The notes under the pieces are model-generated. The model had not been told where the DNA came from. It searched no databases and was given only the letters and a program-made list of their open reading frames with translations. Shown in pieces: positions 1 to 64,000 of a stretch of DNA of 64,000 bases. The DNA lies in NCBI GenBank assembly GCA_046314755.1, contig JBKDBG010000033.1:417-64416 (forward strand). The letters are read 5' to 3'. The position numbers and the translations under genes were made by a program. Every line of letters begins with the position of its first letter. Position 1 is the first letter of the stretch. This stretch comes from Bacteroidota bacterium (GTDB taxonomy: Bacteria; Bacteroidota; Bacteroidia; UKL13-3).

Positions 1-1059
1 CTTTTAAAAGAGATGTTTCCTCATGCAATTTGGTTTGACTTGTTGCTTTCTGATGTTTATGAACGACTCTCTAAAAATCCTTCAATACTCAGGGAAACTA
101 TTTTGGCACAACCCGAAGCCAATTTGGTGATTATTGATGAAATACAACGCATACCCGAATTGTTAAATGAAGTACATTGGAGTATTACAAACAAGGGCAT
201 ACAATTTATACTTAGTGGATCAAGTTCTAGAAAAATAATACGCGGTGGCTACAATCTTTTGGGTGGCAGGGCGCTTAGATACGAGTTATACCCATTGGTA
301 AGTAGCGAGATTCCAAATTTTGATTTATTAAGAGCGTTAAATAATGGCTTGTTACCTCGCCACTATTTAGCTGCCAACGCTAAAAAATTACTATCGGCAT
401 ATATTGGTAACTACCTTAAAGACGAGATAGCTGCAGAAGCAAAAATCAGGAACATACAATCGTTTGCTAAGTTTTTAGAGGCTGCTGCTTTTAGTAACGG
501 AGAGATGGTAAATTACGCGAACATTGCCTCTGATTGTGGCGTTTCTGCACCTACTGTAAAAGAGTATTTTCAAATACTGGAAGATACGTTGGTAGTTAGG
601 TTTGTTCCATCATACCAAAAGAAACCGAAAAGAAGAGTGATAACCGCACCTAAGTTTTATTTTTTTGATGTTGGTATCGTAAACTACTTGCTTAAGCGAG
701 GTAAAATTGAATTCGGAAGTGAAGTTTTTGGTAATGCTTTTGAGCACTTTGTTTACCACGAAATATACGCACACAGTCAATACTCCGGATTAGCGTATCC
801 AATTTCTTATTGGCGCACTGCATCACAAATTGAAGTTGATTTTATTTTGGGTGATAATGAAGTTGCTGTAGAAGTAAAATCCACCTCTAAGGTTTCTTCG
901 CGCCACTTATCGGGTTTAAAAAGTTTTGCTGAAGAATATAAAACCAAACAACTTATTTTAGTTTGTAACGAACCTTTGCCCAGGCTTATTGATAATATTT
1001 TGGTTTTACCCTGGAATGTTTTTTTACAAAAACTTTGGGCAGGAGAAATTATGAAGTAA
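1..1059 (+). CDS. AAA+ ATPase with DUF4143-type C-terminal domain, 5' end cut by the window edge
   Basis: The frame is open from nt 1. VIIDEIQRIPELL is a Walker-B-like motif, and the C-terminal EVDFIL...VAVEVKS motif is typical of AAA_14/DUF4143 ATP-binding proteins. No Walker A is visible, so the N-terminus lies upstream of the window. Confidence 0.75.
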   Translation, partial: LLKEMFPHAIWFDLLLSDVYERLSKNPSILRETILAQPEANLVIIDEIQRIPELLNEVHWSITNKGIQFILSGSSSRKIIRGGYNLLGGRALRYELYPLVSSEIPNFDLLRALNNGLLPRHYLAANAKKLLSAYIGNYLKDEIAAEAKIRNIQSFAKFLEAAAFSNGEMVNYANIASDCGVSAPTVKEYFQILEDTLVVRFVPSYQKKPKRRVITAPKFYFFDVGIVNYLLKRGKIEFGSEVFGNAFEHFVYHEIYAHSQYSGLAYPISYWRTASQIEVDFILGDNEVAVEVKSTSKVSSRHLSGLKSFAEEYKTKQLILVCNEPLPRLIDNILVLPWNVFLQKLWAGEIMK

Positions 1060-1093
1060 AGTTGATTTGACGTAAAACAGTATCTATTTACAC

Positions 1094-1447
1094 CTAAAAA
1101 ATCAACAGTTGTTTTTGCTTATTACGCCATCCTGCTTTGCTTTTGTATGGAGTGAAAAAAATACGTAAGTCGGCTTGAGAGGCATAGTCTACAAAAAATA
1201 ATTTTTTCCGTGCCTGAGAAGCATATTCCACAAAATGCCATAAACCTTCATTGCCTTTTGCTTCGCTTTTGTATTTTGCTTTGTACACCACCAAGTCAGC
1301 TTGACTTTCATACTCCACCACAAACACTTTTACATCTGCTTGTGAAGCATATTGAACTGAAAAAACGGTTTGGGCTGATGCGGTACAGGCGAAAAAAATA
1401 TGGTAGAAGAGCAATATTACGAACGAAATTTGTCTTCTTAAAATCAT
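1094..1447 (-). CDS. Small secreted protein built from tandem Y-x-SQAD-hydrophobic repeats
   Basis: The N-terminal signal peptide ends in ...CTASAQ. Four clear repeats are present (QYASQADVKVFVV, EYESQADLVVYKA, EYASQARKKLFFV, DYASQADLRIFFT) plus two degenerate KYKSEA/PYKSKA units. Confidence 0.6.
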   Translation of the reverse strand: MILRRQISFVILLFYHIFFACTASAQTVFSVQYASQADVKVFVVEYESQADLVVYKAKYKSEAKGNEGLWHFVEYASQARKKLFFVDYASQADLRIFFTPYKSKAGWRNKQKQLLIF

Positions 1448-1579
1448 TAATTTACCTAGTTAAAGTTTAGACAAATTTACTTTTTTAAAAAATATTATTC
1501 CTCTTTTATCAGCTCAATAGGAATTGTAATTGGAGCATTTTATTATCTAAATGGCGCAGGGGTTTTGATATAATTGGAT

Positions 1580-2011
1580 TTACTCCTTGCATAAAAGATT
1601 TGTAATAAAACCATAAATCCACCACTCTACATGAATCCCTTTACGCGTTTGAATCGCAGTATATATAGTAGTTGCAAATTCCAATAGATTGAATAATAAA
1701 GCCACACCAACATAAATCATGTAGCTAGTTGATACTTGTTCATTAGTAAGCAGTATTGAAATTGACCACCAGAAACCATAACTATTTATGAGTAATATTG
1801 ATACTTGGGATAAAAGTGCTTGTGTACAATGCCATCTCACAAAATAAGTTGAGTTTCTATTTCCTAAATAAAAAATCAATGTGGCAAGTAGGTTTACAAT
1901 TGGTAGTGGGAGACCCACAATGATAGCAACTAATGACATCAAATAACTATTCGATGCAGATTCCGCCTCATGATCATCAGGTTCATAGTCAAAGTTACTT
2001 TCGGTAATCAT
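1580..2011 (-). CDS. DUF4870-like integral membrane protein
   Basis: Four hydrophobic helices. The motif PLPIVNLLATLIFYLGNRNSTYFVRWHCTQALLSQ resembles the DUF4870 core. A 4-nt ATGA overlap links it to the upstream gene. Confidence 0.6.
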   Translation of the reverse strand: MITESNFDYEPDDHEAESASNSYLMSLVAIIVGLPLPIVNLLATLIFYLGNRNSTYFVRWHCTQALLSQVSILLINSYGFWWSISILLTNEQVSTSYMIYVGVALLFNLLEFATTIYTAIQTRKGIHVEWWIYGFITNLLCKE

Positions 2012-2424
2012 ATATTCTTAAACATATTCCAAATCCAATTCATCATAATAAGAAAAATAAATGCATATGCATTCTTTATCTTGAGTAATGATTTTTCAAA
2101 TTGGATGTATGCAAAATAGAAAGAGCTGCGTTTGAATATGAAATCGTTTATAATCCATAATGGCAATACCAGCATAAGCGAAAAAACAATTAACCCAATC
2201 GGATTGAAAATTAATGAATCTATTATTTCACCCTTTAATAGGAGGAAAATTGCTCTAGTAGTGCCACAGGACGGACAGGGTATATTTGTTAATTTCTTAA
2301 TCAAACATCCACCAACAAAATTATTATTTGATTGAACGTCCAATGAAAAAATATAAAGCCAAATATACCCGGTCATACAAGCTATAAATAATAATAGGTA
2401 TAGCCTATTCCTGTGATGTAGCAT
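2008..2424 (-). CDS. DUF2752 domain membrane protein
   Basis: CPSCGTTRA motif followed by TM helices. I trimmed the ORF to the ATG at 2424, which overlaps the TM2 gene stop (TAATG), instead of the longer track ORF that overlaps the TM2 gene by 100 nt. Confidence 0.7.
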   Translation of the reverse strand: MLHHRNRLYLLLFIACMTGYIWLYIFSLDVQSNNNFVGGCLIKKLTNIPCPSCGTTRAIFLLLKGEIIDSLIFNPIGLIVFSLMLVLPLWIINDFIFKRSSFYFAYIQFEKSLLKIKNAYAFIFLIMMNWIWNMFKNI

Positions 2425-2762
2425 TAATTTATAAATTGTTGTATTTTTTGTAGGTTTTTTTGTCTGGTAGCTTTTTGAATCATAAACCAATCTACTATTG
2501 ACCATACGCCAATTCCTCCACAAGTAAGGAGTTTACCTATACCAAGTCCGGTGTCTCCAATCATAAAGCGATCAATACCTAACCCACCAATTAAAATTGA
2601 AACAATAAGTGTAGTTGTGGGGTCTTTAAATTGAATTGCAGATAAGGTTGCCCATTTGTTTTCATCTAAAGCCAAAAGTCGCTCTCTAATCATAGCGACT
2701 TGATGACTCTCAAAAAATTTTCCATTTGACATAATAAACATGTCAACTTTTTGTGCGTCCAT
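2424..2762 (-). CDS. TM2 domain-containing membrane protein
   Basis: C-terminal GGLGIDRFMIGDTGLGIGKLLTCGGIGVWSIVDWFMI is the classic TM2 two-helix motif. It is the first gene of a three-gene coupled operon. Confidence 0.8.
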   Translation of the reverse strand: MDAQKVDMFIMSNGKFFESHQVAMIRERLLALDENKWATLSAIQFKDPTTTLIVSILIGGLGIDRFMIGDTGLGIGKLLTCGGIGVWSIVDWFMIQKATRQKNLQKIQQFIN

Positions 2763-2780
2763 TTTTTATTTAATAATTAT

Positions 2781-2880
2781 GGTTCATCCTACTCATTAGG
2801 CTTTTCGGTTACGCCCTTGGTTTTTTGCCTAACCAAGATGGCCGTTTTTTTACGTGGGTTCTGCTCCAACCTGAGCATTT
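2781..2880. other. GC-enriched structured intergenic segment between the TM2 operon and the XRE gene
   Basis: CTTGG/CCAAG stem (2816-2820 / 2833-2837). The TTAGGC/GCCTAA pairing is nested so that a pseudoknot is possible. CCTA/TAGG hairpin. On the plus strand a GCC-CTTGG...CCAAG-GGC stem is followed by T7 (2845-2851). Confidence 0.3.
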
Positions 2881-3005
2881 CATTTAGGGTTTGTTTTACG
2901 AAGCTATTATTTTCAATTTAATTATCAAAATAATAATAAATATTACCTAATTAATATCTAAATTAACATATTGTAAATGATTTATTTACCTATTTGCATC
3001 TTGTT

Positions 3006-3368
3006 ATGCATCTTGGTCTTCACATAAAAATGGCACGCATGAGCAAAGGGCTCACACAAGAAGACCTTGCAGAAAAAATCAATAAAACTCGGCCCCTAAT
3101 AAGCAGCATTGAACAAACCGGTAAGGTTAATTATTACACGCTCGCCAAAATTTGTGAAATACTGGAAGTGGATGCAAACGATTTAATCAGCATGGCTGAA
3201 GACAAAAAGCTGACCTATAAAAACAAGCAGCAAACTCCACAAACAGAACATATCAAACAACTAGAAAAACAAATTGAACAGCTTCAATTTATTATTCAAT
3301 CACAGCAAGAATTAATTGGTGCCTTAAAAGAAAAACTTAGCGAAACCCAACCAACAAAAAGCGAATAA
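3006..3368 (+). CDS. XRE-family helix-turn-helix transcriptional regulator with a C-terminal coiled coil
   Basis: GLHIKMARMSKGLTQEDLAEKINKTRPLISSIEQTGK matches the HTH_3 pattern. I prefer the ATG at 3006 to the TTG at 2994. The C-terminal tail is rich in Q/E/L heptads. Confidence 0.8.
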   Translation: MHLGLHIKMARMSKGLTQEDLAEKINKTRPLISSIEQTGKVNYYTLAKICEILEVDANDLISMAEDKKLTYKNKQQTPQTEHIKQLEKQIEQLQFIIQSQQELIGALKEKLSETQPTKSE

Positions 3369-3896
3369 AAAACAAGTGCTTCTTCCCTATTTCGCTAGTC
3401 ACACGCAAAGGATTATGCTTGCTTCAATTTTAGTATTTGATTAAAATCAGAATGGGAATTTATGTGCCAATAATCAATATAAACTGCTGAAATAAAGACA
3501 TTTAAAAACAAATGTGGTTGATAAAGGGAAATTGATAATATGCAATAAGGAAAATGAGCACCATGCTCCAATTTTATCCTTCAATTCAAATCCAGTTTTT
3601 ACAAAACTATTGATAAAATCTATAATGTTAAGGGTAAGCATCACCGAAGTCAAGCATCATTGGTTGAGTTTTTTGTCATTAAATCAACCTTAAATTCAGA
3701 GGTGTTTTTATTGGATTTGACATATCTCATTCATGGAATTTAAATAATCATTTAATTGAACTTATTCATTTGTATTTCAATTTATTACAACCAAACTTTT
3801 GCTTACTCAAAAGTACCCTGTTTCATCCATCATTTAGGTAGAATAACTTACAGTTAAGTTAACAAATGAACAAACTCTACTTAACTAATTTTTTCT

Positions 3897-6800
3897 ATGA
3901 AAAAGAAAGTAAATCTTTTGATAATGCTGTGGTTGTTTGCCGCACCATTGTCTTTTGCTCAAGGGCTGCGGCTTATTAAGGGCAAAGTAACCGATGGCAA
4001 GGAGCCCATTATTGGCGCTTCTGTTTACACTAAATGCAGTAATAAAAAAGCGAATTCCGGTGTTGTTACCGACTTGGAAGGAAACTTTGTATTGAGCGTT
4101 GCTGATACGGGTTGTTCCGTATTAATTTCTTATTTGGGAATGAAAACCAAAGAAATCACTCTTGACCCTAAAAAGGACAATTACGATGTACAATTGGAAA
4201 AGGATCCGCTCATGTTAAATGAGGCCAGGGTAACCGCCATTGGTGATAAAAGAAGCAATCGAAAAATTGGTTATTCATCATCGAACGTGCAAGGCCAAAA
4301 TCTAGCACAATCCGGTGAGGGTGGCGTTATTCAAGGTTTATCAGGCAAAGCGTCAAACGTACAAATTACAAGAAACACAGGCGACCCTGGTGCAGGTGCC
4401 TACATTCAAATTCGTGGACAAAGCACCATTACCGGAAATTTACAGCCGCTTGTTGTGGTTGATGGTATTCCGGTGAGTAACTCAAGTTTTGGCGGTGGTA
4501 CAGGAAGTGATCCTACCTCAGCCGTTGTGCAACAATCGCGCTTAAACGACTTAAATCCGGAAGACATTGCATCGGTAGAAATTTTGAAAGGTGCTGCTGC
4601 TGCTGCCGTATGGGGAACAAGGGCTGCAAATGGGGTAATTTTAGTAACCACCAAAAAAGGTCGTCCGGGCAAAAAAGGAAACTTAAATGTGGAGATTAAC
4701 AGCACCATGGCGCTTGATTATGTGAATAGAGAATTTGAAAAACAAAGTACATACGGACAAGGAAGTGGTGGTGCATTTATTGCCAACAATCCATTAAGTT
4801 GGGGTGATAAAATTAGCAGCCGTGCCGGTGGTGAAGATGCGGTAAATACAACAGGTGCAAGATTTGTAGCAGAAGATGGTACTGTATATTATCCCATCAC
4901 TGCCAAAAATAGCAGAAACACTTACAATGATGCCAACCGTGATCAAGTGTTTAGAACAGGTATTACCTTTAACAACAACATTACCATTTCATCAGCAAAT
5001 GAAAAAAGCAGTATTTACTTTAACGTGGCTGATTGGAATCAACAAGGTGTGCTTAACGGATTATCAGATTACAGAAGAACTTCAGGCAGGTTAAACTACA
5101 CCCAAAACATCAACAATAAGTTGCAAATAGGCATGAATACGTTTGTATCGAAAATATTCTCAAACCGTATTCAACAAGGTTCGAATTTAGATGGTTTGTA
5201 TTTGGGCTATTTAAGAACCTCACCTGATTTTGACAACACTGATTACAAAGGAACTTATTTTAATGCAGCAGGTGTAGCTACCTTTAATGCTCACCGCGGT
5301 TACAGAAGATACTTGGGTAATGCGGCACCAACTTACAATAATCCTGGATGGACACTAAACGAACAAACCAACACCAGTGATGTGATTCGTTTTATTGCCA
5401 CACCTGAAGTTAAGTGGGAGTGGATGCCAAAATCTGAGTTAACGGTAAGAGCCGGTTATGATGTTTCTAACGACAGAAGAATCACCTATTTCCCTTTCAA
5501 CTCTGCAGCAACCGCAGCAACCGGTTACTTTGCCGATGAGTTTATTAAACAATCGGAATTAAGTTTCCATGCCTACAATAAAAATAGTTTTGAGGTGAAT
5601 AATGATTTTCAAATCAACACCACAGTAGGTTATTTGTACACAGATAGAAGCTTGTACAGCATTGGTGGTATTGCCAATCAATTCATCATCCGTAACCAAG
5701 ATAAATTTGCGTTTATCAATTCAACCAGTGCCAATCAAAATCCGTTTAACAGTGTAAGCACCATATTAAATAATAGAGCTTATGCCATTGTTGATTTTGA
5801 TTTGTATGATAAAATATTTGTTCAAATCACAGGAGCTTCCGAAGCTGCAAGTACTTTTAAAGACAGGTTTTTTTATCCAAGTGCAACGGTTGCGTATGAA
5901 TTCACCAAAGACATCTTAAAAGATAACCGTATTTTAAGTTATGGTAAACTTCGTGGTTCATGGGGTATGGTTGGTGTTGAGCCTCCTGCTTATATTTGGA
6001 ATACCAATTATGTAAATGCCATTGCAGCCTCATCATGGGGTGAAACTTTAGAAGGCAGCCAATTTGGAGGTTCAGTAATCAGAAGCAGTACACAAGGAAA
6101 TCCAAACATCAAACCGGAACAAAAAACAGAAATTGACTTTGGTGCTGATTTGAAATTTTTACAAAACATTGTTTCATTAAGTGCTACTTACTACCAAAAC
6201 AAAACTACGGATGCGATTTTCGCAGTTGATGTTCCTGCTTCAACAGGATTTACCAGCAAGTGGGCAAATGCAGCAACCATTAGCAACAAAGGTTTTGAAG
6301 CAGAAATAAACATCAAAGCATTAGAACGTAAAGATTTAATCATTAACGTTTACGGAAACATCGGTTCAAACAAAAACTTAGTAGAAGACATTAGCGGTGT
6401 TCAATCTATCTTCCTTGATGGTTTCACAGGAACTTCTTCTAGAGCGGTTCAAGGCCATGCCCTTGGTGCATTTTGGGGAGTAAAATGGGATCGCAATGCG
6501 GATGGTTCTCTTAAACTAGATGCAAACGGATTCCCAACTGCTGCTGCTACAGAAAGCGTAATTGGTGATCCAAACCCTACTTACAGAGCAGGTTTCGGTT
6601 CGAATTTAAGTTGGAAAGGTTTTACCATGAACATCTTATTTGAAACCTCACAAGGCAATCAAATGTGGGCAGGTACTTACGGTGTATTAAACTACTTTGG
6701 TATCAACCCGGAAACAGCTAATGAAGTTACTGTTTCAGCAACAGAGGCAGCGAATATTAAAAACTACAATGGTGTTGCGGTAGATCAACTTGTTACGCCA

Positions 6801-7175
6801 AACAGTGATGGTTCATTTACGCTACGCGGCAACTTAAAAGATTTTGGTGCTGGTCAAGTATTACTTGATGAAGCTTGGTATACCGGATTAGGCGGTGGCT
6901 TTGGACCGGTATCAGAACAATTTATTGTTGATGCATCATGGGTAAGGTTAAGAGAATTGAGTTTATCGTATGCCATTCCTACTAAATATACCAAAAAGGT
7001 AGGCTTAAGCGGAGTAAGCGTTGGGTTTACCGGTCGTAATTTATTGTTATGGTCAAGCGTAGATGGTATAGATCCTGAATTAAATTTAACCGGTACTTCT
7101 AATGGAAGAGGCTTAGATTATTTTACCAATCCGGGCACACGCTCTTACATTTTTAACTTAAGAATTAATTTATAA
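3897..7175 (+). CDS. SusC/RagA-family TonB-dependent outer-membrane transporter
   Basis: 1092 aa. It has a signal peptide, an N-terminal carboxypeptidase-regulatory-like domain (IKGKVTD...PIIGASV), a plug domain and a terminal beta-barrel ending in ...YIFNLRINL. It lies directly upstream of a SusD-like gene. Confidence 0.95.
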   Translation: MKKKVNLLIMLWLFAAPLSFAQGLRLIKGKVTDGKEPIIGASVYTKCSNKKANSGVVTDLEGNFVLSVADTGCSVLISYLGMKTKEITLDPKKDNYDVQLEKDPLMLNEARVTAIGDKRSNRKIGYSSSNVQGQNLAQSGEGGVIQGLSGKASNVQITRNTGDPGAGAYIQIRGQSTITGNLQPLVVVDGIPVSNSSFGGGTGSDPTSAVVQQSRLNDLNPEDIASVEILKGAAAAAVWGTRAANGVILVTTKKGRPGKKGNLNVEINSTMALDYVNREFEKQSTYGQGSGGAFIANNPLSWGDKISSRAGGEDAVNTTGARFVAEDGTVYYPITAKNSRNTYNDANRDQVFRTGITFNNNITISSANEKSSIYFNVADWNQQGVLNGLSDYRRTSGRLNYTQNINNKLQIGMNTFVSKIFSNRIQQGSNLDGLYLGYLRTSPDFDNTDYKGTYFNAAGVATFNAHRGYRRYLGNAAPTYNNPGWTLNEQTNTSDVIRFIATPEVKWEWMPKSELTVRAGYDVSNDRRITYFPFNSAATAATGYFADEFIKQSELSFHAYNKNSFEVNNDFQINTTVGYLYTDRSLYSIGGIANQFIIRNQDKFAFINSTSANQNPFNSVSTILNNRAYAIVDFDLYDKIFVQITGASEAASTFKDRFFYPSATVAYEFTKDILKDNRILSYGKLRGSWGMVGVEPPAYIWNTNYVNAIAASSWGETLEGSQFGGSVIRSSTQGNPNIKPEQKTEIDFGADLKFLQNIVSLSATYYQNKTTDAIFAVDVPASTGFTSKWANAATISNKGFEAEINIKALERKDLIINVYGNIGSNKNLVEDISGVQSIFLDGFTGTSSRAVQGHALGAFWGVKWDRNADGSLKLDANGFPTAAATESVIGDPNPTYRAGFGSNLSWKGFTMNILFETSQGNQMWAGTYGVLNYFGINPETANEVTVSATEAANIKNYNGVAVDQLVTPNSDGSFTLRGNLKDFGAGQVLLDEAWYTGLGGGFGPVSEQFIVDASWVRLRELSLSYAIPTKYTKKVGLSGVSVGFTGRNLLLWSSVDGIDPELNLTGTSNGRGLDYFTNPGTRSYIFNLRINL

Positions 7176-7177
7176 TA

Positions 7178-8527
7178 ATGAGGTTTATGAAAAAGTACGT
7201 ATATAAATCTATGGTTGGAATCACTGCATGTATGTTGTTGGTTTCATCATGCACAAAGGACATTAATGAAATAAATGAGTCCAACCCGAATCAGTTTACC
7301 GATTCCGACCCTACATTAATGATTACAGGTGCGCAATTGGCCAATGTGATGTTGAATGAAGGAGATGCTGCACGTTTATCGGGAATCTTTTCAGGGCACT
7401 TTAAAGGAGCCGACAGACAATATGTTTCTTACAGTAACTATGTTGTTACATCAGGCGATTTTGATGCATCATGGTCAAACTTGTATTCAAATGGTTTAGG
7501 CCAATGCCGGTTAATTCGCACCAAAGCTGCCGCTGCAAAAAACAATGTGCTTGAAGGCGTTGCTGCAATTACCGAAGCAAATTTGTTGTTAACAGGAGCG
7601 TCACTTTGGGGTGATATCCCAAACAGCCAAGCTTGTAACCCTGAAACATACAGCCAACCTGATTTTGATAACATGAGCAGTGTATATGATTACTGCATTA
7701 CATTGTTAGAAAATGCATCTACTTTAGTTGGAGCATCATCAAATTACAGCAGCGCTTATGCAGGTTCATTTGTTTGGAGTGAAGTTGCCAATTCATTAAA
7801 AGCTCGTGCACATTTGCATAAAGGTGAATACCAAAAAGCAATTGATGCTGCAACCAATGGTATTGCCATGGGTAATGATTTAATGGCTAATCACTCAGCC
7901 AATGTACCCGGAGCATGGAATTTGTATTATGATTTTTTAGATTGGAATCGTGCCGGTTATATGACTGCTGCCGGTTCACATTTAGAAAGTTTACTTGATT
8001 CTAGTTCAACCAATCCGAACTACAGAGGAAATGCAAAAACAGATGAAGTTGCCAGATATGCTTACTACTACACCGGTGACGGATATACCGCAGTTGATCC
8101 AAATTGGATTGATGGTCCGTTTGCATCGGGCGCTAATTTTCCATTGGTAAGTTATATTGAAAACGAACTGATATTGGCGGAGTGTTTTTGGCGCGTTTCT
8201 GATTTCACAAAAGCGTTGGAACATTTAAACAAGGTGCGTTATTTCAACGACTCTATTTTTGGAGGATTTGATCAATATGTAGCAGCCGACTTTGCCGACA
8301 ACAATGCCTTGCTAAAAGAAATTTTAGTAGAAAAGTATGTGAGTTTGTACGGACAAATTGAAGCATTTAATGATGTGCGCAGAACCAATAATTTAATTGG
8401 AGTGAAGCCTTACACAGGAACAACTTTACCTCAAAGATTTTTGTATCCGCAATCAGAAATTAACACCAATACCAATGCAAACAAATATTTAAAACCACTT
8501 AGTGAGAAACTGGGTTTATGGCCTTAA
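7178..8527 (+). CDS. SusD/RagB-family nutrient-binding outer-membrane lipoprotein
   Basis: Lipoprotein signal ...MLLVSSC. Its size and its position 3 nt after susC fit the family. An alternative start lies at 7187. Confidence 0.85.
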   Translation: MRFMKKYVYKSMVGITACMLLVSSCTKDINEINESNPNQFTDSDPTLMITGAQLANVMLNEGDAARLSGIFSGHFKGADRQYVSYSNYVVTSGDFDASWSNLYSNGLGQCRLIRTKAAAAKNNVLEGVAAITEANLLLTGASLWGDIPNSQACNPETYSQPDFDNMSSVYDYCITLLENASTLVGASSNYSSAYAGSFVWSEVANSLKARAHLHKGEYQKAIDAATNGIAMGNDLMANHSANVPGAWNLYYDFLDWNRAGYMTAAGSHLESLLDSSSTNPNYRGNAKTDEVARYAYYYTGDGYTAVDPNWIDGPFASGANFPLVSYIENELILAECFWRVSDFTKALEHLNKVRYFNDSIFGGFDQYVAADFADNNALLKEILVEKYVSLYGQIEAFNDVRRTNNLIGVKPYTGTTLPQRFLYPQSEINTNTNANKYLKPLSEKLGLWP

Positions 8528-8555
8528 TCATTTTGTGAATTAGTTTTGATCAAAC

Positions 8556-8587
8556 AAAAAAGCCGCTTCATGCGGCTTTATTGTTTT
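8556..8587 (+). terminator. Rho-independent terminator after the SusD-like gene
   Basis: AGCCGC / GCGGCT stem (8561-8566 / 8572-8577) with a TTCAT loop, followed by a T-rich tract. Confidence 0.7.
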
Positions 8588-8708
8588 GTGTTGATGTGTC
8601 TTGTATTTCCTTTATTCTCCAATGCGGGCTTACCGATGTTAAATCTGTTGAACATCCTTCGTACAGCTAGTACATTTGAATAAACTTCTCGCTACAAATT
8701 TATTGAAT

Positions 8709-8744
8709 AAAAAAAACCACCCCGAGTACTCGGGGTGGCTTTTG
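8709..8744 (-). terminator. Rho-independent terminator downstream of tRNA-Asn
   Basis: Perfect palindrome CCACCCCGAGTACTCGGGGTGG. On the minus strand it is followed by a U8 run (A8 at 8709-8716 on the plus strand). Confidence 0.75.
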
Positions 8745-8750
8745 GACTTG

Positions 8751-8824
8751 CTCCCCGACCTGGGCTCGAACCAGGGACCTAGTGATTAACAGTCACTCGC
8801 TCTAACCAACTGAGCTATCGAGGA
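8751..8824 (-). tRNA. tRNA-Asn (anticodon GTT)
   Basis: A 74-nt cloverleaf folded by hand. Acceptor TCCTCGA/TCGGGGA, D arm GCTC-AGTTGGTTA-GAGC, anticodon arm AGTGA-CTGTTAA-TCACT, T arm CCTGG-TTCGAGC-CCAGG, discriminator G. CCA is not encoded. Confidence 0.95.
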
Positions 8825-8861
8825 ATATTTTCCGATTTATTTTAAGCCAGAGTTTGTTTTT

Positions 8862-8908
8862 ACTCGCTCTAACCTCCCGATAGCTATCGGGATGAGCTAT
8901 CGAGGAAT
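8862..8908 (-). pseudogene. Truncated tRNA-Asn 5' fragment (acceptor 5' strand plus D arm) with an 18-nt palindromic insert
   Basis: A 16-nt block (8893-8908) is identical to 8811-8826 and a 13-nt block (8862-8874) is identical to 8795-8807. The 3 nt between the blocks in the real tRNA are replaced by TCCCGATAGCTATCGGGA. No anticodon or T arm follows. Confidence 0.6.
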
Positions 8909-9005
8909 TTCTTTCAGTGATTTATTTCTGAAAGGGGATGCAATATTAGTTTATGAAAATTAAAAACACAATATTTGCAACAAAATTTTTTAAAAATATT
9001 TTCGC

Positions 9006-9929
9006 ATGAGTTTATTAATAGTTGGTAGTGTGGCATTTGACGCCATTGAAACCCCTTTCGGAAAAACTGACAAAATTATTGGTGGTGCTGCTTCGTACAT
9101 TAGTTTAGCTGCAAGTTACTTTACAAAAAAATCAAAATTAGTTGCTGTTGTTGGTGAAGATTTTCCAAATGCATTTATTCAAACCTTGCAATCAAAAGGA
9201 GTTGATACAGAAGGACTACAAATTAAGCAAGGTGAAAAATCGTTTTTCTGGAGCGGTAAATACCACACAGATATGAACAGCCGAGACACCTTGGTTACTG
9301 AACTAAACGTGTTAGGCAACTTCGATCCTATTATTCCTGATTCATACCAAGATTGCCAATATTTAATGTTGGGAAATTTAACTCCTGCGGTTCAACAAAC
9401 GGTGCTTAATCGTTTGCATAAACGTCCGAAATTAGTGGTAATGGATACCATGAATTTTTGGATGGAAGTAGCCTTGGATGATTTGAAACAAACTTTAAAA
9501 ATGGTAGATGTTTTAACCATTAACGATGAAGAAGCACGTCAACTTTCAGGAGAATATTCATTGGTGAAAGCTGCGGCCAAAATCCAAGAAATGGGACCTA
9601 AATATTTAATCATTAAAAAAGGCGAAAACGGAGCATTGTTGTTTCATGGAAAAGAGGTGTTTTTCGCCCCGGCTTTGCCTTTAGAAGAAGTATTTGACCC
9701 AACAGGTGCCGGAGATACATTTGCAGGTGGATTTATCGGCTATTTGGCAAAAACAGACGATATTAGCTTTGAAAACATGAAAAACGCCATCATTTACGGA
9801 TCTGCCATGGCCAGCTTTTGTGTAGAGAAATTTGGAACCGAGCGTATTATGGATTTGCAGGAGGATGAATTACAGCAACGTATTCAGGCATTCCGTAATT
9901 TGGTTAAATTTAACTTGGCTTCGGTATAA
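9006..9929 (+). CDS. PfkB-family sugar/nucleoside kinase
   Basis: DPTGAGDTFAGGFIGYL ATP-binding signature, plus the ribokinase-fold N-terminus LIVGSVAFD. Confidence 0.85.
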   Translation: MSLLIVGSVAFDAIETPFGKTDKIIGGAASYISLAASYFTKKSKLVAVVGEDFPNAFIQTLQSKGVDTEGLQIKQGEKSFFWSGKYHTDMNSRDTLVTELNVLGNFDPIIPDSYQDCQYLMLGNLTPAVQQTVLNRLHKRPKLVVMDTMNFWMEVALDDLKQTLKMVDVLTINDEEARQLSGEYSLVKAAAKIQEMGPKYLIIKKGENGALLFHGKEVFFAPALPLEEVFDPTGAGDTFAGGFIGYLAKTDDISFENMKNAIIYGSAMASFCVEKFGTERIMDLQEDELQQRIQAFRNLVKFNLASV

Positions 9930-9993
9930 CTGTAATTTGTTTAAATAGGCAGGATTACTACATTTGCCATTTACATTAAAAAAACACACAATC

Positions 9994-11265
9994 ATGTCAA
10001 AACAATCAGCAAGCCACAGCAACGACAATCCATTTGAATCAATGATGTCTCGCTTTGATGAAGCTGCGCGCATCATCGGGCTGGATGAAGGATCGTACAA
10101 TGTTTTAAAGTCTCCTCAAAAATCGGTTATTGTTTCAATTCCTGTAACCATGGATAACGGTTTGGTAGAGGTGTTTGAAGGATACCGTGTAGTTCACAAT
10201 GCCAACCTTGGCCCCTCAAAAGGTGGTATTCGCTACAGCATGGATGTTAACCTTGATGAAGTGAAAGCGCTTGCAGCATGGATGACATGGAAATGTGCCG
10301 TAGTAGGTATTCCTTATGGCGGTGGTAAAGGCGGCATTAAATGCGATCCCCGCAAACTTAGCAAAGGAGAATTAGAGCGTTTAACCAGAGCATACACCGA
10401 TTTAATGGTAGATGTTTTTGGCCCTGATAAAGATATTCCGGCTCCGGATATGGGCACAGGCCAACAAGAAATGGCTTGGATAATGGATGAGTACTCAAAG
10501 TTGGTAGGTTATTCTTCACCGGCTGTTGTTACCGGAAAACCATTGGTGTTAGGCGGTTCATTGGGTCGTGTTGAAGCAACCGGACGTGGTGTAATGGTAT
10601 CTACTCGCAGTGCATTATCAAAACTTGGTATCAGCCCGGTTGGATGTACGTGTGCAGTGCAAGGTTTCGGAAACGTGGGTTCCATTTCGGCTAAGCTACT
10701 TGCTATGCAAGGCTTAAAAGTGGTGGCCATTAGTGATGTAACCGGAGGCTATTACAACCCGGAAGGAATTGATGTGGAAGCGGCAATTGCTTACCGCGAT
10801 AATAACGGTGGAACTTTAGAAGGTTTCAACGCACAAAAAATAACCAACGAAGAATTGTTAGAGCTTGACGTAACCGTATTGGTTCCGGCTGCCATGGAAA
10901 ATCAAATTACTGCTGAAAATGCCGATCGCATTAAAGCAAAATTGATTGTTGAAGGAGCAAACGGACCAACAGTTGCCAGCGCTGATGAAATTTTAAATAA
11001 AAAAGGAATTATGGTGGTGCCTGATATTTTAGCAAATGCAGGTGGTGTAACCGTAAGTTATTTTGAGTGGGTTCAAAATCGTTTAGGATATTTTTGGACA
11101 GAAGAACGCGTTTACCGCAGAGCCGACAGAGTGATGAAAACGGCTTTCGAATCAGTTTATGCTGCTTCACAAAAATACAATATCAGCATGCGTATTGCAG
11201 CCTATGTGGTTTCAATTAGCAAAGTTGCCGAAGTAGAAAAACTACGCGGTAAATTTGGGCTGTAG
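9994..11265 (+). CDS. gdhA: Glu/Leu/Phe/Val-family glutamate dehydrogenase
   Basis: GPSKGGIRY and GIPYGGGKGG catalytic motifs and the GFGNVG Rossmann motif. I chose the ATG at 9994 over the TTG at 9964. Confidence 0.9.
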   Translation: MSKQSASHSNDNPFESMMSRFDEAARIIGLDEGSYNVLKSPQKSVIVSIPVTMDNGLVEVFEGYRVVHNANLGPSKGGIRYSMDVNLDEVKALAAWMTWKCAVVGIPYGGGKGGIKCDPRKLSKGELERLTRAYTDLMVDVFGPDKDIPAPDMGTGQQEMAWIMDEYSKLVGYSSPAVVTGKPLVLGGSLGRVEATGRGVMVSTRSALSKLGISPVGCTCAVQGFGNVGSISAKLLAMQGLKVVAISDVTGGYYNPEGIDVEAAIAYRDNNGGTLEGFNAQKITNEELLELDVTVLVPAAMENQITAENADRIKAKLIVEGANGPTVASADEILNKKGIMVVPDILANAGGVTVSYFEWVQNRLGYFWTEERVYRRADRVMKTAFESVYAASQKYNISMRIAAYVVSISKVAEVEKLRGKFGL

Positions 11266-11286
11266 TTGATTTGATAATTATTATTC

Positions 11287-11325
11287 TGCCACAGGTTCAT
11301 GCATTTGTTCCTGTGGCATATTTAT
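11287..11325 (+). terminator. Terminator-like hairpin after gdh
   Basis: TGCCACAGG / CCTGTGGCA 9-bp stem (11287-11295 / 11310-11318) followed by TATTTAT. Confidence 0.5.
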
Positions 11326-11336
11326 AAAACACAATT

Positions 11337-11990
11337 ATGTTACACAAAGAAGGAAAAGCAACCATTTTAATTACCCTACTCGTTTTATTTGCATTGAATG
11401 GCATCGTACAATTTTTATTGCCTGAAATGCTTATTGTTCACAATATTTTATTAGGCATCTCCATTGCTCTTTTAATTATTGTGTTACAATTTTTTCGTAA
11501 TCCAACCATCAAACCAACCTTAGGCGATAACCTTGTGGTTTCACCGGCTGATGGAAAAGTGGTTGTGATAGAAGAGGTTGAAGAGCCTGAGTATTTTAAA
11601 GGTAAACGCGTTCAAATTTCTGTGTTTATGTCGCCTTTCAACGTGCATGTAAACCGCAATCCAATTGCAGGAAAAGTAGCTTACTTTAAGTATCACCCCG
11701 GAAAATATTTGGTGGCCTGGCATCCTAAATCATCAACTGAAAACGAGAGAACAACCACCGTTATTAAACACCAATCGGGCACGGAAGTATTATTCCGCCA
11801 AATTGCAGGTGCACTTGCAAAGCGAATCGTTTGGTATGTAAAAGAAGGTGAATATGTAGCACAATCAAATGAAATGGGATTCATTAAATTCGGTTCCCGT
11901 ATTGATGTGTTTGTTCCCGTGGGCACTAAAATAAGTGTAGAGTTAAATCAGGTGGTTAAAGGTGGCGTGAGTGTATTGGCCGAGATTTAA
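11337..11990 (+). CDS. psd: Phosphatidylserine decarboxylase family proenzyme
   Basis: 217 aa with N-terminal TM helices. It has a conserved FMSPFNVHVNR motif and a FGSRID self-cleavage-type motif. Confidence 0.85.
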   Translation: MLHKEGKATILITLLVLFALNGIVQFLLPEMLIVHNILLGISIALLIIVLQFFRNPTIKPTLGDNLVVSPADGKVVVIEEVEEPEYFKGKRVQISVFMSPFNVHVNRNPIAGKVAYFKYHPGKYLVAWHPKSSTENERTTTVIKHQSGTEVLFRQIAGALAKRIVWYVKEGEYVAQSNEMGFIKFGSRIDVFVPVGTKISVELNQVVKGGVSVLAEI

Positions 11991-12045
11991 TATCATAAAT
12001 CTTTTTTACCTTCGTTGTATTGAATAACATTTAACATTCATCATC

Positions 12046-12309
12046 ATGAAAAAATTAATTTTAACTATTGCCTGCTTAGGAACTGTTGCAGTATTTGCAC
12101 AAACACCTGCTAAAGATAAAAAGCCTGCCACTCAAGCACCTCGAAATGAAGTGGCCAAACAAGAAGTGAAGTTGGTTAATGTGACTCAAAACGATTCGGC
12201 TGCTGCCAACAACTGCGGACCTAAAGAAAACAAAAGCTGCGGAACAAAAAGCAAAAAATCTTGCTGCAGCAAACCGCAACAAAGTTCAAACACAACTACC
12301 AATCCGTAA
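12046..12309 (+). CDS. Small secreted protein with a Lys/Cys-rich C-terminus
   Basis: Signal peptide MKKLILTIACLGTVAVFAQ. C-terminal CGPKENKSCGTKSKKSCCSK. A strong terminator follows the gene. Confidence 0.5.
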   Translation: MKKLILTIACLGTVAVFAQTPAKDKKPATQAPRNEVAKQEVKLVNVTQNDSAAANNCGPKENKSCGTKSKKSCCSKPQQSSNTTTNP

Positions 12310-12329
12310 TACATAAAAGATTGAAGCAT

Positions 12330-12362
12330 AAAAAAACCGACTCAATGGGTCGGTTTTTTTTA
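12330..12362. terminator. Bidirectional Rho-independent terminator between convergent genes
   Basis: A7-CCGAC-TCAATGG-GTCGG-T9. The A-run and the T-run flank the stem on both sides. Confidence 0.8.
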
Positions 12363-12379
12363 TGCTGTTCGTGATGTGA

Positions 12380-13318
12380 TTAAAATTCCATCACCACCTT
12401 TTCCTTTTCTTTTTTCATTTTCTCGGGAATCGCATCAAGTAAGGCACCTGTAAATGCATCAATCAATTGTTTCTTTAAATCAATACGATGGGTTACCACA
12501 CTTATTTCTCTTACAGGCTCAGGCTTTTTAAAATACCTTACTCGTTCCATCTGCTCATCATTAAAATCAAATATGCTCATTTCAGGTAAGATGGTTATGC
12601 CATGGTTTACCTCAACCATGCGCTTAATGGTTTCTAAACTTCCGGTTTGGTATTGAAACTGTTTATTGCGTGAAATATTTTTACCGCCTTGGCAAAGGTT
12701 TAAAACCTGATTTCGCAAACAGTGACCTTCATTTAATATCCAAGTTTCGGTAGCGTCAATATCATCGGGAGCTAAAATCTTTTTACTGAACAACCGATGG
12801 TCTTCACTCATATAGGCCACAAGCGGTTCATAAAATAATGGTGTGTATTGCAAATAACCGGCTTCAATAGGTGTTGCCATAATACCGCAATCCAACTGAT
12901 CGTTTTTTAGTTGCTGTAAAATTTGCGAAGTGGTTACTTCAACAATTTCAATATTTACTTTAGGATACTTCTTAATAAAATCAACCAAAAACAAAGGCAA
13001 TACATAAGGCGCAATAGTAGGGATGATTCCAATACGCAATTGTCCGCTTAGTTCACCGCTGCGTTGTTCTTGAACAACCTCCGTTAATCGATTACATTGT
13101 TTTAAAATTTCACGTGCTTGTTGTATTACCCTTACTCCTATTTCGGTGGCAACAACTGGCTGCCTGCTTCTATCAAAAATGCGTATACCTAACTCCTTCT
13201 CTAGTTTTTGTATTTGCATACTTAATGCAGGTTGACTAACCGAGCATTTTTCAGCTGCCGTTAAAAAATTTCCGTGGGTATCAACAGCAATAATATATTC
13301 TAACTGTGTGATTGTCAT
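12380..13318 (-). CDS. oxyR: LysR-family peroxide-sensing regulator OxyR
   Basis: N-terminal LysR HTH (MTITQLEYIIAV...SQPALSMQIQKLE). The GHCLRNQVLNLC motif has two Cys at the same 9-residue spacing as E. coli OxyR C199/C208. Confidence 0.85.
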   Translation of the reverse strand: MTITQLEYIIAVDTHGNFLTAAEKCSVSQPALSMQIQKLEKELGIRIFDRSRQPVVATEIGVRVIQQAREILKQCNRLTEVVQEQRSGELSGQLRIGIIPTIAPYVLPLFLVDFIKKYPKVNIEIVEVTTSQILQQLKNDQLDCGIMATPIEAGYLQYTPLFYEPLVAYMSEDHRLFSKKILAPDDIDATETWILNEGHCLRNQVLNLCQGGKNISRNKQFQYQTGSLETIKRMVEVNHGITILPEMSIFDFNDEQMERVRYFKKPEPVREISVVTHRIDLKKQLIDAFTGALLDAIPEKMKKEKEKVVMEF

Positions 13319-13392
13319 ATCAACAAAACTAATTAATAATTAAAACAAAATAGCTTTGTGTGATAAGAATCATTATTGCGCTACATTACGCA

Positions 13393-14154
13393 CTAATAAT
13401 GAGTGTTTTGAATGAATTTTAAGAGATGTTTGGCCAAATGTTCGGACTCTTCAATATGCCCCATATGAGCTGAGTTTTGCAACAATGCAACATAACTTTG
13501 TTGAACACGTAAAGCCTGCTCCATCATGATAGATTTTGGAATTAACTCATCCTCATAACCAATGGCAAAAAATACAGGCAAATTGGTTTCACGCAACCAA
13601 TCTCTACTGTCAGGGCGTTCACGCATGACCATTAAAGAACCCACTAATCCTTCAGAAGTAAACTCCTCTGCAGCATCAATCAAATATTGATATTCGTGTG
13701 ATGGGAAATTGGATTTGAAGAGTGGAGGAATAAAGTTTTTGGCATAAAACGCAGCCCCTTTTTGTTCAATCAGTTTTATGGCTTGTAATCTTTTTTCTTT
13801 TCTGGTTTCATCATCAGCATAAGCAGTGCTATGCATCAATCCGAATCCGTTGAGGTGAGCAGTATACTTTTTTGCAAAGGCAAGGGTGGCATATCCGCCC
13901 ATGCTATGTCCAAACATAAAACACTTTTCAACGCCCAACGCATTCAAAAGGGCTTTGATTTCATCCGCCATTTTTTCCATGGTTAAACCGGGTATAACAG
14001 GTGATTTTCCGGCCCCTGGTAAATCAGGTAAAATAAGTTTACAGTGCTCCTTAAGCAACAACACCTGCTTGTTGAAGCAGGTGTTGTTTTCGCAAAATCC
14101 ATGTATGAGCACTACAACCGGACCGTTTTCGCCATATTGGTTATAGTGTAACAT
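13393..14154 (-). CDS. Alpha/beta-fold hydrolase
   Basis: GHSMGG nucleophile elbow, HGF oxyanion motif and a C-terminal His (SAHMGHIE). Confidence 0.85.
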   Translation of the reverse strand: MLHYNQYGENGPVVVLIHGFCENNTCFNKQVLLLKEHCKLILPDLPGAGKSPVIPGLTMEKMADEIKALLNALGVEKCFMFGHSMGGYATLAFAKKYTAHLNGFGLMHSTAYADDETRKEKRLQAIKLIEQKGAAFYAKNFIPPLFKSNFPSHEYQYLIDAAEEFTSEGLVGSLMVMRERPDSRDWLRETNLPVFFAIGYEDELIPKSIMMEQALRVQQSYVALLQNSAHMGHIEESEHLAKHLLKFIQNTHY

Positions 14155-14160
14155 ATTGTG

Positions 14161-16299
14161 TTAATAAAATAAGTATCTGTTGTCTTTTACGTTTTTCAAT
14201 TCTTTCAACGTTTCAAAAGTTGCATACTCCACTCTGTTTGCAAGTTGACCTTGCACTTCCGTTTTATAAATTGAATAATCGGTTGTGGCAGACGCCTCAT
14301 TTACTTTTTTAATCATGTAAATGTATACTGCATTATCACCTTTTACCGGACCTAATATTTTGCCTTGTGTTTTGGTACCAAACAAGGTTCCTACCATTAC
14401 ATTATCAGGACCGACATAAGCAATGTTGTTGTTTTCAAAAGTTTGTCCCATTAATGGTGAAACCGATACTTGCAATTTTGTGGCAATGCTTTGTAAATCG
14501 CTTGCACCCGAAACAGCCACTTGAGCTTTCTCCATTAACTGCTCAGCTTTTTTCTCCTTGCGGTAATCTGCTTCAATACGTGCTTTTGCAGTTTCAAAAT
14601 CAGCCTTACCTTTTTCTCTGATATTGGTTAATACGGCTACTACAAATTTATCACCGGCAGAAAACACTTCCGATACTGCATCTTTCTCAGCATTGAACGA
14701 CCAACGAACAATTTCACGAGCTTCAGAAATAATGCCACCTACTTGTTTATCATTTTCTCTCATGAATTCTGCTGTCCTAATCACAAATTGATTATCTGCA
14801 GCCACCTTCTTAAACGACTCTAAGTTACTGATAGAAGCAGCAAATTGACTTGCCGCATTGTAAGCAGTAGTTGTTGTGCTTTCACTTGGTGAAATGCTTC
14901 TTGCTAAGTTGGCAGCACACACTAATTTCTTCGATTTATCTTCTGTAATTTTTAAGATGTGAATGCCAAATTGTGTTTTTACAATTTTCAAATCACCCTT
15001 TTTGCCGTTTAATGCAGCATCGTTAAATTCTTTTACCATTTGTCCTTCTGCAAACCAGCCTAGGTCACCGCCCTTTTGTGCAGTTCCGTCAGTTCCATAT
15101 TGAGCAGCCAATGCAGCAAAATCTCCACCGTTTTTAATTTGAGCTAAAACCTCAGCTGCTTTTTTCATGGTCGCTGCAGTGTCATTGTTATCAATACGGA
15201 ATAAAATGTGGCTCGCACGCATTTGGAATACCGAGTCTTGTTTAATGCCCACAACTTTATAAATGTTGTATCTGCCATCTTGGAAAACAGGACCAATAAT
15301 TGAACCTGCAGAATCGCGGAAAATTCTATCCGCTACTTCTTCAGGATATGCCGCACGTGGCTTAGCCGTTGGATCAAATTTAACCTCGCTGTTTGCATCA
15401 ACATACAAGGTATCGTTTACTGCATTTGCAAATTGAATTTTTTGCTCATTGGCCCATCTTAATGCATCAGCACTATCTTGCGCACTTGCAACTGCATCAA
15501 ACAAAACAAATTCAATTCTTCTTGAATTTTCTTTTTCAGCATATTTCTTGCTGTTTTTATTCATGAATGATTTTAATTCCGAATCATCAACTTTAATGGT
15601 TGAATCTGCGATGCTGAAGTAATTTAATGCAACAGCATCAACATCCATATTGCGTGAACGGTTTTGGTAAAGCGCTTTAGCTTCAAGTGAAGTTGCATAA
15701 ACCCCTTTACGAATCAACGCATAGTATTTTTTACTTTCTTGTTCTTTTAATAATCCATCTTCAAAAGCTAACCATTGATTCTTTGCTTCAGCATCATTTC
15801 TCGTTTCCAAATCTTTTAGAAAGCGAATAACCAACGTACGATCAAATTGGCCGGTTTGCGGATTTTTGAAAACCGGTGCTTGTTGAATTTGCGGATGCGG
15901 ATTATCACCTTGAACCAAATCAAACAATTCCTCGTTGGTTACCTTAATGCCCAAATCTTCATACTCATCCACCATGATACCTTCCATAATCATTTGGCTC
16001 CAAGTTTGTTCACGAACCATGTCAATGGTGTTTTGATCCATCTTTCCATCAGGACCCATTTGTTGACGAGCTAACTCGGTATTTTGTGCAACTTTGGCTT
16101 CAAAGGTTTTTACACCAATTCCTTCGCCATTAATTTCACCAACATCGGTAACGTTAGATCCACCGAATATTCGGCTATTATTTTGTAAGGCATCTGAAAT
16201 CACAAATAACGCCAATGCACCGCCTACAAAAGCAATAGCTAAACCCGAACGGTTTCTTATTTTCTCTAAAATCGACATATTTTGTTTGTTATTATCCAT
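14161..16299 (-). CDS. PpiD/SurA-like periplasmic peptidyl-prolyl isomerase chaperone with an N-terminal membrane anchor
   Basis: The start ...MSILEKIRNRSGLAIAFVGGALALFV is typical of PpiD. Parvulin motifs are ASHILF and GGDLGWF...FGIHILK. The start is ATG 16299 or 16278; the longer track ORF is discounted. Confidence 0.85.
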   Translation of the reverse strand: MDNNKQNMSILEKIRNRSGLAIAFVGGALALFVISDALQNNSRIFGGSNVTDVGEINGEGIGVKTFEAKVAQNTELARQQMGPDGKMDQNTIDMVREQTWSQMIMEGIMVDEYEDLGIKVTNEELFDLVQGDNPHPQIQQAPVFKNPQTGQFDRTLVIRFLKDLETRNDAEAKNQWLAFEDGLLKEQESKKYYALIRKGVYATSLEAKALYQNRSRNMDVDAVALNYFSIADSTIKVDDSELKSFMNKNSKKYAEKENSRRIEFVLFDAVASAQDSADALRWANEQKIQFANAVNDTLYVDANSEVKFDPTAKPRAAYPEEVADRIFRDSAGSIIGPVFQDGRYNIYKVVGIKQDSVFQMRASHILFRIDNNDTAATMKKAAEVLAQIKNGGDFAALAAQYGTDGTAQKGGDLGWFAEGQMVKEFNDAALNGKKGDLKIVKTQFGIHILKITEDKSKKLVCAANLARSISPSESTTTTAYNAASQFAASISNLESFKKVAADNQFVIRTAEFMRENDKQVGGIISEAREIVRWSFNAEKDAVSEVFSAGDKFVVAVLTNIREKGKADFETAKARIEADYRKEKKAEQLMEKAQVAVSGASDLQSIATKLQVSVSPLMGQTFENNNIAYVGPDNVMVGTLFGTKTQGKILGPVKGDNAVYIYMIKKVNEASATTDYSIYKTEVQGQLANRVEYATFETLKELKNVKDNRYLFY

Positions 16300-16401
16300 A
16301 TTTTGAAGCGAGCGAAAATAAATTTGTTCAGTATATAAAGCAACACCTTTTTCTTGGTGTGCTGAGTTATAAATCAAATCTTTGCATAAATTTATCATTA
16401 C

Positions 16402-17139
16402 ATGACACCCGAAAACGATGTTAATCCTGACAAACAGAATCATTTGTTTCTCATTCCCAGCTTTTTATCAGAAAACAATGATGCAGGATTTATTCCTGAA
16501 TACACCAAAGAGAAAATTCGTCACTTAAAACATTTTGTGGTTGAAAGTTCAAAAAGTGCCCGTGCCTTTCTCAAAAAAATGCAAATAAGCACTCCTCAAC
16601 AGGAGTTGGTGGTTGAAGAATGGAACGAGCATAGTAAACCCGAAGATTTACAAGAAATTGAAATGCTTTTTAAACAAAAACATAATCTTGGATTACTATC
16701 AGATGCAGGATTGCCTTGTGTTGCCGACCCCGGAAACCAGGTGGTGATGTTGGCCTACCGTTATGGATACAAGGTGACTCCTTTGCCGGGTTCATCAAGT
16801 TTATTTTTGGCATTAATGAGCAGTGGATTTAATGGACAACAATTTGCTTTTAACGGGTATTTGCCAATTGACAAATCGCAACGAGTTAAGAAAATAAAAG
16901 AAATGGAAAACTTGGTGTTGCAAAAGAACCAAACCCAAATCTTTATGGAGGCTCCATATAGGAACAATCAACTATTAGAGAGCATTTTGGGGGTTTGCGA
17001 CAAACAAACAAAACTGTGCATTGCATGCGATATCTCTTCACATGAAGAAATTATTTTAACCAAAACAATCCAAAATTGGACGAATTATCGTATAGATTTG
17101 CATAAAAAGCCGGTCATTTTTATACTGGGAAAATATTGA
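16402..17139 (+). CDS. Tetrapyrrole-methylase-fold SAM-dependent methyltransferase (RsmI-like)
   Basis: LFLIPSFL N-terminus, DAGLPCVADPG motif and PGSSSL motif, as in the RsmI/TP_methylase family. Confidence 0.65.
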   Translation: MTPENDVNPDKQNHLFLIPSFLSENNDAGFIPEYTKEKIRHLKHFVVESSKSARAFLKKMQISTPQQELVVEEWNEHSKPEDLQEIEMLFKQKHNLGLLSDAGLPCVADPGNQVVMLAYRYGYKVTPLPGSSSLFLALMSSGFNGQQFAFNGYLPIDKSQRVKKIKEMENLVLQKNQTQIFMEAPYRNNQLLESILGVCDKQTKLCIACDISSHEEIILTKTIQNWTNYRIDLHKKPVIFILGKY

Positions 17140-17143
17140 AGTT

Positions 17144-18376
17144 ATGGAAAATATTGATCGGATAATACAAGATGAGAATAGATTAAACGCATTGTACGCA
17201 TACAATATTCTTGACACCGATGCTGAACAAGATTTTAATGAAATTGTTGAGTTGGCTTCAAAGATTTGCAATACACCTATTTCTCTTATTTCTTTACTTG
17301 ATGACAAAAGACAATGGTTTAAAGCTAAGGTTGGTGTTGAAGTAAACGAAACCCCTGTTGAACTTGCATTTTGCAGACATGCCATAGCCAACAATAACAC
17401 ATTTGTTGTAGAAAACACACTGAATGACGAACGTTTTGCTCACAATCCTTTGGTTACTGAACAACCTTCCGTACGATTTTATGCTGGAGCGCCTCTAACC
17501 ACGCCAACAGGCGAAAACATTGGAACACTTTGTGTAATTGATACCGTTCAAAAACAACTTACCCAAGAGCAAATGGATGCCTTGCGCATTTTAGCTAAAC
17601 AAGTGGTAAAACAACTTGAATTAAGAAAAAGTGTAAAAGCATTAGAGCAAAGCAAAGCGGTATTAGCCAAACAAAATGAATCACTTATTGGCTTTAATGA
17701 TTTTAAAACCAAAGTGCTTTCGGTAATTGGGCATGATTTAAAATCTCCAATGGCTATTATCAATTCTTTACTTTCATTATTGGTGAGTGAAGACATCACA
17801 GCAGAAGAATTTAAAACCCATGCAGAAACCCTTCAACGAGAAACCAAACAATCTGAAATTACACTAACTAATTTGTTAAGTTGGGCCGAGCGACATTTCG
17901 AACAAAAAGATTTGGTGTACCATCAAACCAGTCTTATTAGTTTACTACAAAATGCAGTAGAGTGGAATAACACGTTTGTTAAAGCAAAACAGATTAATGT
18001 GCAATACAACTGTTTGCCTCAAAACGAAACAGCAGTAAAATTGGATGAGCAAGCGGTGCACATTATTTTGCGAAACCTCATTAACAATGCCATTAAATTC
18101 AGCAAGCCCGGCCAAACAATTACCCTTAGTGCTCATTGCGAAAACAACACTTTTCTTTTGGCAGTAAAGGATGACGGTGTGGGCATGGATAGCCAACAAT
18201 TGAGCAGTTTATTTAACTCGAAAGAACATTTTTCGGAATATGGAACCAAAGGCGAGAAAGGGGCCGGAATCGGCTTATTGCTTTCGAAGAGTTTTTGCGA
18301 CTCCTTAAATGGTAAACTATGGGCTGAAAGCTCACCCGGCTTAGGTACCACTTTTAAGTGCGAATTCCCTCTTTAG
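17144..18376 (+). CDS. GAF-domain sensor histidine kinase
   Basis: N-terminal GAF domain (ISLISLLDDKRQWFKAK...FYAGAPL), H-box VIGHDLKSP, and N, G1 and G2 boxes (NLINNAIKFS, DDGVGM, GAGIGL). No response regulator is adjacent. Confidence 0.85.
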   Translation: MENIDRIIQDENRLNALYAYNILDTDAEQDFNEIVELASKICNTPISLISLLDDKRQWFKAKVGVEVNETPVELAFCRHAIANNNTFVVENTLNDERFAHNPLVTEQPSVRFYAGAPLTTPTGENIGTLCVIDTVQKQLTQEQMDALRILAKQVVKQLELRKSVKALEQSKAVLAKQNESLIGFNDFKTKVLSVIGHDLKSPMAIINSLLSLLVSEDITAEEFKTHAETLQRETKQSEITLTNLLSWAERHFEQKDLVYHQTSLISLLQNAVEWNNTFVKAKQINVQYNCLPQNETAVKLDEQAVHIILRNLINNAIKFSKPGQTITLSAHCENNTFLLAVKDDGVGMDSQQLSSLFNSKEHFSEYGTKGEKGAGIGLLLSKSFCDSLNGKLWAESSPGLGTTFKCEFPL

Positions 18377-18427
18377 CAAACACTTACAATAATTTCTTGT
18401 TTTTTAAATTGGATTTCCTAACTTTGT

Positions 18428-18441
18428 CTAACATGTGTTAG
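18428..18441. promoter_or_regulatory. Candidate TetR operator palindrome
   Basis: CTAACA-TG-TGTTAG is a perfect 6-2-6 inverted repeat ending 4 nt before the tetR start codon. An extra CCTAAC half-site lies at 18417-18422. Confidence 0.35.
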
Positions 18442-18444
18442 GTC

Positions 18445-19053
18445 ATGGAAATAACAATACCAAGTCGTAAGCAACAAATTATTGAAACTGCAGCAGGCAT
18501 GTTTCGTGAAAAAGGCTATGCTGCAAGTTCAATGCGCGATCTTGCATCCTTACTAGGAATCGAAGCGGCCAGTATTTATCATCATGTAAAATCAAAAGAA
18601 GAAATTTTGGAAACCATTTGCTTTGATTTGGCTGATCAACTTGTTCATGCCATTGCAGAAGTGAATGATATTTATTTTAACGCGGAAGAACGTTTGCGAT
18701 TAGCAATCAAAAACCACATCACTATTATTACGCATAACATTAACCGTTCGGGTGTTTTTTTGCATGAATGGAGAAGCTTAACCGAACCTAAATTAAGCGA
18801 ATTTAAAACGCTAAGAGCTGCCTACGAAAATGAATTAAGATTAATTATTGCCGATGGAATTAAAGAAGATGCGTTTGATGATGTGGACGAAAAATTTGCG
18901 ACACTCACCATTTTGTCAACCGTAAACTGGGTTACCGAGTGGTTTAACAAAGATGGCAAAATGAACGCAGAACAGGTGGCCGATAAATTATGTGATTTTA
19001 TACTTGGCGGACTTCGAAAAAAATTAATTACCGATATTAATTACAAACCATAA
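18445..19053 (+). CDS. TetR/AcrR-family transcriptional regulator, likely regulator of the paa genes
   Basis: The N-terminal [39 protein letters not shown] is the TetR signature. It lies directly upstream of paaA. Confidence 0.9.
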
Positions 19054-19088
19054 CACATTCATCATTCAAAAATTTAAAAGTTAATTAT

Positions 19089-20078
19089 ATGTACGGAAAC
19101 GCTTATATCGATCCAAATGAAAAACCAAAATCAATTATTGATGGTGAGGATCCAATTAAATTAGCCGAATTTGAAGCTCGTATTGCCCGTGGAGAAAAAA
19201 TTGAACCTAAAGACTGGATGCCCAAAGAGTATCGCAAGCAACTCATTCGCATGATTGAGCAACATGCACACTCCGAAATTATTGGTGCATTGCCGGAAGG
19301 AACATGGATTACCCGTGCTCCGGGCTTTAAACGCAAGTTGGCTTTAATGGCCAAGGTGCAAGATGAAGTTGGTCACGCACAATTGTTATACAGCGCGGCA
19401 GAAACCTTAGGTAAAAGCCGCGAAGCCATGATTAATGATTTAATCACGGGAAAATCAAAATACTCAAACGTATTTAATTATCCTGCATTTACTTGGGCTG
19501 ATGCCTGTATTATTGCTTGGTTAATTGATGCAGGGGCTATCATTAATCAAGTGGCAAATGCCAAAGGTAGTTATGGACCATACGGCCGTGCCTTGGATCG
19601 TATCTGTACAGAAGAAAGTTTTCATTTAAAATATGGACACGACAATGTTGTAACACTTGCAACCGGAACTGCTACGCAACGTAAAATGGTTCAGGAGGCA
19701 TTAAACCGTTGGTGGCCACCAATTATGCATTTCTTCGGACCAAGTGATAAAATTTCTAATCATACAGAAATTTTAATGCGCTGGAAAGTGAAAATGGCAA
19801 CCAATGACGATATGCGCCAGCAATTTTTAAATATGTATGTGCCAAAAATTTGGGATTTAGGTTTAACGGTTCCTGACACAAATCTTCGCAAGAATGAAGA
19901 AACCGGTAAATGGGAATATACCGAACCGGATTGGGATGAATTTAAGCGTGTAATCAATGGCGATGGCCCATGCAATGCCGAGCGTTTAGCCGTGCGCAGA
20001 AATGCGGAAGAACGCGGCCGTTGGGTTCGTGAAGCGTTAAACACAGCCCAATCAAAATATGTAGTTCCGTTGGCATAA
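19089..20078 (+). CDS. paaA: 1,2-phenylacetyl-CoA epoxidase catalytic subunit PaaA
   Basis: Di-iron ferritin-like motifs ([29 protein letters not shown]). It is followed by paaB, paaC and paaD. Confidence 0.9.
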
Positions 20079-20083
20079 AATCT

Positions 20084-20170
20084 CTTTGCGAACTTTGTGT
20101 ATTCGATTTGTGCACTTTGTGGTAAAAACAGTAAACCACAAAGTGCGCTAAGATTTCACAAAGCACACGA
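20084..20170. repeat. Imperfect palindromic intergenic element between paaA and paaB
   Basis: Perfect 11-bp stem GCACTTTGTGG (20112-20122) / CCACAAAGTGC (20136-20146) with a 13-nt loop, plus an outer CTTTGTG (20093-20099) / CACAAAG (20157-20163) pair. Confidence 0.6.
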
Positions 20171-20193
20171 AGAAAATAATAATATTAGAATCA

Positions 20194-20574
20194 ATGATCA
20201 AATCCTTAGACCCGCGTGTTACACGCGAACAAATAGAATTGGATAACCAGATTGCTCCGTTACAGGAACTGGACCAATGGGAAACATATGAAGTGTTCCA
20301 TCAAAAAAAACGTGGCGACCAACACTTGCATGTGGGTATTGTGCACGCCCCAAATCCTGAAATGGCGCTGTTGTTTGGTAAAGAACAATATGGCCGCAGA
20401 GGAATAACAGCCAATATTTGGGTAGTAAAAACCGCGAACGTTTTTGCCAGCGAATACGAAGACCAGGACATTTTTGAAACTGTTCCCGAAAAACAATACC
20501 GCGAAGCCGGAGGCTATAAAGTGATGGAGAAAATTAATAAGTACAAAAAGGAAAACAAGGAATTAAAAGATTAA
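20194..20574 (+). CDS. paaB: 1,2-phenylacetyl-CoA epoxidase subunit PaaB
   Basis: WETYEVFHQKKRGDQHLHVGIVHAPNPEMAL is the conserved PaaB core. Its position after paaA fits. Confidence 0.9.
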   Translation: MIKSLDPRVTREQIELDNQIAPLQELDQWETYEVFHQKKRGDQHLHVGIVHAPNPEMALLFGKEQYGRRGITANIWVVKTANVFASEYEDQDIFETVPEKQYREAGGYKVMEKINKYKKENKELKD

Positions 20575-20580
20575 AAGATT
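20566..20580. repeat. Left terminal inverted repeat of the four-helix-bundle cassette
   Basis: AAAGATTAAAAGATT is the exact reverse complement of 21006-21020. It overlaps the paaB stop codon (20572-20574). A third AAAGATT lies at 20591-20597. Confidence 0.7.
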
Positions 20581-20615
20581 GTAAAAATTGAAAGATTATT
20601 TCGAGCAAAACAATC

Positions 20616-20996
20616 ATGAATAAGATACAACGGTTTGAAGATTTGGATGTTTGGCAAAAATCAGCTGCCTTATACAAGAATATATCAGTATTGTGTGAAC
20701 AAGGCAAACTTAAAAACGACCTTACAGCTAAAGACCAGTTGAAACGAGCCGCTCTATCTATATCAAACAATATTGCTGAAGGATATGAATACGAAAACAA
20801 TTTACAATTCATACGTTTTTTGAAATATGCAAAAGGTTCAGCAGGCGAATTAAGAAGTATGATTTCAATTCTGTATGAATGTGAACTGATTGGGGAAACT
20901 CAGTCAAAAAAAGTCATTCAAGATGTCACATTCATATCTCAGTCGATAAAAAACTTTATGAAGTATTTAGTCAATCATTACCAATCAACGAAATAA
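20616..20996 (+). CDS. Four-helix-bundle protein (23S rRNA intervening-sequence protein / Avd-like family)
   Basis: FEDLDVWQKS...DQLKRAALSISNNIAEGYE...FLKYAKGSAGELRS matches the family signature closely. Confidence 0.9.
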   Translation: MNKIQRFEDLDVWQKSAALYKNISVLCEQGKLKNDLTAKDQLKRAALSISNNIAEGYEYENNLQFIRFLKYAKGSAGELRSMISILYECELIGETQSKKVIQDVTFISQSIKNFMKYLVNHYQSTK

Positions 20997-21005
20997 ATCA
21001 CAACC

Positions 21006-21020
21006 AATCTTTTAATCTTT
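21006..21020. repeat. Right terminal inverted repeat of the four-helix-bundle cassette
   Basis: AATCTTTTAATCTTT, followed by further AATCTT(T) units up to 21037. Confidence 0.7.
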
Positions 21021-21050
21021 CAATCTTCAAATCTTTAAATAATTACAAAA

Positions 21051-21800
21051 ATGAACCACATCAAAGAATTATTATATAAAATGGCTGATGATTTATTAAT
21101 CATTGGTCACCGCAATAGCGAATGGACAGGCCTTGGGCCAATATTGGAAGAAGACATTGCTTTTTCTTCTATGGCACAAGATAAGATTGGACAGTCGCAA
21201 GCGATATTTCAATTGTTGCATGAATTAGGAGAACAAGAACCCGATACTGTTGCCTTTACACGCAATGCCAATCAGTTTCATAATGCGGTATTTACCGAGT
21301 TACCCAATGGTGATTATGCGTTCAGCACCATGCGTCATTTTTTGTATGATGTAGCCGATCAATTGCGTTTTGAAATGTTGGCCAATTCATCTTACGAACC
21401 TTTAGCAAAAGTATCACGCAAAGTAAAAGGTGAGTTAAAATATCATGTTTTTCATGCCAATACCTGGATTACAAAATTAGGCGCAGCCACAGAAGAAAGC
21501 CATGCCCGCATGCAAACTGCTTTAAATGAATGTTGGAATTATGCGTTGGGAATGTTTGAAGAAAGTGAATACGAAAAGCAACTCATCAGCGAAAAAATAT
21601 TTGATGGAGAGGCTGAATTGCAAAAACGCTGGTTAGGTGCCATTTCACCTATTCTTACTAAAGCTACATTAACAATTCCGAATGAATCAACCTGGCAGGC
21701 ACAAATGGGCGGAAGAAAAGGCATACACACCGAGCACTTACAACCTTTATTAGATGAGATGAGTGAAGTGTTTAAAATAGATCCGACTGCCGAGTGGTAA
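21051..21800 (+). CDS. paaC: 1,2-phenylacetyl-CoA epoxidase subunit PaaC
   Basis: N-terminus LLYKMADDLLIIGHRNSEWTGLGPILEEDIAFSSMAQDKIGQ is typical of PaaC (PaaI in the older nomenclature). Operon context agrees. Confidence 0.85.
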   Translation: MNHIKELLYKMADDLLIIGHRNSEWTGLGPILEEDIAFSSMAQDKIGQSQAIFQLLHELGEQEPDTVAFTRNANQFHNAVFTELPNGDYAFSTMRHFLYDVADQLRFEMLANSSYEPLAKVSRKVKGELKYHVFHANTWITKLGAATEESHARMQTALNECWNYALGMFEESEYEKQLISEKIFDGEAELQKRWLGAISPILTKATLTIPNESTWQAQMGGRKGIHTEHLQPLLDEMSEVFKIDPTAEW

Positions 21801-21849
21801 ATCAATAACCAATAATAACAGCCTCGTAATAACAAACCTGCAATAAAGA

Positions 21850-22335
21850 ATGCTAAGCGAAACGCAAATATGGCAAGCCCTTGAGGTGGTAAAAGACCCT
21901 GAAATTCCAACATTAAGTATGGTGGATATGGGTATTATCACCAAAGTAGAAGTACGTGGCGAAAGCGATGTATTTGTGGAAATGACACCTACGTTTTCGG
22001 GATGCCCCGCTATTAAAATGATGGAAGGCATGGTTGCCGAACGCTTAAAAGAAATAGGCATTAAAAAGGTGGAAGTGGTAACCACATTTGATAAACCCTG
22101 GAACAGCAACAAACTCACCGAGCGTGGCCTGATGTGTTTAAAAAAGCATGGATTGGCTCCACCCGTTAAGCATGAAGGAGAGGTAACACAAGAATTGTTA
22201 GAACATACTGAATGCCCTTTTTGCGGAAGCAAAAATACAGAAATGAAATCACCGTTTGGCCCAACCCTTTGCCGCAGTATGCATTATTGCAATAATTGCT
22301 TGCAAGCCTTTGAAGGGTTTAAGCCGGTGGTGTAA
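21850..22335 (+). CDS. paaD: 1,2-phenylacetyl-CoA epoxidase subunit PaaD
   Basis: DUF59/MIP18-like N-terminal domain (VKDPEIPTLSMVDMGII) and a C-terminal Cys4 ribbon CPFCGS...CNNC. Confidence 0.85.
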   Translation: MLSETQIWQALEVVKDPEIPTLSMVDMGIITKVEVRGESDVFVEMTPTFSGCPAIKMMEGMVAERLKEIGIKKVEVVTTFDKPWNSNKLTERGLMCLKKHGLAPPVKHEGEVTQELLEHTECPFCGSKNTEMKSPFGPTLCRSMHYCNNCLQAFEGFKPVV

Positions 22336-22386
22336 ATAACCGAATTGTTTATTTGTGCATAAAGTTCGCATGAAGGATGTTTAGTT

Positions 22387-22941
22387 TTGTCCGTGCAATT
22401 TTTAATTCATCATTATCCAAGCAGAGTACTAACTTATTTGCTTATCATAAGCATGTTGTTGTTTTCATGCAGAAGTAAAAAAGAAACGACAGCACCTTCA
22501 CCAAAGAAAAAATCTAAGCAATTAGAACAATTAAGCACCAAACTTAATTTAGAAGTTGAGAAAGAAGATAACTTCAACCTATACCAATACGTTGGCGAAT
22601 GGTTAGGCACACCCCATCAATTAGGAAGTTGCCAAAAATCGGCCATTGATTGTTCTTGCTTTGTGCTGCAGTTGTATGAATCGGTATATGGAATAAAACT
22701 GCCTCGTACCGCTTCAGAAATGTTTAAGCAATCAAATCCCATTGAACGAAATAAATTGGATGAAGGAGATTTGGTTTTCTTTTCCATCAAATCAAGCAAA
22801 GTATCACATGTTGGTATCTACCTCAAACAAGGTTGGTTTGCGCATGTAAGCACTTCAAAAGGTGTAATGATTAATAATTTAGAAGAAGGTTATTATCAAA
22901 AGTATTTTACGGGTGGCGGGCGTTATGGTAACCGCGATTAA
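22387..22941 (+). CDS. NlpC/P60 (C40) family cell-wall peptidase lipoprotein
   Basis: Lipobox LLFSC, catalytic Cys in AIDCSCFV and His in SHVGIYL. The start is uncertain (TTG at 22387 in the track). Confidence 0.8.
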   Translation: MSVQFLIHHYPSRVLTYLLIISMLLFSCRSKKETTAPSPKKKSKQLEQLSTKLNLEVEKEDNFNLYQYVGEWLGTPHQLGSCQKSAIDCSCFVLQLYESVYGIKLPRTASEMFKQSNPIERNKLDEGDLVFFSIKSSKVSHVGIYLKQGWFAHVSTSKGVMINNLEEGYYQKYFTGGGRYGNRD

Positions 22942-24641
22942 TTTCTAAAAGAAATATCCTTAATGTTAAGCTGCAAATTCACATGCCCGTTAAAATGATT
23001 CTCCTCTACAGTATAACAAATATCAAAAGAAATGCCTTGTGAAACCTTATCGTAGTACTCTCCCAACCCAAATGCAATGGCTTTAAAAATCCTTCCATCA
23101 CCTTGGGTTAAACTCATTTTTAAGTGGTTGTTTCCAACAATCATTACATCACCTACATCCCAAACATTTTTACTCATAAATACCGGATTTAAGTTACCCG
23201 GACCAAATGGTGAAAACTGTTTTAAAACGGTAAAAAACTTAGGGGAAATGGCACGAAAAGGAATTTCACAATCGTACTCAATTTCTGGTGTGAGGCTTCT
23301 TTCTTTAATATTAGCTGAAACAATTTTTTCAAATCGCTCACTAAACTTTTTTACATTTTCTAAGCGAAGTGTTAAGCCTGCCGCATGCGTGTGTCCACCG
23401 TATTGTTCCAACAAATCAGCACATTCTTCAATAGCGCTGTATAAATCAAATCCATCCACCGAACGCGCACTTCCTGTTGCCATTCCGTTGCTTTCTGTTA
23501 AAATAATGGTTGGTCTATAATATCGTTCAATTAATCGTGAAGCTACAATACCAATTACGCCTTTATGCCACTCATTATTAAATAGCACGGTTGATTTTCG
23601 TTGCGCAAATTGCTCATCTTGCTCAATCAATTCAAAAGCATGTTGGGTGATGTTGGAGTCAAAGTTTCTACGCTCATCATTATGATGGTTTACCAACTCC
23701 GCAATTTGTTTTGCATTTTCATAATCATTACTGGTCATTAATCGTACGGCATCTTTTGCATCAGCAATTCTTCCGGCAGCATTAATACGCGGACCAATAA
23801 AAAACACAATATCACTTACACCATAGGAAGGCTTATCGGCATACGATTCCAATAAAGCTCTAAGTCCTTTATTTGGGTTTGATTTCAACTTTCGTAACCC
23901 ATAATGAACAAGAATACGGTTCTCATCTAAAATAGGCACCAGATCGGCTGCAATACTAACAGCTGCCAGATCAATGTATTGTTCTACTTCTGCAAAAGGT
24001 ATTTGATGTTGAATGGAGTAGCCATGAATTAATTTAAATCCGATACCACAACCTGAAAGTTCTTTAAACGGATAGGTACACTCTTTTTGTTTCGGATTTA
24101 AAATCGCAACAGCATCCGGCAATTCATCACCCGGCAAATGGTGGTCGCAAATAATAAACTCAATTTTACGCTTGTGTGCGTACTGAATTTTATCTACCGA
24201 TTTAATGCCGCAATCAAGTGCAATAATTAATTTAAAACCGTTAGAATAAGCCCAATCAATACCATTAAATGAAATACCATAACCTTCGGTATACCTGTCG
24301 GGAATGTAAAAATCAACATTAGGATAGCGGGCTTTAAAAAACGCATATACCGTGGCTACCGATGTGGTTCCGTCCACGTCATAGTCGCCATAAATGAGTA
24401 TTTTTTCGTTATTGGCAATGGCTGCATCAATGCGTTCAATAGCTTTTTGCATCCCAAGCATTAAAAAGGGATCATGCAAATCAGTATACTGCGGACGAAA
24501 AAACTTTTTGGCCGTTTCAAAATTATCGATACCCCGCTGTACCAAAATACCTGATAGTATTTTGTTTACATTAATTGCCGTTGAAAGTTGTTCAACGGTT
24601 TGCTTGTCAGCCTCATTTTTTTTAGTCCAGCGTTTTACCAT
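22938..24641 (-). CDS. recJ: Single-stranded-DNA-specific exonuclease RecJ
   Basis: DHH motifs (IYGDYDVDGTTS, ALDCGI, ICDHH) and a DHHA1 motif (GGHTHAAG). The start is ATG 24641, or 24674 in the track. Confidence 0.9.
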   Translation of the reverse strand: MVKRWTKKNEADKQTVEQLSTAINVNKILSGILVQRGIDNFETAKKFFRPQYTDLHDPFLMLGMQKAIERIDAAIANNEKILIYGDYDVDGTTSVATVYAFFKARYPNVDFYIPDRYTEGYGISFNGIDWAYSNGFKLIIALDCGIKSVDKIQYAHKRKIEFIICDHHLPGDELPDAVAILNPKQKECTYPFKELSGCGIGFKLIHGYSIQHQIPFAEVEQYIDLAAVSIAADLVPILDENRILVHYGLRKLKSNPNKGLRALLESYADKPSYGVSDIVFFIGPRINAAGRIADAKDAVRLMTSNDYENAKQIAELVNHHNDERRNFDSNITQHAFELIEQDEQFAQRKSTVLFNNEWHKGVIGIVASRLIERYYRPTIILTESNGMATGSARSVDGFDLYSAIEECADLLEQYGGHTHAAGLTLRLENVKKFSERFEKIVSANIKERSLTPEIEYDCEIPFRAISPKFFTVLKQFSPFGPGNLNPVFMSKNVWDVGDVMIVGNNHLKMSLTQGDGRIFKAIAFGLGEYYDKVSQGISFDICYTVEENHFNGHVNLQLNIKDISFRN

Positions 24642-24697
24642 TTTACCAATTGCGAAAATATCAAAAATCGGCAAATTAGTTCGGATTGATTTATGAG

Positions 24698-25810
24698 TTA
24701 TTCAACCCAATCCGCAATAAACACGTTGGTATCGCGGGTTCCGCCATTGTTTCGGTTTGATGAAAAAACTATTTTTTTTCCATCTGGCGAAAACATTGGA
24801 AAAGCATTAAATTGACTTTCGAAAGTGATTTGTTCCAAGTTGGTTCCATCAATGTTAACCATAAACAACTGAAAGTCATATCCCTTTGCGCTGTGATGAT
24901 TAGAAGAAAAGATGATTTTTTTACCTGAAGGGTGAAAAAAGGGAGCCCAATTGGCTTTACCAAGCATTGTGATTTGTTTTAAGTCTGATCCATCCACATT
25001 CATGGTAAAAATTTCCATGTTGGTTGGCGCAACAAGTCCTTTAACTAACAATGCTTTGTATTCAACAGTATCGGCACCTTGAGGGCGGCTTGCTCTAAAC
25101 ACAATTTTAGATCCGTCAGGCGAAAAAAATGCACCACCATCATAGCCAAGTGTATTGGTTAATCGTTTTACATTTTTACCGTTAATGTCCATAATATATA
25201 AATCCAAATCACCATCACGCATAGAGGTGAACAGTATTTTATCGCCTTGAGGAGATACTACTGCCTCGGCATCGTATCCCGGTGAATTGGTAAGCTGTTT
25301 GAAAGATTTTCCTTTTTCATCACCAATAAAAATATCATAATCCGGGTGGATTGACCATAGGTATCGGCCATTTTTTTCAGGCTCTTGCGGACAGTTAACC
25401 CCACCTTTAAATGTAGAAGCAAAAATGATTCGTTTGTTATCATTCATGTAATAGCTGCAGGTGGTGCGGCCTTGTCCGTTGCTCACCATTAAAGGCTGAT
25501 ACACGTGGTTATCTGCAGCCTCCTCAATATTCATCCAAAAAATTTGGTCACACTTCAACCCCCATGCCGGATTATTACTTTGAAAACAAAGTTTGGTTCC
25601 ATCAAAACTAAAATAAGCTTCTGCATTATCACCACCAAAAGTGAGTTGACGTAAGTTCGTAAAATGCGTTTCTCTATCCGATTGCACCACCATTTCATCC
25701 TCTTCCGGGTGATTCACAACACTATTCGATTCAATACTGGCCATTTCTTGAGCAACACAAAATGGAAGTGTAGATATTACTGCGGCCGTTGTTAAAACAA
25801 ACTTCATCAT
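24698..25810 (-). CDS. TolB-like PD40 beta-propeller periplasmic protein
   Basis: Signal peptide, then repeated PD40 motifs (SPDGSKIVFRASR, SPDGKKIVFSSNR, HPSGKKIIFSSN). Confidence 0.8.
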   Translation of the reverse strand: MMKFVLTTAAVISTLPFCVAQEMASIESNSVVNHPEEDEMVVQSDRETHFTNLRQLTFGGDNAEAYFSFDGTKLCFQSNNPAWGLKCDQIFWMNIEEAADNHVYQPLMVSNGQGRTTCSYYMNDNKRIIFASTFKGGVNCPQEPEKNGRYLWSIHPDYDIFIGDEKGKSFKQLTNSPGYDAEAVVSPQGDKILFTSMRDGDLDLYIMDINGKNVKRLTNTLGYDGGAFFSPDGSKIVFRASRPQGADTVEYKALLVKGLVAPTNMEIFTMNVDGSDLKQITMLGKANWAPFFHPSGKKIIFSSNHHSAKGYDFQLFMVNIDGTNLEQITFESQFNAFPMFSPDGKKIVFSSNRNNGGTRDTNVFIADWVE

Positions 25811-25872
25811 ACCGCGCAAGTAAATAAATGATTGGTTGAGGTTATCCCCAATTTATAAATAGTTGTGAATAG

Positions 25873-26157
25873 TTACAATTGAAGGTAGGTTTTTAAATCA
25901 TTCACATATTTTTCAAATGCTGCTCTACCTTTAGGGGTTATTTTACAAACGGTTAAGGGATAATTGTCCTTAAAGGTTTTGGTTACGGTAATGTATTCTG
26001 CCTTTTTAAGTTTATCAATTTGTACACTTAAGTTGCCTGCAGTAGCTTTAGTTTTTTCTTTTATATAGGTAAACTCAGCTTCGGCCACACTCACCAGTAA
26101 ACTGACAATGGCCAACCGAAGCTGAGAATGTAATAATGGATCGAGTTCTTTAAACAT
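25873..26157 (-). CDS. Small winged-helix transcriptional regulator
   Basis: 94 aa. LDPLLHSQLRLAIVSLL...GNLSVQIDKLKKAEYI...ITPKGRAAF is a winged-helix pattern. It has an 8-nt overlap with the upstream membrane-protein gene. Confidence 0.7.
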   Translation of the reverse strand: MFKELDPLLHSQLRLAIVSLLVSVAEAEFTYIKEKTKATAGNLSVQIDKLKKAEYITVTKTFKDNYPLTVCKITPKGRAAFEKYVNDLKTYLQL

Positions 26158-26728
26158 TTGAAACAGACCTGCGATTTAATAAATGTCCGGGTATTATAAA
26201 ACCTCCAAGTACACCAAGCGCAATTAAACTTAAATGGAGCAGGGTATTCGGAAAAATAAATCCAATTAAAGCGAGTAGCCAATTTAAGTAGCCGCCAAAC
26301 AGCAATGGTTTAAATTGCAGCAATTTGCCAGATATAAACAGCCATATTGCATACACCATCATAATGGTTGGATAAAATGCTTTCCATTGTGCACCAATTG
26401 GCATGGCAAAACATACCACAAACAATGAAATGCTAAATGCAATTACACAGGCTTGCATACTTTGCGACACATAGGTTTTTACGGCTGATTCCTTTTTTTG
26501 ATCAAAGCGACCTTTTATGGCAGTAACTATTCCACCTAGTGGCATCAATACAACCCAGGAAATGGAATGAAATTCCAATAATTCGTATTTTAATATAACA
26601 ACATTGGTAATTGCGGCCACAAACACCAGCCACCCCCAAAAAAAATAGTAAAAACCATTGTCTTTTATTTCTTGTCGCGTAACGGTAATCATTTCTTCAA
26701 TTACCTTCAATGCTTCTTTTTCATTCAT
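26150..26728 (-). CDS. Multi-pass membrane protein of unknown function
   Basis: Five or six hydrophobic helices. I trimmed the ORF to the ATG at 26728 (MNEKEALKVIEE...) so that it does not overlap the upstream T9SS-substrate gene. Confidence 0.55.
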   Translation of the reverse strand: MNEKEALKVIEEMITVTRQEIKDNGFYYFFWGWLVFVAAITNVVILKYELLEFHSISWVVLMPLGGIVTAIKGRFDQKKESAVKTYVSQSMQACVIAFSISLFVVCFAMPIGAQWKAFYPTIMMVYAIWLFISGKLLQFKPLLFGGYLNWLLALIGFIFPNTLLHLSLIALGVLGGFIIPGHLLNRRSVSNV

Positions 26729-26732
26729 AGGA

Positions 26733-27617
26733 TTAAAGCTTGATAAACTTTTGGTAATATAAATTATTATTGGCTTGAATAGAAATGAAATACACACCAG
26801 CAGGTAAATGGGCAACACTGATTTCATGGTTTGATGGATGAACATCAACTGCATGTTTCTCTCCTGTTATTGATATCACTTCTACATTTTCAATGGTTTC
26901 TTTCCATTGGAGAAGTACTTTATCCTGTGCAGGATTTGGATACAAGGAAATGCTATTATTAGATCCCAAATCGCTAGTTCCGGTGCTGTATTCAATAAAC
27001 AGATCATCAATCCAAAACTTTGATCCCGGAATAGGGTCGAAACCATCTTTACTGCTCGAAAAAATAATGAAAGCCGAATCAGGCTTCTCTGTACTTAGGT
27101 ATTGAAAGTTAATTTTAACCATGGTGTAAATATCCGTGGTGTCATTTGTTTCGAAATCAGCTGTGGCAATGGTATCAGCCTGTTGGGTAGAAGTGTTCCA
27201 TTTGGTTAAAACCATTGCAGCCAAACAAGCATCATTGGGCATTGGTAATGATTTATAATAAAATCCAAAAGCTGCAGGCCTGGCAACAAATGGCACCTTG
27301 GTGTTTGACATATCTGATTCCATACTTTCATTCAAAAGCGGACCCGAGCATAATAAACCAGGTAAATTTTGAAAGGGACTCGCTTTGGTTTCAAGTAAGG
27401 CTGCAAAACCTCCCGAATGTGCATCTGATGATTGGATGGTGCTTTCTTCAAACCCGAACCTTTTTAATGGATTTAAAGTATGCCAAGCAACCGGATTGCT
27501 GTATCCTGAGCCTGATTCCCAAACATCAAGTCCGAATTGAGAAAATAAAGGAGCTGTTTGTGATTTTGCATTTGTGAGTAATCCTATCACACAAATACTG
27601 AGCATTATTTTTTTCAT
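26733..27617 (-). CDS. Secreted protein with a T9SS type-A C-terminal sorting domain
   Basis: Signal peptide MKKIMLSICVIGLL. C-terminus ISLYPNPAQDKVLLQW...LPAGVYFISIQ...YYQKFIKL is the classic Por secretion-tail pattern. Confidence 0.75.
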   Translation of the reverse strand: MKKIMLSICVIGLLTNAKSQTAPLFSQFGLDVWESGSGYSNPVAWHTLNPLKRFGFEESTIQSSDAHSGGFAALLETKASPFQNLPGLLCSGPLLNESMESDMSNTKVPFVARPAAFGFYYKSLPMPNDACLAAMVLTKWNTSTQQADTIATADFETNDTTDIYTMVKINFQYLSTEKPDSAFIIFSSSKDGFDPIPGSKFWIDDLFIEYSTGTSDLGSNNSISLYPNPAQDKVLLQWKETIENVEVISITGEKHAVDVHPSNHEISVAHLPAGVYFISIQANNNLYYQKFIKL

Positions 27618-27683
27618 AAGGAATTTAATTAAGTGCTCCACAAACGTAAACTAGTTTATTTTATAAACCAAATATATTTTTAT

Positions 27684-27706
27684 AAAGCCCTGTTTTAAAG
27701 GGCTTT
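27684..27706 (-). terminator. Weak terminator-like hairpin after the thioredoxin-fold gene
   Basis: AAAGCCC / GGGCTTT stem with a 9-nt loop. There is no clean U-run on the minus strand. Confidence 0.4.
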
Positions 27707-27711
27707 GCATT

Positions 27712-28305
27712 TTACATTAATTTGATAAGTTCATGTTGTTGGTCAATGGTTTTATTGTGTGCATACCAAGTATGGAGTTGCGTTTTCATGTCTTCCACGG
27801 TACCTTGTTGCATTTTCTTAAACTCTAACACCAAATTTTGAGCAGCTGCCGGTCGAGGCCCCCATTTCCAAATTTGTTTACCGTTTAATAAAGCAAAAAC
27901 AATTGGTATAGCTTTGGTGCCATTTGTTAAGTAACGTTCCATTAAATCGGGGTTTTCATCTCTCAACACAATTTTAAAAGTAATATTAGAATTCAACTCA
28001 GCTAAGCGCTGGAAAAGCGGAATATTTTGAGCGGCATCACCGCACCAGGCTTCCGAAATAGCAATCCAAGTTTGTGGCGAATTAATGGCCTTAATCTTTT
28101 GTTCAAGTTCGGGAAGTATTTGAGCTGTTTTATAAATACGCTCCATACGCTGAACATTTAGTTTGGTATAATGCACCAACTCTTCTGTTTGATCAGGACC
28201 GGTTGTTTTATTTTCTGTCAACAAGTCTTTAATTAAATCAAGATACACATTATAGGTTAATCCTTTAACTCCAAAAGGTGTAAAATCAAATGCTTTTTCA
28301 GCCAT
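27712..28305 (-). CDS. Thioredoxin-fold family protein
   Basis: ISEAWCGDAAQNIP is a single-Cys WCGD motif in a thioredoxin-like context. 197 aa. Confidence 0.65.
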   Translation of the reverse strand: MAEKAFDFTPFGVKGLTYNVYLDLIKDLLTENKTTGPDQTEELVHYTKLNVQRMERIYKTAQILPELEQKIKAINSPQTWIAISEAWCGDAAQNIPLFQRLAELNSNITFKIVLRDENPDLMERYLTNGTKAIPIVFALLNGKQIWKWGPRPAAAQNLVLEFKKMQQGTVEDMKTQLHTWYAHNKTIDQQHELIKLM

Positions 28306-28322
28306 ATTGTTTGTCTAATTTA

Positions 28323-28550
28323 TTATTCTAAAATTCCTACTACTTCAAATTTATCAAACACAGTGTCACTATGCGGTGCATCCTTAAATTCATCGGTTAA
28401 ATCTTGGCCTGCCCAATGCTCATAATGTTTTCCCTTTCGCCACAGTCTGCTTTTGGTTACATCGTAGATTTTTCCTTTGTAAGCCACCCATACTTCATCC
28501 TTATCTTGTCCATTACGGAGAGCCAACTGTGATTTTGAATATCTTTGCAT
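28323..28550 (-). CDS. Cytochrome b5-like heme/steroid-binding domain protein
   Basis: 75 aa. VAYKGKIYDVTKSRLWRKGKHYEHWAGQDLTDEFKDAPH matches the small bacterial cytochrome-b5-domain family. Confidence 0.7.
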   Translation of the reverse strand: MQRYSKSQLALRNGQDKDEVWVAYKGKIYDVTKSRLWRKGKHYEHWAGQDLTDEFKDAPHSDTVFDKFEVVGILE

Positions 28551-28556
28551 CGTACC

Positions 28557-29552
28557 CTACTGAACAAATTTTTGCTTTACCAAATATTCGGCAATTTGAA
28601 TGGCATTAGTTGCTGCGCCTTTTCTCAGGTTATCGGCAACAATCCATAAATTAAGCCCATTTTCAATGGTTTCATCACGTCTTATGCGTCCCACAAAAAC
28701 CTCGTCATGATCATGTGCATCAATTAATGGCATCGGATAAATTTGTTGGCTGATATCGTCACGAACAACCACGCCCGATGTAGAAGCAATATCCGCTTTC
28801 ACTTGCTCAAGATCAAAAGGCAAATCAAATTCAACATTAACACTTTCGCTATGCCCGCCCATAACAGGTATTCGAACGCAAGTTGAAGTCACCTTGATGG
28901 AATCATCCCCAAATATCTTTTTGGTTTCATGCACCATTTTCATTTCTTCTTTGGTATACGCATTTTCTAAAAAAACATCAATTTGAGGAATCACATTTTT
29001 ATCAATGGGATATTTATAAGCCATTTCACCTTGCACTCCGTTGCGTTCATTTTCCAATTGTTGAACGGCTTTTACGCCTGTACCGGTTACACTTTGATAA
29101 GTAGAAACTACAATGCGCTTAATACGATAATTATAATGTAATTTACTTAGAGCTAAAACCATTTGAATAGTTGAACAGTTGGGATTAGCTATGATATAAT
29201 CTTGGCGAGTAAGGACATTGGCATTAATTTCTGGAACAACAAGTTTTTTACTTGGATCCATGCGCCAAGCAGAAGAGTTGTCAATAACATAAGTACCCAT
29301 TGAAGCAAATGTTTCAGCCCATTGTAATGAAGTACTCCCACCGGCAGAAAACAAAGCAATATGTGGCTTTGAAGCAATGGCATCTTCAATAGAACAAACC
29401 TGGTAAAGATTTCCCTTATAAGTAATTTCTTTCCCAACCGACTTTTCGGAAGCAACCGGAATTAAGGTTGAAACAGGAAAGTTACGCTCTTCAAGCAACT
29501 TAAGCATTACACTACCTACTAAACCGGTAGCTCCAACTACAGCTATTTTCAT
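28557..29552 (-). CDS. asd: Aspartate-semialdehyde dehydrogenase
   Basis: MKIAVVGATGLVG Rossmann start and the active-site motif IANPNCSTI. I trimmed the ORF to the ATG at 29552. Confidence 0.92.
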   Translation of the reverse strand: MKIAVVGATGLVGSVMLKLLEERNFPVSTLIPVASEKSVGKEITYKGNLYQVCSIEDAIASKPHIALFSAGGSTSLQWAETFASMGTYVIDNSSAWRMDPSKKLVVPEINANVLTRQDYIIANPNCSTIQMVLALSKLHYNYRIKRIVVSTYQSVTGTGVKAVQQLENERNGVQGEMAYKYPIDKNVIPQIDVFLENAYTKEEMKMVHETKKIFGDDSIKVTSTCVRIPVMGGHSESVNVEFDLPFDLEQVKADIASTSGVVVRDDISQQIYPMPLIDAHDHDEVFVGRIRRDETIENGLNLWIVADNLRKGAATNAIQIAEYLVKQKFVQ

Positions 29553-29580
29553 TGAGTATGTTTGATAATTGGGCAAAAAT

Positions 29581-29611
29581 AAAACAGCCCGCACAAAGGC
29601 GGGCTGTTTTT
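29581..29611 (-). terminator. Rho-independent terminator after the 1813-aa gene
   Basis: ACAGCCCGC / GCGGGCTGT stem with an A-run and a T-run on either side. Confidence 0.8.
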
Positions 29612-29627
29612 ACAAAATTTATTTTAC

Positions 29628-32600
29628 TTACTCATCATCCCTAATCAAAGTAACTGTACCATTCACAGTTTTTGATTCACCATTAAGTAGTGAGTATTTA
29701 AATACATAGTAATATGTGCCTGCAGGACAAGCGGTACCGTCATTCATGTTGGTACCATCCCAATCTATTGCTGCCGATTTGGTTTCAAACACCTTGGTTC
29801 CCCAGCGGTTGTAAATCACTAAATCATATTCTGCTTCTCCTTGAATTACAATATTGAATACATCATTCTTGTTATCTTTATTAGGAGTGAATACGTTGTA
29901 AATTTCAAGTTGCGTTACAAAACGATAAGAAATGGTATCACAAACTTTATCTAAACAAATTGGCTTAGCCGGATCTGCAGTAAACGCTTCCAAGCAAATT
30001 ATCACATCACCTGTATCTGTGCCGAAATCGTACAACCAATCTCTATCAGATTCCACCTTGTCAACCGTAGCAATAATGGTGTTCGGATCTTTTACTCGCG
30101 CGGCAGTCCAAGTGTATTGTGATGAACTTAATGAGGTATTACGCAAACCGAATTTAGATGAGTTTTTGGCAGAATCAATTTCAAATGATGCATAAGGACG
30201 AACCACCTTAATACCTACTGTATCAAACAAGCGGCAGAACGGTAGACCAGGAGCCACTGTTGTTGGCTCTAATAATACCTTATACATACCCGTATCAGAA
30301 ATGGTTAACGGGAATCGGTTTTCCAAATTAGTTTTCACCACGGTTTGTACAGCACTATTTGTTGCCGAGTCCGCGACTATATATTTAAATTCAGTGTAAC
30401 TGATGGTGTCAGATAGGTTGGTAACATTAAATACTTGGTCCACACAAACGGTTTGTTTATCAAGCCTAATTTCAGCCGGATACGAGCGTTTAACTGTAAT
30501 CTTAATTGGTGCATCAATACCGCCAATTGTATCAGGGAAGTACACAATCTTACAACCTTGGTTATCTGACTGAGGATTATTATCATCACTCTTCGCGAAT
30601 ATGAAGAAAGTACCAGAATCATTATAGGTAAAGCTTAAGGTATCATACCTACCCAAACTTACAGTTTGTTGGTTATTGGCATCACCCCACAAAATAATAG
30701 TTGATTTAGTTGGCGTATCGGCAGCATCTCGTCCACCAAATACGTCAGCATAATTCACCACTTTTACCGTAAACGGACTACATCCAACAGTATCGGTAAT
30801 AACTTTAATAAACGGACGAGGACCACTGATGTATAAATTAGCGAAGCCGGTATCCTTACAACCTTGGTGAGACTCAACCACCAACTTAATGCGGAAGCTT
30901 CCGTTTCCTCTATACAACCATACCGGAGTGTCAATAGCCTGGGCATCGAATCTTAGGGTATCGGTTTTACGCTCACCAAAGAACCAGAAGTTTGTTTTGA
31001 TACTATCATATACGTTTTGAGTAACTCCCGGAACAGGCTTCATAAATGAACCGTCAAAGAAGGTAACAAGGTCACCGCAATTGTATAATCCCGGTTTAAT
31101 CAATGGTTCTGAAACCGGCTCAGTTACATAAACTGTGGCATATGAGGTATCCCAACATCCTAATCTGTCTCTGCTCAACATGGTAACAGTGTATTTACCG
31201 GGATTTTTGTATTTATGCACCGGACGAGTCCACATAGCAGAATCACCATCACCAAAGTACCATTTCATCTTTTCTACGTATGAACCGTCAGGACGGAAAT
31301 CGTTAGGATCGGTTGCTCCTTTTCTCCAATAGTCGGCAGTGTCATAATGATAGCTGTCAAATGGAGGATCAAGAGCAGGGCGTGTAGGATCACTCCAATC
31401 ACGATTAGGATTACCATTTATTGGATCCGATAAACTACAATCAGGACGGAAGTAACGCACTGAATCATAGAAATGAACTTCTTCACCCACACAGAAAATT
31501 TCATCAAACTCCATACGGCTGTTACGTACCATGGCTGAGTCAATGACACCACGAACCAACAACTTACTGTCTTGCGCTTGTTTTTTACACTCTTGGGTAC
31601 TTCCTAATAAGTGACTAACTGCTCTTGGTGCAGCACCCGGACGCTTACAATCATTTTCATATGAACTTGACCAATACTTATGTTGCACCGGCAATAACAT
31701 TCTGGCTTGGTCTTGATAATCGGGAACATAGAATACACTCAAAGTGTCTCTATCTTTCACCCAGAAACTTCTACCACACTCTTGCCAATTGGTTGAGTCA
31801 CCGCTTCTTCCTAAAAACACCAAGGAACCAAATGGATTTGTAGTTGCATTAAACAAGCGGAAAGTGTAATTATCCTTCCAAACGGTATCTACATTAACAC
31901 CCGGTATTCCGTTTGGAAATACAATACTGTCATAAACAATACCGTCTGTCCATTCACCACACGGACCATAATAAATTTGGTAACGAACCCTGCGGAAACC
32001 ATTTACGAAGTATCCATCGTTTTGCTTAGGATTTGCTGCATAAATGAAACTATCAACCGTTACAGAATTATCACCCCATGAAATGGTGCTGTGTTTTAGA
32101 TTTAATTGTGTACTATCGATATAAACGAAGTTCACGATGTCGTTTTTGCAATATAATTTACACGCACCGTTGGTAGGTGCTTTAGTAACTGGGTGGTAGG
32201 TTGGGTCTATAAAAAACCTACCATCTAAATCACCAAAGTATAAGAAGTTGTGGTACCAAATGGTATCAGAAATACATGCATTAGCAGGGTCACCTGAACC
32301 TACAATTAAACCAACGGTTACCCATCCTTCAGGGTTTGCAGGGCGATCAAGCGGCCATCCACTCGCTACGCCCGGACCGTAATGGTACCAGAAACTGGTT
32401 CCAAAAGGATCAGCCCATAAGTTTGGAGGTAAAAATTGTCCAAAGTCTTGACGGTTTGCAAATGGAGGTCGATTTAAACCACCCGGAGTTGTTCCACCGC
32501 CAAATCCCATAAATGCATCTAAAGCACAAGGCGTTTGATCTAAACGATCTGCCATAGAGTCGTGATTGAATAAAATGAACGACTGACCGCAATCAGGATT

Positions 32601-35069
32601 GATACCCGGATAATCTCCTAACCTATCACTAACAGAACTTAACATAAATTGAATACCGGCTCTGTCAGGACTTGAATAAGGACCAGGGCACTCTACTCCT
32701 TTTTTACCCAAACCTCTTGCATCAGGACGCATGAGTTTAAGTTGAACTTGATCATCATGTTCGCAATCAAGTGAATCGAGTTTTTGAATATCGTTTGCAA
32801 CAATATGGCTTTTTGCACCCACATTGTTTAATGAGTCTTTTAAGAATTGACGTACGGTGATACAACGCTGCACACCACGGTTAAACATGTAGCGATAAAA
32901 ACTAGTTGGTTCCGGACTGTTCGGAATTAAACTGTCATAATGGTGTTTTACAAAATCTCCATTAATGGCAGTATACTTTAAGGTCATGGTATCAAACTTA
33001 GGGTCGATGAGTGTACCTCTAGGCACGAAACCATAACCACCTTGTCCCGGAATGGTATTTCCGTAGAAACCAACAAATGGATCAGGAGCACCATTTTGTA
33101 AAATAAATCGGTTGTACGGCTCCAAATCTTGAGGAGCTGGCTGGCCTTGCACGTTACGTGAAGGAATATTATCAATACGTGGCCATAGCACAGTTTGATT
33201 GGTAAACGGATCAGTCCAAGTACCTTGGTTTAAACTCCATAAGCCGGTGTTTGGATCTAGGTAAACCGGTCTATTCCACCATAGAGTATCCCAATTTTGC
33301 ACCCAAATTTTCCTTGGATTAGCAGTTGGAAGCGTGTCGGCAGGTGTTCTTGTGTATTGCTGAGGATTCCAAGGCATAAAATCATGCCCGTATCTGTACC
33401 ATTTGTACACAATATCCCAATCGGTATAATTATGTAATGGAAGCGTATCGTTTGAGAAATTACAATCCAAACGTCTACCCGGAAATCTTTGTCCGTTTTG
33501 TACCCAATAACCGGTACTGTTGTTGTATTGGTCCATAGCAGTTGACCAACCACCCAATGGAGGGAAACCTACATTAGGTACTAAAAATGAAGTACATTGA
33601 GGAGCCACAGGATCACCAAAATCCCATAACCTGAATACGTGTTCCGATCTAAAATATTGACTGGTATTTACAAAGTCAACCGTTTTATAATAACCGCTAG
33701 GTAATGCTGAACATTGGTTTTTATCAGCAGGGTCGAGCGTAATCATGTTTGGTGGATCTTCAATCCTTGCCCTCGGCCCGAGCACATAAATAGAGTCAAA
33801 TAAAGTTTTATTACAAGGAGCAGGTGAAAGGGTTAAGCGAACGCGGTAACCGCCTAAACGTGTAACGAAGGTATGAGGAACTGTCCAGTTGCTGGTGTTA
33901 AAGTTTAATTGCATTGATTGAGGATCATCAAATACCCACAACAATTCTCCATTACCCGGATTTACTAAGTCATTAGGAGTTTGTTTGAAAATTAATGTAG
34001 CATTACCTTCTCTACCCCAGCAAACAGAATCTCTTCTTAATACCGGATCATTTAAGGTAAGCATACTAATGGTGTCAAACTGAATCTTAATATTTTGAGG
34101 CTTGTTACCTGGACTTGTTGATGACATTCTAAAACTGTCGATACAACCTGTTACATCCTCAATAATTAATGCAGGAAGGAATGTTCCGTTTTTAGTGTAT
34201 TTGTGATAGATGGTATCGTAATTGTACTCGTCTCTTGGCAACACAAAAGGAGCACTTCTGGTAACGGTATTTCCATCACCAAAATCCCAAGTGTAACGAC
34301 TTACCTGATTGAAAGGAACCTGACTAATAGTTGTGTTTTTGAACATGTATTGTGAGGTATCACAATTACGCGACCCAAAAACTTGGAAAGAAGGCGTAAT
34401 ATTATTTTTAATGGTGATTAAACCATTGTACGTAACCTCTTTAAAACATCCTTTGTCATCAGTTACTTTTACGGTGATATTATATTGGTTACTGGCTGAA
34501 TAAGTGTGGGCATATTGTTGTCCGTTAGCCGGAGTTGGCTGAACCGTTAAAAAACCATCACCCCAAAGCAATTGTAATTGAGCAATATTGTTGTCTGTTT
34601 TTTGGCTATTGTCAACCAAGGTTACCAAATTGCCTCTGAAACATTGAATAGGACTGCCATTTACCGTAGCAGCAGCAATTGGCAAATTATAAACAATCGT
34701 GTTTAAGGTTATGGATGCTTTTGACCCATTGCTGAGATCTGCCTCTACCTTAATTGTTTTGTTACCTGCTGTAGCGTAAGTGTATCTGAATTGATAATTT
34801 GGGCCTGCACCGGGAACAGTTCCTTCAAACGTACCGTTGTTGTCCATGTCAAACTTCATGGCAGTGGCCGTAACACCACCGGGCAAACCCGAGATGTTGG
34901 CGTCAAGAACCAACTCATCACCCAAACATACATAAGCAGCGCTGGGCGTAACTGCTACCGTTTGCGCATTTGCCTTTAAAAGCGTAAGGCAGCTGAGCAC
35001 AAACATCATTAGATTAATTCGTAAGAGCTTATTCATATATATTATTTTGTTATTTTTCATTTCTTTCAA
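29628..35069 (-). CDS. Giant (1813 aa) cell-surface protein with PKD-like domains and a T9SS type-B (gliding-motility CHU_C) C-terminal domain
   Basis: Signal peptide, PKD signatures (WDFGDGN, WYFGDGDS...KYKNPGKYTVTM) and the C-terminus YNVFTPNKDNKNDVFNI...IYNRWGTKVFE...WDGTNMNDGTACPAGTYYYVF. An alternative start lies at 35036. Confidence 0.9.
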   Translation of the reverse strand: MKEMKNNKIIYMNKLLRINLMMFVLSCLTLLKANAQTVAVTPSAAYVCLGDELVLDANISGLPGGVTATAMKFDMDNNGTFEGTVPGAGPNYQFRYTYATAGNKTIKVEADLSNGSKASITLNTIVYNLPIAAATVNGSPIQCFRGNLVTLVDNSQKTDNNIAQLQLLWGDGFLTVQPTPANGQQYAHTYSASNQYNITVKVTDDKGCFKEVTYNGLITIKNNITPSFQVFGSRNCDTSQYMFKNTTISQVPFNQVSRYTWDFGDGNTVTRSAPFVLPRDEYNYDTIYHKYTKNGTFLPALIIEDVTGCIDSFRMSSTSPGNKPQNIKIQFDTISMLTLNDPVLRRDSVCWGREGNATLIFKQTPNDLVNPGNGELLWVFDDPQSMQLNFNTSNWTVPHTFVTRLGGYRVRLTLSPAPCNKTLFDSIYVLGPRARIEDPPNMITLDPADKNQCSALPSGYYKTVDFVNTSQYFRSEHVFRLWDFGDPVAPQCTSFLVPNVGFPPLGGWSTAMDQYNNSTGYWVQNGQRFPGRRLDCNFSNDTLPLHNYTDWDIVYKWYRYGHDFMPWNPQQYTRTPADTLPTANPRKIWVQNWDTLWWNRPVYLDPNTGLWSLNQGTWTDPFTNQTVLWPRIDNIPSRNVQGQPAPQDLEPYNRFILQNGAPDPFVGFYGNTIPGQGGYGFVPRGTLIDPKFDTMTLKYTAINGDFVKHHYDSLIPNSPEPTSFYRYMFNRGVQRCITVRQFLKDSLNNVGAKSHIVANDIQKLDSLDCEHDDQVQLKLMRPDARGLGKKGVECPGPYSSPDRAGIQFMLSSVSDRLGDYPGINPDCGQSFILFNHDSMADRLDQTPCALDAFMGFGGGTTPGGLNRPPFANRQDFGQFLPPNLWADPFGTSFWYHYGPGVASGWPLDRPANPEGWVTVGLIVGSGDPANACISDTIWYHNFLYFGDLDGRFFIDPTYHPVTKAPTNGACKLYCKNDIVNFVYIDSTQLNLKHSTISWGDNSVTVDSFIYAANPKQNDGYFVNGFRRVRYQIYYGPCGEWTDGIVYDSIVFPNGIPGVNVDTVWKDNYTFRLFNATTNPFGSLVFLGRSGDSTNWQECGRSFWVKDRDTLSVFYVPDYQDQARMLLPVQHKYWSSSYENDCKRPGAAPRAVSHLLGSTQECKKQAQDSKLLVRGVIDSAMVRNSRMEFDEIFCVGEEVHFYDSVRYFRPDCSLSDPINGNPNRDWSDPTRPALDPPFDSYHYDTADYWRKGATDPNDFRPDGSYVEKMKWYFGDGDSAMWTRPVHKYKNPGKYTVTMLSRDRLGCWDTSYATVYVTEPVSEPLIKPGLYNCGDLVTFFDGSFMKPVPGVTQNVYDSIKTNFWFFGERKTDTLRFDAQAIDTPVWLYRGNGSFRIKLVVESHQGCKDTGFANLYISGPRPFIKVITDTVGCSPFTVKVVNYADVFGGRDAADTPTKSTIILWGDANNQQTVSLGRYDTLSFTYNDSGTFFIFAKSDDNNPQSDNQGCKIVYFPDTIGGIDAPIKITVKRSYPAEIRLDKQTVCVDQVFNVTNLSDTISYTEFKYIVADSATNSAVQTVVKTNLENRFPLTISDTGMYKVLLEPTTVAPGLPFCRLFDTVGIKVVRPYASFEIDSAKNSSKFGLRNTSLSSSQYTWTAARVKDPNTIIATVDKVESDRDWLYDFGTDTGDVIICLEAFTADPAKPICLDKVCDTISYRFVTQLEIYNVFTPNKDNKNDVFNIVIQGEAEYDLVIYNRWGTKVFETKSAAIDWDGTNMNDGTACPAGTYYYVFKYSLLNGESKTVNGTVTLIRDDE

Positions 35070-35105
35070 TTCACTAACTTAAGAATTCCACTTGTAAAAC
35101 ACAAT

Positions 35106-36176
35106 TTATTGTTTTAATAACAGTAAACCATTGTAAACCTCAGGCACTTGCATTCCTTTTATTTGGTATTTGAGTGTTACCATATAAATCCCGGGCTCAC
35201 AAGTTGTACCATTGTAAACATTTGTACCATTCCAAAACTTAGTTTTGTTTTTAGTTTCGAATACAATTTTTCCAACTTGGTCGGTAATTTTTAATTCATA
35301 TAAGGTTTCATTGTCTATCGTAATCACAAACTCATCATTGTATCCATCATGATTAAATGGTGTAAATACATTTGGTATTTGCGGTTTACTAAAATCAGCC
35401 TCTGTGTAGGTCTCAAACAACGAATCGATAGGCGACTGTTTACGTTCACCCAAATCGCCCATAACGGCCTTTTGAATAAACGAATCCCCACCATTTTGTT
35501 TATCTAACTCGGCTTGTTGGGTTGGATCATTTTCTTGATTATTCATTTCACTCACATCACTCTTGGCCACAACTATTAATGAATCCGCACTTATTATTTG
35601 TTCTTTGTTGATGTTTGAGGAAACATGAACGTCTTCTGTTGATACCACAACTTGATCCGCAGGAGGAGCTGAGCTTGGAGCAGATTCCGCAGGAGTAATT
35701 TCCTTTATTGAAATATGACCGTCATCAGAAAGTGTATTTTTGGGCTTAGCTGTTTCAATAGAAACAGAACTTTCCTCAATTTGCGGTTCAGTATGAATTA
35801 CAGGTTGTTCTACTTTTTCAAATACTGCTTCATTCACTTGCTCCGACTGAATGGCAGCAATATTTTGTTCAATACTTTGCTCGGTAGCACCAACAATCAC
35901 CAAAGAATCTTTATCTGATGGTTGGCTTACGAATTGATAACCTAACAAAGACACCCCTGTGGTTACGGCAGTAATGATAGCAACTGCAATTTTTGAGGTT
36001 AAAGTAAAAGCTTTTACCGAACCGGTAGCCACCTTAGTTGCAGATGCAGCCGGGTTTATTGCTGGGATTTGATTGATTTGATGGCTGATGGAATTCCATA
36101 ATTCAGCTGGCGGATCTGATTTAAAATCCGACAACTCATTTCTGAGTAATTCATCAACCTTCTTATTTATACTCAT
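35106..36176 (-). CDS. Anti-sigma-factor-like bitopic membrane protein ending in a T9SS type-B C-terminal domain
   Basis: ATGA overlap with the upstream ECF sigma gene. It has a short cytoplasmic N-terminus (PPAELWNSISHQI), a single TM helix (IAVAIITAVTTGVSLLGY) about 60 aa in, an acidic low-complexity linker, and a C-terminal PNVFTPFNHDGYNDEF...FWNGTNVYNGTTCEPGIYMV. Confidence 0.7.
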   Translation of the reverse strand: MSINKKVDELLRNELSDFKSDPPAELWNSISHQINQIPAINPAASATKVATGSVKAFTLTSKIAVAIITAVTTGVSLLGYQFVSQPSDKDSLVIVGATEQSIEQNIAAIQSEQVNEAVFEKVEQPVIHTEPQIEESSVSIETAKPKNTLSDDGHISIKEITPAESAPSSAPPADQVVVSTEDVHVSSNINKEQIISADSLIVVAKSDVSEMNNQENDPTQQAELDKQNGGDSFIQKAVMGDLGERKQSPIDSLFETYTEADFSKPQIPNVFTPFNHDGYNDEFVITIDNETLYELKITDQVGKIVFETKNKTKFWNGTNVYNGTTCEPGIYMVTLKYQIKGMQVPEVYNGLLLLKQ

Positions 36177-36724
36177 GATATCTCTTTTACACTACTTAGT
36201 TTTTTTAATTCTTCCTGAAGGATTACCCTCGCTCTGCTTAACTGTGATTTTGAAGTTCCCTCCGAAATACCCATAATCTCAGCAATTTCAGCGTGAGAAT
36301 AACCTTCTACTATGTACAAATTCAATACTGTTCTGTATCCAGGGGCCATTTGATTCATTATTTGTAAAATTTCCTTTTGTGAAATTTTATCCAATGTATG
36401 ATCATCCACCAATTTATCCTCCGCTCCTTCAGCTCCTGAGTGATACATGTGTACTTTATTTACACGATAGAATTCTAAAGCACAATTAATAAATATACGC
36501 TTCATCCAACCTTCAAAAGAACCATTCCCTTCAAATTGATGCAATTTGGTAAATACCTTGATAAACCCGTCCTGCATGATATCCTTCGCTTCTTCCTTAT
36601 TACTGCTGTACCTGATACAGATACCGTACATTGTTGAAGCAAACTTCTCATACAAGGCTTTTTGAGCCTTACCGTCACCTGCAATACATTTCTGTATTAA
36701 CTCATGCTCCTTATTAATTGCCAC
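36173..36724 (-). CDS. ECF-type RNA polymerase sigma-70 family factor
   Basis: Region 2 (ALYEKFASTMYGICIRYSSNKEEAKDIMQDGFIKVF) and region 4 HTH (YSHAEIAEIMGISEGTSKSQLSRAR). Confidence 0.9.
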   Translation of the reverse strand: MAINKEHELIQKCIAGDGKAQKALYEKFASTMYGICIRYSSNKEEAKDIMQDGFIKVFTKLHQFEGNGSFEGWMKRIFINCALEFYRVNKVHMYHSGAEGAEDKLVDDHTLDKISQKEILQIMNQMAPGYRTVLNLYIVEGYSHAEIAEIMGISEGTSKSQLSRARVILQEELKKLSSVKEIS

Positions 36725-36828
36725 TTTATTGTCGGTTAATTCTTATGATGAATATTTGAGTTGATTGGTTGCAATATATTTTCAATTTTTATTAAAAGTT
36801 TCTTTATGCAACGGAATTTCATCCCCAT

Positions 36829-39800
36829 TTGTCTATTTTAGCAGATACTAGAAACGATTCTATCTTGATTTCGCTTGGGAAAATATCACGTTATATATTG
36901 CTTACATTTTTGATTGTGTGTAAGTTAAATGCACCGGCACACCAAATTGATTCGGTTCAGGTTACTTCAACTTTTATTCGAAATGAAGGTCAATGGGAGA
37001 ATCCTGCCCTATTTCTATACAGCGCAAACCACACCCAAGTATTTTTTGAAAATAAGGGCTTAAGGTACTTTTTCGACCATCCGGAGGATATTGAAGCCTA
37101 TTTTGACCACCAAAAAAATCCTCATTTATTTAACACCAAAACTATAAGAAGGCATGCTGTTTTTATGGAATTTATCAATAGCGAAACTATTTTTCCTCAA
37201 GGTGGGGAAGAACAGCTAGCAAAATTGAACTTTATTCAGGGAAACGAATCAAAATACTGGAAATCAAACGTAAGAACCTACCAAATTATCCAATACAAGA
37301 ACTTGTATAAAGGAGTTGATTTAAAAGTTTACCCGCATGTTATGGGGGTGAAATACGATTTTATTATTCAGCCCAAATCTGATTATCAACAAATTAAATG
37401 GAAATACGAAGGTGCTGAAAAAGTACTGTTAAAAAACAGACAACTGCACATTAAAACAAGTGTGAACACCTTAATTGACCTTGCCCCATTTGCTTACCAA
37501 TGGATTAACGGAGTTCGAATGGAGGTTGCTTGCGAGTTTAACTTGAACAAAATGGGAGAGGTAGGCTTCGTTTTAGGCGATTACAACCCAAACTTCGAAA
37601 TCATAATTGACCCGGTTTTGGTGTTTAGCACCTACAGCGGAAGCAGCGTTGATAACTTTGGGCATAGTGCTACTTTTGATGATGAAGGCAACTTATATAC
37701 AGCGGGAATCGCCCGCAACCCAACAGATTTCCCGAATGGCCGATATCCGGTAACTATTGGGGCGTTTCAAACCACTTGGGGAGGAGGAGTAGGAAATTGG
37801 CCACAGTTTGGTTTCCCGTGTGACATTTCAATCAGCAAGTACAATAACGATGGAAGCAACCTAATCTATGCCACTTATTTAGGTGGAAACAGAAATGAAT
37901 ATCCCATTAGTATTGTAGCTGATAGTCAAGGGAATTTATTCATATTAGGAACCACATTGTCGGCAAACTACCCAACTACCATGGGGGCCTACCAAACAAA
38001 TAAAGCAGATTCTTTTGATATTGTAGTAAGTAAATTAAGCGCCAACGGAACCCAACTTTTAGGAAGTACTTACTTTGGAGGCAATGGTATTGATGGATTA
38101 AACATTGCCGATACCCTAAGAATGAATTATGCAGATGAGTTTAGGGGGGAAATTCAATTATCGTCAAATGGTGACGTTTATATTGTCTCCAATACAGTAT
38201 CTACTAATTTAAATGGAACAAGCAATGCACTGCAAACAACCAAAAATGGATTACAAGACGGGATTATTTTAAAGTTTAATTCATCCCTTAATCAACTTAA
38301 AGCTTTTACTTTTTTAGGCCAAAACCAACAAGACGCATTATACTCCATTGATGTTTATCCTAATGCTAATGTAATTGTGGCCGGAGGAACTCAAAGTCAA
38401 GGATTTAACGTCAATTCATCTCATTTTAAAGCCACTTATAATGGAGGGATTAGTGATGCCTTTATAGCTATTATTGACAGCAACCTTTCACAACTCACCA
38501 ACATCAGATATTGGGGCAGCAATACTTATGACCAAGCGTATTTTGTAAAACTCGATCCGCAACAGCGCCCGGTTTTAATGGGACAGGCATTTGACAGTAT
38601 TTTTATAAGCACAGGAGTATATCGCAATACGAATGGTTCTTTGTTTATCACCAAGTTTACCCAACAGTTGAACCAAGTTGTGTTTTCAACCCAAATTGGG
38701 AATGGAGTAAAAAACAATGCCTTGGCTCCAAGTGCATTTATGGTAGATGTTTGCGGAAAAATTTATGGGTCGGTTTGGGGCGGTGCCGTAAATTTTCAAT
38801 CAAGATTCAGGCAGTTACAGCCTAGTCAATTTCAAAGTTCAACAACAGGCATGCCGGTTAGTGTAAATGCATTTCAAACCAATACCGATAACAGCGACTT
38901 TTATCTATTTGTGTTGAGCGAAAATGGAGATTCTCTCAATTATGCGACATTTTTTGGCGAGAATAATGATCCTGACCATGTTGATGGTGGAACTAGTAGA
39001 TTTGATAAACGTGGAATTGTGTATCAATCAGTTTGTGCCAGTTGTAGTGGGGGTATTTTTGGAAGTTTCCCGACAACCGTTGGAAGTTATTCACCAAAAA
39101 ATGAAAGTCCTCGTTGCAGTAATGCCGGTTTTAAATTTGATTTTAGGCAAGGAAACGTACTTACTGCTGATTTTTTGATTCAACCTCGAAATGGATGCTC
39201 AGATACAACCATCCAATTCCTAAATAACTCATTCGGTGCTACAAAAAGCTATTGGTATATAAATAACCAGTTAAGGGATTCATCCATCAACTTTGCTCAA
39301 ACGTTTAATGCACCCGGACAATACCAAGTTAAGTTGGTTGTAACTAATGCCGCAACCTGTAACTCCATTGACTCTATTATTAAAAACATTCACATTCATC
39401 CCTCAGCACAAGCTTTATTTGATGCAGTTTATGATACTTGCAGTACCAAACTCAATTTTCAAAACAAGTCTCTTGTTGATACCGGTTTTGTAGCCAATTA
39501 CCTCTGGTTTTTTGGTGATGGAGATACTTCTACGTTGTCAAATCCAACACACACCTATTTAGCTAACGGTAATTTTCCCGTTCAACTTATTGTAAATTCA
39601 GGTAGTATTTGTGCCGACACTGCAGAAAGGATTGTAGTAATTGATTCAAGCAAGCTGGCTATTAGCAGTTCATTCTCGCCAACCGACTCATTGTATTGTG
39701 CTCCTTTTCTATTGCAAATCCGAAACAACCGAGCCAATGAAATGGAACATTATTGGCAAATCAATAATACAGAAATTAGCAGGCCCTTTGGGGGTTTTGA

Positions 39801-41448
39801 TACCATTTTAAACCAAGGTGTTTATCAAGTTAAACTGATTGAAAAATCAGCGTTCAGTTGCAATAAAGCAGATACCTTTACACGAACCTTTACTTTTTTA
39901 CCGGAGCGTTTTCCGGATTTTAACTTTTTAATTGATTCCTGCACTTTGAGGGTTGATTTTCAAAACACTTCGTTTGCACAGCCGGGTGATTCCTTATTTT
40001 GTACTTGGGATTTTGGTGATGGAAATAACAGCAACACATTTAACCCCAATCATAAATATGCCGACACCGGAAACTTTGAGGTAACTTTAACCTTGAACAA
40101 AGGATTTCCTTGCGAAAGAAGAATTACCAAACAAGTTCGGATTGAATTGAATGAAAGACAACTATTGTCGAGATTTAACATTGAGCCTGAGCCAATTTGC
40201 GAACCAACGGTTATTGAATTAATAAATACGAGCTTAAACAACACAAAAAGTTATTGGTATAGAAATGCTGTTTTTATGGACAGTACCCAACAACAGGTGT
40301 TTGATACCATTAAACTCGCAGGAAAATATGTATATACCTTAGTAATTTATAACCCCAATACCTGCAAAATATATGACACGCTGTCTATTGAAACCCATGC
40401 CTATCCAAGTGCAGTTGCCAATTTTGTGATTAAAAAAGACAGCTGCTCCAACGCAGTTATCCTCACTAATAAAAGCTCAAGCAATTCAAGCTCCGGCATC
40501 AATTATTTATGGGATTTTGGCAATGGATTTTCTTCTACTCAAGCACACCCCGACATTAATTACGATACCACCGGAAAATATTTGGTAACCTTAATTACAC
40601 AAGCCGGAAGTCCTTGTGCCGATACGGCAACACAAGAGTTAAATTTCGTAAAAAATAGCCATGAGTTAAAAGCCAATTTCGAACTTACCGACAGTATATT
40701 TTGTAATCCGCTGTATTTAAGCGTTAACTCCACCGGAGTTAATGGAAAACAATTTGAATGGCACATCAACCAACAATTACAGGGTATTGGAATTAACTTT
40801 AAAGATACCATTGAAACAGCGGGAACTTACCGTATTAAACTGAGGGTGATTGACAGCAGCAGTTGTACCATTACGGATTCAATGATAAAAAACATTACCG
40901 TTGAAAATTTTTCGGAAGCTGATTTTAATATGAGCAGAGATAGTTGCTCCCTTTTGGTGCGCTTTTCTAACTTAAGTGCAGGAAGTGCCGCTTCTACTTT
41001 TGTTTGGAGTTTTGGCGATGGGGATACCTCCAAACAAATGAATCCGGAGCATGAATATAAACAAGGTGGAAACTATACTGTAAGGTTAATTTACAATGCA
41101 GGCAGCATTTGTGCTGATACGGCCGAAAATATTTATGCCATTGATGGTGATACGGGTGAGTTATTATTTATTCCGAATGTATTCACCCCGAACAATGACG
41201 GTGATAATGATTGTTACAAAATACTTGGCGTAAGTACCAAATGCGATGAATATAAAATTATTGTTTACAACCGTTGGGGCAATCCGGTTTATGAAAATTT
41301 AGACGGAAGCAAATGTTGGAACGGCAATGCACAAAACGGTGAGCCTTTGCCATCAGGCGTGTATTACTATATAATGAAAGTAAAAAAACGGGAGGAGTCG
41401 GAAAGTACCCATCACGGAACCATTACCCTTATACGAGGCAATGATTAA
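36829..41448 (+). CDS. Giant (1539 aa) cell-surface protein with SBBP-type beta-propeller repeats, four PKD-containing didomain modules and a T9SS type-B C-terminal domain
   Basis: The track start is a TTG and there is no in-frame ATG near the signal-like segment. SBBP-like motifs YATYLGGN...ANYPTT and STYFGGNGIDG. Four W.FGDG PKD signatures. C-terminus IPNVFTPNNDGDNDCY...VYNRWGNPVYE...CWNGNAQNGEPLPSGVYYY. Confidence 0.9.
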   Translation: MSILADTRNDSILISLGKISRYILLTFLIVCKLNAPAHQIDSVQVTSTFIRNEGQWENPALFLYSANHTQVFFENKGLRYFFDHPEDIEAYFDHQKNPHLFNTKTIRRHAVFMEFINSETIFPQGGEEQLAKLNFIQGNESKYWKSNVRTYQIIQYKNLYKGVDLKVYPHVMGVKYDFIIQPKSDYQQIKWKYEGAEKVLLKNRQLHIKTSVNTLIDLAPFAYQWINGVRMEVACEFNLNKMGEVGFVLGDYNPNFEIIIDPVLVFSTYSGSSVDNFGHSATFDDEGNLYTAGIARNPTDFPNGRYPVTIGAFQTTWGGGVGNWPQFGFPCDISISKYNNDGSNLIYATYLGGNRNEYPISIVADSQGNLFILGTTLSANYPTTMGAYQTNKADSFDIVVSKLSANGTQLLGSTYFGGNGIDGLNIADTLRMNYADEFRGEIQLSSNGDVYIVSNTVSTNLNGTSNALQTTKNGLQDGIILKFNSSLNQLKAFTFLGQNQQDALYSIDVYPNANVIVAGGTQSQGFNVNSSHFKATYNGGISDAFIAIIDSNLSQLTNIRYWGSNTYDQAYFVKLDPQQRPVLMGQAFDSIFISTGVYRNTNGSLFITKFTQQLNQVVFSTQIGNGVKNNALAPSAFMVDVCGKIYGSVWGGAVNFQSRFRQLQPSQFQSSTTGMPVSVNAFQTNTDNSDFYLFVLSENGDSLNYATFFGENNDPDHVDGGTSRFDKRGIVYQSVCASCSGGIFGSFPTTVGSYSPKNESPRCSNAGFKFDFRQGNVLTADFLIQPRNGCSDTTIQFLNNSFGATKSYWYINNQLRDSSINFAQTFNAPGQYQVKLVVTNAATCNSIDSIIKNIHIHPSAQALFDAVYDTCSTKLNFQNKSLVDTGFVANYLWFFGDGDTSTLSNPTHTYLANGNFPVQLIVNSGSICADTAERIVVIDSSKLAISSSFSPTDSLYCAPFLLQIRNNRANEMEHYWQINNTEISRPFGGFDTILNQGVYQVKLIEKSAFSCNKADTFTRTFTFLPERFPDFNFLIDSCTLRVDFQNTSFAQPGDSLFCTWDFGDGNNSNTFNPNHKYADTGNFEVTLTLNKGFPCERRITKQVRIELNERQLLSRFNIEPEPICEPTVIELINTSLNNTKSYWYRNAVFMDSTQQQVFDTIKLAGKYVYTLVIYNPNTCKIYDTLSIETHAYPSAVANFVIKKDSCSNAVILTNKSSSNSSSGINYLWDFGNGFSSTQAHPDINYDTTGKYLVTLITQAGSPCADTATQELNFVKNSHELKANFELTDSIFCNPLYLSVNSTGVNGKQFEWHINQQLQGIGINFKDTIETAGTYRIKLRVIDSSSCTITDSMIKNITVENFSEADFNMSRDSCSLLVRFSNLSAGSAASTFVWSFGDGDTSKQMNPEHEYKQGGNYTVRLIYNAGSICADTAENIYAIDGDTGELLFIPNVFTPNNDGDNDCYKILGVSTKCDEYKIIVYNRWGNPVYENLDGSKCWNGNAQNGEPLPSGVYYYIMKVKKREESESTHHGTITLIRGND

Positions 41449-41885
41449 TCGTTTCCTTTTTCAATTACCTGCCAACTATGATCGCCCAAAAGTTTTACGC
41501 TGGCAATATATTTTAGAACAGTTTTAGACCGCCCCCACTCCTTCGGACCAATTAATGAAAGGGTGTAATGATCATCCTTTTCATACAAATGATAAACTTG
41601 GTTTACCACAGGGTTAAAGCGAATATCTGATTGGTAAATATGCTCTGATATTTTCAAGCGGTCTTCAATTTCACGTACTTGGTGCATTATCAAATCGGCT
41701 TGTTTACGCAACATGTCAATTTCTTGTTGAGCGTAGTGATGCATAGCCTCTACCGCGTTGGCTTTTATTTGATTTTTGTCGGCCGGTCTAATGGGAACCG
41801 AACCTATACTAAGCGGAATTGGTGATAAAGATGCAGGACCTGTATAACTTTCGAACTCTTTTTCTGTTTCTGTCATGATAATCAA
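41445..41885 (-). CDS. Hypothetical protein, possibly DUF2452 family
   Basis: 146 aa. FNPVVNQVYHLYEKDDHYTLSLIGPKEWG resembles my recollection of the DUF2452 core. Its stop codon overlaps the convergent giant gene's stop (TTAA). Confidence 0.5.
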   Translation of the reverse strand: MIIMTETEKEFESYTGPASLSPIPLSIGSVPIRPADKNQIKANAVEAMHHYAQQEIDMLRKQADLIMHQVREIEDRLKISEHIYQSDIRFNPVVNQVYHLYEKDDHYTLSLIGPKEWGRSKTVLKYIASVKLLGDHSWQVIEKGND

Positions 41886-41966
41886 TTACAAAATAAACAC
41901 TCATAATCTTAAAACGTTTCAAAGTTTAAACAATTATGCCCTTTTATTGGTTAAATTTGTATTGTT

Positions 41967-42809
41967 ATGAATGTTCAAGTAGAAATAGACGATAATTCAG
42001 GTTTTTGTTTTGGAGTGGTGTATGCCATACAAATGGCCGAAGAAATTCTGGATGAGTCAGGGCACTTGTATTGTTTAGGTGATATTGTGCACAATGACGA
42101 AGAGGTTGAACGCTTAAAAAAGAAAGGTTTAAAGATCATCAACCATGATGTATTACAAACCTTGTACAACGAGCGCGTATTGATTCGTGCACACGGAGAG
42201 CCACCTGAAACGTATAAACTTGCTTTAGATAATAATATTGAGTTGGTGGATGCCAGCTGTCCTGTGGTGTTAAAACTGCAAAACAGGGTAAGAGAGGCGT
42301 ATGAAGATGAAGAGCAAATTATTATTTACGGTAAACATGGGCATGCCGAAGTGGCCGGCTTACTAGGGCAAACAAGCGGCAATGCCATTGTAATTGAAAA
42401 GTTTGAAGAGCTTGATCAACACGAATTGCCTAAAAAAATACAGTTGTTTTCTCAAACCACTAAAAGCACTAAAAACCTTTACGCGTTAAAAGAAACATTA
42501 ATACAAAAAGGCATAGAAGTTGATTTTAATGACACCCTATGCCGCCAAGTGAGTAACCGCGATATTGAATTGAGAAAGTTCGCCACCAGATTTGATAAGA
42601 TTATTTTTGTTGCCGGCAAAAAATCATCAAACGGTAAAGTGTTGCACGATGTGTGTAAAGAAGTGAACCCTCAAACTTATTTTGTTAGCAGTAAAGATGA
42701 GTTGCAAGCCTCATGGTTTAATGAAGGAGATACCATTGGTATCTGCGGAGCAACCTCAACGCCTCAATGGCAAATGGAAGATGTAAAACAAGCAATAATA
42801 AATTTATAA
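41967..42809 (+). CDS. ispH: 4-hydroxy-3-methylbut-2-enyl diphosphate reductase
   Basis: GFCFGV, HNDEEV and SCPVV motifs, with conserved Cys at the three cluster-ligand positions. 280 aa. Confidence 0.93.
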   Translation: MNVQVEIDDNSGFCFGVVYAIQMAEEILDESGHLYCLGDIVHNDEEVERLKKKGLKIINHDVLQTLYNERVLIRAHGEPPETYKLALDNNIELVDASCPVVLKLQNRVREAYEDEEQIIIYGKHGHAEVAGLLGQTSGNAIVIEKFEELDQHELPKKIQLFSQTTKSTKNLYALKETLIQKGIEVDFNDTLCRQVSNRDIELRKFATRFDKIIFVAGKKSSNGKVLHDVCKEVNPQTYFVSSKDELQASWFNEGDTIGICGATSTPQWQMEDVKQAIINL

Positions 42810-42811
42810 TC

Positions 42812-43390
42812 ATGAAAAAATCATTTCTTATTTTGGGCATAGCTGCGGTTGCGGCATTCATTACCTACAGTTTTATTAATAAAGCTCCCAATGTTACACA
42901 TGCACCTATGGCTAAAACATTTTATGATTTAAGCATTAAAAGTTTAGATGGAAAACAAACCATTAACTTCTCTCAATTTAAGGGTAAAAAAGTGTTATGT
43001 GTGAACACTGCATCAGAGTGCGGTTATACTCCACAATACGAAGGTTTGCAAAAACTGCAAGAGAAGTTTAAAGATAAATTGGTGGTGATTGGTTTTCCCT
43101 GCAACCAGTTTGGCGGACAGGAACCTGGCAACAATGAAGAAATTGCCACGTTTTGCAAAAAGAATTATGGGGTAACATTTACCTTAACCGAAAAAATTGA
43201 TGTAAAAGGCAAAAACCAACATCCGGTGTACCAATGGTTATGTCAAAAAACTAACAACGGTGTAGGCGATTACGAAGTAAAATGGAACTTTAATAAATTT
43301 TTGATTAACGAAAAAGGTGAACTTGTAAGTTACTTCCCCTCATCAGTAAAGCCGCAAAGCGCAGAATTAGAAGCAGCGATTAACCGCTAA
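42812..43390 (+). CDS. Glutathione peroxidase (Cys type) with an N-terminal signal/anchor
   Basis: VNTASECGYTPQY and FPCNQFGGQEPG motifs. I chose the ATG at 42812 (MKKSFLILG). Confidence 0.9.
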   Translation: MKKSFLILGIAAVAAFITYSFINKAPNVTHAPMAKTFYDLSIKSLDGKQTINFSQFKGKKVLCVNTASECGYTPQYEGLQKLQEKFKDKLVVIGFPCNQFGGQEPGNNEEIATFCKKNYGVTFTLTEKIDVKGKNQHPVYQWLCQKTNNGVGDYEVKWNFNKFLINEKGELVSYFPSSVKPQSAELEAAINR

Positions 43391-43629
43391 TCTGCTGTTA
43401 AGCTGCCAGGTGCAGCAGGTGTATCAAACTGGGCTGTTTTTTTAACGGGTTTACTTCCGATATTTTTTTGTAACTCTTTTAATTCGATATCAAAAGTTTG
43501 ACTTACCCTTTTTTGAGGCTTCGCAGTTGCAGTTTCTATCGTATTACTTTTCTTCGCACTCCTTGATATGGTAATGTTGAGCACCAATGATGCTGCAAGA
43601 AGTATTGTTGTAATAATAAACTTTCCCAT
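43387..43629 (-). CDS. Small hypothetical secreted or anchored protein
   Basis: 80 aa with an N-terminal hydrophobic helix. No recognisable motif. Support is ORF length and position only. Confidence 0.35.
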   Translation of the reverse strand: MGKFIITTILLAASLVLNITISRSAKKSNTIETATAKPQKRVSQTFDIELKELQKNIGSKPVKKTAQFDTPAAPGSLTAD

Positions 43630-43901
43630 GGCTTATTTCCCCCTTACAATCATAACCAATCTTACACTTGAATGTTTGTTATTAATGAATTTCTAATGTG
43701 ATTTTAAAAGCCAATTGTACAGCTACAAAACGCTGTTAATTAGCATGATGCTTAGGAAATAATGATTAATTTCGGATAAGTGAATCAAATAATTTTTAAC
43801 CCCGAAAGAAAATAATTGCACTATTTTGTAAAATAGTTTACTATATTTGTAACGGTTTTACGACCGAAACTTACCCCAAAAAATTTCAAATCCTTTTAAT
43901 G

Positions 43902-43940
43902 AATAACATTTTTGTACCAAACAGGTACTGAAATGTTATT
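43902..43940 (-). terminator. Terminator-like hairpin immediately after the metH stop
   Basis: AATAACATTT / AAATGTTATT outer stem with an inner GTACC / GGTAC stem. It is AT-rich and has no clean U-run. Confidence 0.45.
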
Positions 43941-46618
43941 TATGCATCGTAACCCAAATTTGGTGAAAGCCATTTTTCTACAAATGCCACATCAACCCCT
44001 TTTCGTTGTGCGTACTCCTCCACTTGGTCTTTGTTAATTTTACCAATACCAAAGTACTTGCTTTGCGGATGTGCAAAGTAAAAACCACTTACACTGGCAG
44101 CAGGATACATGGCAAAGTTTTCGGTTAAATGCATGTTGGCATTTTGTTCGGCATTTAACAAATTAAACAAGGTGCGTTTTTCGGTATGATCCGGGCAAGC
44201 GGGATAACCCGGAGCCGGGCGAATGCCTCTGTATTCTTCTTTAATCAACTCTTCGTTGCTTAAATTTTCGGTTGAAGCATAACCCCAAAATTCTTTTCTT
44301 ACACGCTCATGCATATGCTCGGCAAATGCTTCGGCCAAACGATCGGCAATGGCTTTTATCATGATGCTGTGGTAATCATCATGCTCTTTTTCATATTGCT
44401 CAACCAATTTTTCAATACCAATACCGGCTGTTACGGCAAAGCCACCCATGTAATCGGTTACCCCCTGATCTTTTTGCGCCACAAAATCAGCCAGGCAATT
44501 GTAAGTTTGCCCTTCGGCCTTTTCACCTTGTTGGCGTAAAAAATGAAACTTAGTTAACCCGCTTTCTGTGTTTAACTCCACATCATCACCAATGGCATTT
44601 GCAGGCCAAAAACCAATTACAGCTCCGGCTTGCAACAAGTTATTGGCAATTACATTGTCCAACATTTTATTGGCATCATCAAACAATTTACGCGCTTCTT
44701 TGCCTACCACTTCATCATCCAAAATTTTAGGATACCTGCCCGCCAATTCCCAAGTCATAAAAAACGGAGTCCAATCAATGTATTTGCGCAACTCAGCCAA
44801 CGGATAATTTTCAAACACTTTTACGCCCGTAAATGTTGGCTCAACAATATTGGCCGTATCAACCACTGTGCGTGAAGCTCTGGCCTTTTCGATGTTTACA
44901 AAATTTTTCTCACGTTTGCGGTTTTTATATTCCTCTCTAAAACGTTCGTATTCGGCTTTAAGGTTTTTTTCAAACGAAGGGCGTTGCTCTTGACTGATTA
45001 AACTTTGTGCCACCGGTACACTCTTGCTTGCATCAAGCACGTGCACAACAGGACCCGAATAATTCGGATCTATTTTTACGGCAGTGTGCACTTTGCTGGT
45101 TGTAGCGCCACCAATTAATAATGGAAGTTTCATGTTTAATCGTTCCATTTCTTTGGCTACGTGCACCATTTCATCCAAACTTGGCGTAATAAGTCCGCTT
45201 AAGCCAATGGCATCTACATTTTCTTTAATGGCTTTTTCTAAAATTTTATCGGCAGGTATCATCACACCCATGTCAATAATTTCAAAATTATTACAGGCCA
45301 ATACCACACCTACAATGTTTTTACCAATATCATGCACATCGCCCTTAACAGTTGCCAACAAAATTTTTCCGGCACCGCTTCCGGCTGTGCTTCCTGCCAG
45401 GCGTTTTTCCTCCTCTAAATAAGGCGTTAAATAAGCCACAGCTTTTTTCATTACACGCGCACTTTTAACCACCTGAGGCAAAAACATTTTTCCGGCACCA
45501 AACAAATCGCCCACTACATTCATACCCGACATTAACGGACCTTCAATTACATTTAGCGGACGACCATATTTTTGGCGAGCCTCTTCAGTATCCGTATCAA
45601 TATAATCAACAATACCTTTTACCAAAGCATGGCTTAAACGCTCTTCCACAGGTGCTTTTCGCCACTCTTCATCCACCACTTTTTCTTTGCCTTTACCTTT
45701 TACTTTTTCGGCATATTCCAATAATCGCTCGGTGGCATCATCTTTTCTATCCAGCAACACATCTTCAACATAGGTCAATAATTCTTTATCAATTTCATCA
45801 TACACCTCCAACTGACTTGGGTTTACAATGCCCATATCCATGCCGTGTTTAATACCATGGTATAAAAATGCCGAGTGCATGGCCTCACGCACTTTATCAT
45901 TTCCTCTAAATGAAAACGACACATTGGATACACCACCACTAATTTTTGCACCCGGTAAATTTTCTTTTATCCATTTGGTGGCATTAAAAAAGTCGATGGC
46001 ATTTTTGCGGTGCTCTTCCATACCCGTTGCCACCGGAAAAATATTTGGATCAAAAATGATATCACCCGCAGGGAAATGCACCTTTTCCGTTAGTATGCGA
46101 TAAGCACGTTCGGCAATTTGTATTCTTCTTTCATAGTTATCAGCCTGGCCAACCTCATCAAACAACATCACAATTACGGCAGCACCAAAACGCTTTACTG
46201 TTTTAGCTTGCTTAATAAATTCCTCTTCACCACCTTTTAATGAAATGGAGTTTACCACACACTTGCCTTGCACACACTTTAAACCCGCCTCAATAATTTC
46301 CCATTTAGAAGAGTCAATCATAATAGGCACGCGGGCAATATCCGGCTCAGCCATTACCAAGTTTAAAAAGGTTGTCATGGCTTCAACCCCATCAATCATG
46401 CCCTCATCCATGTTAATATCAATAATTTGGGCACCACCTTGCACTTGCTCACGCGCCACTTCCAGCGCATCATCAAACTGGCCCTCCTTAATTAACCTGA
46501 GGAATTTTTTTGAGCCCGTAACGTTGGTACGCTCACCCACATTTATAAAGTTTGAGCCTTCATAAATAACCAATGGCTCTAATCCTGAAAGTCGTAGTGT
46601 ATAATCTTTATTCGTCAT
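43940..46618 (-). CDS. metH: Cobalamin-dependent methionine synthase lacking the homocysteine-binding module (pterin-binding, B12-cap/B12-binding and AdoMet-activation domains only)
   Basis: From [16 protein letters not shown]...[10 protein letters not shown] it aligns with E. coli MetH from about residue 345. [11 protein letters not shown] is the DxHxxG B12 motif. The C-terminus is ...[10 protein letters not shown]. The 80 codons upstream in the track ORF do not look protein-like. Confidence 0.9.
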
Positions 46619-46858
46619 GTATAGGTTTTCAAGAAAAAACGTGGCAAGATAATGAATAGCTTGAAGAGTGCATAATGGAAAAATGCAAGTAATATGGGGC
46701 TTACCTGCTGTGCTTCCTAAGCGCGAGGAACAAGTGTCGGGCATTTCGCTGTCCCAATCGGTATCTGAAGGGTTTACCTCTTTCAGAATACAATTTCCAC
46801 TATATTTGAACTGCGTGTTTCGTTTGGAGTGCGTGCTAAAAATTGTGCCAAGGGCCAT
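46619..46858 (-). promoter_or_regulatory. Long 5' leader of metH, a candidate riboswitch of unassigned class
   Basis: 240 nt between the probable start and the divergent GH53 gene. Several hairpins are visible on the minus strand (CUGAAAGAGG-UAAA-CCCUUCAG; UUCCU-CGCGCUU-AGGAA). A U-run (UUUUUUC) lies 25 nt before the start codon. Confidence 0.4.
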
Positions 46859-46909
46859 TGTGTTTAGTAACTAAGCCATTGGTTAAACTATCATTTTAAA
46901 GTGACGTTT

Positions 46910-47989
46910 ATGAGGGTTAATATGTTCATTTTGTTTTCATTTTTATTCACACTATCATGTAATAAAGATGATATCAATAAGCCATTTTCTGAGGAGCGTA
47001 ACTTCATTTCAGCAGTTGATATTTCTCTTTACCCCGAAATAAAAATAAGTAGCCCGACATTTTACGATACTGATGGCCTTGAAAAAGATTTTATTTCCAT
47101 ACTTAAAAGTAGCGGAATAAATACGGTTCGACTTAGACTTTGGGTAAACCCGACAAACGGACACTCAGGCCTTAATGAAGTAAAACAATTTTCGGAAACC
47201 CTCAAAGCAAATGGTTTTAAAATATGGCTTTCCCTTCATTATTCCGATACATGGGCAGACCCCGGACAACAGCAGCCACCGTTGGTTTGGCAGAATATTG
47301 AATACTCCGCACTGATAGACTCAGTGTATGCATATACCAAAAACGTGATGACCCAAATTCAACCAAACTATATACAGATTGGCAATGAAATTAATTCAGG
47401 ATTTCTTCATCCATATGGCGATTTAACCAAAAACAAAAACCAATTTATTACACTTTTGCAAAAAGGCATTTTAGCAGTGAGAGAAAGTTCTAATCATACT
47501 AAAATAATAATCCATTTTGCGGGAATACAAAACGCTGAATGGTTTTTTAGCAATTTAACGCTGTTAGATTATGATATTATTGGCTTATCCTTCTATCCCA
47601 TTTGGCATGGAAAATCACTCACTAATTTAAAAGATGTAATGGCAAAATTGAGTGAAACTTACAACAAGGATATTTTAATTGCAGAAACGGCATATCCATT
47701 TACGCTTGAATGGAATGATTGGACGCACAATATTGTTGGACTAGAAAGTCAGTTAATATTACCGGAGTTTCCGGCAACCGCAATTGGACAAAAAGAATTT
47801 ATAAAAAGCGTGATGAATTTAACAAAAGAAATACCCAATAATAAAGGTATTGGTTTTTGTTATTGGGGGGCTGAATCAATTGCATGGAAAGGAACTCAAG
47901 CAACAGATGCCTCATCATGGGAAAACCAAGCATTGTTTGATTTTAAAAACAAAGCATTGCCGGTATTAGAGGAGTTTAAGGCCTATTAA
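46910..47989 (+). CDS. GH53 arabinogalactan endo-beta-1,4-galactanase lipoprotein
   Basis: Lipobox FTLSC. VRLRLWVNP, the GNEIN acid/base motif and the IAETAYP nucleophile motif are characteristic of GH53. Confidence 0.85.
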   Translation: MRVNMFILFSFLFTLSCNKDDINKPFSEERNFISAVDISLYPEIKISSPTFYDTDGLEKDFISILKSSGINTVRLRLWVNPTNGHSGLNEVKQFSETLKANGFKIWLSLHYSDTWADPGQQQPPLVWQNIEYSALIDSVYAYTKNVMTQIQPNYIQIGNEINSGFLHPYGDLTKNKNQFITLLQKGILAVRESSNHTKIIIHFAGIQNAEWFFSNLTLLDYDIIGLSFYPIWHGKSLTNLKDVMAKLSETYNKDILIAETAYPFTLEWNDWTHNIVGLESQLILPEFPATAIGQKEFIKSVMNLTKEIPNNKGIGFCYWGAESIAWKGTQATDASSWENQALFDFKNKALPVLEEFKAY

Positions 47990-48124
47990 TACAGCTGCAA
48001 ACCCAAACTGCCGAAAGTGTTGCCTGCATAAACGGTTATTGTTTTTGCTGAAGCAATTGATTTAACTTAGTTCTAAATGATTTTTTGTATTTAAGTTTAT
48101 AATGAAACGATAAACAAACCAAAT

Positions 48125-48838
48125 ATGTGCGGACGATTTACACAAGAACAAAAGTCGCTGGGAAAAGCATTTAATATTGAATTTAAAAATCTGTTTAAAC
48201 CTAAAAAGGAATACAATATTGGTATTGGTGAGTTTGCCGTGGTGCAAGATAAACCCGGTGCCTGGCGCCAAGTTAAATTTGGTTTTAACCAACAAGGCAA
48301 ACTTCATTTTAATGGTCGTGTGGAGGGATTTCATAACAAAAACAATGCGCTGCATTATCAAGGGCCGTTTGGTATTCACACCAACCCTATTTATGCAAGT
48401 ATTATTCAAACCTCAAGGTGTTTAATTCCAGTAAGCTCGTTTATTGAAGGGCCGGAAAAAGAACGGCTGGCCAAACCTTTTAAATTACATATGCCACAGG
48501 TAGATGCTTTTATGCTTGCGGGCGTAATTGGTGTAGATGAAAAAACGGGAGAAGAAGGTTTTAGTATTTTAACTTGTTGGCCCAATGAAGCCATTTGCGA
48601 AAAAGTAGGTCACCATAGAAGCCCTGTAATTTTAGCCCACACCACCGGTTACGAAACCTGGTTAAATGAGCAAGCAGAAATGGATACGTTGTTTACTTTG
48701 TTTCATCCGGTACCAAGCAGCGATTTACACATTGAACCTATTAGTGCAAAGTACAGAAGTGCAAAATTTTCGGAGCCGTATGCGTTGCACAACACAAAAC
48801 CACCTCACAACGGATCTACGCAGTTGTCGTTAATGTAA
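48125..48838 (+). CDS. SOS-response-associated peptidase (SRAP / YedK family)
   Basis: Starts MCGRF (catalytic Cys2). FNGRVEG and GHHRSPVIL correspond to the conserved Asn-x-Arg-x-Glu and His motifs. Confidence 0.85.
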   Translation: MCGRFTQEQKSLGKAFNIEFKNLFKPKKEYNIGIGEFAVVQDKPGAWRQVKFGFNQQGKLHFNGRVEGFHNKNNALHYQGPFGIHTNPIYASIIQTSRCLIPVSSFIEGPEKERLAKPFKLHMPQVDAFMLAGVIGVDEKTGEEGFSILTCWPNEAICEKVGHHRSPVILAHTTGYETWLNEQAEMDTLFTLFHPVPSSDLHIEPISAKYRSAKFSEPYALHNTKPPHNGSTQLSLM

Positions 48839-48988
48839 TATTCACAGCTATAATTAACCTGCATTTTGTATTCGGACCACATCAATATTGCTGTATAAAA
48901 AAACAATTGTATAATGCCAAAGCAAAAGTTACTACCGAAACATGCAGGAAAATTTATACATTTGAATTAGCTACTGAAAGCTGAAAAC

Positions 48989-49210
48989 ATGTTTACTACG
49001 ATAGAAATAGATAGAGACAACCTAACCATCATGGGTGTTAAATTTTCAGACTTGAACACCTTGGAGCGCACAGCAAGCGCTATAGGAAGCAATATGTTTG
49101 AAGGCTTCAAACCAACACCAAAAGGAGTTGAAATTATTAGAGATTATGTGACAGGAAAAATCTCTTTAAGTGAATTGGTGGTATTTGCCAAACAAAAGGC
49201 TTATGTCTAA
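48989..49210 (+). CDS. VbhA-type antitoxin of a Fic toxin
   Basis: 73 aa containing SNMFEG, the [S/T]xxxE[G/N] Fic-inhibitory motif. It overlaps the fic start by 8 nt. Confidence 0.8.
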   Translation: MFTTIEIDRDNLTIMGVKFSDLNTLERTASAIGSNMFEGFKPTPKGVEIIRDYVTGKISLSELVVFAKQKAYV

Positions 49211-49808
49211 TTCTTACAAGTACATTGACCTTGAACACACTTATATAGATCCTGAATCAGGAATATTAAAGAATTTACTTGGCATTACAGATCCCGAAGT
49301 ATTATTATTTGTAGAGAGTGGTGCAGTCACAAAACGATTGAAAGAACTCTACGAACATCCAATTGAAATTAAAGGTATTGAAACCCTTTTTGACATTCAT
49401 AGGTATTTGTTTCAAGATGTTTACCATTGGGCAGGCAAAAAAAGAATCGTAGAAATAAGCAAAGATGGTAAACAATTTTTTCCAACAACTCATTTCGAAA
49501 ATGCTTTTAGATACATTGACATTTTGATAGGTGAATTCAAATTAATTTCAGAAGATAACATAAAACAATTAGCCGAAAAATTGGCAGAAATACTAGACCA
49601 TATAGACTACCTGCACCCGTTTAGAGAAGGAAACGGAAGAGCACAAAGAGAATTTTTGAGAATATTAGCTCTAGAAAAAGGTATAAACTTAAATCTCAAT
49701 CCACCCGATAATAGTCATGTATACGAAAGATATATGAAAGGAACCATTGAGAGTAATATTCCTACTCTAACCGAGTTAATTTATGAGCTCATTAAAGCAA
49801 GTAAATAA
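49203..49808 (+). CDS. Fic-family protein adenylyltransferase (class I toxin)
   Basis: HPFREGNGRAQR is a full HxFx(D/E)GNGRxxR active-site motif. I chose the ATG at 49203 (MSNSYKYID). Confidence 0.88.
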   Translation: MSNSYKYIDLEHTYIDPESGILKNLLGITDPEVLLFVESGAVTKRLKELYEHPIEIKGIETLFDIHRYLFQDVYHWAGKKRIVEISKDGKQFFPTTHFENAFRYIDILIGEFKLISEDNIKQLAEKLAEILDHIDYLHPFREGNGRAQREFLRILALEKGINLNLNPPDNSHVYERYMKGTIESNIPTLTELIYELIKASK

Positions 49809-49945
49809 AGAGCTTAAGATTAATAGCTTTAGCATAACTTGGTTTCAACAAATTGTGTGATCAATTTTCCGCACATTTTTATGTATCTTGGTTTGAGAAA
49901 AAACAGCACACCTTACTGCTTGCTTTTGGGTGCTTATTCAACAAA

Positions 49946-51112
49946 ATGAAACGCAATAAAATTGTACTTTATGTTTTATGGTTACTCTTACTGCACAGTA
50001 AGTCATTCGCTAATTTAATATACCACCCGGTTAGTTTTGTACTCAGCACCGATAAAGAAAGTTATTACGAAGGCGAAAAAATTACCTTTTACATCACCAT
50101 TACCAACAACGATAAAGAAAGAACACACCCTGTTTTGTTACCGCATACCCAAAATACAGGTGAGAAACTTTTTTATTTAACCGCATACGATAAAGCAAAA
50201 AACACCTTGCTGTTGCGGTACACCGAAAACAAACAGATGAACATGATGGTGCATGACACAGGTACTGTTCAAATCAAATATTTAAAACCGCAAGAGCAAA
50301 TTGTAGTGCCCATTTATTTAAATGATTTTGAAAACTACTACAGCTACCACACACAAAATGCTTCGCATCATAGTTTTGGTGTTCCGCTGTTTGCGGGTAT
50401 TTATCACATCAATGTTACCTATAATCCAAAAGGTTTAGCATTAGGCGATAGCTTGTACACTTATTACGATTACTTTGATAAATACAGTGCACCAGCCAAC
50501 AAACAGTTGATGCCGCGTGAAGGACAAATTACCCCATTGGTGGAGGTTAGAATTAAACGAAGAACCGATACCATTGTGAGCATTGAAAGAAAAAAATACT
50601 TCATCAAAACCGATGGGTATTATTACTACTACTTGTCGGAAAACTTACCAAAGATTACAACCGATACAAATTGTCACCACATCACTAGTTTGCTGCCCGA
50701 TAGTTTCACCGGGAAGAATGAATATTTCTACAGCCATTTTACTGATTTGTATGCGGAGTACATTAGCAGATTTGAAGATGGAGATATCCGTGAATACCGA
50801 AAATTTTCAGATTGGTGTCCGAGCTACTTATTTACCGAACGGTACAATGAGTTTAAACAAAAAACACATTATGAATTGCAATTGCCCGATAAAAGATTTT
50901 ACAGCATTTCTTATCACCAACCGGGAGGAAGAATTCACCAAGAATCGTATTGTTCGGAAGATGGCACCTTGTGCATGGTAACCACTTACATTTACAACAA
51001 AAAGGGAGATTTTGTTCGGAAGAAAATGGAACAAACCAAGCCCTGCTCAGTGGTAATAATTGATGGTAAAAAAAGAAGTGCAACACGTGTATATAATTTG
51101 GAAGCACGATAA
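49946..51112 (+). CDS. Hypothetical secreted protein
   Basis: Signal peptide MKRNKIVLYVLWLLLLHSKSFA. It is rich in Tyr, Asn and Lys. I recognised no motif. Confidence 0.55.
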   Translation: MKRNKIVLYVLWLLLLHSKSFANLIYHPVSFVLSTDKESYYEGEKITFYITITNNDKERTHPVLLPHTQNTGEKLFYLTAYDKAKNTLLLRYTENKQMNMMVHDTGTVQIKYLKPQEQIVVPIYLNDFENYYSYHTQNASHHSFGVPLFAGIYHINVTYNPKGLALGDSLYTYYDYFDKYSAPANKQLMPREGQITPLVEVRIKRRTDTIVSIERKKYFIKTDGYYYYYLSENLPKITTDTNCHHITSLLPDSFTGKNEYFYSHFTDLYAEYISRFEDGDIREYRKFSDWCPSYLFTERYNEFKQKTHYELQLPDKRFYSISYHQPGGRIHQESYCSEDGTLCMVTTYIYNKKGDFVRKKMEQTKPCSVVIIDGKKRSATRVYNLEAR

Positions 51113-51220
51113 AAAAATTAGCAGTTCGTTTGAGGTGACAGATTATGGCAAAAATTAATGATGGTATCAAACGTGTAAGAATGATTTAACTTGCAAGGAA
51201 ACAATCAAAATATTTACCTC

Positions 51221-51481
51221 ATGAAATCTTTATCTATTACTTTATCACTGGCTTTTGCTGCATCTATTTGTTTAACCGGTTGCGGCAACTTAAGCAATGA
51301 TGTAGAAGCCAAATTAAAAGAATTAAAAAGTAAAACCGAATCGCTTGACTCCTTGGTAAACCAAGAAGTAGATAAAGTACACTCGCTTGATTCACTCATA
51401 AACAGTGAAACAGAAAGGTTGAACAAATTAGATTCCATTGCAAATGCCAAAATGGATCGTTACGAAAAAATCTTGCAGTAA
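51221..51481 (+). CDS. Small coiled-coil lipoprotein
   Basis: Lipobox LTGC. There are three units of about 15 aa: ESLDSLVNQE, HSLDSLINSE and NKLDSIANAK. Confidence 0.6.
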   Translation: MKSLSITLSLAFAASICLTGCGNLSNDVEAKLKELKSKTESLDSLVNQEVDKVHSLDSLINSETERLNKLDSIANAKMDRYEKILQ

Positions 51482-51662
51482 ACCATTTGAATCAAGGCAT
51501 TTAAAAGGCTCGGCAATTGGGTTGAAGAGATGGTTTAAAATGAAGCTTGCGGAGAATAATCACCCGTGATTACAATGGACCGTTTGATGTTTGGCTTAAA
51601 AAGTTCTTCAATAAATTTTATCGGTTAAACTGAATTCGATCCAAGGTTTTTCGTTTTCATTT

Positions 51663-51683
51663 CGTTCACTACTGAACGTTTTT
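51663..51683 (+). terminator. Rho-independent terminator with no gene immediately upstream
   Basis: CGTTCA-CTAC-TGAACG stem-loop followed by T5. It lies 180 nt after the lipoprotein gene stop. Confidence 0.5.
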
Positions 51684-51694
51684 GCGCATTAGGA

Positions 51695-52747
51695 TTAATT
51701 CGAATCCTTTGGTATTTCCCAGGGCTTGTTTACCTCATATAATAACTGCCCTTTACTTACCACCAACGGTGAAGGAATATTGTTGGTGTATAAACTGCCG
51801 GTGCCTAAGCCTTGTGGCATTTGAATGTGTTGTGTGGACGTAAATTGTGCAATGGCATTTAACCCGATATTACTTTCTAAAGCACTGGTGGCCCACCAAC
51901 CTATGCCCTGCTTTTGTGCCCATTTAATCCAAGCTTCGCTGTTGTTGAGTCCGCCTATTAAAGTGGGTTTTAAAATAATGTATTGCGGTTGAATGTATTG
52001 CAATAATAGTTGGCCTTGGGTATGCACATCCACACCAATTAATTCTTCATCCAAAGCAATGGCAATGGATGTGGTGGCACACAATTCTTGCATGGCTTCC
52101 CATTGTTTGGGTTTAATGGGTTGCTCTATGCTGTGAATGTCAAACCGTGCCAATTCTTTTAATTTTTTATGCGCTTCATCGTTGGCAAAAGCTCCGTTTG
52201 CATCTAAACGAATGGTTACCTTAAACGCATTAAATTGTTTTCTAAATGCTTCCAACATACGGCACTCTTCATCAAAATCAAGAGCGCCTACTTTAAACTT
52301 AATGGTATCAAAACCTGTAGATGCTTTTTCTAGAGCTTCCTGCAACATGGTTTCTTTTTCATTCATCCACACCAATCCGTTAATGGGTATGGTTTGTATG
52401 CCTTTGGTAAAATTGGTTTCAAACAATAAAAACGGCTGTTGGTGTTGCATGGAAAGCAAAGCTGTTTCTACTGCAAAATAAATACTCGGGTAATTTTGTA
52501 AATCCAAGGCTTCTATGCTCAAGCCTTCACTCAAGCCTTCACAAACGCGTTGCATTTTTTGTTCAAAATCGGGCACATCATCAATGCTCAACCCTTTTAA
52601 AGGAGCAGCTTCTCCATAGGTGATTTTACCATCGGCCAAGCGTATTAATTTTAAATAATAAACCGTGTGTGTAGTGAGCACATTACGCGAGGTGCGGGCT
52701 TCACGTTTAAATTGCAATTGGTGTGATTGATAAGTGGCTTTGTACAT
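51695..52747 (-). CDS. menC: o-Succinylbenzoate synthase (enolase superfamily)
   Basis: Enolase-superfamily metal-ligand pattern (IRLDANGAF, IEQP, IALDEE). It lies directly downstream of menA. Confidence 0.75.
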   Translation of the reverse strand: MYKATYQSHQLQFKREARTSRNVLTTHTVYYLKLIRLADGKITYGEAAPLKGLSIDDVPDFEQKMQRVCEGLSEGLSIEALDLQNYPSIYFAVETALLSMQHQQPFLLFETNFTKGIQTIPINGLVWMNEKETMLQEALEKASTGFDTIKFKVGALDFDEECRMLEAFRKQFNAFKVTIRLDANGAFANDEAHKKLKELARFDIHSIEQPIKPKQWEAMQELCATTSIAIALDEELIGVDVHTQGQLLLQYIQPQYIILKPTLIGGLNNSEAWIKWAQKQGIGWWATSALESNIGLNAIAQFTSTQHIQMPQGLGTGSLYTNNIPSPLVVSKGQLLYEVNKPWEIPKDSN

Positions 52748-52753
52748 AAACAG

Positions 52754-53716
52754 TTACATCACTTTATTAATGGCCGTGTACGTATAAATTCCTAAAGCTA
52801 TGGTTTGTAAAATCATAAACACCACCACCAAAAACAAGGTGGCCAAACTCAGCTTTTTTAAATATCCGTTATACACAGGCGAAGGTGGTGTGGAGTGCAC
52901 CAAATACGCTTGTTTAAAAATAGGAATAAACGCCAACAAGGTGGCATACTCTAATACATGCAACGACTTAAAACTTAAAAAAATAAACAAACACACAAAT
53001 GCCGTAAGCACCAACATCCAATGGTAAATACGGGCTTTACGCACACCCAAATGTACCACAATGGTATGCTTACCCGAGGCCGCATCATTTTCAATATCTC
53101 TAATGTTATTGGTATTTAACACCGCAGCGCTTAATAAACCAATGGTGGTTGCAGGTAAAAAAATCCAAGCATCACCAATGCCGTACCACCTAAATTGATG
53201 GTGCAACAAATACACGCCAACCACCGCAACCGGACCAAAAAATAAAAACACAAACACATCGCCCAACCCTTTGTAACCATAAGCACTTTGGCCTACCGTG
53301 TATTTAATGGCTGCTGCAATGGCTGTTAATCCAACCATAAAAAACAATAAAAAACCAACGTTTAAATGCCCGTTAAAAGCAATGGCCAACAACGATAATC
53401 CGGAAGTTAAACATAACAATACAAATGCCACAATCATATTTCGCATGGCTTGTGGTGTAATGTTACCGCTTTGTAAAGCACGCATGTTGCCCAATCGGTT
53501 TTCATTATCGGTACCTTTTACAAAATCACCGTAATCATTAGCCAAGTTGCTAAGTATTTGTAAGCATATAGCCGTTAGCAATGCAAGCAATGTGATGATA
53601 AAATTGGTGTCGTAACCACTTAATCCCGCCAAGGCACTGCCCATTAAAATACCGGAAACAGCTAAAGGCAGGGTACGTAAACGCATGGCACTAATCCATG
53701 TTTTAAAATTACTCAT
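52754..53716 (-). CDS. menA: 1,4-dihydroxy-2-naphthoate polyprenyltransferase
   Basis: UbiA-family membrane protein with NLANDYGDFVKGTD and NNIRDIENDAASGK Asp-rich motifs. Confidence 0.85.
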   Translation of the reverse strand: MSNFKTWISAMRLRTLPLAVSGILMGSALAGLSGYDTNFIITLLALLTAICLQILSNLANDYGDFVKGTDNENRLGNMRALQSGNITPQAMRNMIVAFVLLCLTSGLSLLAIAFNGHLNVGFLLFFMVGLTAIAAAIKYTVGQSAYGYKGLGDVFVFLFFGPVAVVGVYLLHHQFRWYGIGDAWIFLPATTIGLLSAAVLNTNNIRDIENDAASGKHTIVVHLGVRKARIYHWMLVLTAFVCLFIFLSFKSLHVLEYATLLAFIPIFKQAYLVHSTPPSPVYNGYLKKLSLATLFLVVVFMILQTIALGIYTYTAINKVM

Positions 53717-53814
53717 GAGGCAACAAAAATAATTAAAGTATACCGGGATTAAACATGCATTGTTTTAAACTAAGCAGTTAATCAGATAAAGTGATTAAAT
53801 TTGTAGCCACATTC

Positions 53815-54999
53815 ATGGCTAAAGGAAAATTATACGACACACATAAAAAGCAGGAAACGGCTGTATTGGTTGGTATTGTGCTACCTCATCAAAAAGTTGA
53901 ACAAGCGGAAGAGTATTTAGATGAATTATCATTTTTAGCCTTAACTGCCGGTGCACGCGTGGTTAAACGTTATCTTCAACGCTTACCCAAACCCAATGGA
54001 GCAACCTTTGTTGGGGAAGGAAAAATTGAAGAAATAGCCGCTTATGTAAAAGAAAATGAAATCAGCATGGTGATATTTGATGATGAGTTAAGTCCATCAC
54101 AAATACGTAACCTCGAAAAATTATTCAACATAAAAATACTGGATCGAAGCAATTTAATCTTGGATATTTTTGCCACCCGGGCTCGCACGGCACAAGCCAA
54201 AATGCAAGTGGAGTTGGCGCAAATGCAATACATGTTACCGCGTTTAACACGCATGTGGACCCACTTAACCAAACATGCGGGAGGAATTGGAACGAGAGGG
54301 CCGGGTGAGAGTGAAATTGAAACCGACCGCAGGACCATCAGAAATACCATTGGTAAATTAAAGGAAAGATTACGCGAGGTTGAACAACAAGCAGAAACAC
54401 GAAGAAAAAACCGTGATGACAAAGTGAGAATTACGCTGGTGGGTTACACCAACGTGGGCAAATCAACCATCATGAATATGCTGAGCAAAAGCGAAGCGGT
54501 GTTGGCCGAAGACAAACTTTTTGCAACACTTGACAGTACGGTTAGAAAAATTGTGATTGATGATATTCCGTTTTTATTAACCGATACCGTTGGATTTATC
54601 CGTAAGCTTCCGCATCAATTGATTGAGTGTTTTAAAAGCACTTTGGATGAAATTAGAGAAGCCGATGTGTTGATTCATGTGGTGGATGTTTCGCATCCAA
54701 AATTTGAAGACCAAATTGCTGTGGTAAATAAAACCCTGGAAGAAATTAAGGCGCATCAAAAACCAACTTTGTTGGTATTTAATAAAATTGATAAGTTACA
54801 GGAACCGCTAAAAATGGAAGATGAAGAGTTGGACGAAAACGAACCTGAACTGCCTTACATTGAGCGCTTAAAAAACACTTGGATGGCCAAAGAAAATGCG
54901 CCTGTTATTTTTATATCGGCCACTAAAAAAACCAATGTGGAAGAATTGAAACAAGCGTTGTTGAGTTTGGTGAAAAAAAACATGAAAGTGGCTTATTAA
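53815..54999 (+). CDS. hflX: GTPase HflX
   Basis: HflX N-terminal domain followed by G1 GYTNVGKST and G3 DTVGF. I chose the ATG at 53815. Confidence 0.9.
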   Translation: MAKGKLYDTHKKQETAVLVGIVLPHQKVEQAEEYLDELSFLALTAGARVVKRYLQRLPKPNGATFVGEGKIEEIAAYVKENEISMVIFDDELSPSQIRNLEKLFNIKILDRSNLILDIFATRARTAQAKMQVELAQMQYMLPRLTRMWTHLTKHAGGIGTRGPGESEIETDRRTIRNTIGKLKERLREVEQQAETRRKNRDDKVRITLVGYTNVGKSTIMNMLSKSEAVLAEDKLFATLDSTVRKIVIDDIPFLLTDTVGFIRKLPHQLIECFKSTLDEIREADVLIHVVDVSHPKFEDQIAVVNKTLEEIKAHQKPTLLVFNKIDKLQEPLKMEDEELDENEPELPYIERLKNTWMAKENAPVIFISATKKTNVEELKQALLSLVKKNMKVAY

Positions 55000-55008
55000 T
55001 TTCAAGAC

Positions 55009-55827
55009 ATGTCGGCAAGGTGTTATCAAATAATATTAGAATCGGTAAGCAAATCGCCCAAACCTTCATTTAATGATTTAAAGGATAAACTCACCGATGC
55101 AGGATTTGAACTTTCGCCAAGAACTTTGCAACGTTATTTAGAATACATCAGAAATAAATTCGGGTTTGATGTGAGGTATAACAAGGCGAAAAACTATTAT
55201 TATTTAGATGAACAACAATTGCCTCATGTGCACACCTTATTGGTGGTATTAGGCATGTTGCACGAAACGGAATTGTTTTTGGAACAATCGCACGTACAAA
55301 ACCTAAAAGGCTTAAATGTTGAAGATTTCTTTATTCCCAAAGGCATTCAATACATTGATACCATACAAAAAGCCATTACACAAAACAAGGCTTTAACCTT
55401 GGTTTTGGCGGAAGGAGCCTTAAGAATTACTCCCGAAAAAATATCCAACGAAAACGGCTGGTTAACATTAATTGGCAAAGAAGGAAACACACCAATTGCC
55501 ATTAAACTGTGTGATATCAAAAGTGTAAGTGCTGCAAATCATTTAACCAAACTTCAACCCGAAACACCTAAAGAAATATTTACAACGGTTTTAATTGCCG
55601 TTCGACATGAATTAGCGGATGAAGTGAGAATGAAACCCTTGCATGCGAGTCAGTTTGAAATGAAACAAAAAGAAAAATGGGTGGTTTTTGAATACCAACT
55701 CAGCAACCCCGAAATGCTTTTTCAACCGTTGTGGTTGATGAAAGATCAGGTGAAAGTATTGGAACCTGAAAACTTACGTGCAAAACTTGCCGAAACTGCC
55801 AAAAAAGTACACAAGCTAAACAAATAG
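55009..55827 (+). CDS. YafY-like HTH regulator with a degenerate WYL domain
   Basis: N-terminal LSPRTLQRYLEYIRNKFGFDVRYNKAKNYYYLD, a central ENGWLTLIG in place of WYL, and a C-terminal VKVLEPENLRAKL (WCX-like). Confidence 0.6.
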   Translation: MSARCYQIILESVSKSPKPSFNDLKDKLTDAGFELSPRTLQRYLEYIRNKFGFDVRYNKAKNYYYLDEQQLPHVHTLLVVLGMLHETELFLEQSHVQNLKGLNVEDFFIPKGIQYIDTIQKAITQNKALTLVLAEGALRITPEKISNENGWLTLIGKEGNTPIAIKLCDIKSVSAANHLTKLQPETPKEIFTTVLIAVRHELADEVRMKPLHASQFEMKQKEKWVVFEYQLSNPEMLFQPLWLMKDQVKVLEPENLRAKLAETAKKVHKLNK

Positions 55828-55939
55828 TCAATCTGCTCATTTTCAGATTATTGGATATGTTTAAACGCATTCATCCTTAAACCTTATTAAACTTTTCTTT
55901 TAAAGCTATAATTGCAATAGGTTAAGATGTTAAAATTTA

Positions 55940-55947
55940 TAATTTTG
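55940..55947 (+). promoter_or_regulatory. Candidate Bacteroidota -7 promoter element (TAnnTTTG)
   Basis: TAATTTTG lies about 30 nt upstream of the PPIase gene start at 55976. Confidence 0.3.
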
Positions 55948-55975
55948 CGTCACCTCAAAAAAATATAGAAGGATA

Positions 55976-58000
55976 ATGAGTTATATGAAGTACCGTGTAT
56001 TATTGTTCAGTGCTGCAGGTTTAATTGCAACTGCCGTTCAAGCACAAAAAGCGAAACCCAAAACGAGTAAACCGTTAACCAAACCGGTGGTTCAGGCACC
56101 CGTTACAGCCAACAACCCGTGGGTATTTACATACGGAACCGATACGGTTTACAAAAACGAATTCGAACGTTTGCTTACCAAAAACCGTAATCCAAAAGAA
56201 ACGCCAACCGAAGAAAATGTAAGAGAGTACTTAGAGTTGTACCAAAACTTTAAGATGAAAGTGAGAGAGGCTAAATTGATGCAATTGGATACTTTCACCT
56301 CATTTAAAACGGAGTTGGCAGGATATCGTAAGCAATTGGCCAATCCTTATTTAACCGATAAAAAAGTTACGGACGGTTTGATTAAAGAAGCCTACGAACA
56401 CATGCAAACAGAGGTTAAGGCCAGTCATATTTTAGTTACTTGCTCTGAAAATGCAAAACCGGCCGACACTTTAGCCGCTTACAATAAAATTTTAGCGTTA
56501 CGTAATCGCATAGTTAAAGGCGAAGCGTTTGACAGTGTTGCTGCAAAAGAATCACAAGATCCATCGGCTGTATCAAACTATGGCAATTTGGGTTGGTTTA
56601 GTGCCTTCGATATGATTTACGATTTCGAAAAAATGGCATACACTACACCAAAAGGTCAATTGTCAATGCCATTCCGCACACGCTTTGGTTACCATATTAT
56701 AAAAGTTGCCGATAAACGTGCCGCACGCGGTGAAGTAAAAGTACAACACTTGATGCGTACCACAGGTGAAAATGCAACTACAGAAACACGTATGCAACAG
56801 AAACAATTAACCGACAGCATTTGGAACATGATTAAAAACGGCAATCAATCATTTGATGATATGGTGGCACAATACAGCCAAGATGAAGGCAGCAAGCCAA
56901 ACAAAGGCATCATGAACTGGATTAGCAGCGGAAGCCGTTTCCCTGAGGAGTTTAAAGAGGTTGCCTTCAATTTAGAAAAAGGCGATGTGTCAGCTGTTTT
57001 CAGTACTTCATACGGTTATCATATTATTAAATTGGTTGATAAAAAACCAATACCTGCACTTAAAGAAATTGAAGAAACCATTAAAACAAAAATCAGTAGA
57101 GACAGCCGTGCCGAAAGCACTAAATCTGCCGTAGCACAACGGATTAAAAAAGAAAATAACTTTACTGAAAATGTAGCCAACTTTAAAACATTTGCCTCAT
57201 CATGCGACAGCAGCATGTTTATGGACGGATTTGAATTAGACGAATCGAAATATGGTAAAAAAGAATTGTTTAAACTCGGCAATAAAACTTACAACGATTT
57301 AGATTTTGCAAAATATTTGGTAAACAGCCATGATTATTTTCAACCGGGACAATCGGTTTACATGATGGTGAGTAACATTTACAAACGTTATGTAGAAGAA
57401 AAGGCTTTGGGTTTTGAAGAAACACAACTTGAAGAAAAATACGAAGACTTTAGAAATTTAATGCAAGAGTATCATGATGGCATTTTGTTGTTTGACTTAA
57501 CCGATAAAATGGTTTGGGGTAAAGCAGGCATTGATACAAGCGGACTTGAGAAATTTCATGAGGCCAACAAAAACAAATACATGTGGAAAGACCGTGTACG
57601 TGTGTTAACTTACAGTTGCCTTGACGAAAAAACCAAAAAAGCTGCCATGAAAATGGCCATGGCCGGAAAAACTGCCGATGAAATAAAAGCCAAACTCGCC
57701 AAAAAAATTACCGGTGCCGTGGTGGTAGTTGAACAAAAAGCCGAAAAGGGTGAGAATGTAAACTTAGATAAACTTTACAACGCGAAAGGTATAGTAGATA
57801 TTCCGAATGAAAACGGACAATTTAAATTCTATTATGTTGTAGGTATTGTAGGACCTGAGCCTAAAACCTTAAAAGAGGCAAAAGGACTTGTTACCAGTGA
57901 TTACCAATCGTATTTAGAGAAAGAATGGATTAAATCATTACGCGCCAAGTATCCGGTTACCGTTAATGAAGAAGTGATAAAAACACTATTTAAAAAATAG
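55976..58000 (+). CDS. Large SurA-like parvulin-type peptidyl-prolyl isomerase
   Basis: Signal peptide. Two PpiC-type domains (ASHILV...GNLGWFSAFDM...FGYHIIKV and a second ...YGYHIIKL). An alternative start lies at 55985. Confidence 0.85.
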   Translation: MSYMKYRVLLFSAAGLIATAVQAQKAKPKTSKPLTKPVVQAPVTANNPWVFTYGTDTVYKNEFERLLTKNRNPKETPTEENVREYLELYQNFKMKVREAKLMQLDTFTSFKTELAGYRKQLANPYLTDKKVTDGLIKEAYEHMQTEVKASHILVTCSENAKPADTLAAYNKILALRNRIVKGEAFDSVAAKESQDPSAVSNYGNLGWFSAFDMIYDFEKMAYTTPKGQLSMPFRTRFGYHIIKVADKRAARGEVKVQHLMRTTGENATTETRMQQKQLTDSIWNMIKNGNQSFDDMVAQYSQDEGSKPNKGIMNWISSGSRFPEEFKEVAFNLEKGDVSAVFSTSYGYHIIKLVDKKPIPALKEIEETIKTKISRDSRAESTKSAVAQRIKKENNFTENVANFKTFASSCDSSMFMDGFELDESKYGKKELFKLGNKTYNDLDFAKYLVNSHDYFQPGQSVYMMVSNIYKRYVEEKALGFEETQLEEKYEDFRNLMQEYHDGILLFDLTDKMVWGKAGIDTSGLEKFHEANKNKYMWKDRVRVLTYSCLDEKTKKAAMKMAMAGKTADEIKAKLAKKITGAVVVVEQKAEKGENVNLDKLYNAKGIVDIPNENGQFKFYYVVGIVGPEPKTLKEAKGLVTSDYQSYLEKEWIKSLRAKYPVTVNEEVIKTLFKK

Positions 58001-58004
58001 CCCG

Positions 58005-58037
58005 AAATAAAGCTGCTTAAGGCAGCTTTATTTTTTA
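58005..58037 (+). terminator. Rho-independent terminator
   Basis: AAAGCTGC-TTAAG-GCAGCTTT stem-loop followed by ATTTTTT. Confidence 0.75.
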
Positions 58038-58138
58038 GGACTGAATAGTGGCAAGTATCCTTATTTATCCTTTTTTTGTATACAAGATTGCATGGGAGGT
58101 ATACTACTTCCAATTGCTTATCGTTTTGAATATTACCT

Positions 58139-59500
58139 ATGAACAAAATAGTTTCCATGTTAATTCTCCTGTTGTGCGGCTTAACAACAAAAGCACAATT
58201 AAACGGACAGCTGCTTGATGAAATTGCTGCCGTGGTGGGAGATAACATCATTATGCAATCAGAAATTGATGTAGAGTTTCAGCAACTGCAAAAAGAACTT
58301 GGTGAGATGCATGATAGTGTGAAGTGTGTCATTCTTCGTCAAAAACTGGTTGAAAAAATGTTGCTCACTCAAGCCCAATGGGATAGTGTTCCGTTAGCTG
58401 ATGAGCGAGTTGACATGGAATTGGAAAAACGTATCAAATTTTTTGCCTCACAATTTCCCGGAGGTGAAAAAGAAATGGAAAGCTATTACGGAAAAACCAT
58501 TAGTGAAATTAAAGCCACCAACCGCGAAAAAATTAAACAAAACATGTTGGTGCAAGAAATGCAGGGTAAGTTGCTTAGAGATATAAAAGTATCGCCAACG
58601 GATGTTAAAAAATATTTTAACGAGTTAGATAAGTTAGACAGCTTACCCTATTACAGTGCCGAAATTGAATTGGCACAAATTGTAATTATGCCTAAGGTGA
58701 GCAAAGAAGCCAAAGAATTGGCGCATCAAAAAATTACCGAACTGCGCGACCGTGTATTGCAAGGAGATAACTTTGCAACCTTAGCATTAATTTACAGTGA
58801 TGATAAAGGCTCGGCACAACGCAGAGGAGAGTTGGGCATGTTTACCCGCGGTGATATGGTTCCGGAGTTTGAGGCGACAGCTTATAAACTCAAACCTGAT
58901 AGTGTTTCTAAAATTGTTGAAACCAAATTTGGCTACCATATTCTGCAGTTGATTGAGCGCAAAGGTGAAAACATTAATGTAAGACATATCCTTATTAGGC
59001 CGCAAATTTTCAGAAGTGATATTAATAAGGCCAAAGATTTATTAGATAGCATTTTGTGGTTGGTAAAAATAGATTCGATGAAGTTTGAAGACGCTGCCAA
59101 AAAATACAGCGATGACGAAAATACCAAAGCCAACGGAGGCTACTTTTCTGACGGGCAAGTTGGCTCAACCAAAGTGCCTATTGATGAATTGCCAAAAGAT
59201 ATTTATTACTTAATTGATAAATTAGAGCCGGGTCAGGTATCGGAGCCTGAATTAATTACTTTACCAACGCCCGACAGACAACAAGCTTGGCGTGTGTTTT
59301 ACGTAAAAAGTATTTCAGCACCTCACCGTGCCAATTTAAAAGACGACTATCAAAAAATGCAGGCACTTGCCTTGCAACGCAAACAAAATCAAACTATGCA
59401 AAATTGGATTGAGAAACACAAAAATGTGTTTTACTTGCATATTAGCGATCAATACAAAAACTGCAACAGCATACAAGATTTTTATAAAAAGAGCAACTAA
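58139..59500 (+). CDS. SurA-type periplasmic chaperone / peptidyl-prolyl isomerase
   Basis: The SurA N-terminal domain start is DEIAAVVGDNIIMQSEID. The parvulin domain motifs are GELGMFTRGDMVPEF...FGYHILQL. Confidence 0.85.
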   Translation: MNKIVSMLILLLCGLTTKAQLNGQLLDEIAAVVGDNIIMQSEIDVEFQQLQKELGEMHDSVKCVILRQKLVEKMLLTQAQWDSVPLADERVDMELEKRIKFFASQFPGGEKEMESYYGKTISEIKATNREKIKQNMLVQEMQGKLLRDIKVSPTDVKKYFNELDKLDSLPYYSAEIELAQIVIMPKVSKEAKELAHQKITELRDRVLQGDNFATLALIYSDDKGSAQRRGELGMFTRGDMVPEFEATAYKLKPDSVSKIVETKFGYHILQLIERKGENINVRHILIRPQIFRSDINKAKDLLDSILWLVKIDSMKFEDAAKKYSDDENTKANGGYFSDGQVGSTKVPIDELPKDIYYLIDKLEPGQVSEPELITLPTPDRQQAWRVFYVKSISAPHRANLKDDYQKMQALALQRKQNQTMQNWIEKHKNVFYLHISDQYKNCNSIQDFYKKSN

Positions 59501-59505
59501 ACAGC

Positions 59506-60474
59506 ATGAACCAAATATTTGAAAATGACGTGCAAGCTGCTGATGCCTTGCATCAAAAATATAAAGCATTAAAAGCAGAAATCGGGAAAGTAATCGTTGG
59601 TCAGCATGATGTGGTTGATGCCGTGTTGATGTCGATTTTTGCCAACGGGCATACCTTGCTTGTTGGTGTTCCGGGCCTTGCTAAAACATTGTTGGTACGA
59701 ACCATTGCCGAGGTTCTTGATTTAAATTTTAGTCGTATACAATTTACTCCCGACTTAATGCCAAGTGACATTACCGGAAGTGAAATACTAAATGATAAAC
59801 GTGAATTCAGTTTTGTTCGCGGGCCGTTATTTGCAAACATTGTATTGGCCGATGAAATCAACCGAACACCGCCAAAAACGCAGGCGGCTTTACTTGAAGC
59901 CATGCAAGAAAAAAACGTTACCGTAAATGGTAGAATTCATAAATTAGAACAACCTTTTTTTGTACTTGCTACACAAAACCCTATTGAGCAAGAAGGAACA
60001 TATCCTTTGCCGGAAGCGCAACTCGACCGATTTATGTTTAATGTAATTTTGGGATATCCAAAATTAGAAGAAGAAATAGAAGTAATTAAGCGCACCACAG
60101 GAAACGAATCAAGTGAATTAAAAAAGATACTTCATGCCAATGAAATATTGCAATTTCAACAACTGGTTAGAAAAGTTCCTGTTACGGATAATGTGCTTGA
60201 ATATGCAGTAAAACTTGTTGCTAAAACAAGGCCTCAAACCGAATTGGCAACTGCGCATGTAAATGAATACATCAGCTATGGTGCCGGACCGAGAGCCGGA
60301 CAATATTTAATTCTTGGCGCTAAATGCCATGCTTTATTAAGTGGCAGATACAGCCCCGATATTGAAGATGTAAAAGCAGTTGCATATAACGTGCTACGCC
60401 ACCGCGTGGTTAAAAATTACAAAGCAGAGGCGGAAGGATTAAGTATTGAAGATATTATCAAAGAATTGCTGTAA
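59506..60474 (+). CDS. MoxR-family AAA+ ATPase
   Basis: Walker A GVPGLAKT, Walker B LADEINR, the ATQNP sensor motif and the C-terminal AAA-lid typical of MoxR. Confidence 0.9.
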   Translation: MNQIFENDVQAADALHQKYKALKAEIGKVIVGQHDVVDAVLMSIFANGHTLLVGVPGLAKTLLVRTIAEVLDLNFSRIQFTPDLMPSDITGSEILNDKREFSFVRGPLFANIVLADEINRTPPKTQAALLEAMQEKNVTVNGRIHKLEQPFFVLATQNPIEQEGTYPLPEAQLDRFMFNVILGYPKLEEEIEVIKRTTGNESSELKKILHANEILQFQQLVRKVPVTDNVLEYAVKLVAKTRPQTELATAHVNEYISYGAGPRAGQYLILGAKCHALLSGRYSPDIEDVKAVAYNVLRHRVVKNYKAEAEGLSIEDIIKELL

Positions 60475-60494
60475 AAGTTGTACTTTTCCCATTA

Positions 60495-62012
60495 ATGAAA
60501 AGTACCGTATTTTGTTTTTTAGGGTTATTACCTCTTTTTGTTTTTTCGCAATCTGCTGAGTTCCCTTCACCCGGAACTTTGTATGATGGCAAGTTACATC
60601 GCATTCATATTTCGATGAATGAGGATAGTTTAACGGCATTATTAGCTCCCGAAAACCGTTGGACTAACCACACTTACCCCGCTGATTTTATCTATGACGG
60701 TAATGACACCTTAAAAAACATTGGAATACGCATCAAAGGGAACACATCGCGTAATGCCAAAAAACTTTCTTTTCGTTTAAGCTTTGATGAATTTGAGAAC
60801 CAAACCTATCAAGGTTTAAAAACCATTAACTTAAATGGAAACCACAACGATCCTTCGGTAAGCAGGGAACTGCTCAGCAATTATGTAATGAATGAGGCGG
60901 GTATTATTGCCACGCGTGTAAACCACATACAGCTTTATATTAATGGTGTTTATCGCGGAGTATATGCGCAAGCCGAACACATCAATAAAAAATTTTTAAC
61001 CACTCGTTTTAATGAAAGTTCGGGCAACTTATACAAGTGTTCATGGCCGGCTGATTTAACTTGGAAGGGAAGCAACCAGCAAACGTATAAAGACATCATC
61101 AACCCTAGCCCTTTAAATGAAAGAGCATATGAGTTAAAAACAAATGAATCTGTTGATGATTACAGTGATTTGGTGTTGCTCATTAATACCATTAACAATA
61201 CACCCTCTGCCCAATTTAAAAATGCAATCGACACTTTGTTTGATGTAGATGCTTTTTTAAAGGTATTAGCAGCCGAAATTTTGCTAGGACATTGGGACAA
61301 TTATGCATTCAACAAAAACAACTACTACATTTATCATCAACAACAAAAACGTAAGTTCTACTACATTCCTTACGATATGGATAATACCTTAGGCGTACAA
61401 TGGGGCTTTGGCGATGTAAACAATAGAAATGTAAACAACTGGGTAAAATCAGAGATTCCTTTGAGCAGTAAAATATTGGCTGTACCTGAATACAAATCGT
61501 TGTTTCATTTGCATATTTATAACTTATGCAATTCGGTATTTAACAGCAATAAGCTTTTTCCAAAAATTGATTCCATCAAAACTTACCTCACACCTGCAAT
61601 TGCCGTTGATTCGTTTTTTACAGGCAATTGGGAAAGTGATTATGGCTTTACGGTGAATGATTGGCAAAATTCATATAATACAGGACGAGGCGGACATGTA
61701 AGCTTCGGCATTAAACCGTTTATTGACAGCAGAGGCAGCAGTGCCTTGTCGCAAATTAATGTGAACCAAGGGGTAAAAATAAGCCATGAGAAACCTTTAT
61801 GTGTGGTGTTTCCTAATCCGGTTCAACACAGGCTTTATATTTCAGGAGAACACACCTTTGAATTAACCCTAATGGATATAACCGGAAAAACAATTTGGGA
61901 AGGGACCGGAAATGAAATCAACACTTCCGATTTAAACAATGGGATATACCATTTATTGGTTAAACACGAAAATAAAACAGCAACGTTTAAAATTGTAATT
62001 GCCCATGAATAA
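60495..62012 (+). CDS. CotH kinase-family protein with a T9SS type-A C-terminal sorting domain
   Basis: CotH core (GHWDNYAFNKNNYYIY...YIPYDMDNTLG). C-terminus VFPNPVQHRLYISG...LNNGIYHLLVK...FKIVI. Confidence 0.8.
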   Translation: MKSTVFCFLGLLPLFVFSQSAEFPSPGTLYDGKLHRIHISMNEDSLTALLAPENRWTNHTYPADFIYDGNDTLKNIGIRIKGNTSRNAKKLSFRLSFDEFENQTYQGLKTINLNGNHNDPSVSRELLSNYVMNEAGIIATRVNHIQLYINGVYRGVYAQAEHINKKFLTTRFNESSGNLYKCSWPADLTWKGSNQQTYKDIINPSPLNERAYELKTNESVDDYSDLVLLINTINNTPSAQFKNAIDTLFDVDAFLKVLAAEILLGHWDNYAFNKNNYYIYHQQQKRKFYYIPYDMDNTLGVQWGFGDVNNRNVNNWVKSEIPLSSKILAVPEYKSLFHLHIYNLCNSVFNSNKLFPKIDSIKTYLTPAIAVDSFFTGNWESDYGFTVNDWQNSYNTGRGGHVSFGIKPFIDSRGSSALSQINVNQGVKISHEKPLCVVFPNPVQHRLYISGEHTFELTLMDITGKTIWEGTGNEINTSDLNNGIYHLLVKHENKTATFKIVIAHE

Positions 62013-62334
62013 GGAAAAGCAACGCATTAAGAAGTACGAAGAGTTTTATCAATTTTACCTGAGCGAACACACCAACAGTACCTGTCGTATGTTACATTTT
62101 ATCGGAACGGCTTTAGTTTTTGTTTGCCTTGCTTTGGGCATCTACACATCAAACAGTTTATGGTATTGGCTGAGCCCGGTTGTAGGTTACGGATTTGCCT
62201 GGGTTGGTCATTTCTTTTTTGAGAAAAACAAACCTGCTACATTTCAATATCCGCTTTGGAGTTTGTTGAGTGATTTCAGGTTGTTTTTTGAAATATTAAC
62301 CGGCAAACAAAGCCTAATGATAGGTGACAAATGA
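62005..62334 (+). CDS. DUF962 (Mpo1-like) membrane protein
   Basis: HTNSTCRMLHFIGT...WVGHFFFEKNKPATFQYPLWSLLSDF is the DUF962 signature. It has an 8-nt overlap with cotH. Confidence 0.8.
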   Translation: MNKEKQRIKKYEEFYQFYLSEHTNSTCRMLHFIGTALVFVCLALGIYTSNSLWYWLSPVVGYGFAWVGHFFFEKNKPATFQYPLWSLLSDFRLFFEILTGKQSLMIGDK

Positions 62335-62933
62335 ACAGAAGTATAGCCATATTATTATCCGTTGTTTTTCATCCGATATTCGTAAATCTGCTTTGTTTAC
62401 TAAGCCTTTTGTATTGGCACCCCTTTGTAGACGCAAGTTTATCAAGTGATGGAAAATTGTTTTATACCCTTTATGTTTTCATTACAACAGCTATGATTCC
62501 CTTATTGTTGGTGGTGGCAAGAAAATTTATGGGCTACAGCAAAAGTGTAATGCTTGAAAATGCTGATGAAAGGCATGTTCCCTACATCGCTTCAGCTTGT
62601 GCCAATTTGTTCGGCTATTATTTATTCATCAAAATTGGAACACCTAAGCCATTGCAAGCATTGTTGTTGGCACAAGCTACCATTTCAGTTTTATTATTAA
62701 TCATTAATTTCAGAACTAAAATTAGTGCACATGCTACGTGTTTAGGCTGTTTAATTGGCGTGTTTTTGGCCATAAGCCCCATTGCATTTATTGATATGAG
62801 GGTACCCATTGTAATGGCCTTTATAGTGGCAGGTATTACAGCTTCCGCAAGGGTGTTTTTACAAGCACATTCGTTAGCTCAAATCTATTCAGGTTTTGCT
62901 TTGGGATTGTTTGTAATGGCTGCACTTATTTAA
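62331..62933 (+). CDS. Multi-pass membrane protein, possibly PAP2-like
   Basis: Six hydrophobic helices. The KISAHAT and SARVFLQAHSLAQ motifs only loosely resemble PAP2 motifs 2 and 3. ATGA overlap with the upstream gene. Confidence 0.55.
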   Translation: MNRSIAILLSVVFHPIFVNLLCLLSLLYWHPFVDASLSSDGKLFYTLYVFITTAMIPLLLVVARKFMGYSKSVMLENADERHVPYIASACANLFGYYLFIKIGTPKPLQALLLAQATISVLLLIINFRTKISAHATCLGCLIGVFLAISPIAFIDMRVPIVMAFIVAGITASARVFLQAHSLAQIYSGFALGLFVMAALI

Positions 62934-63673
62934 TTGCACAGAAAATAAAAATCTCCACCTTCATAGGTTAAAGCCTCCTTTTTTTGTATAGGAACCAGTT
63001 GATTTTGCTGCAAAGCAAATACGCGGTAACCTAGAGGGGACAACAAGTTGATAATGGCTGAACGATTTTCAGAAGAACTGATTTCAATTTGAATCATCGG
63101 TTTACAACGATCAATTGTTTTCATCATGTGAGGAAAGAGTAGTACCTCATATCCTTCTACATCGCACTTGATAAAATCAATACGTGCATAAGGAGCAAAC
63201 AATTCATCAGGCACACACATTTCAACTTCATAAGTTTGCATCATCGTAGCATCATTATCCTCAACAACTTTGGTTAAACCATGACGAAAAACGCCATCAA
63301 TCATAGGCGTTCCCATGGTTATTTTTTTGCGCTCCCCACCTAGTGCATTTCGCAAAAGCGTTACGTTGCTTAAACCAAACTTTTGAAGGTTTAATTCGAA
63401 AACATTGGCAAACAAAGGAACGGGTTCTACAGCAATAACCTTGCCTGATGATGCAACATGGTTTGACAAGAAAGAAGAGTAATAGCCAACATTTGCACCG
63501 ATATCAATACAAACAAATCCCGGCTTAATAATTTGTTTGAGGTAAAACAACTCCGGATATTTTTTGGCCAAAAATCCCGACTTAATTAAACGAATATATA
63601 CATCACTAATCAGCGCAAGGTATTTTTCATAACCAAGTGCTTTAAGTAAAAATGCCCTGAGTTTTTTCTCCAT
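62930..63673 (-). CDS. FkbM-family SAM-dependent methyltransferase
   Basis: DIGANVGYYS SAM-binding motif and ...IKCDVEGYE, typical of the FkbM family. Confidence 0.85.
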   Translation of the reverse strand: MEKKLRAFLLKALGYEKYLALISDVYIRLIKSGFLAKKYPELFYLKQIIKPGFVCIDIGANVGYYSSFLSNHVASSGKVIAVEPVPLFANVFELNLQKFGLSNVTLLRNALGGERKKITMGTPMIDGVFRHGLTKVVEDNDATMMQTYEVEMCVPDELFAPYARIDFIKCDVEGYEVLLFPHMMKTIDRCKPMIQIEISSSENRSAIINLLSPLGYRVFALQQNQLVPIQKKEALTYEGGDFYFLCN

Positions 63674-63903
63674 TATTTTATTTCTTCATAATCAACATAC
63701 TCACCAATTTGTCCTTTCTGTTCGGTGTGTTTGGGCTGAGCATTTGTGTTTGGTTGTTGTTGTTGTGTTTGGTTGTAGTGATGATGGTGTTGTTGCGTGT
63801 TAAAATGATACACTTTTGTTTTTACCACTCCACCCAATGCCCTACCGAAAATAAGGCGGAATAGCACATAAAACAAAAACAGGTATAAAAGGAATTTAAT
63901 CAT
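63673..63903 (-). CDS. DUF4834-family small membrane protein
   Basis: N-terminal TM helix MIKFLLYLFLFYVLFRLIFG, a His/Gln-rich middle and a C-terminal GEYVDYEEIK. Confidence 0.75.
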   Translation of the reverse strand: MIKFLLYLFLFYVLFRLIFGRALGGVVKTKVYHFNTQQHHHHYNQTQQQQPNTNAQPKHTEQKGQIGEYVDYEEIK

Positions 63904-64000
63904 AACGGTATTAAACAGGGCAAAGGTAAAATTTACCTGTAAAAAAACTACACGGTTAGCCTATGATGATTTAAGGTTGGCCTAAAACAAGCGCGGGCGG

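Follow-up and report, generated by a model that had tools for sequence, protein, structure and literature searches.

We identified a PF05635 gene in the spacer between paaB and paaC of a Bacteroidota bacterium. Inverted arrays of a single 8-nt unit flank the gene and would form the arms of an intercistronic hairpin with the gene in its loop. The reading that we favor, with a probability of about 0.55, is that of an operon-resident hairpin cassette, the counterpart of the ORF-bearing intervening sequences (IVSs) of 23S rRNA. Its architecture, age, selective constraint and module behavior, as well as the turnover at its site, are well supported. The whole 64,000-nt stretch of DNA that was analyzed is referred to as the window, and window coordinates are contig coordinates minus 416 (the left arm, C33:20978-21014, becoming 20562-20598).

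A gene between inverted arrays in the paa operon

The host operon has the order paaA-B-(x)-C-D and is preceded by a TetR-family gene, and the identities of PaaA, PaaB, PaaC and PaaD were confirmed with Pfam and NCBIfam profiles (Table 1). A preliminary description of the locus had reported an exact 15-nt inverted repeat, AAAGATTAAAAGATT at 20566-20580 and its reverse complement at 21006-21020, with extra units at 20591-20597 and 21021-21037. All of these are present. The perfect match in fact reaches 16 nt, 20562-20581 and 21005-21024 agree at 95% over 20 nt, and the unit, taken at first for a heptamer, has a period of 8 nt according to TRF. It is also correct that the left repeat supplies the last codons and the stop codon of paaB, which ends GAA TTA AAA GAT TAA within the left array; the PaaB proteins of relatives end a few residues sooner and with other residues.

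The complementarity of the two arms gives z = 10.4 against shuffles. Inverted repeats with a perfect match of 16 nt or more and a loop of more than 100 nt occur only six times in the whole 2.55-Mb genome, two of them surrounding PF05635 genes and one a PF13366 gene. Independent metagenome contigs span the whole cassette in run X2 (20323-21387, 3 mismatches) and in run X5 (20506-21115, 2 mismatches), and thus the cassette is not an assembly artefact. Scans for promoters and terminators gave no signal above chance.

Table 1. Features of the paa operon around the cassette, in window coordinates.
Feature	Position	Strand	Evidence
paaA, 1,2-phenylacetyl-CoA epoxidase subunit A, first operon gene	19089..20078	+	PF05138 280.5 bits
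Gene-less hairpin in the paaA-paaB spacer, CTTTGTG/CACAAAG units, 87 nt	20084..20170	+	sequence
paaB; last four codons (ELKD) and stop inside the left arm	20194..20574	+	PF06243 87.8 bits
Variable segment; 73-nt or 51-nt gene-less spacer instead in related populations	20554..21049	+	contig joints
Left arm, 4.5 tandem copies of NAAAGATT, sense orientation	20562..20598	+	TRF
Four-helix-bundle protein gene, 126 aa	20616..20996	+	PF05635 / TIGR02436; PDB 2GSC E = 5.5e-8
Right arm, 4.4 tandem copies of AATCTTTN, inverse of the left arm; stops 10 nt short of the paaC start codon	21006..21040	+	TRF
paaC	21051..21800	+	PF05138 249.7 bits; TIGR02158 259.7 bits
paaD	21850..22335	+	PF23451 and PF01883

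The PF05635 gene family, discovered in the 1990s within the intervening sequences of rRNA, has been an orphan ever since. To our knowledge, its only studied relative is Avd of the diversity-generating retroelements (DGRs). The family is present in 58 of the 61 genomes sampled from the bacterial family, with 0-12 copies per genome. The gene between paaB and paaC was already described as a 126-aa four-helix-bundle gene, and its protein passes both family cut-offs, with 95.5 bits for PF05635 (cut-off 33.8; residues 8-112 covering profile positions 1-105 of 106) and 90.2 bits for TIGR02436 (cut-off 24). Its sole relative among solved structures is Xcc0516 (2GSC, E = 5.5e-8), a four-helix bundle with five chains (Lin et al. 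2006, as cited in PMC10053308). By homology, the 126-aa protein is predicted to be a pentamer-forming, Avd-like bundle, and it is probably associated with nucleic acids. Compared with its orthologs, the cassette gene has a pN of 0.14-0.17 versus a pS of 0.73, similar to paaB and paaC, and by this measure the protein is under purifying selection.

Age and turnover of the paa spacers

Among 17 congeneric species, only this genome carries the gene at paaB-paaC. Thirteen congeners instead have a gene for a 471-aa membrane protein without a Pfam match, one has an ORF-less spacer of 235 nt, one has paaB and paaC ~15 nt apart, and in one the locus is cut by a contig end and could not be scored. The membrane-protein gene has counterparts in other genera (24-55% identity), and is thus probably the older occupant of the spacer. 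We also found orthologous cassettes at the same site on two public contigs, L044 (protein 76% and PaaC 87% identical) and L047 (protein 69% and PaaC 72% identical). Including its arms, which are more degenerate than those of the window, the L044 cassette has 77.7% DNA identity over 493 nt, and the flanking paa genes have 77-86%. The cassette has therefore diverged as much as its flanks, which indicates an old insertion. Judged by this divergence, the cassette is an old, vertically inherited and selectively maintained resident of the operon and not a recent arrival.

In addition, we recovered two gene-less alleles of the spacer, which were read on references extending past the joint into the cassette. 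An allele of 73 nt replaces 20554-21049, with its joint between 20553 and 21050 (runs X3, X7 and X29). Its sequence is CAAAAATCCTAATCCTCAACTCGCAATAAC…AAAACCCGTAATAACTAACTCGCAATATCG, with 30 nt read on each side of a middle stretch of 13 nt; the junction flanks are 97-100% identical, with ~83% further out, and the allele comes from lake metagenomes in which the filled form occurs as well. The other allele, of 51 nt, is complete (GAAAGCATAATCATCCTTCTAATCTTTTACCATTCTCAACCTTGTAATCAA) and replaces 20556-21044, with its joint between 20555 and 21045 (run X5) and flanks ~93% identical to the window. Both alleles carry one-sided arrays, among them one of the AATCTTT type ahead of paaC. In the segments compared, L044 is more distant from the window than the gene-less populations are, and the gene-less state is therefore best read as loss or replacement. 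The preliminary description had suggested that related paaB-paaC spacers be aligned to find empty sites; presence of the gene does vary, but the 51-nt and 73-nt alleles are not clean empty sites. Turnover probably relies on homologous recombination, either within the conserved genes on both sides or within the arrays, and not on a transposase.

An 18-nt direct repeat, AATAAGTACAAAAAGGAA / AATAATTACAAAAATGAA (20536-20553 / 21038-21055), was considered as a target-site duplication and rejected as an A-rich coincidence, because in the gene-less alleles the positions of both copies are retained and what lies between them is unrelated, and because the right-hand copy is absent from relatives.

The neighboring spacer has a similar history. 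A PF05635 gene fills paaA-paaB in relatives such as L044, L048 and G022, and nine or more genomes of the bacterial family have one there. An RNA contig of run X24, with flanks ~96% identical to the window, has 517 nt at paaA-paaB versus 111 nt in the window, and this insert holds a piece resembling a four-helix-bundle gene. Gene-less inverted AAAGATT/AAGGTT hairpins were also found in the paaB-paaC or paaC-paaD spacers of G022, L044, L048 and L049. Together, the filled and gene-less spacers indicate that the recurrent element is the intercistronic array hairpin, with the four-helix-bundle gene as an optional cargo of its loop, which parallels the rRNA intervening sequences known with and without an ORF. 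The cassette lineage is thus resident in the paaA-paaB and paaB-paaC spacers across several genera, where it has been repeatedly lost, replaced and swapped.

Arms, proteins and the repeat vocabulary of the genome

Of 32 PF05635 genes sampled from the bacterial family, 21 had arm complementarity with z > 5, same-orientation scores being low, and about one third of the members had no clear arms. The arm units vary by locus and include AGTTCTT, AGTTCGA, GCTGTTG, GCCAGAA, GACCATA and others. At paaA-paaB there are two protein clades with a mutual identity of 42-57%, both present in the same two genera: AB1, with AAAGATT/AAGGTT arms, and AB2, with ACGGGTT/ACGAGTT arms. The complementarity of left and right arms is 12-21 when both come from one clade, versus 6-8 when they come from different clades. 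Relatives with 42-47% identity in Chryseobacterium, Epilithonimonas and Flavobacterium lie in a different operon, the neighbors of which read as sufA- and sufB-like from terminal residues alone, and have arm units of the ATTAAAAG type. At paaA-paaB the arm unit therefore follows the protein clade, and the same unit type is found in another operon, which indicates that the gene and both arms travel and change together. They are inherited together as one module. Such joint change of both arms could reflect a DNA-level process or a unit-reading protein instead of RNA pairing.

Some of the genes at the sufA-sufB site in Chryseobacterium, Epilithonimonas and Flavobacterium are pseudogenes. A monotonic relation between arm unit and protein identity held in a first sample and failed with more relatives, because same-family proteins of 44-48% identity have ACGGGTT-type arms and those of Chryseobacterium and Flavobacterium, at 42-47%, have AAAGATT-type arms.

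This assembly contains three PF05635 genes, all between protein genes. The copy on C2 lies between two subunit genes of a 2-oxoacid:ferredoxin oxidoreductase and has inverted arrays of another unit, AAGTTTT/AAAACTT, as arms, while the copy on C119 lies between genes read as serC and serA and has an arm complementarity near nil (z = -1.2). The flanks of the three copies are all different (AAAGATT, AAGTTTT and nearly none), and this lack of common ends argues against a transposon with defined termini. The locus had been described as a cassette of about 475 bp with terminal inverted repeats that landed in the spacer without breaking the operon. The compact gene-plus-arms module and the intact operon have stood up, but the recent landing has not, given the divergence from L044, the lack of a target-site duplication and the three different sets of arms. 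We therefore consider it improbable that the cassette is classical mobile DNA, that is, a recent insertion of a MITE- or transposon-like element of ~475-500 bp whose ends are recognized in trans by a transposase or recombinase. Its patchy presence and its sharp edges against the gene-less alleles (20553/20555 and 21045/21050) would fit such an element, as would the same gene-plus-arm type in different operons of distant genera and the sharing of one site by two cassette types in the same genera. However, its arms are tandem arrays of variable length without defined termini, the copies share no terminal inverted repeats, and there are no clean empty sites, the gene-less alleles holding 51-73 nt of other repeat-bearing sequence. 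In addition, the surroundings are free of transposase, integrase and reverse transcriptase genes to a distance of about 4 kb, in agreement with the preliminary description.

Across the genome, TRF detected 64 arrays of period 7/8, and 51 of these fell outside the long ORFs, in 12% of the sequence. Arrays of the GAAAGATT unit were found at no fewer than 10 further intergenic loci, the longest with 17.9 copies (C77:66621-66763), and are often fused with arrays of AAAACTT, AACACTC, CACAGAG and AACTAAT. The arms therefore belong to a set of repeats used throughout the genome, and are not ends specific to this element. AAAGATT-type arrays elsewhere in the genome are mostly one-sided, and thus arrays also exist independently of hairpins and of the PF05635 gene. 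From this abundance it might be argued that we are dealing with an ordinary conserved gene and incidental inverted flanks, in that spacers filled with arrays oriented to stop and start codons would make any small gene look armed. Heptamer arrays published from other phyla are oriented relative to start codons (PMC4679880), and the one-sided AATCTTT-type array before paaC in a gene-less allele points the same way. Nevertheless, we find this explanation very hard to accept, since the paaB-paaC array is the only one among those detected by TRF with an inverted partner less than 1.5 kb away, half of the very rare long-range perfect inverted repeats surround PF05635 or PF13366 genes, and arms are present on two thirds of the PF05635 genes of relatives, the units being matched across the two sides and different between loci. 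A genome-wide abundance of AAAGATT arrays had been named beforehand as evidence against a cassette; such arrays do occur in at least 10 other spacers, but two matching arrays in inverted orientation on either side of a gene are a rare and specific arrangement.

An alternative that we regard as unlikely, though less so than the two above, is that the bundle protein specifically recognizes the 7-8-nt unit of its own arms, at the RNA or DNA level. In that case, the armed gene would be autonomous, and the scattered gene-less hairpins and one-sided arrays would be non-autonomous, in the manner of RAYT and REPIN. The match between arm unit and protein clade at a single site (paaA-paaB) speaks for it, as do the two commonest unit families of this genome, which are those of its two armed copies, and the crystal structure 2GSC, with five four-helix bundles where the arrays have ~4-5 units. 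When arrays of at least three AAGATT units were compared with clade proteins in 61 genomes, 8 genomes had both, 1 had arrays only, 3 had the protein only and 49 had neither (Fisher p = 5e-7, from counts that are phylogenetically non-independent), and this covariation recurs inside at least three genera. On the other hand, the association was not replicated for the second unit: the genomes richest in AAAACTT/AACACTT, G069 (62 hits) and G084 (82 hits), contain no protein related to the second copy at E <= 1e-12, and the p value of the association was 0.24 for >=45% identity, which is not significant, and 0.017 for >=60%, which is marginal. Two further genomes (G044 and G056) have a clade member with ACGGGTT-type arms, yet many AAGATT arrays. 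A strict pairing of one protein with one unit within this genome was not supported, because its unit types outnumber its three PF05635 genes. A tentative extension, with odds just as long, would make PF05635 proteins and 7-8-nt intergenic arrays a single genetic system, in which a pentamer reads its cognate unit and the armed gene is autonomous. The products of such a system would be the gene-less hairpins, the one-sided arrays and the intervening sequences of 23S rRNA, with or without an ORF, and a parallel system would consist of PF13366 (GxxExxY / PD-(D/E)XK) genes and units of the CACAG type.

RNA evidence and relation to intervening sequences

The minimum-free-energy fold of 20530-21060 pairs both arrays around the ORF at -102.3 kcal/mol (z = -3.6), a value equalled by none of 100 shuffles, and a gene for RNase III is present in the genome. 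The cassette gene was found in metatranscriptome contigs from four studies. Contigs join paaB to the gene or the gene to paaC in three runs, and the interior (20577-21001) was found alone in four runs. The left arm is crossed by RNA contigs of X29 (20499-20750) and X24 (20192-20809) and the right arm by one of X24 (20930-21288). These contigs show that the gene is transcribed, and that it is co-transcribed with the paa genes unless contaminating DNA is responsible; likewise, those that cross an arm show unprocessed read-through RNA or contaminating DNA. The RNA runs were searched as assembled contigs, and assembly breaks at the repeated array words, which in metagenomes form separate 31-nt contigs at high depth. 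The ends of the contigs are thus uninformative on the ends of the RNA.

If the locus is a hairpin cassette, as we favor, its arms would pair in the polycistronic RNA to give a long-range stem of ~20-35 bp, which is A/U-rich and hence weak for its length. The paired stem would be a likely substrate of the cellular RNase III, and cleavage would release the mRNA of the four-helix-bundle protein and separate the paaAB from the paaCD segments unharmed. Selection for pairing, or homogenization between the arms, may keep them matched.

The closest known counterparts are the IVSs of 23S rRNA in Leptospira and in helix 45 of Coxiella burnetii (PMC4990558). These likewise consist of an S23p / PF05635 ORF in the loop of a long stem of inverted termini, measure ~430-500 nt and sit inside a transcribed unit that stays functional. 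In Coxiella, the IVS has the same gene family, a 28-bp stem and tandem GACAGAT heptamers beside the ORF, and is excised by RNase III, whereas excision of the paa cassette is our inference; a mobile origin of IVSs has been proposed but never shown (PMC4990558). The paa cassette resembles them in the complementary termini that enclose its gene (20-nt arms at 95%, fold z = -3.6). It differs in its host, which is an mRNA operon spacer and not a 23S rRNA helix (9, 25 or 45), all three copies in the genome lying between protein genes, and in that both of its arms are tandem arrays. In addition, purifying selection acts on its protein, while the authors of the Coxiella study describe that ORF as being in reductive evolution (PMC4990558).

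Short tandem arrays have been described before, with TAACTGA heptamers in Beggiatoaceae, Cyanobacteria and Bacteroidetes (PMC4679880) and GGGAATC arrays in Xanthomonas, where 70-75 pairs are convergent, i.e. inverted (PMC4692102). The paa arrays and their relatives agree with these in having 7-8-nt units in 2-20 copies, in lying mostly in intergenic regions between co-oriented genes near start or stop codons, in recurring at many loci, and in being transcribed and patchy. In contrast, the two papers name no enclosed gene and no link to PF05635 (PMC4679880, PMC4692102), and the paa units are A/T-rich and do not form G-quadruplexes.

REPs are defined palindromes mobilized by RAYT transposases, and intercistronic stem-loops shape the stability of operon mRNA. 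Like REP/REPIN sequences and intercistronic stem-loops, the paa elements are repeated, hairpin-forming, transcribed and tolerated in operons, and gene-less versions are frequent. Unlike REP/REPIN sequences, their arms are tandem arrays, no link to a RAYT was seen, and the loop may hold a protein gene. PF05635 is the Pfam family most common beside the reverse transcriptases of DGRs (PMC10053308). Avd of BPP-1 (PDB 4DWL) has a homologous four-helix-bundle fold, the link being one of homology only, and there is no reverse transcriptase, template or variable repeat beside any of the three copies. The single RVT_1 hit of the genome (C107:19721-20317) is on a contig without a PF05635 gene. Our literature search, which covered few subscription journals, returned no description of PF05635 genes in array hairpins inside mRNA operons.

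Overall, the stem-plus-ORF design lives in mRNA operons, the gene and its arms are a heritable and exchangeable module, and the protein is selectively maintained. With these three results, long-standing questions become testable in ordinary operons of culturable Flavobacteriia, such as Chryseobacterium, on our reading of the sufA-sufB site. They concern the nature of intervening sequences, the role of the protein, and the reason that so many short tandem arrays are found in the spacers of bacteria. Genome annotators should note that a recurrent class of insert can go unnoticed in the spacers of conserved operons and change the C-terminus of the upstream gene product.

The paaB-paaC spacer in relatives

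Between paaB and paaC, 13 of the 17 congeners, as well as members of other genera, encode a multi-pass membrane protein of 471 aa. These proteins share 24-100% identity and have no Pfam match; their gene looks like a conserved part of this lineage's paa operon that has gone without annotation. We also found that the paa operon of L047 (Logan contig, ERR7850091), a relative carrying the orthologous cassette, is mosaic when compared with the window, at 93% identity for PaaA and PaaB but 72% for PaaC and 77% for PaaD, which suggests a recombination break-point at or near its paaB-paaC spacer.

Decay and RNA of the four-helix-bundle cassette

Among the armed four-helix-bundle genes of relatives, several are interrupted by in-frame stops or frameshifts yet still have their inverted-repeat arms; cassettes therefore decay in place. 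In four metatranscriptomes (X26, X28, X30 and X32), assembly recovered the interior of the four-helix-bundle gene alone, and no paaB or paaC contigs were found within the stretches compared. The pattern is compatible with a four-helix-bundle RNA that is separate or has greater stability, but is accounted for equally well by low depth together with repeat-induced contig breaks. The window's genome (G000) has a single reverse transcriptase (RVT_1) match, and no PF05635 (four-helix-bundle) gene was found on its contig.

Coordinates of the features described
Feature	Location	Remark
471-aa membrane protein gene	L007:72-1487	homologs in L006-L028
Armed four-helix-bundle genes with in-frame stops or frameshifts	L041, L042, L043; G045:C14, G071:C7, G022:C9, G081:C13	
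Part assembled in metatranscriptomes	window 20577-21001	
RVT_1 match	G000 C107:19721-20317	
PF13366 genes between inverted short-unit arms	G000 C72:24180-24646, C30:6528-6878, C77:46135-46485	outside window
paaA-paaB hairpin	window 20084-20170	
~45-nt recurring element	G000 C72:28690-28760, C30:2380-2430, C121:8760-8810	
Composite array blocks	G000 C44:494-904, C121:1058-1688	
GATTGAAA array	G000 C77:66621-66763	17.9 copies, 95% matching

Arrays and hairpins across the genome

Among the arrays that the arm unit (8-nt, AAAGATT-type) forms in G000, the longest, with 17.9 copies, lies right behind the stop codon of a 226-aa C-terminal ORF resembling a tRNA synthetase. Elsewhere, a recurring element of ~45 nt (…CCCGCACCCTG.CCCT..AGGGCAC..CCGCAC…) is set between arrays of several differing units, and composite blocks of multi-unit arrays, frequently close to contig ends, occur at two further sites.

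The paaA-paaB spacer of the window holds a two-tier hairpin of CTTTGTG/CACAAAG units that contains no gene, and relatives have a four-helix-bundle cassette at the same position. The units of this hairpin are also those around the PF13366 gene on C77.

Genome-wide, all three PF13366 (PD-(D/E)XK_3, 'GxxExxY') genes of G000 are flanked by inverted short-unit arms, with units of the types CACAGAG, CACAGCG and CACAAAG. PF13366 is a second small-gene family packaged in hairpins like PF05635, with a repeat vocabulary of its own.

Follow-up and report, generated by a model that had tools for sequence, protein, structure and literature searches.

What is a T9SS sorting domain doing at the end of a protein that appears to be anchored in the inner membrane, and whose gene directly follows that of an ECF sigma factor? 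This question is raised by one locus in a 64,000-nucleotide stretch of a Bacteroidota contig (the window). It bears on how T9SS cargo, which includes huge proteins for gliding and adhesion, is made by Bacteroidota in step with the state of the machine, for which the best-studied case is PorXY-SigP-PorA of P. gingivalis, and also on the signal sensed by the recently described dual-membrane (Dma) anti-sigma factors. The family to which the protein belongs looks like a conserved, undescribed variant of the Dma anti-sigma factors. The best reading of the window protein, to which we give a probability of roughly 45%, is that of a Dma-like anti-sigma factor in which the barrel has been replaced by a T9SS C-terminal domain (CTD) of type B.

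The sigma factor and its predicted membrane-bound partner

The two genes and the segments of the second one are placed in the window as follows.

36173..36724, minus strand: ECF sigma factor gene (183 aa, GTG start) with Sigma70_r2, Sigma70_r4_2 and TIGR02937
35106..36176, minus strand: gene of the anti-sigma-like protein, a 356-aa ORF directly after the sigma gene
36033..36176, minus strand: putative sigma-partner module, aa 1-48, with the conserved VDELLR..F...PPAELWNSI
35928..36008, minus strand: single TM segment, aa ~57-83, the sole Kyte-Doolittle peak and a helix in the AF2 model
35382..35927, minus strand: acidic low-complexity linker, aa 84-265, predicted to be disordered
35109..35381, minus strand: CHU_C / T9SS type-B CTD, aa 266-356 (PF13585)

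The first ORF has the composition of an ECF (group IV) sigma-70 factor, that is, regions 2 and 4 only in a protein of ~180-200 aa. It matches Sigma70_r2 (47.8 bits) and Sigma70_r4_2 (64 bits) of Pfam, and scores 92.6 bits with TIGR02937 against a cut-off of 42.9. Among solved structures, its nearest matches are common ECF sigma factors (SigW, SigH and SigE, for example). NCBIfam gives no specific name for this gene or for its partner. The plus strand reads TCAT at positions 36173-36176, which is ATGA on the coding strand, and confirms that the ATG of the partner gene overlaps the TGA of the sigma gene. This overlap is retained in the related loci L001-L003.

The PPAELWNSI motif of the partner protein occupies aa 22-30. 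In an alignment of eight proteins of the distant family, with overall identities of 26-39%, D8, E9, L10, L11, P23 and W27 are invariant. Given that 6 of the 19 residues that are invariant across the family fall within aa 8-27, the N-terminal 48 aa are, judging from the alignment, coding and conserved. In the AF2 model this module forms two short helices (aa 4-15 and 24-34) with a pLDDT of only ~55; the model was built on an eight-sequence alignment and is confident for the CTD only, while a three-sequence model with a pLDDT of 35 was discarded. We infer that the sigma factor is bound by the N-terminal ~50 aa. The Pfam scan of the partner protein gave no match to an anti-sigma family, and its score of 16 bits with the 'antisigma' model NF052375, against a cut-off of 100, is not significant.

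The hydropathy profile of the whole protein has one peak only, at aa 57-83, and the AF2 model places a helix at aa 51-83. Lysines (K48, K55 and K62) precede the TM segment and acidic residues come after it, and for this reason an N-in orientation fits. The linker of 182 aa contains 34 D/E versus 12 K/R, with a net charge of -22, and is modelled with a pLDDT of ~30 and without secondary structure. It varies in length and cannot be aligned across the family. Hydropathy and AF2 together predict one TM helix followed by a long disordered periplasmic tether. As in RseA and RsiW, a single-pass, N-in topology would hold the sigma factor at the membrane, and release by sequential proteolysis may be supposed for the window protein. 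In contrast with these proteins, the window protein has an N-terminal module that falls well short of the size of a class I anti-sigma domain, which has four helices in about 80-90 aa and often HxxxCxxC; the segment before the TM helix has ~56 aa and is Cys-free. The module lacks the zinc motif and has no match in Pfam or in a PDB profile search.

Linkage to sigma factor genes and proposed kinship with Dma proteins

Word-indexed searches gave nothing useful when started from the N-terminal 100 aa or from a 16-sequence N-terminal profile, and the one with the full-length protein returned only the protein itself and two close orthologues. The family was recovered by an exhaustive representative search and by two DNA-pattern scans, the family pattern being [ILV]DEL[LF][KR]x9PPx3W, searched as a DNA pattern. 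The same architecture (N-terminal motif, TM helix, linker and CHU_C) is present in seven other representatives of 50%-identity clusters, and CTD-type proteins occur in 10-11 GTDB species genomes and nine metagenome contigs. The hosts of the family are, so far, uncultured Bacteroidota only. The genome scan for the N-terminal motif gave 66 Bacteroidota family members, which differ in their C-termini: 35 end in a beta-barrel, 10 in the CTD with one more that is cut off, and about 15 have no recognised module, while 6 are cut off. About one in six members of the family ends in CHU_C.

A lack of linkage between homologues and ECF sigma genes had been named beforehand as an outcome that would refute the sequence-only reading. 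The survey gave the opposite result, with a related ECF sigma gene directly upstream in all 60 loci that have enough upstream DNA, at a gap of -11 to +50 nt. Both the layout of the single-pass partner, as described in the sequence-only reading, and its genomic linkage match those of an anti-sigma factor.

This linkage also bears on whether the hydrophobic segment is a signal peptide. A GTG at codon 49 is followed by a signal-peptide-like segment, and among the three close orthologues synonymous changes show no clear excess in codons 1-48, where purifying selection is weak. With its true start at this GTG, the protein would be an ordinary small T9SS cargo that lies next to a sigma gene by coincidence. 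The chance of this is very small, because no part outside the CTD is better conserved in distant relatives than the N-terminal motif, and because the motif alone retrieves a family in which every testable locus has the sigma gene directly upstream, often overlapping, as in the ATGA kept by L001-L003. The internal start was rejected on the family-wide conservation of the N-terminus, and the signal-peptide reading is largely refuted.

The N-terminal motif is shared with the barrel-bearing proteins that adjoin a sigma gene, and these end in OMP_b-brl_2, the annotation reported for Dma1 (PMC10927553). The window sigma factor finds the full-length sigma factors encoded beside barrel-type partners with phmmer at E values of 1e-32 to 1e-54. 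These matches, and the promoter motif common to the family, lend indirect support to a possible place of the window sigma factor in ECF21, the group of the sigma partners of Dma and Reo. In a neighbour-joining tree, sigma factors with CTD-type partners mostly group together, apart from those with barrel and short types. The sub-cluster of the window sigma factor has six other members, of which five have CTD-type partners and one has a partner gene that is cut off.

The link to Dma proteins is drawn from architecture, annotation and shared family features. In both cases the anti-sigma gene lies directly downstream of a co-oriented ECF sigma gene of a kind restricted to Bacteroidota, and the protein runs from a short cytoplasmic N-terminal module through one TM helix and a long disordered tether to a C-terminal module that would be destined for the outer membrane; the relatives of the window protein with its N-terminal motif are annotated like Dma1, and a promoter motif is common to the family. 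There are also differences. Dma proteins end in an 8-stranded outer-membrane barrel, whereas the Pfam scan found no OMP_b-brl_2 in the window protein, whose C-terminus is CHU_C; for this reason it would not be a strict Dma member but a sister architecture. The window operon encodes a giant T9SS cargo protein, while the Dma regulons described to date concern vesicle production, and the CTD-type sigma factors group apart from the barrel-type ones in the tree.

The barrel found at the same position in most family members can also be taken to mean that the CTD is a passive tether. It would merely dock the C-terminus to a PorP/SprF-like barrel, so that the protein spans both membranes "in trans", and the signal would be a perturbation of the envelope or outer membrane, surface contact or mechanical load rather than T9SS throughput, with engagement stabilising the anti-sigma factor. 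In Dma1, the barrel module is the proposed sensor of extracellular or outer-membrane cues (PMC10927553), and type-B CTDs are anchoring devices that remain bound, uncleaved, to PorP/SprF-like barrels (PMC9143113). We regard this as rather unlikely, given that it leaves unexplained why the CTD-type operon contains a giant type-B cargo gene in nearly all loci, and why the CTD resembles that of the cargo.

The C-terminal domain and the giant neighbours

The sequence-only reading placed a type-B CTD at the C-terminus of the partner protein, and this is borne out by PF13585 (CHU_C), which matches aa 266-341 with 49.4 bits where its gathering threshold is 27. TIGR04131 gives 32.2 bits over aa 266-352, slightly below its curated cut-off of 35. 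By these profile scores, the CHU_C / type-B T9SS domain at the C-terminus is a real one. It is modelled by AF2 with a pLDDT of 80-93, and in the PDB its fold is best matched by one chain, of 75 residues, in 8gl8, the entry for the T9SS extended translocon (E 0.01, TM-score 0.56 normalised to the target), the remaining matches being generic Ig-like domains with similar scores.

The window encodes only three CHU_C proteins, which are the anti-sigma-like protein and the giant proteins on both sides of it.

29628..35069, minus strand: downstream giant PKD and CHU_C protein, 1813 aa as listed (PKD_4; CHU_C 75.4 bits)
36829..41448, plus strand: divergent giant DUF7948 / beta-propeller / PKD / CHU_C protein, 1539 aa as listed
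29581..29610, minus strand: terminator-like hairpin that closes the three-gene operon (consensus match only)
36747..36772, minus strand: predicted ECF-type promoter of the sigma operon, GCAACC-N16-CATC

The CTD of the anti-sigma-like protein is 42% identical to that of the downstream giant and 32% identical to that of the divergent giant, and all three share the signature NxFTPNxDGxND, W(N/D)G and GxY. A local HMM made from the CTDs of the family scores those of the two flanking cargo proteins at 82.7 and 49.7 bits. The identity to the CTDs of closely related downstream giants (window, L001 and L032) is 42-46%. Lineage-wise co-evolution of the CTD with that of its own neighbour was considered and rejected, given that the identity is alike for own and foreign downstream giants.

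The fold matches and the sub-threshold TIGR04131 score would also suit a CHU_C-like beta-sandwich that never meets the translocon. The protein would then be an ordinary anti-sigma factor with a periplasmic sensor domain, such as canonical anti-sigma factors carry, which binds, for example, unexported cargo CTDs, a chaperone or a ligand. This is improbable, given that the domain exceeds the gathering score of CHU_C and has the signature common to the flanking cargo, and that a sensor near the membrane would not need a disordered tether of 125-180 aa.

Substrates of the T9SS normally fold as unattached proteins in the periplasm, which counts against a client that is tethered in the inner membrane. 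When compared with known type-B substrates (SprB with SprF, PG1035 with PorP, and the Fjoh orphans with Fjoh_1677; PMC9143113, PMC12618676), the window protein is alike in its C-terminal CHU_C / TIGR04131-like domain, which has the conserved motifs, and the nearest relatives of this domain within the window are those of the two giant cargo proteins. It differs in that a conserved, predicted cytoplasmic module of 56 aa comes first and the hydrophobic segment begins near aa 57, so that the cleavable Sec signal peptide is replaced by a putative TM anchor. It also differs in having no folded passenger, only a disordered linker, and in its genetic coupling to a sigma factor.

Pfam scans of 29 window ORFs gave no match to PorP_SprF and no T9SS core genes; the flanks of the related loci were screened with the local sigma, CTD and barrel profiles only. 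Given that no PorP_SprF gene is found among these ORFs, the protein would count as an "orphan" substrate, and in lacking a sprF-like gene beside it, it resembles the type-B orphans. In F. johnsoniae, orphan type-B CTDs with more than 44% identity use one common shuttle (PMC12618676). The source organism probably has a T9SS, because a type-A CTD protein is encoded at 26733-27641 in the window.

The presence of a type-B domain behind an unstructured linker could also mean that the protein is a precursor with two functions. A constitutive cut in or near the tether would leave a stub (motif and TM helix) that acts as a small anti-sigma factor, while the linker and CTD would leave through the T9SS and serve at the surface as a separate component, such as a cap or accessory of the adhesin or of its shuttle. 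Family members of 218-278 aa, with the N-terminal motif and TM helix and without a C-terminal domain, also adjoin sigma genes, and therefore a stub is plausibly sufficient. Stable C-terminal fragments arise from Dma1 (PMC10927553), and PG1035 has been suggested to cap PorP (PMC9143113). Nonetheless, the probability of this alternative is low, given that the eight-protein alignment has no conserved cleavage motif after the TM helix, and that the exported fragment would be without a functional passenger because the linker is of low complexity and not conserved.

The downstream giant gene begins after a gap of 36 nt that holds no GCAAC-type promoter among the motif matches found, and it is probably co-transcribed with the sigma and anti-sigma-like genes. 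The only terminator-like hairpin of the operon comes after the giant gene; it has a 12-bp stem with 7 G-C pairs, is followed by a T-run, and lies just past the stop codon. In nearly all CTD-type loci a giant CHU_C ORF of ~1,800-2,400 aa lies 4-71 nt downstream on the same strand, which makes the claimed link to adhesins a strong one. All core CTD-type loci have GCAACC-N16/17-CATCT at ~45-60 nt before the sigma start, and 37 of 57 loci of the wider family have it at some place upstream of the sigma gene, against a chance rate roughly estimated at ~0.03 per locus.

A possible secretion-coupled switch

A secretion-coupled switch, as proposed by the sequence-only reading, is plausible. The N-terminal ~50 aa would hold the sigma factor at the inner membrane, and the disordered tether of ~180 aa would let the CTD reach the T9SS in the outer membrane, either at the SprA translocon or at a PorP/SprF-like shuttle barrel. 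The fate of the anti-sigma factor would then depend on the availability of the T9SS or of the shuttle. Capture of the CTD would bring tension or proteolysis to the tether and lead to intramembrane cleavage, as proposed for Dma1. SprF is disulfide-linked to the moving GldK track (PMC12635249), and the motion of this track would provide the pulling force through SprF. The freed sigma factor would transcribe its own operon from the GCAACC-N16/17-CATCT promoter, giving more sigma factor, fresh anti-sigma factor and the adhesin-like cargo of 1813 aa. Because cargo and anti-sigma factor carry related orphan CTDs, a backlog of cargo would slow the removal of the anti-sigma factor, and adhesin synthesis would match the export capacity.

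The effect of CTD engagement could go in either direction, to release of the sigma factor or to stabilisation of the anti-sigma factor. We hold only tentatively, as a possibility with the odds against it, the specific form in which the anti-sigma factor is a T9SS client. In this form, capture by SprA or by a GldK-riding SprF-like shuttle would stretch or pull out the tethered chain, leave it open to proteolysis and set the sigma factor free; the system would work as a FlgM-like checkpoint and sensor of cargo backlog that licenses adhesins of ~1,800 aa only when export capacity is free.

The statement that no mechanism of this kind has been characterised was overstated, given that Dma1, FlgM and PorA are partial precedents. 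FlgM is a classic secretion-released anti-sigma factor, and the logic proposed here is that of FlgM and sigma-28, where the secretion apparatus removes the anti-sigma factor of the sigma factor that controls its late substrates. FlgM differs in being soluble and cytoplasmic, without a membrane anchor or homology to the window protein, and in being exported whole through the type III apparatus. PorA (PGN_0123) of Porphyromonas gingivalis carries a CTD and signals to PorXY-SigP (PMC7712824), and as such relays T9SS or cell-surface information to an ECF sigma factor. Unlike the window protein it is a secreted type-A CTD surface protein that works through a two-component system and not as an anti-sigma factor, and it controls genes of T9SS components. 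What is new here is the exchange of the barrel module for a CTD, together with the pairing with a giant type-B cargo.

An anti-sigma factor that is conserved and shares its sorting signal with the giant cargo of its own operon offers a testable circuit for secretion-coupled gene control, through which the output of giant surface adhesins could be linked to the secretion machinery. It also suggests a principle for Dma-type proteins, with the C-terminal module serving as an interchangeable outer-membrane addressing device. The predicted regulatory role of the family is invisible in current public annotation.

The divergent giant gene was also considered as a member of the sigma regulon, on account of one further motif.

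36807..36835, plus strand: TGCAACG-N17-GTCTA, possibly another ECF-type promoter, oriented towards the divergent giant

No other site in the window fits the stricter pattern, which turns up one or more times in 28 of 100 shuffles. A divergent CHU_C protein of ~1,510-1,545 aa is encoded in L001-L002, L038, L040, L082, L083, L084 and L091, and it is partial in L003 and 933 aa long in L088. The motif is kept in L001, L003, L005, L038 and L040. It is missing in five related loci (L082, L083, L084, L088 and L091), and for this reason the divergent giant was downgraded from a clear to an uncertain member of the regulon. A conserved sigma-A-like box, TAnnTT(T/A)G (consensus from PMC9723704), is present on the strand of the divergent giant. 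Given that the second motif overlaps the listed TTG start of this gene, its true start is probably the TTG at 36865.

The sigma/anti-sigma-like pair and its family

The sequence-only reading had described an ECF sigma factor gene that stops inside the start codon of an anti-sigma-like gene. This is borne out by the two ORFs, which overlap in ATGA, and by the domain matches of the sigma factor.

36724..36173, minus strand: ECF sigma factor gene, 183 aa (Sigma70_r2 47.8 bits, Sigma70_r4_2 64 bits, TIGR02937 92.6 bits)
36176..35106, minus strand: anti-sigma-like gene, 356 aa, overlapping the sigma gene in ATGA

The anatomy proposed for the partner was also right. The PPAELWNSI motif occupies aa 22-30 and is followed by a single hydrophobic segment (aa ~57-83), a linker of 182 aa in which acidic residues outnumber basic ones 34 to 12, and a C-terminal CHU_C domain (the type-B CTD, or C-terminal domain, of the T9SS), which scores 49.4 bits against PF13585 (gathering score 27) and 32.2 bits against TIGR04131, slightly below the cut-off of 35. 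An AlphaFold2 model made from eight family sequences is confident for the CTD only (pLDDT 80-93); it has two short helices at the N-terminus, puts the TM helix at aa 51-83, and leaves the linker unstructured (pLDDT about 30). According to a 2025 paper (PMC12618676), type-B CTDs still lacked a solved structure; the modelled CTD has its best PDB fold match, a weak one (E 0.01, target TM-score 0.56), in a chain of 75 residues from entry 8gl8, the T9SS extended translocon. The pair with its CTD is a real finding.

Among 5.8 billion proteins, a word-indexed search returned only two close orthologues of the anti-sigma-like protein (87% and 84% identity), both with the same neighbouring genes as in the window, and an exhaustive phmmer search of 1.84 billion cluster representatives with its first 95 aa added seven proteins of ~300 aa with the identical four-part layout. 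In the family alignment D8, E9, L10, L11, P23, and W27 are invariant, as is the CTD signature; judged from these comparisons, the protein belongs to a conserved family and is no one-off. A translation start at the GTG codon 49, which would give a signal peptide, is ruled out because these N-terminal residues are invariant. Public records show that all the ~300-aa proteins come from MAGs or metagenome assemblies, and every anti-sigma-like protein with a T9SS CTD found so far is from uncultured bacteria, which is the main practical obstacle. Two other phmmer matches, P0005 and P0012 (477-601 aa, tandem repeats of roughly 55-60 aa, weak scores), look like translations of repetitive DNA and are unrelated to this family.

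Linkage to sigma genes and probable kinship with Dma

The survey for sigma linkage proposed in the sequence-only reading was run with a DNA pattern back-translated from [ILV]-D-E-L-[LF]-[KR]-x9-P-P-x3-W-x2-[ILV], which has a single match in the window and none in 100 shuffles. Among genomes taken one per GTDB species it found 75 loci, for a chance expectation of about 4 by our rough estimate, and at 66 of them the motif lies close to the start of an ORF from Bacteroidota, with a TM segment after it. Every locus with enough upstream DNA (60/60, three with start codons fixed by hand) has a related, co-oriented ECF sigma gene ending at -11 to +50 nt from the motif ORF, and the full-length sigma genes match the window sigma factor with phmmer E-values of 1e-32 to 1e-85. 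This supports the anti-sigma reading and suggests that the N-terminal module marks sigma-factor partners, which presumably bind their sigma factors physically.

Five loci of the pattern scans (L023, L024, L026, L056, and L087) belong to MAGs labelled Deferribacteres and to one unclassified bacterium; there the match falls at one conserved site (aa ~451-461) in proteins of ~635 aa whose N-termini resemble receiver domains. The four that came from the genome scan showed no sigma gene upstream, and all five were treated as chance matches. In P0011, P0014, L070, L077, and L078, two to about five tandem F..F...PP..W..I copies precede the TM helix, and one may ask if several sigma molecules could be held by a single anti-sigma factor.

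C-terminal modules of the 66 Bacteroidota motif ORFs
Outer-membrane beta-barrel (PF13568 / PF13505 matches): 35/66 loci
CHU_C domain: 10/66 loci, plus 1 cut off
No recognised C-terminal module (includes short proteins, 218-278 aa): about 15/66 loci
Cut off by the locus end: 6/66 loci

The barrel-type relatives match the architecture of the "dual-membrane" anti-sigma factor Dma1 (BT_4721), in which a sigma-binding region at the N-terminus is followed by a TM helix, a disordered tether, and an outer-membrane barrel of eight strands (Dma1/Das1, Pardue et al., PMC10927553), and like it they lie next to an ECF sigma gene. The sigma gene that adjoins the Dma1 gene belongs to ECF21 and is confined to Bacteroidota, and the B. 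fragilis orthologue is Reo/EcfO; the Dma1 N-terminus was shown to bind the sigma factor, and the full-length protein was found in membranes and C-terminal fragments in vesicles, while T9SS goes unmentioned (PMC10927553). The window protein has the same chassis with the barrel replaced by a T9SS type-B CTD, a likeness of architecture. A neighbour-joining tree separates the sigma factors of CTD-type partners from those of barrel or short partners: a tight sub-cluster holds seven of them, among these the window's own and one with a partner gene that is cut off, and another three form separate branches close to the base. A sister architecture to Dma is therefore the best description of the window protein.

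The short members (L013, L028, L033, L037, L043, L055, L058, L060, L067, L070, and L071; Cyclobacteriaceae, Cytophagales, Flammeovirgaceae, Saprospiraceae, and Roseivirga) have the N-terminal motif, the TM helix, and a charged tail without a recognisable C-terminal domain, directly after a related sigma gene; the one looked up in RefSeq (L037, Roseivirga pacifica) is a "hypothetical protein". The divergent CTD-type proteins L012 and L051 (aa ~215-300, with cysteines) and L049 (aa ~230-360) have an extra, apparently folded segment between linker and CHU_C, and are therefore more than a tether plus CTD.

The operon, its predicted promoters, and the flanking giants

Two very large proteins flank the pair, and together with the anti-sigma-like protein they are the only three CHU_C proteins in the 64-kb window.

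Starting 36 nt after the anti-sigma-like gene, same strand: downstream giant, 1813 aa, PKD / CHU_C
Transcribed divergently from the sigma operon: divergent giant, 1539 aa, DUF7948 / propeller / PKD / CHU_C

The only strong terminator-like hairpin of the sigma operon in the window follows the gene of the 1813-aa giant. A second scan, of metagenome contigs with a DELL-specific DNA pattern, gave 15 matches, nine of them CTD-type loci, and a sigma gene is directly upstream in all eight of these nine that were examined. In nearly all CTD-type loci, among which L048 and L049 are divergent outliers, a very long same-strand ORF begins 4-71 nt after the anti-sigma-like gene; where complete it encodes 1,803-2,425 aa and always has CHU_C at its end. 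Frequently there is also a divergently encoded CHU_C protein of about 1,510-1,545 aa.

TGCAACC-N16/17-CATCT lies upstream of the sigma gene in all core CTD-type loci (36747-36772, minus strand, in the window), and GCAACC-N16/17-(C)ATCT in 37/57 loci when the Dma-like family is taken as a whole (barrel, CTD, and short types; L004-L078). This could be a family-wide, autoregulated ECF promoter. A second, imperfect copy in the window (36807-36835) faces the divergent giant and is kept in five relatives and missing in five others; on that side a sigma-A-like TAnnTT(T/A)G box (consensus in PMC9723704) is conserved in all compared loci, including those without the ECF-type copy. Given the conserved motif upstream of the sigma gene and the patchy divergent copy, the downstream giant is very likely under the control of the window sigma factor, and control of the divergent giant is uncertain. 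At 36829-36865 (plus strand), the listed TTG start of the divergent giant overlaps the predicted promoter; the likelier start is an in-frame TTG at 36865, from which a better signal peptide is read (M-ISLGKISRYILLTFLIVCKLNA).

Possible coupling to secretion

Outer-membrane barrels of the PorP/SprF kind recognise type-B CTDs and keep them bound, uncleaved (PMC9143113), SprF is disulfide-bonded to the moving GldK track (PMC12635249), and orphan CTDs sharing >44% identity have one common shuttle (PMC12618676). The CTD of the anti-sigma-like protein shares 42-46% identity with the CTDs of three closely related giants downstream (in the window, L001, and L032). With the one in L051 the figure is 30-35%, and with the divergent giant's it is about 32%. 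A secretion-coupled switch, as first proposed from the sequence, is a reasonable hypothesis, with either sign possible, and presumes that the translocon can handle a tethered chain. The anti-sigma factor would keep the sigma factor at the inner membrane, and the disordered tether (125-182 aa across the family, contour length about 45-65 nm by our estimate) would allow the CTD to reach the T9SS or a shuttle. Capture of the CTD may then alter anti-sigma stability through tension and proteolysis, with intramembrane cleavage as the next step on the model put forward for Dma1, such that sigma activity, and hence adhesin synthesis, would track export capacity. The alternatives are a passive, Dma-like tether sensing envelope or surface cues, cleavage of a precursor to yield an anti-sigma stub plus a fragment for export, or a CTD that is a purely periplasmic sensor domain.

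The claim that no mechanism of this kind has been characterised is tempered by the partial precedents Dma1/Reo, FlgM, and PorA-PorXY-SigP. FlgM is a secretion-released anti-sigma factor. PorA is a CTD protein that signals to PorXY-SigP (PMC7712824). The literature search found no description of an anti-sigma factor carrying a T9SS CTD.

A Pfam scan of 29 window ORFs found no T9SS core gene and no porP/sprF-like gene. A 302-aa protein (26733-27641, minus strand) combines a PCMD domain with a T9SS sorting domain of type A (Por_Secre_tail, 45.9 bits), and both CTD classes are therefore encoded by this organism within 10 kb. The same 64 kb hold three periplasmic chaperone paralogues of the SurA / PPIase type (14161-16443, minus; 55976-58000, plus; 58139-59500, plus), near genes for very large exported proteins.
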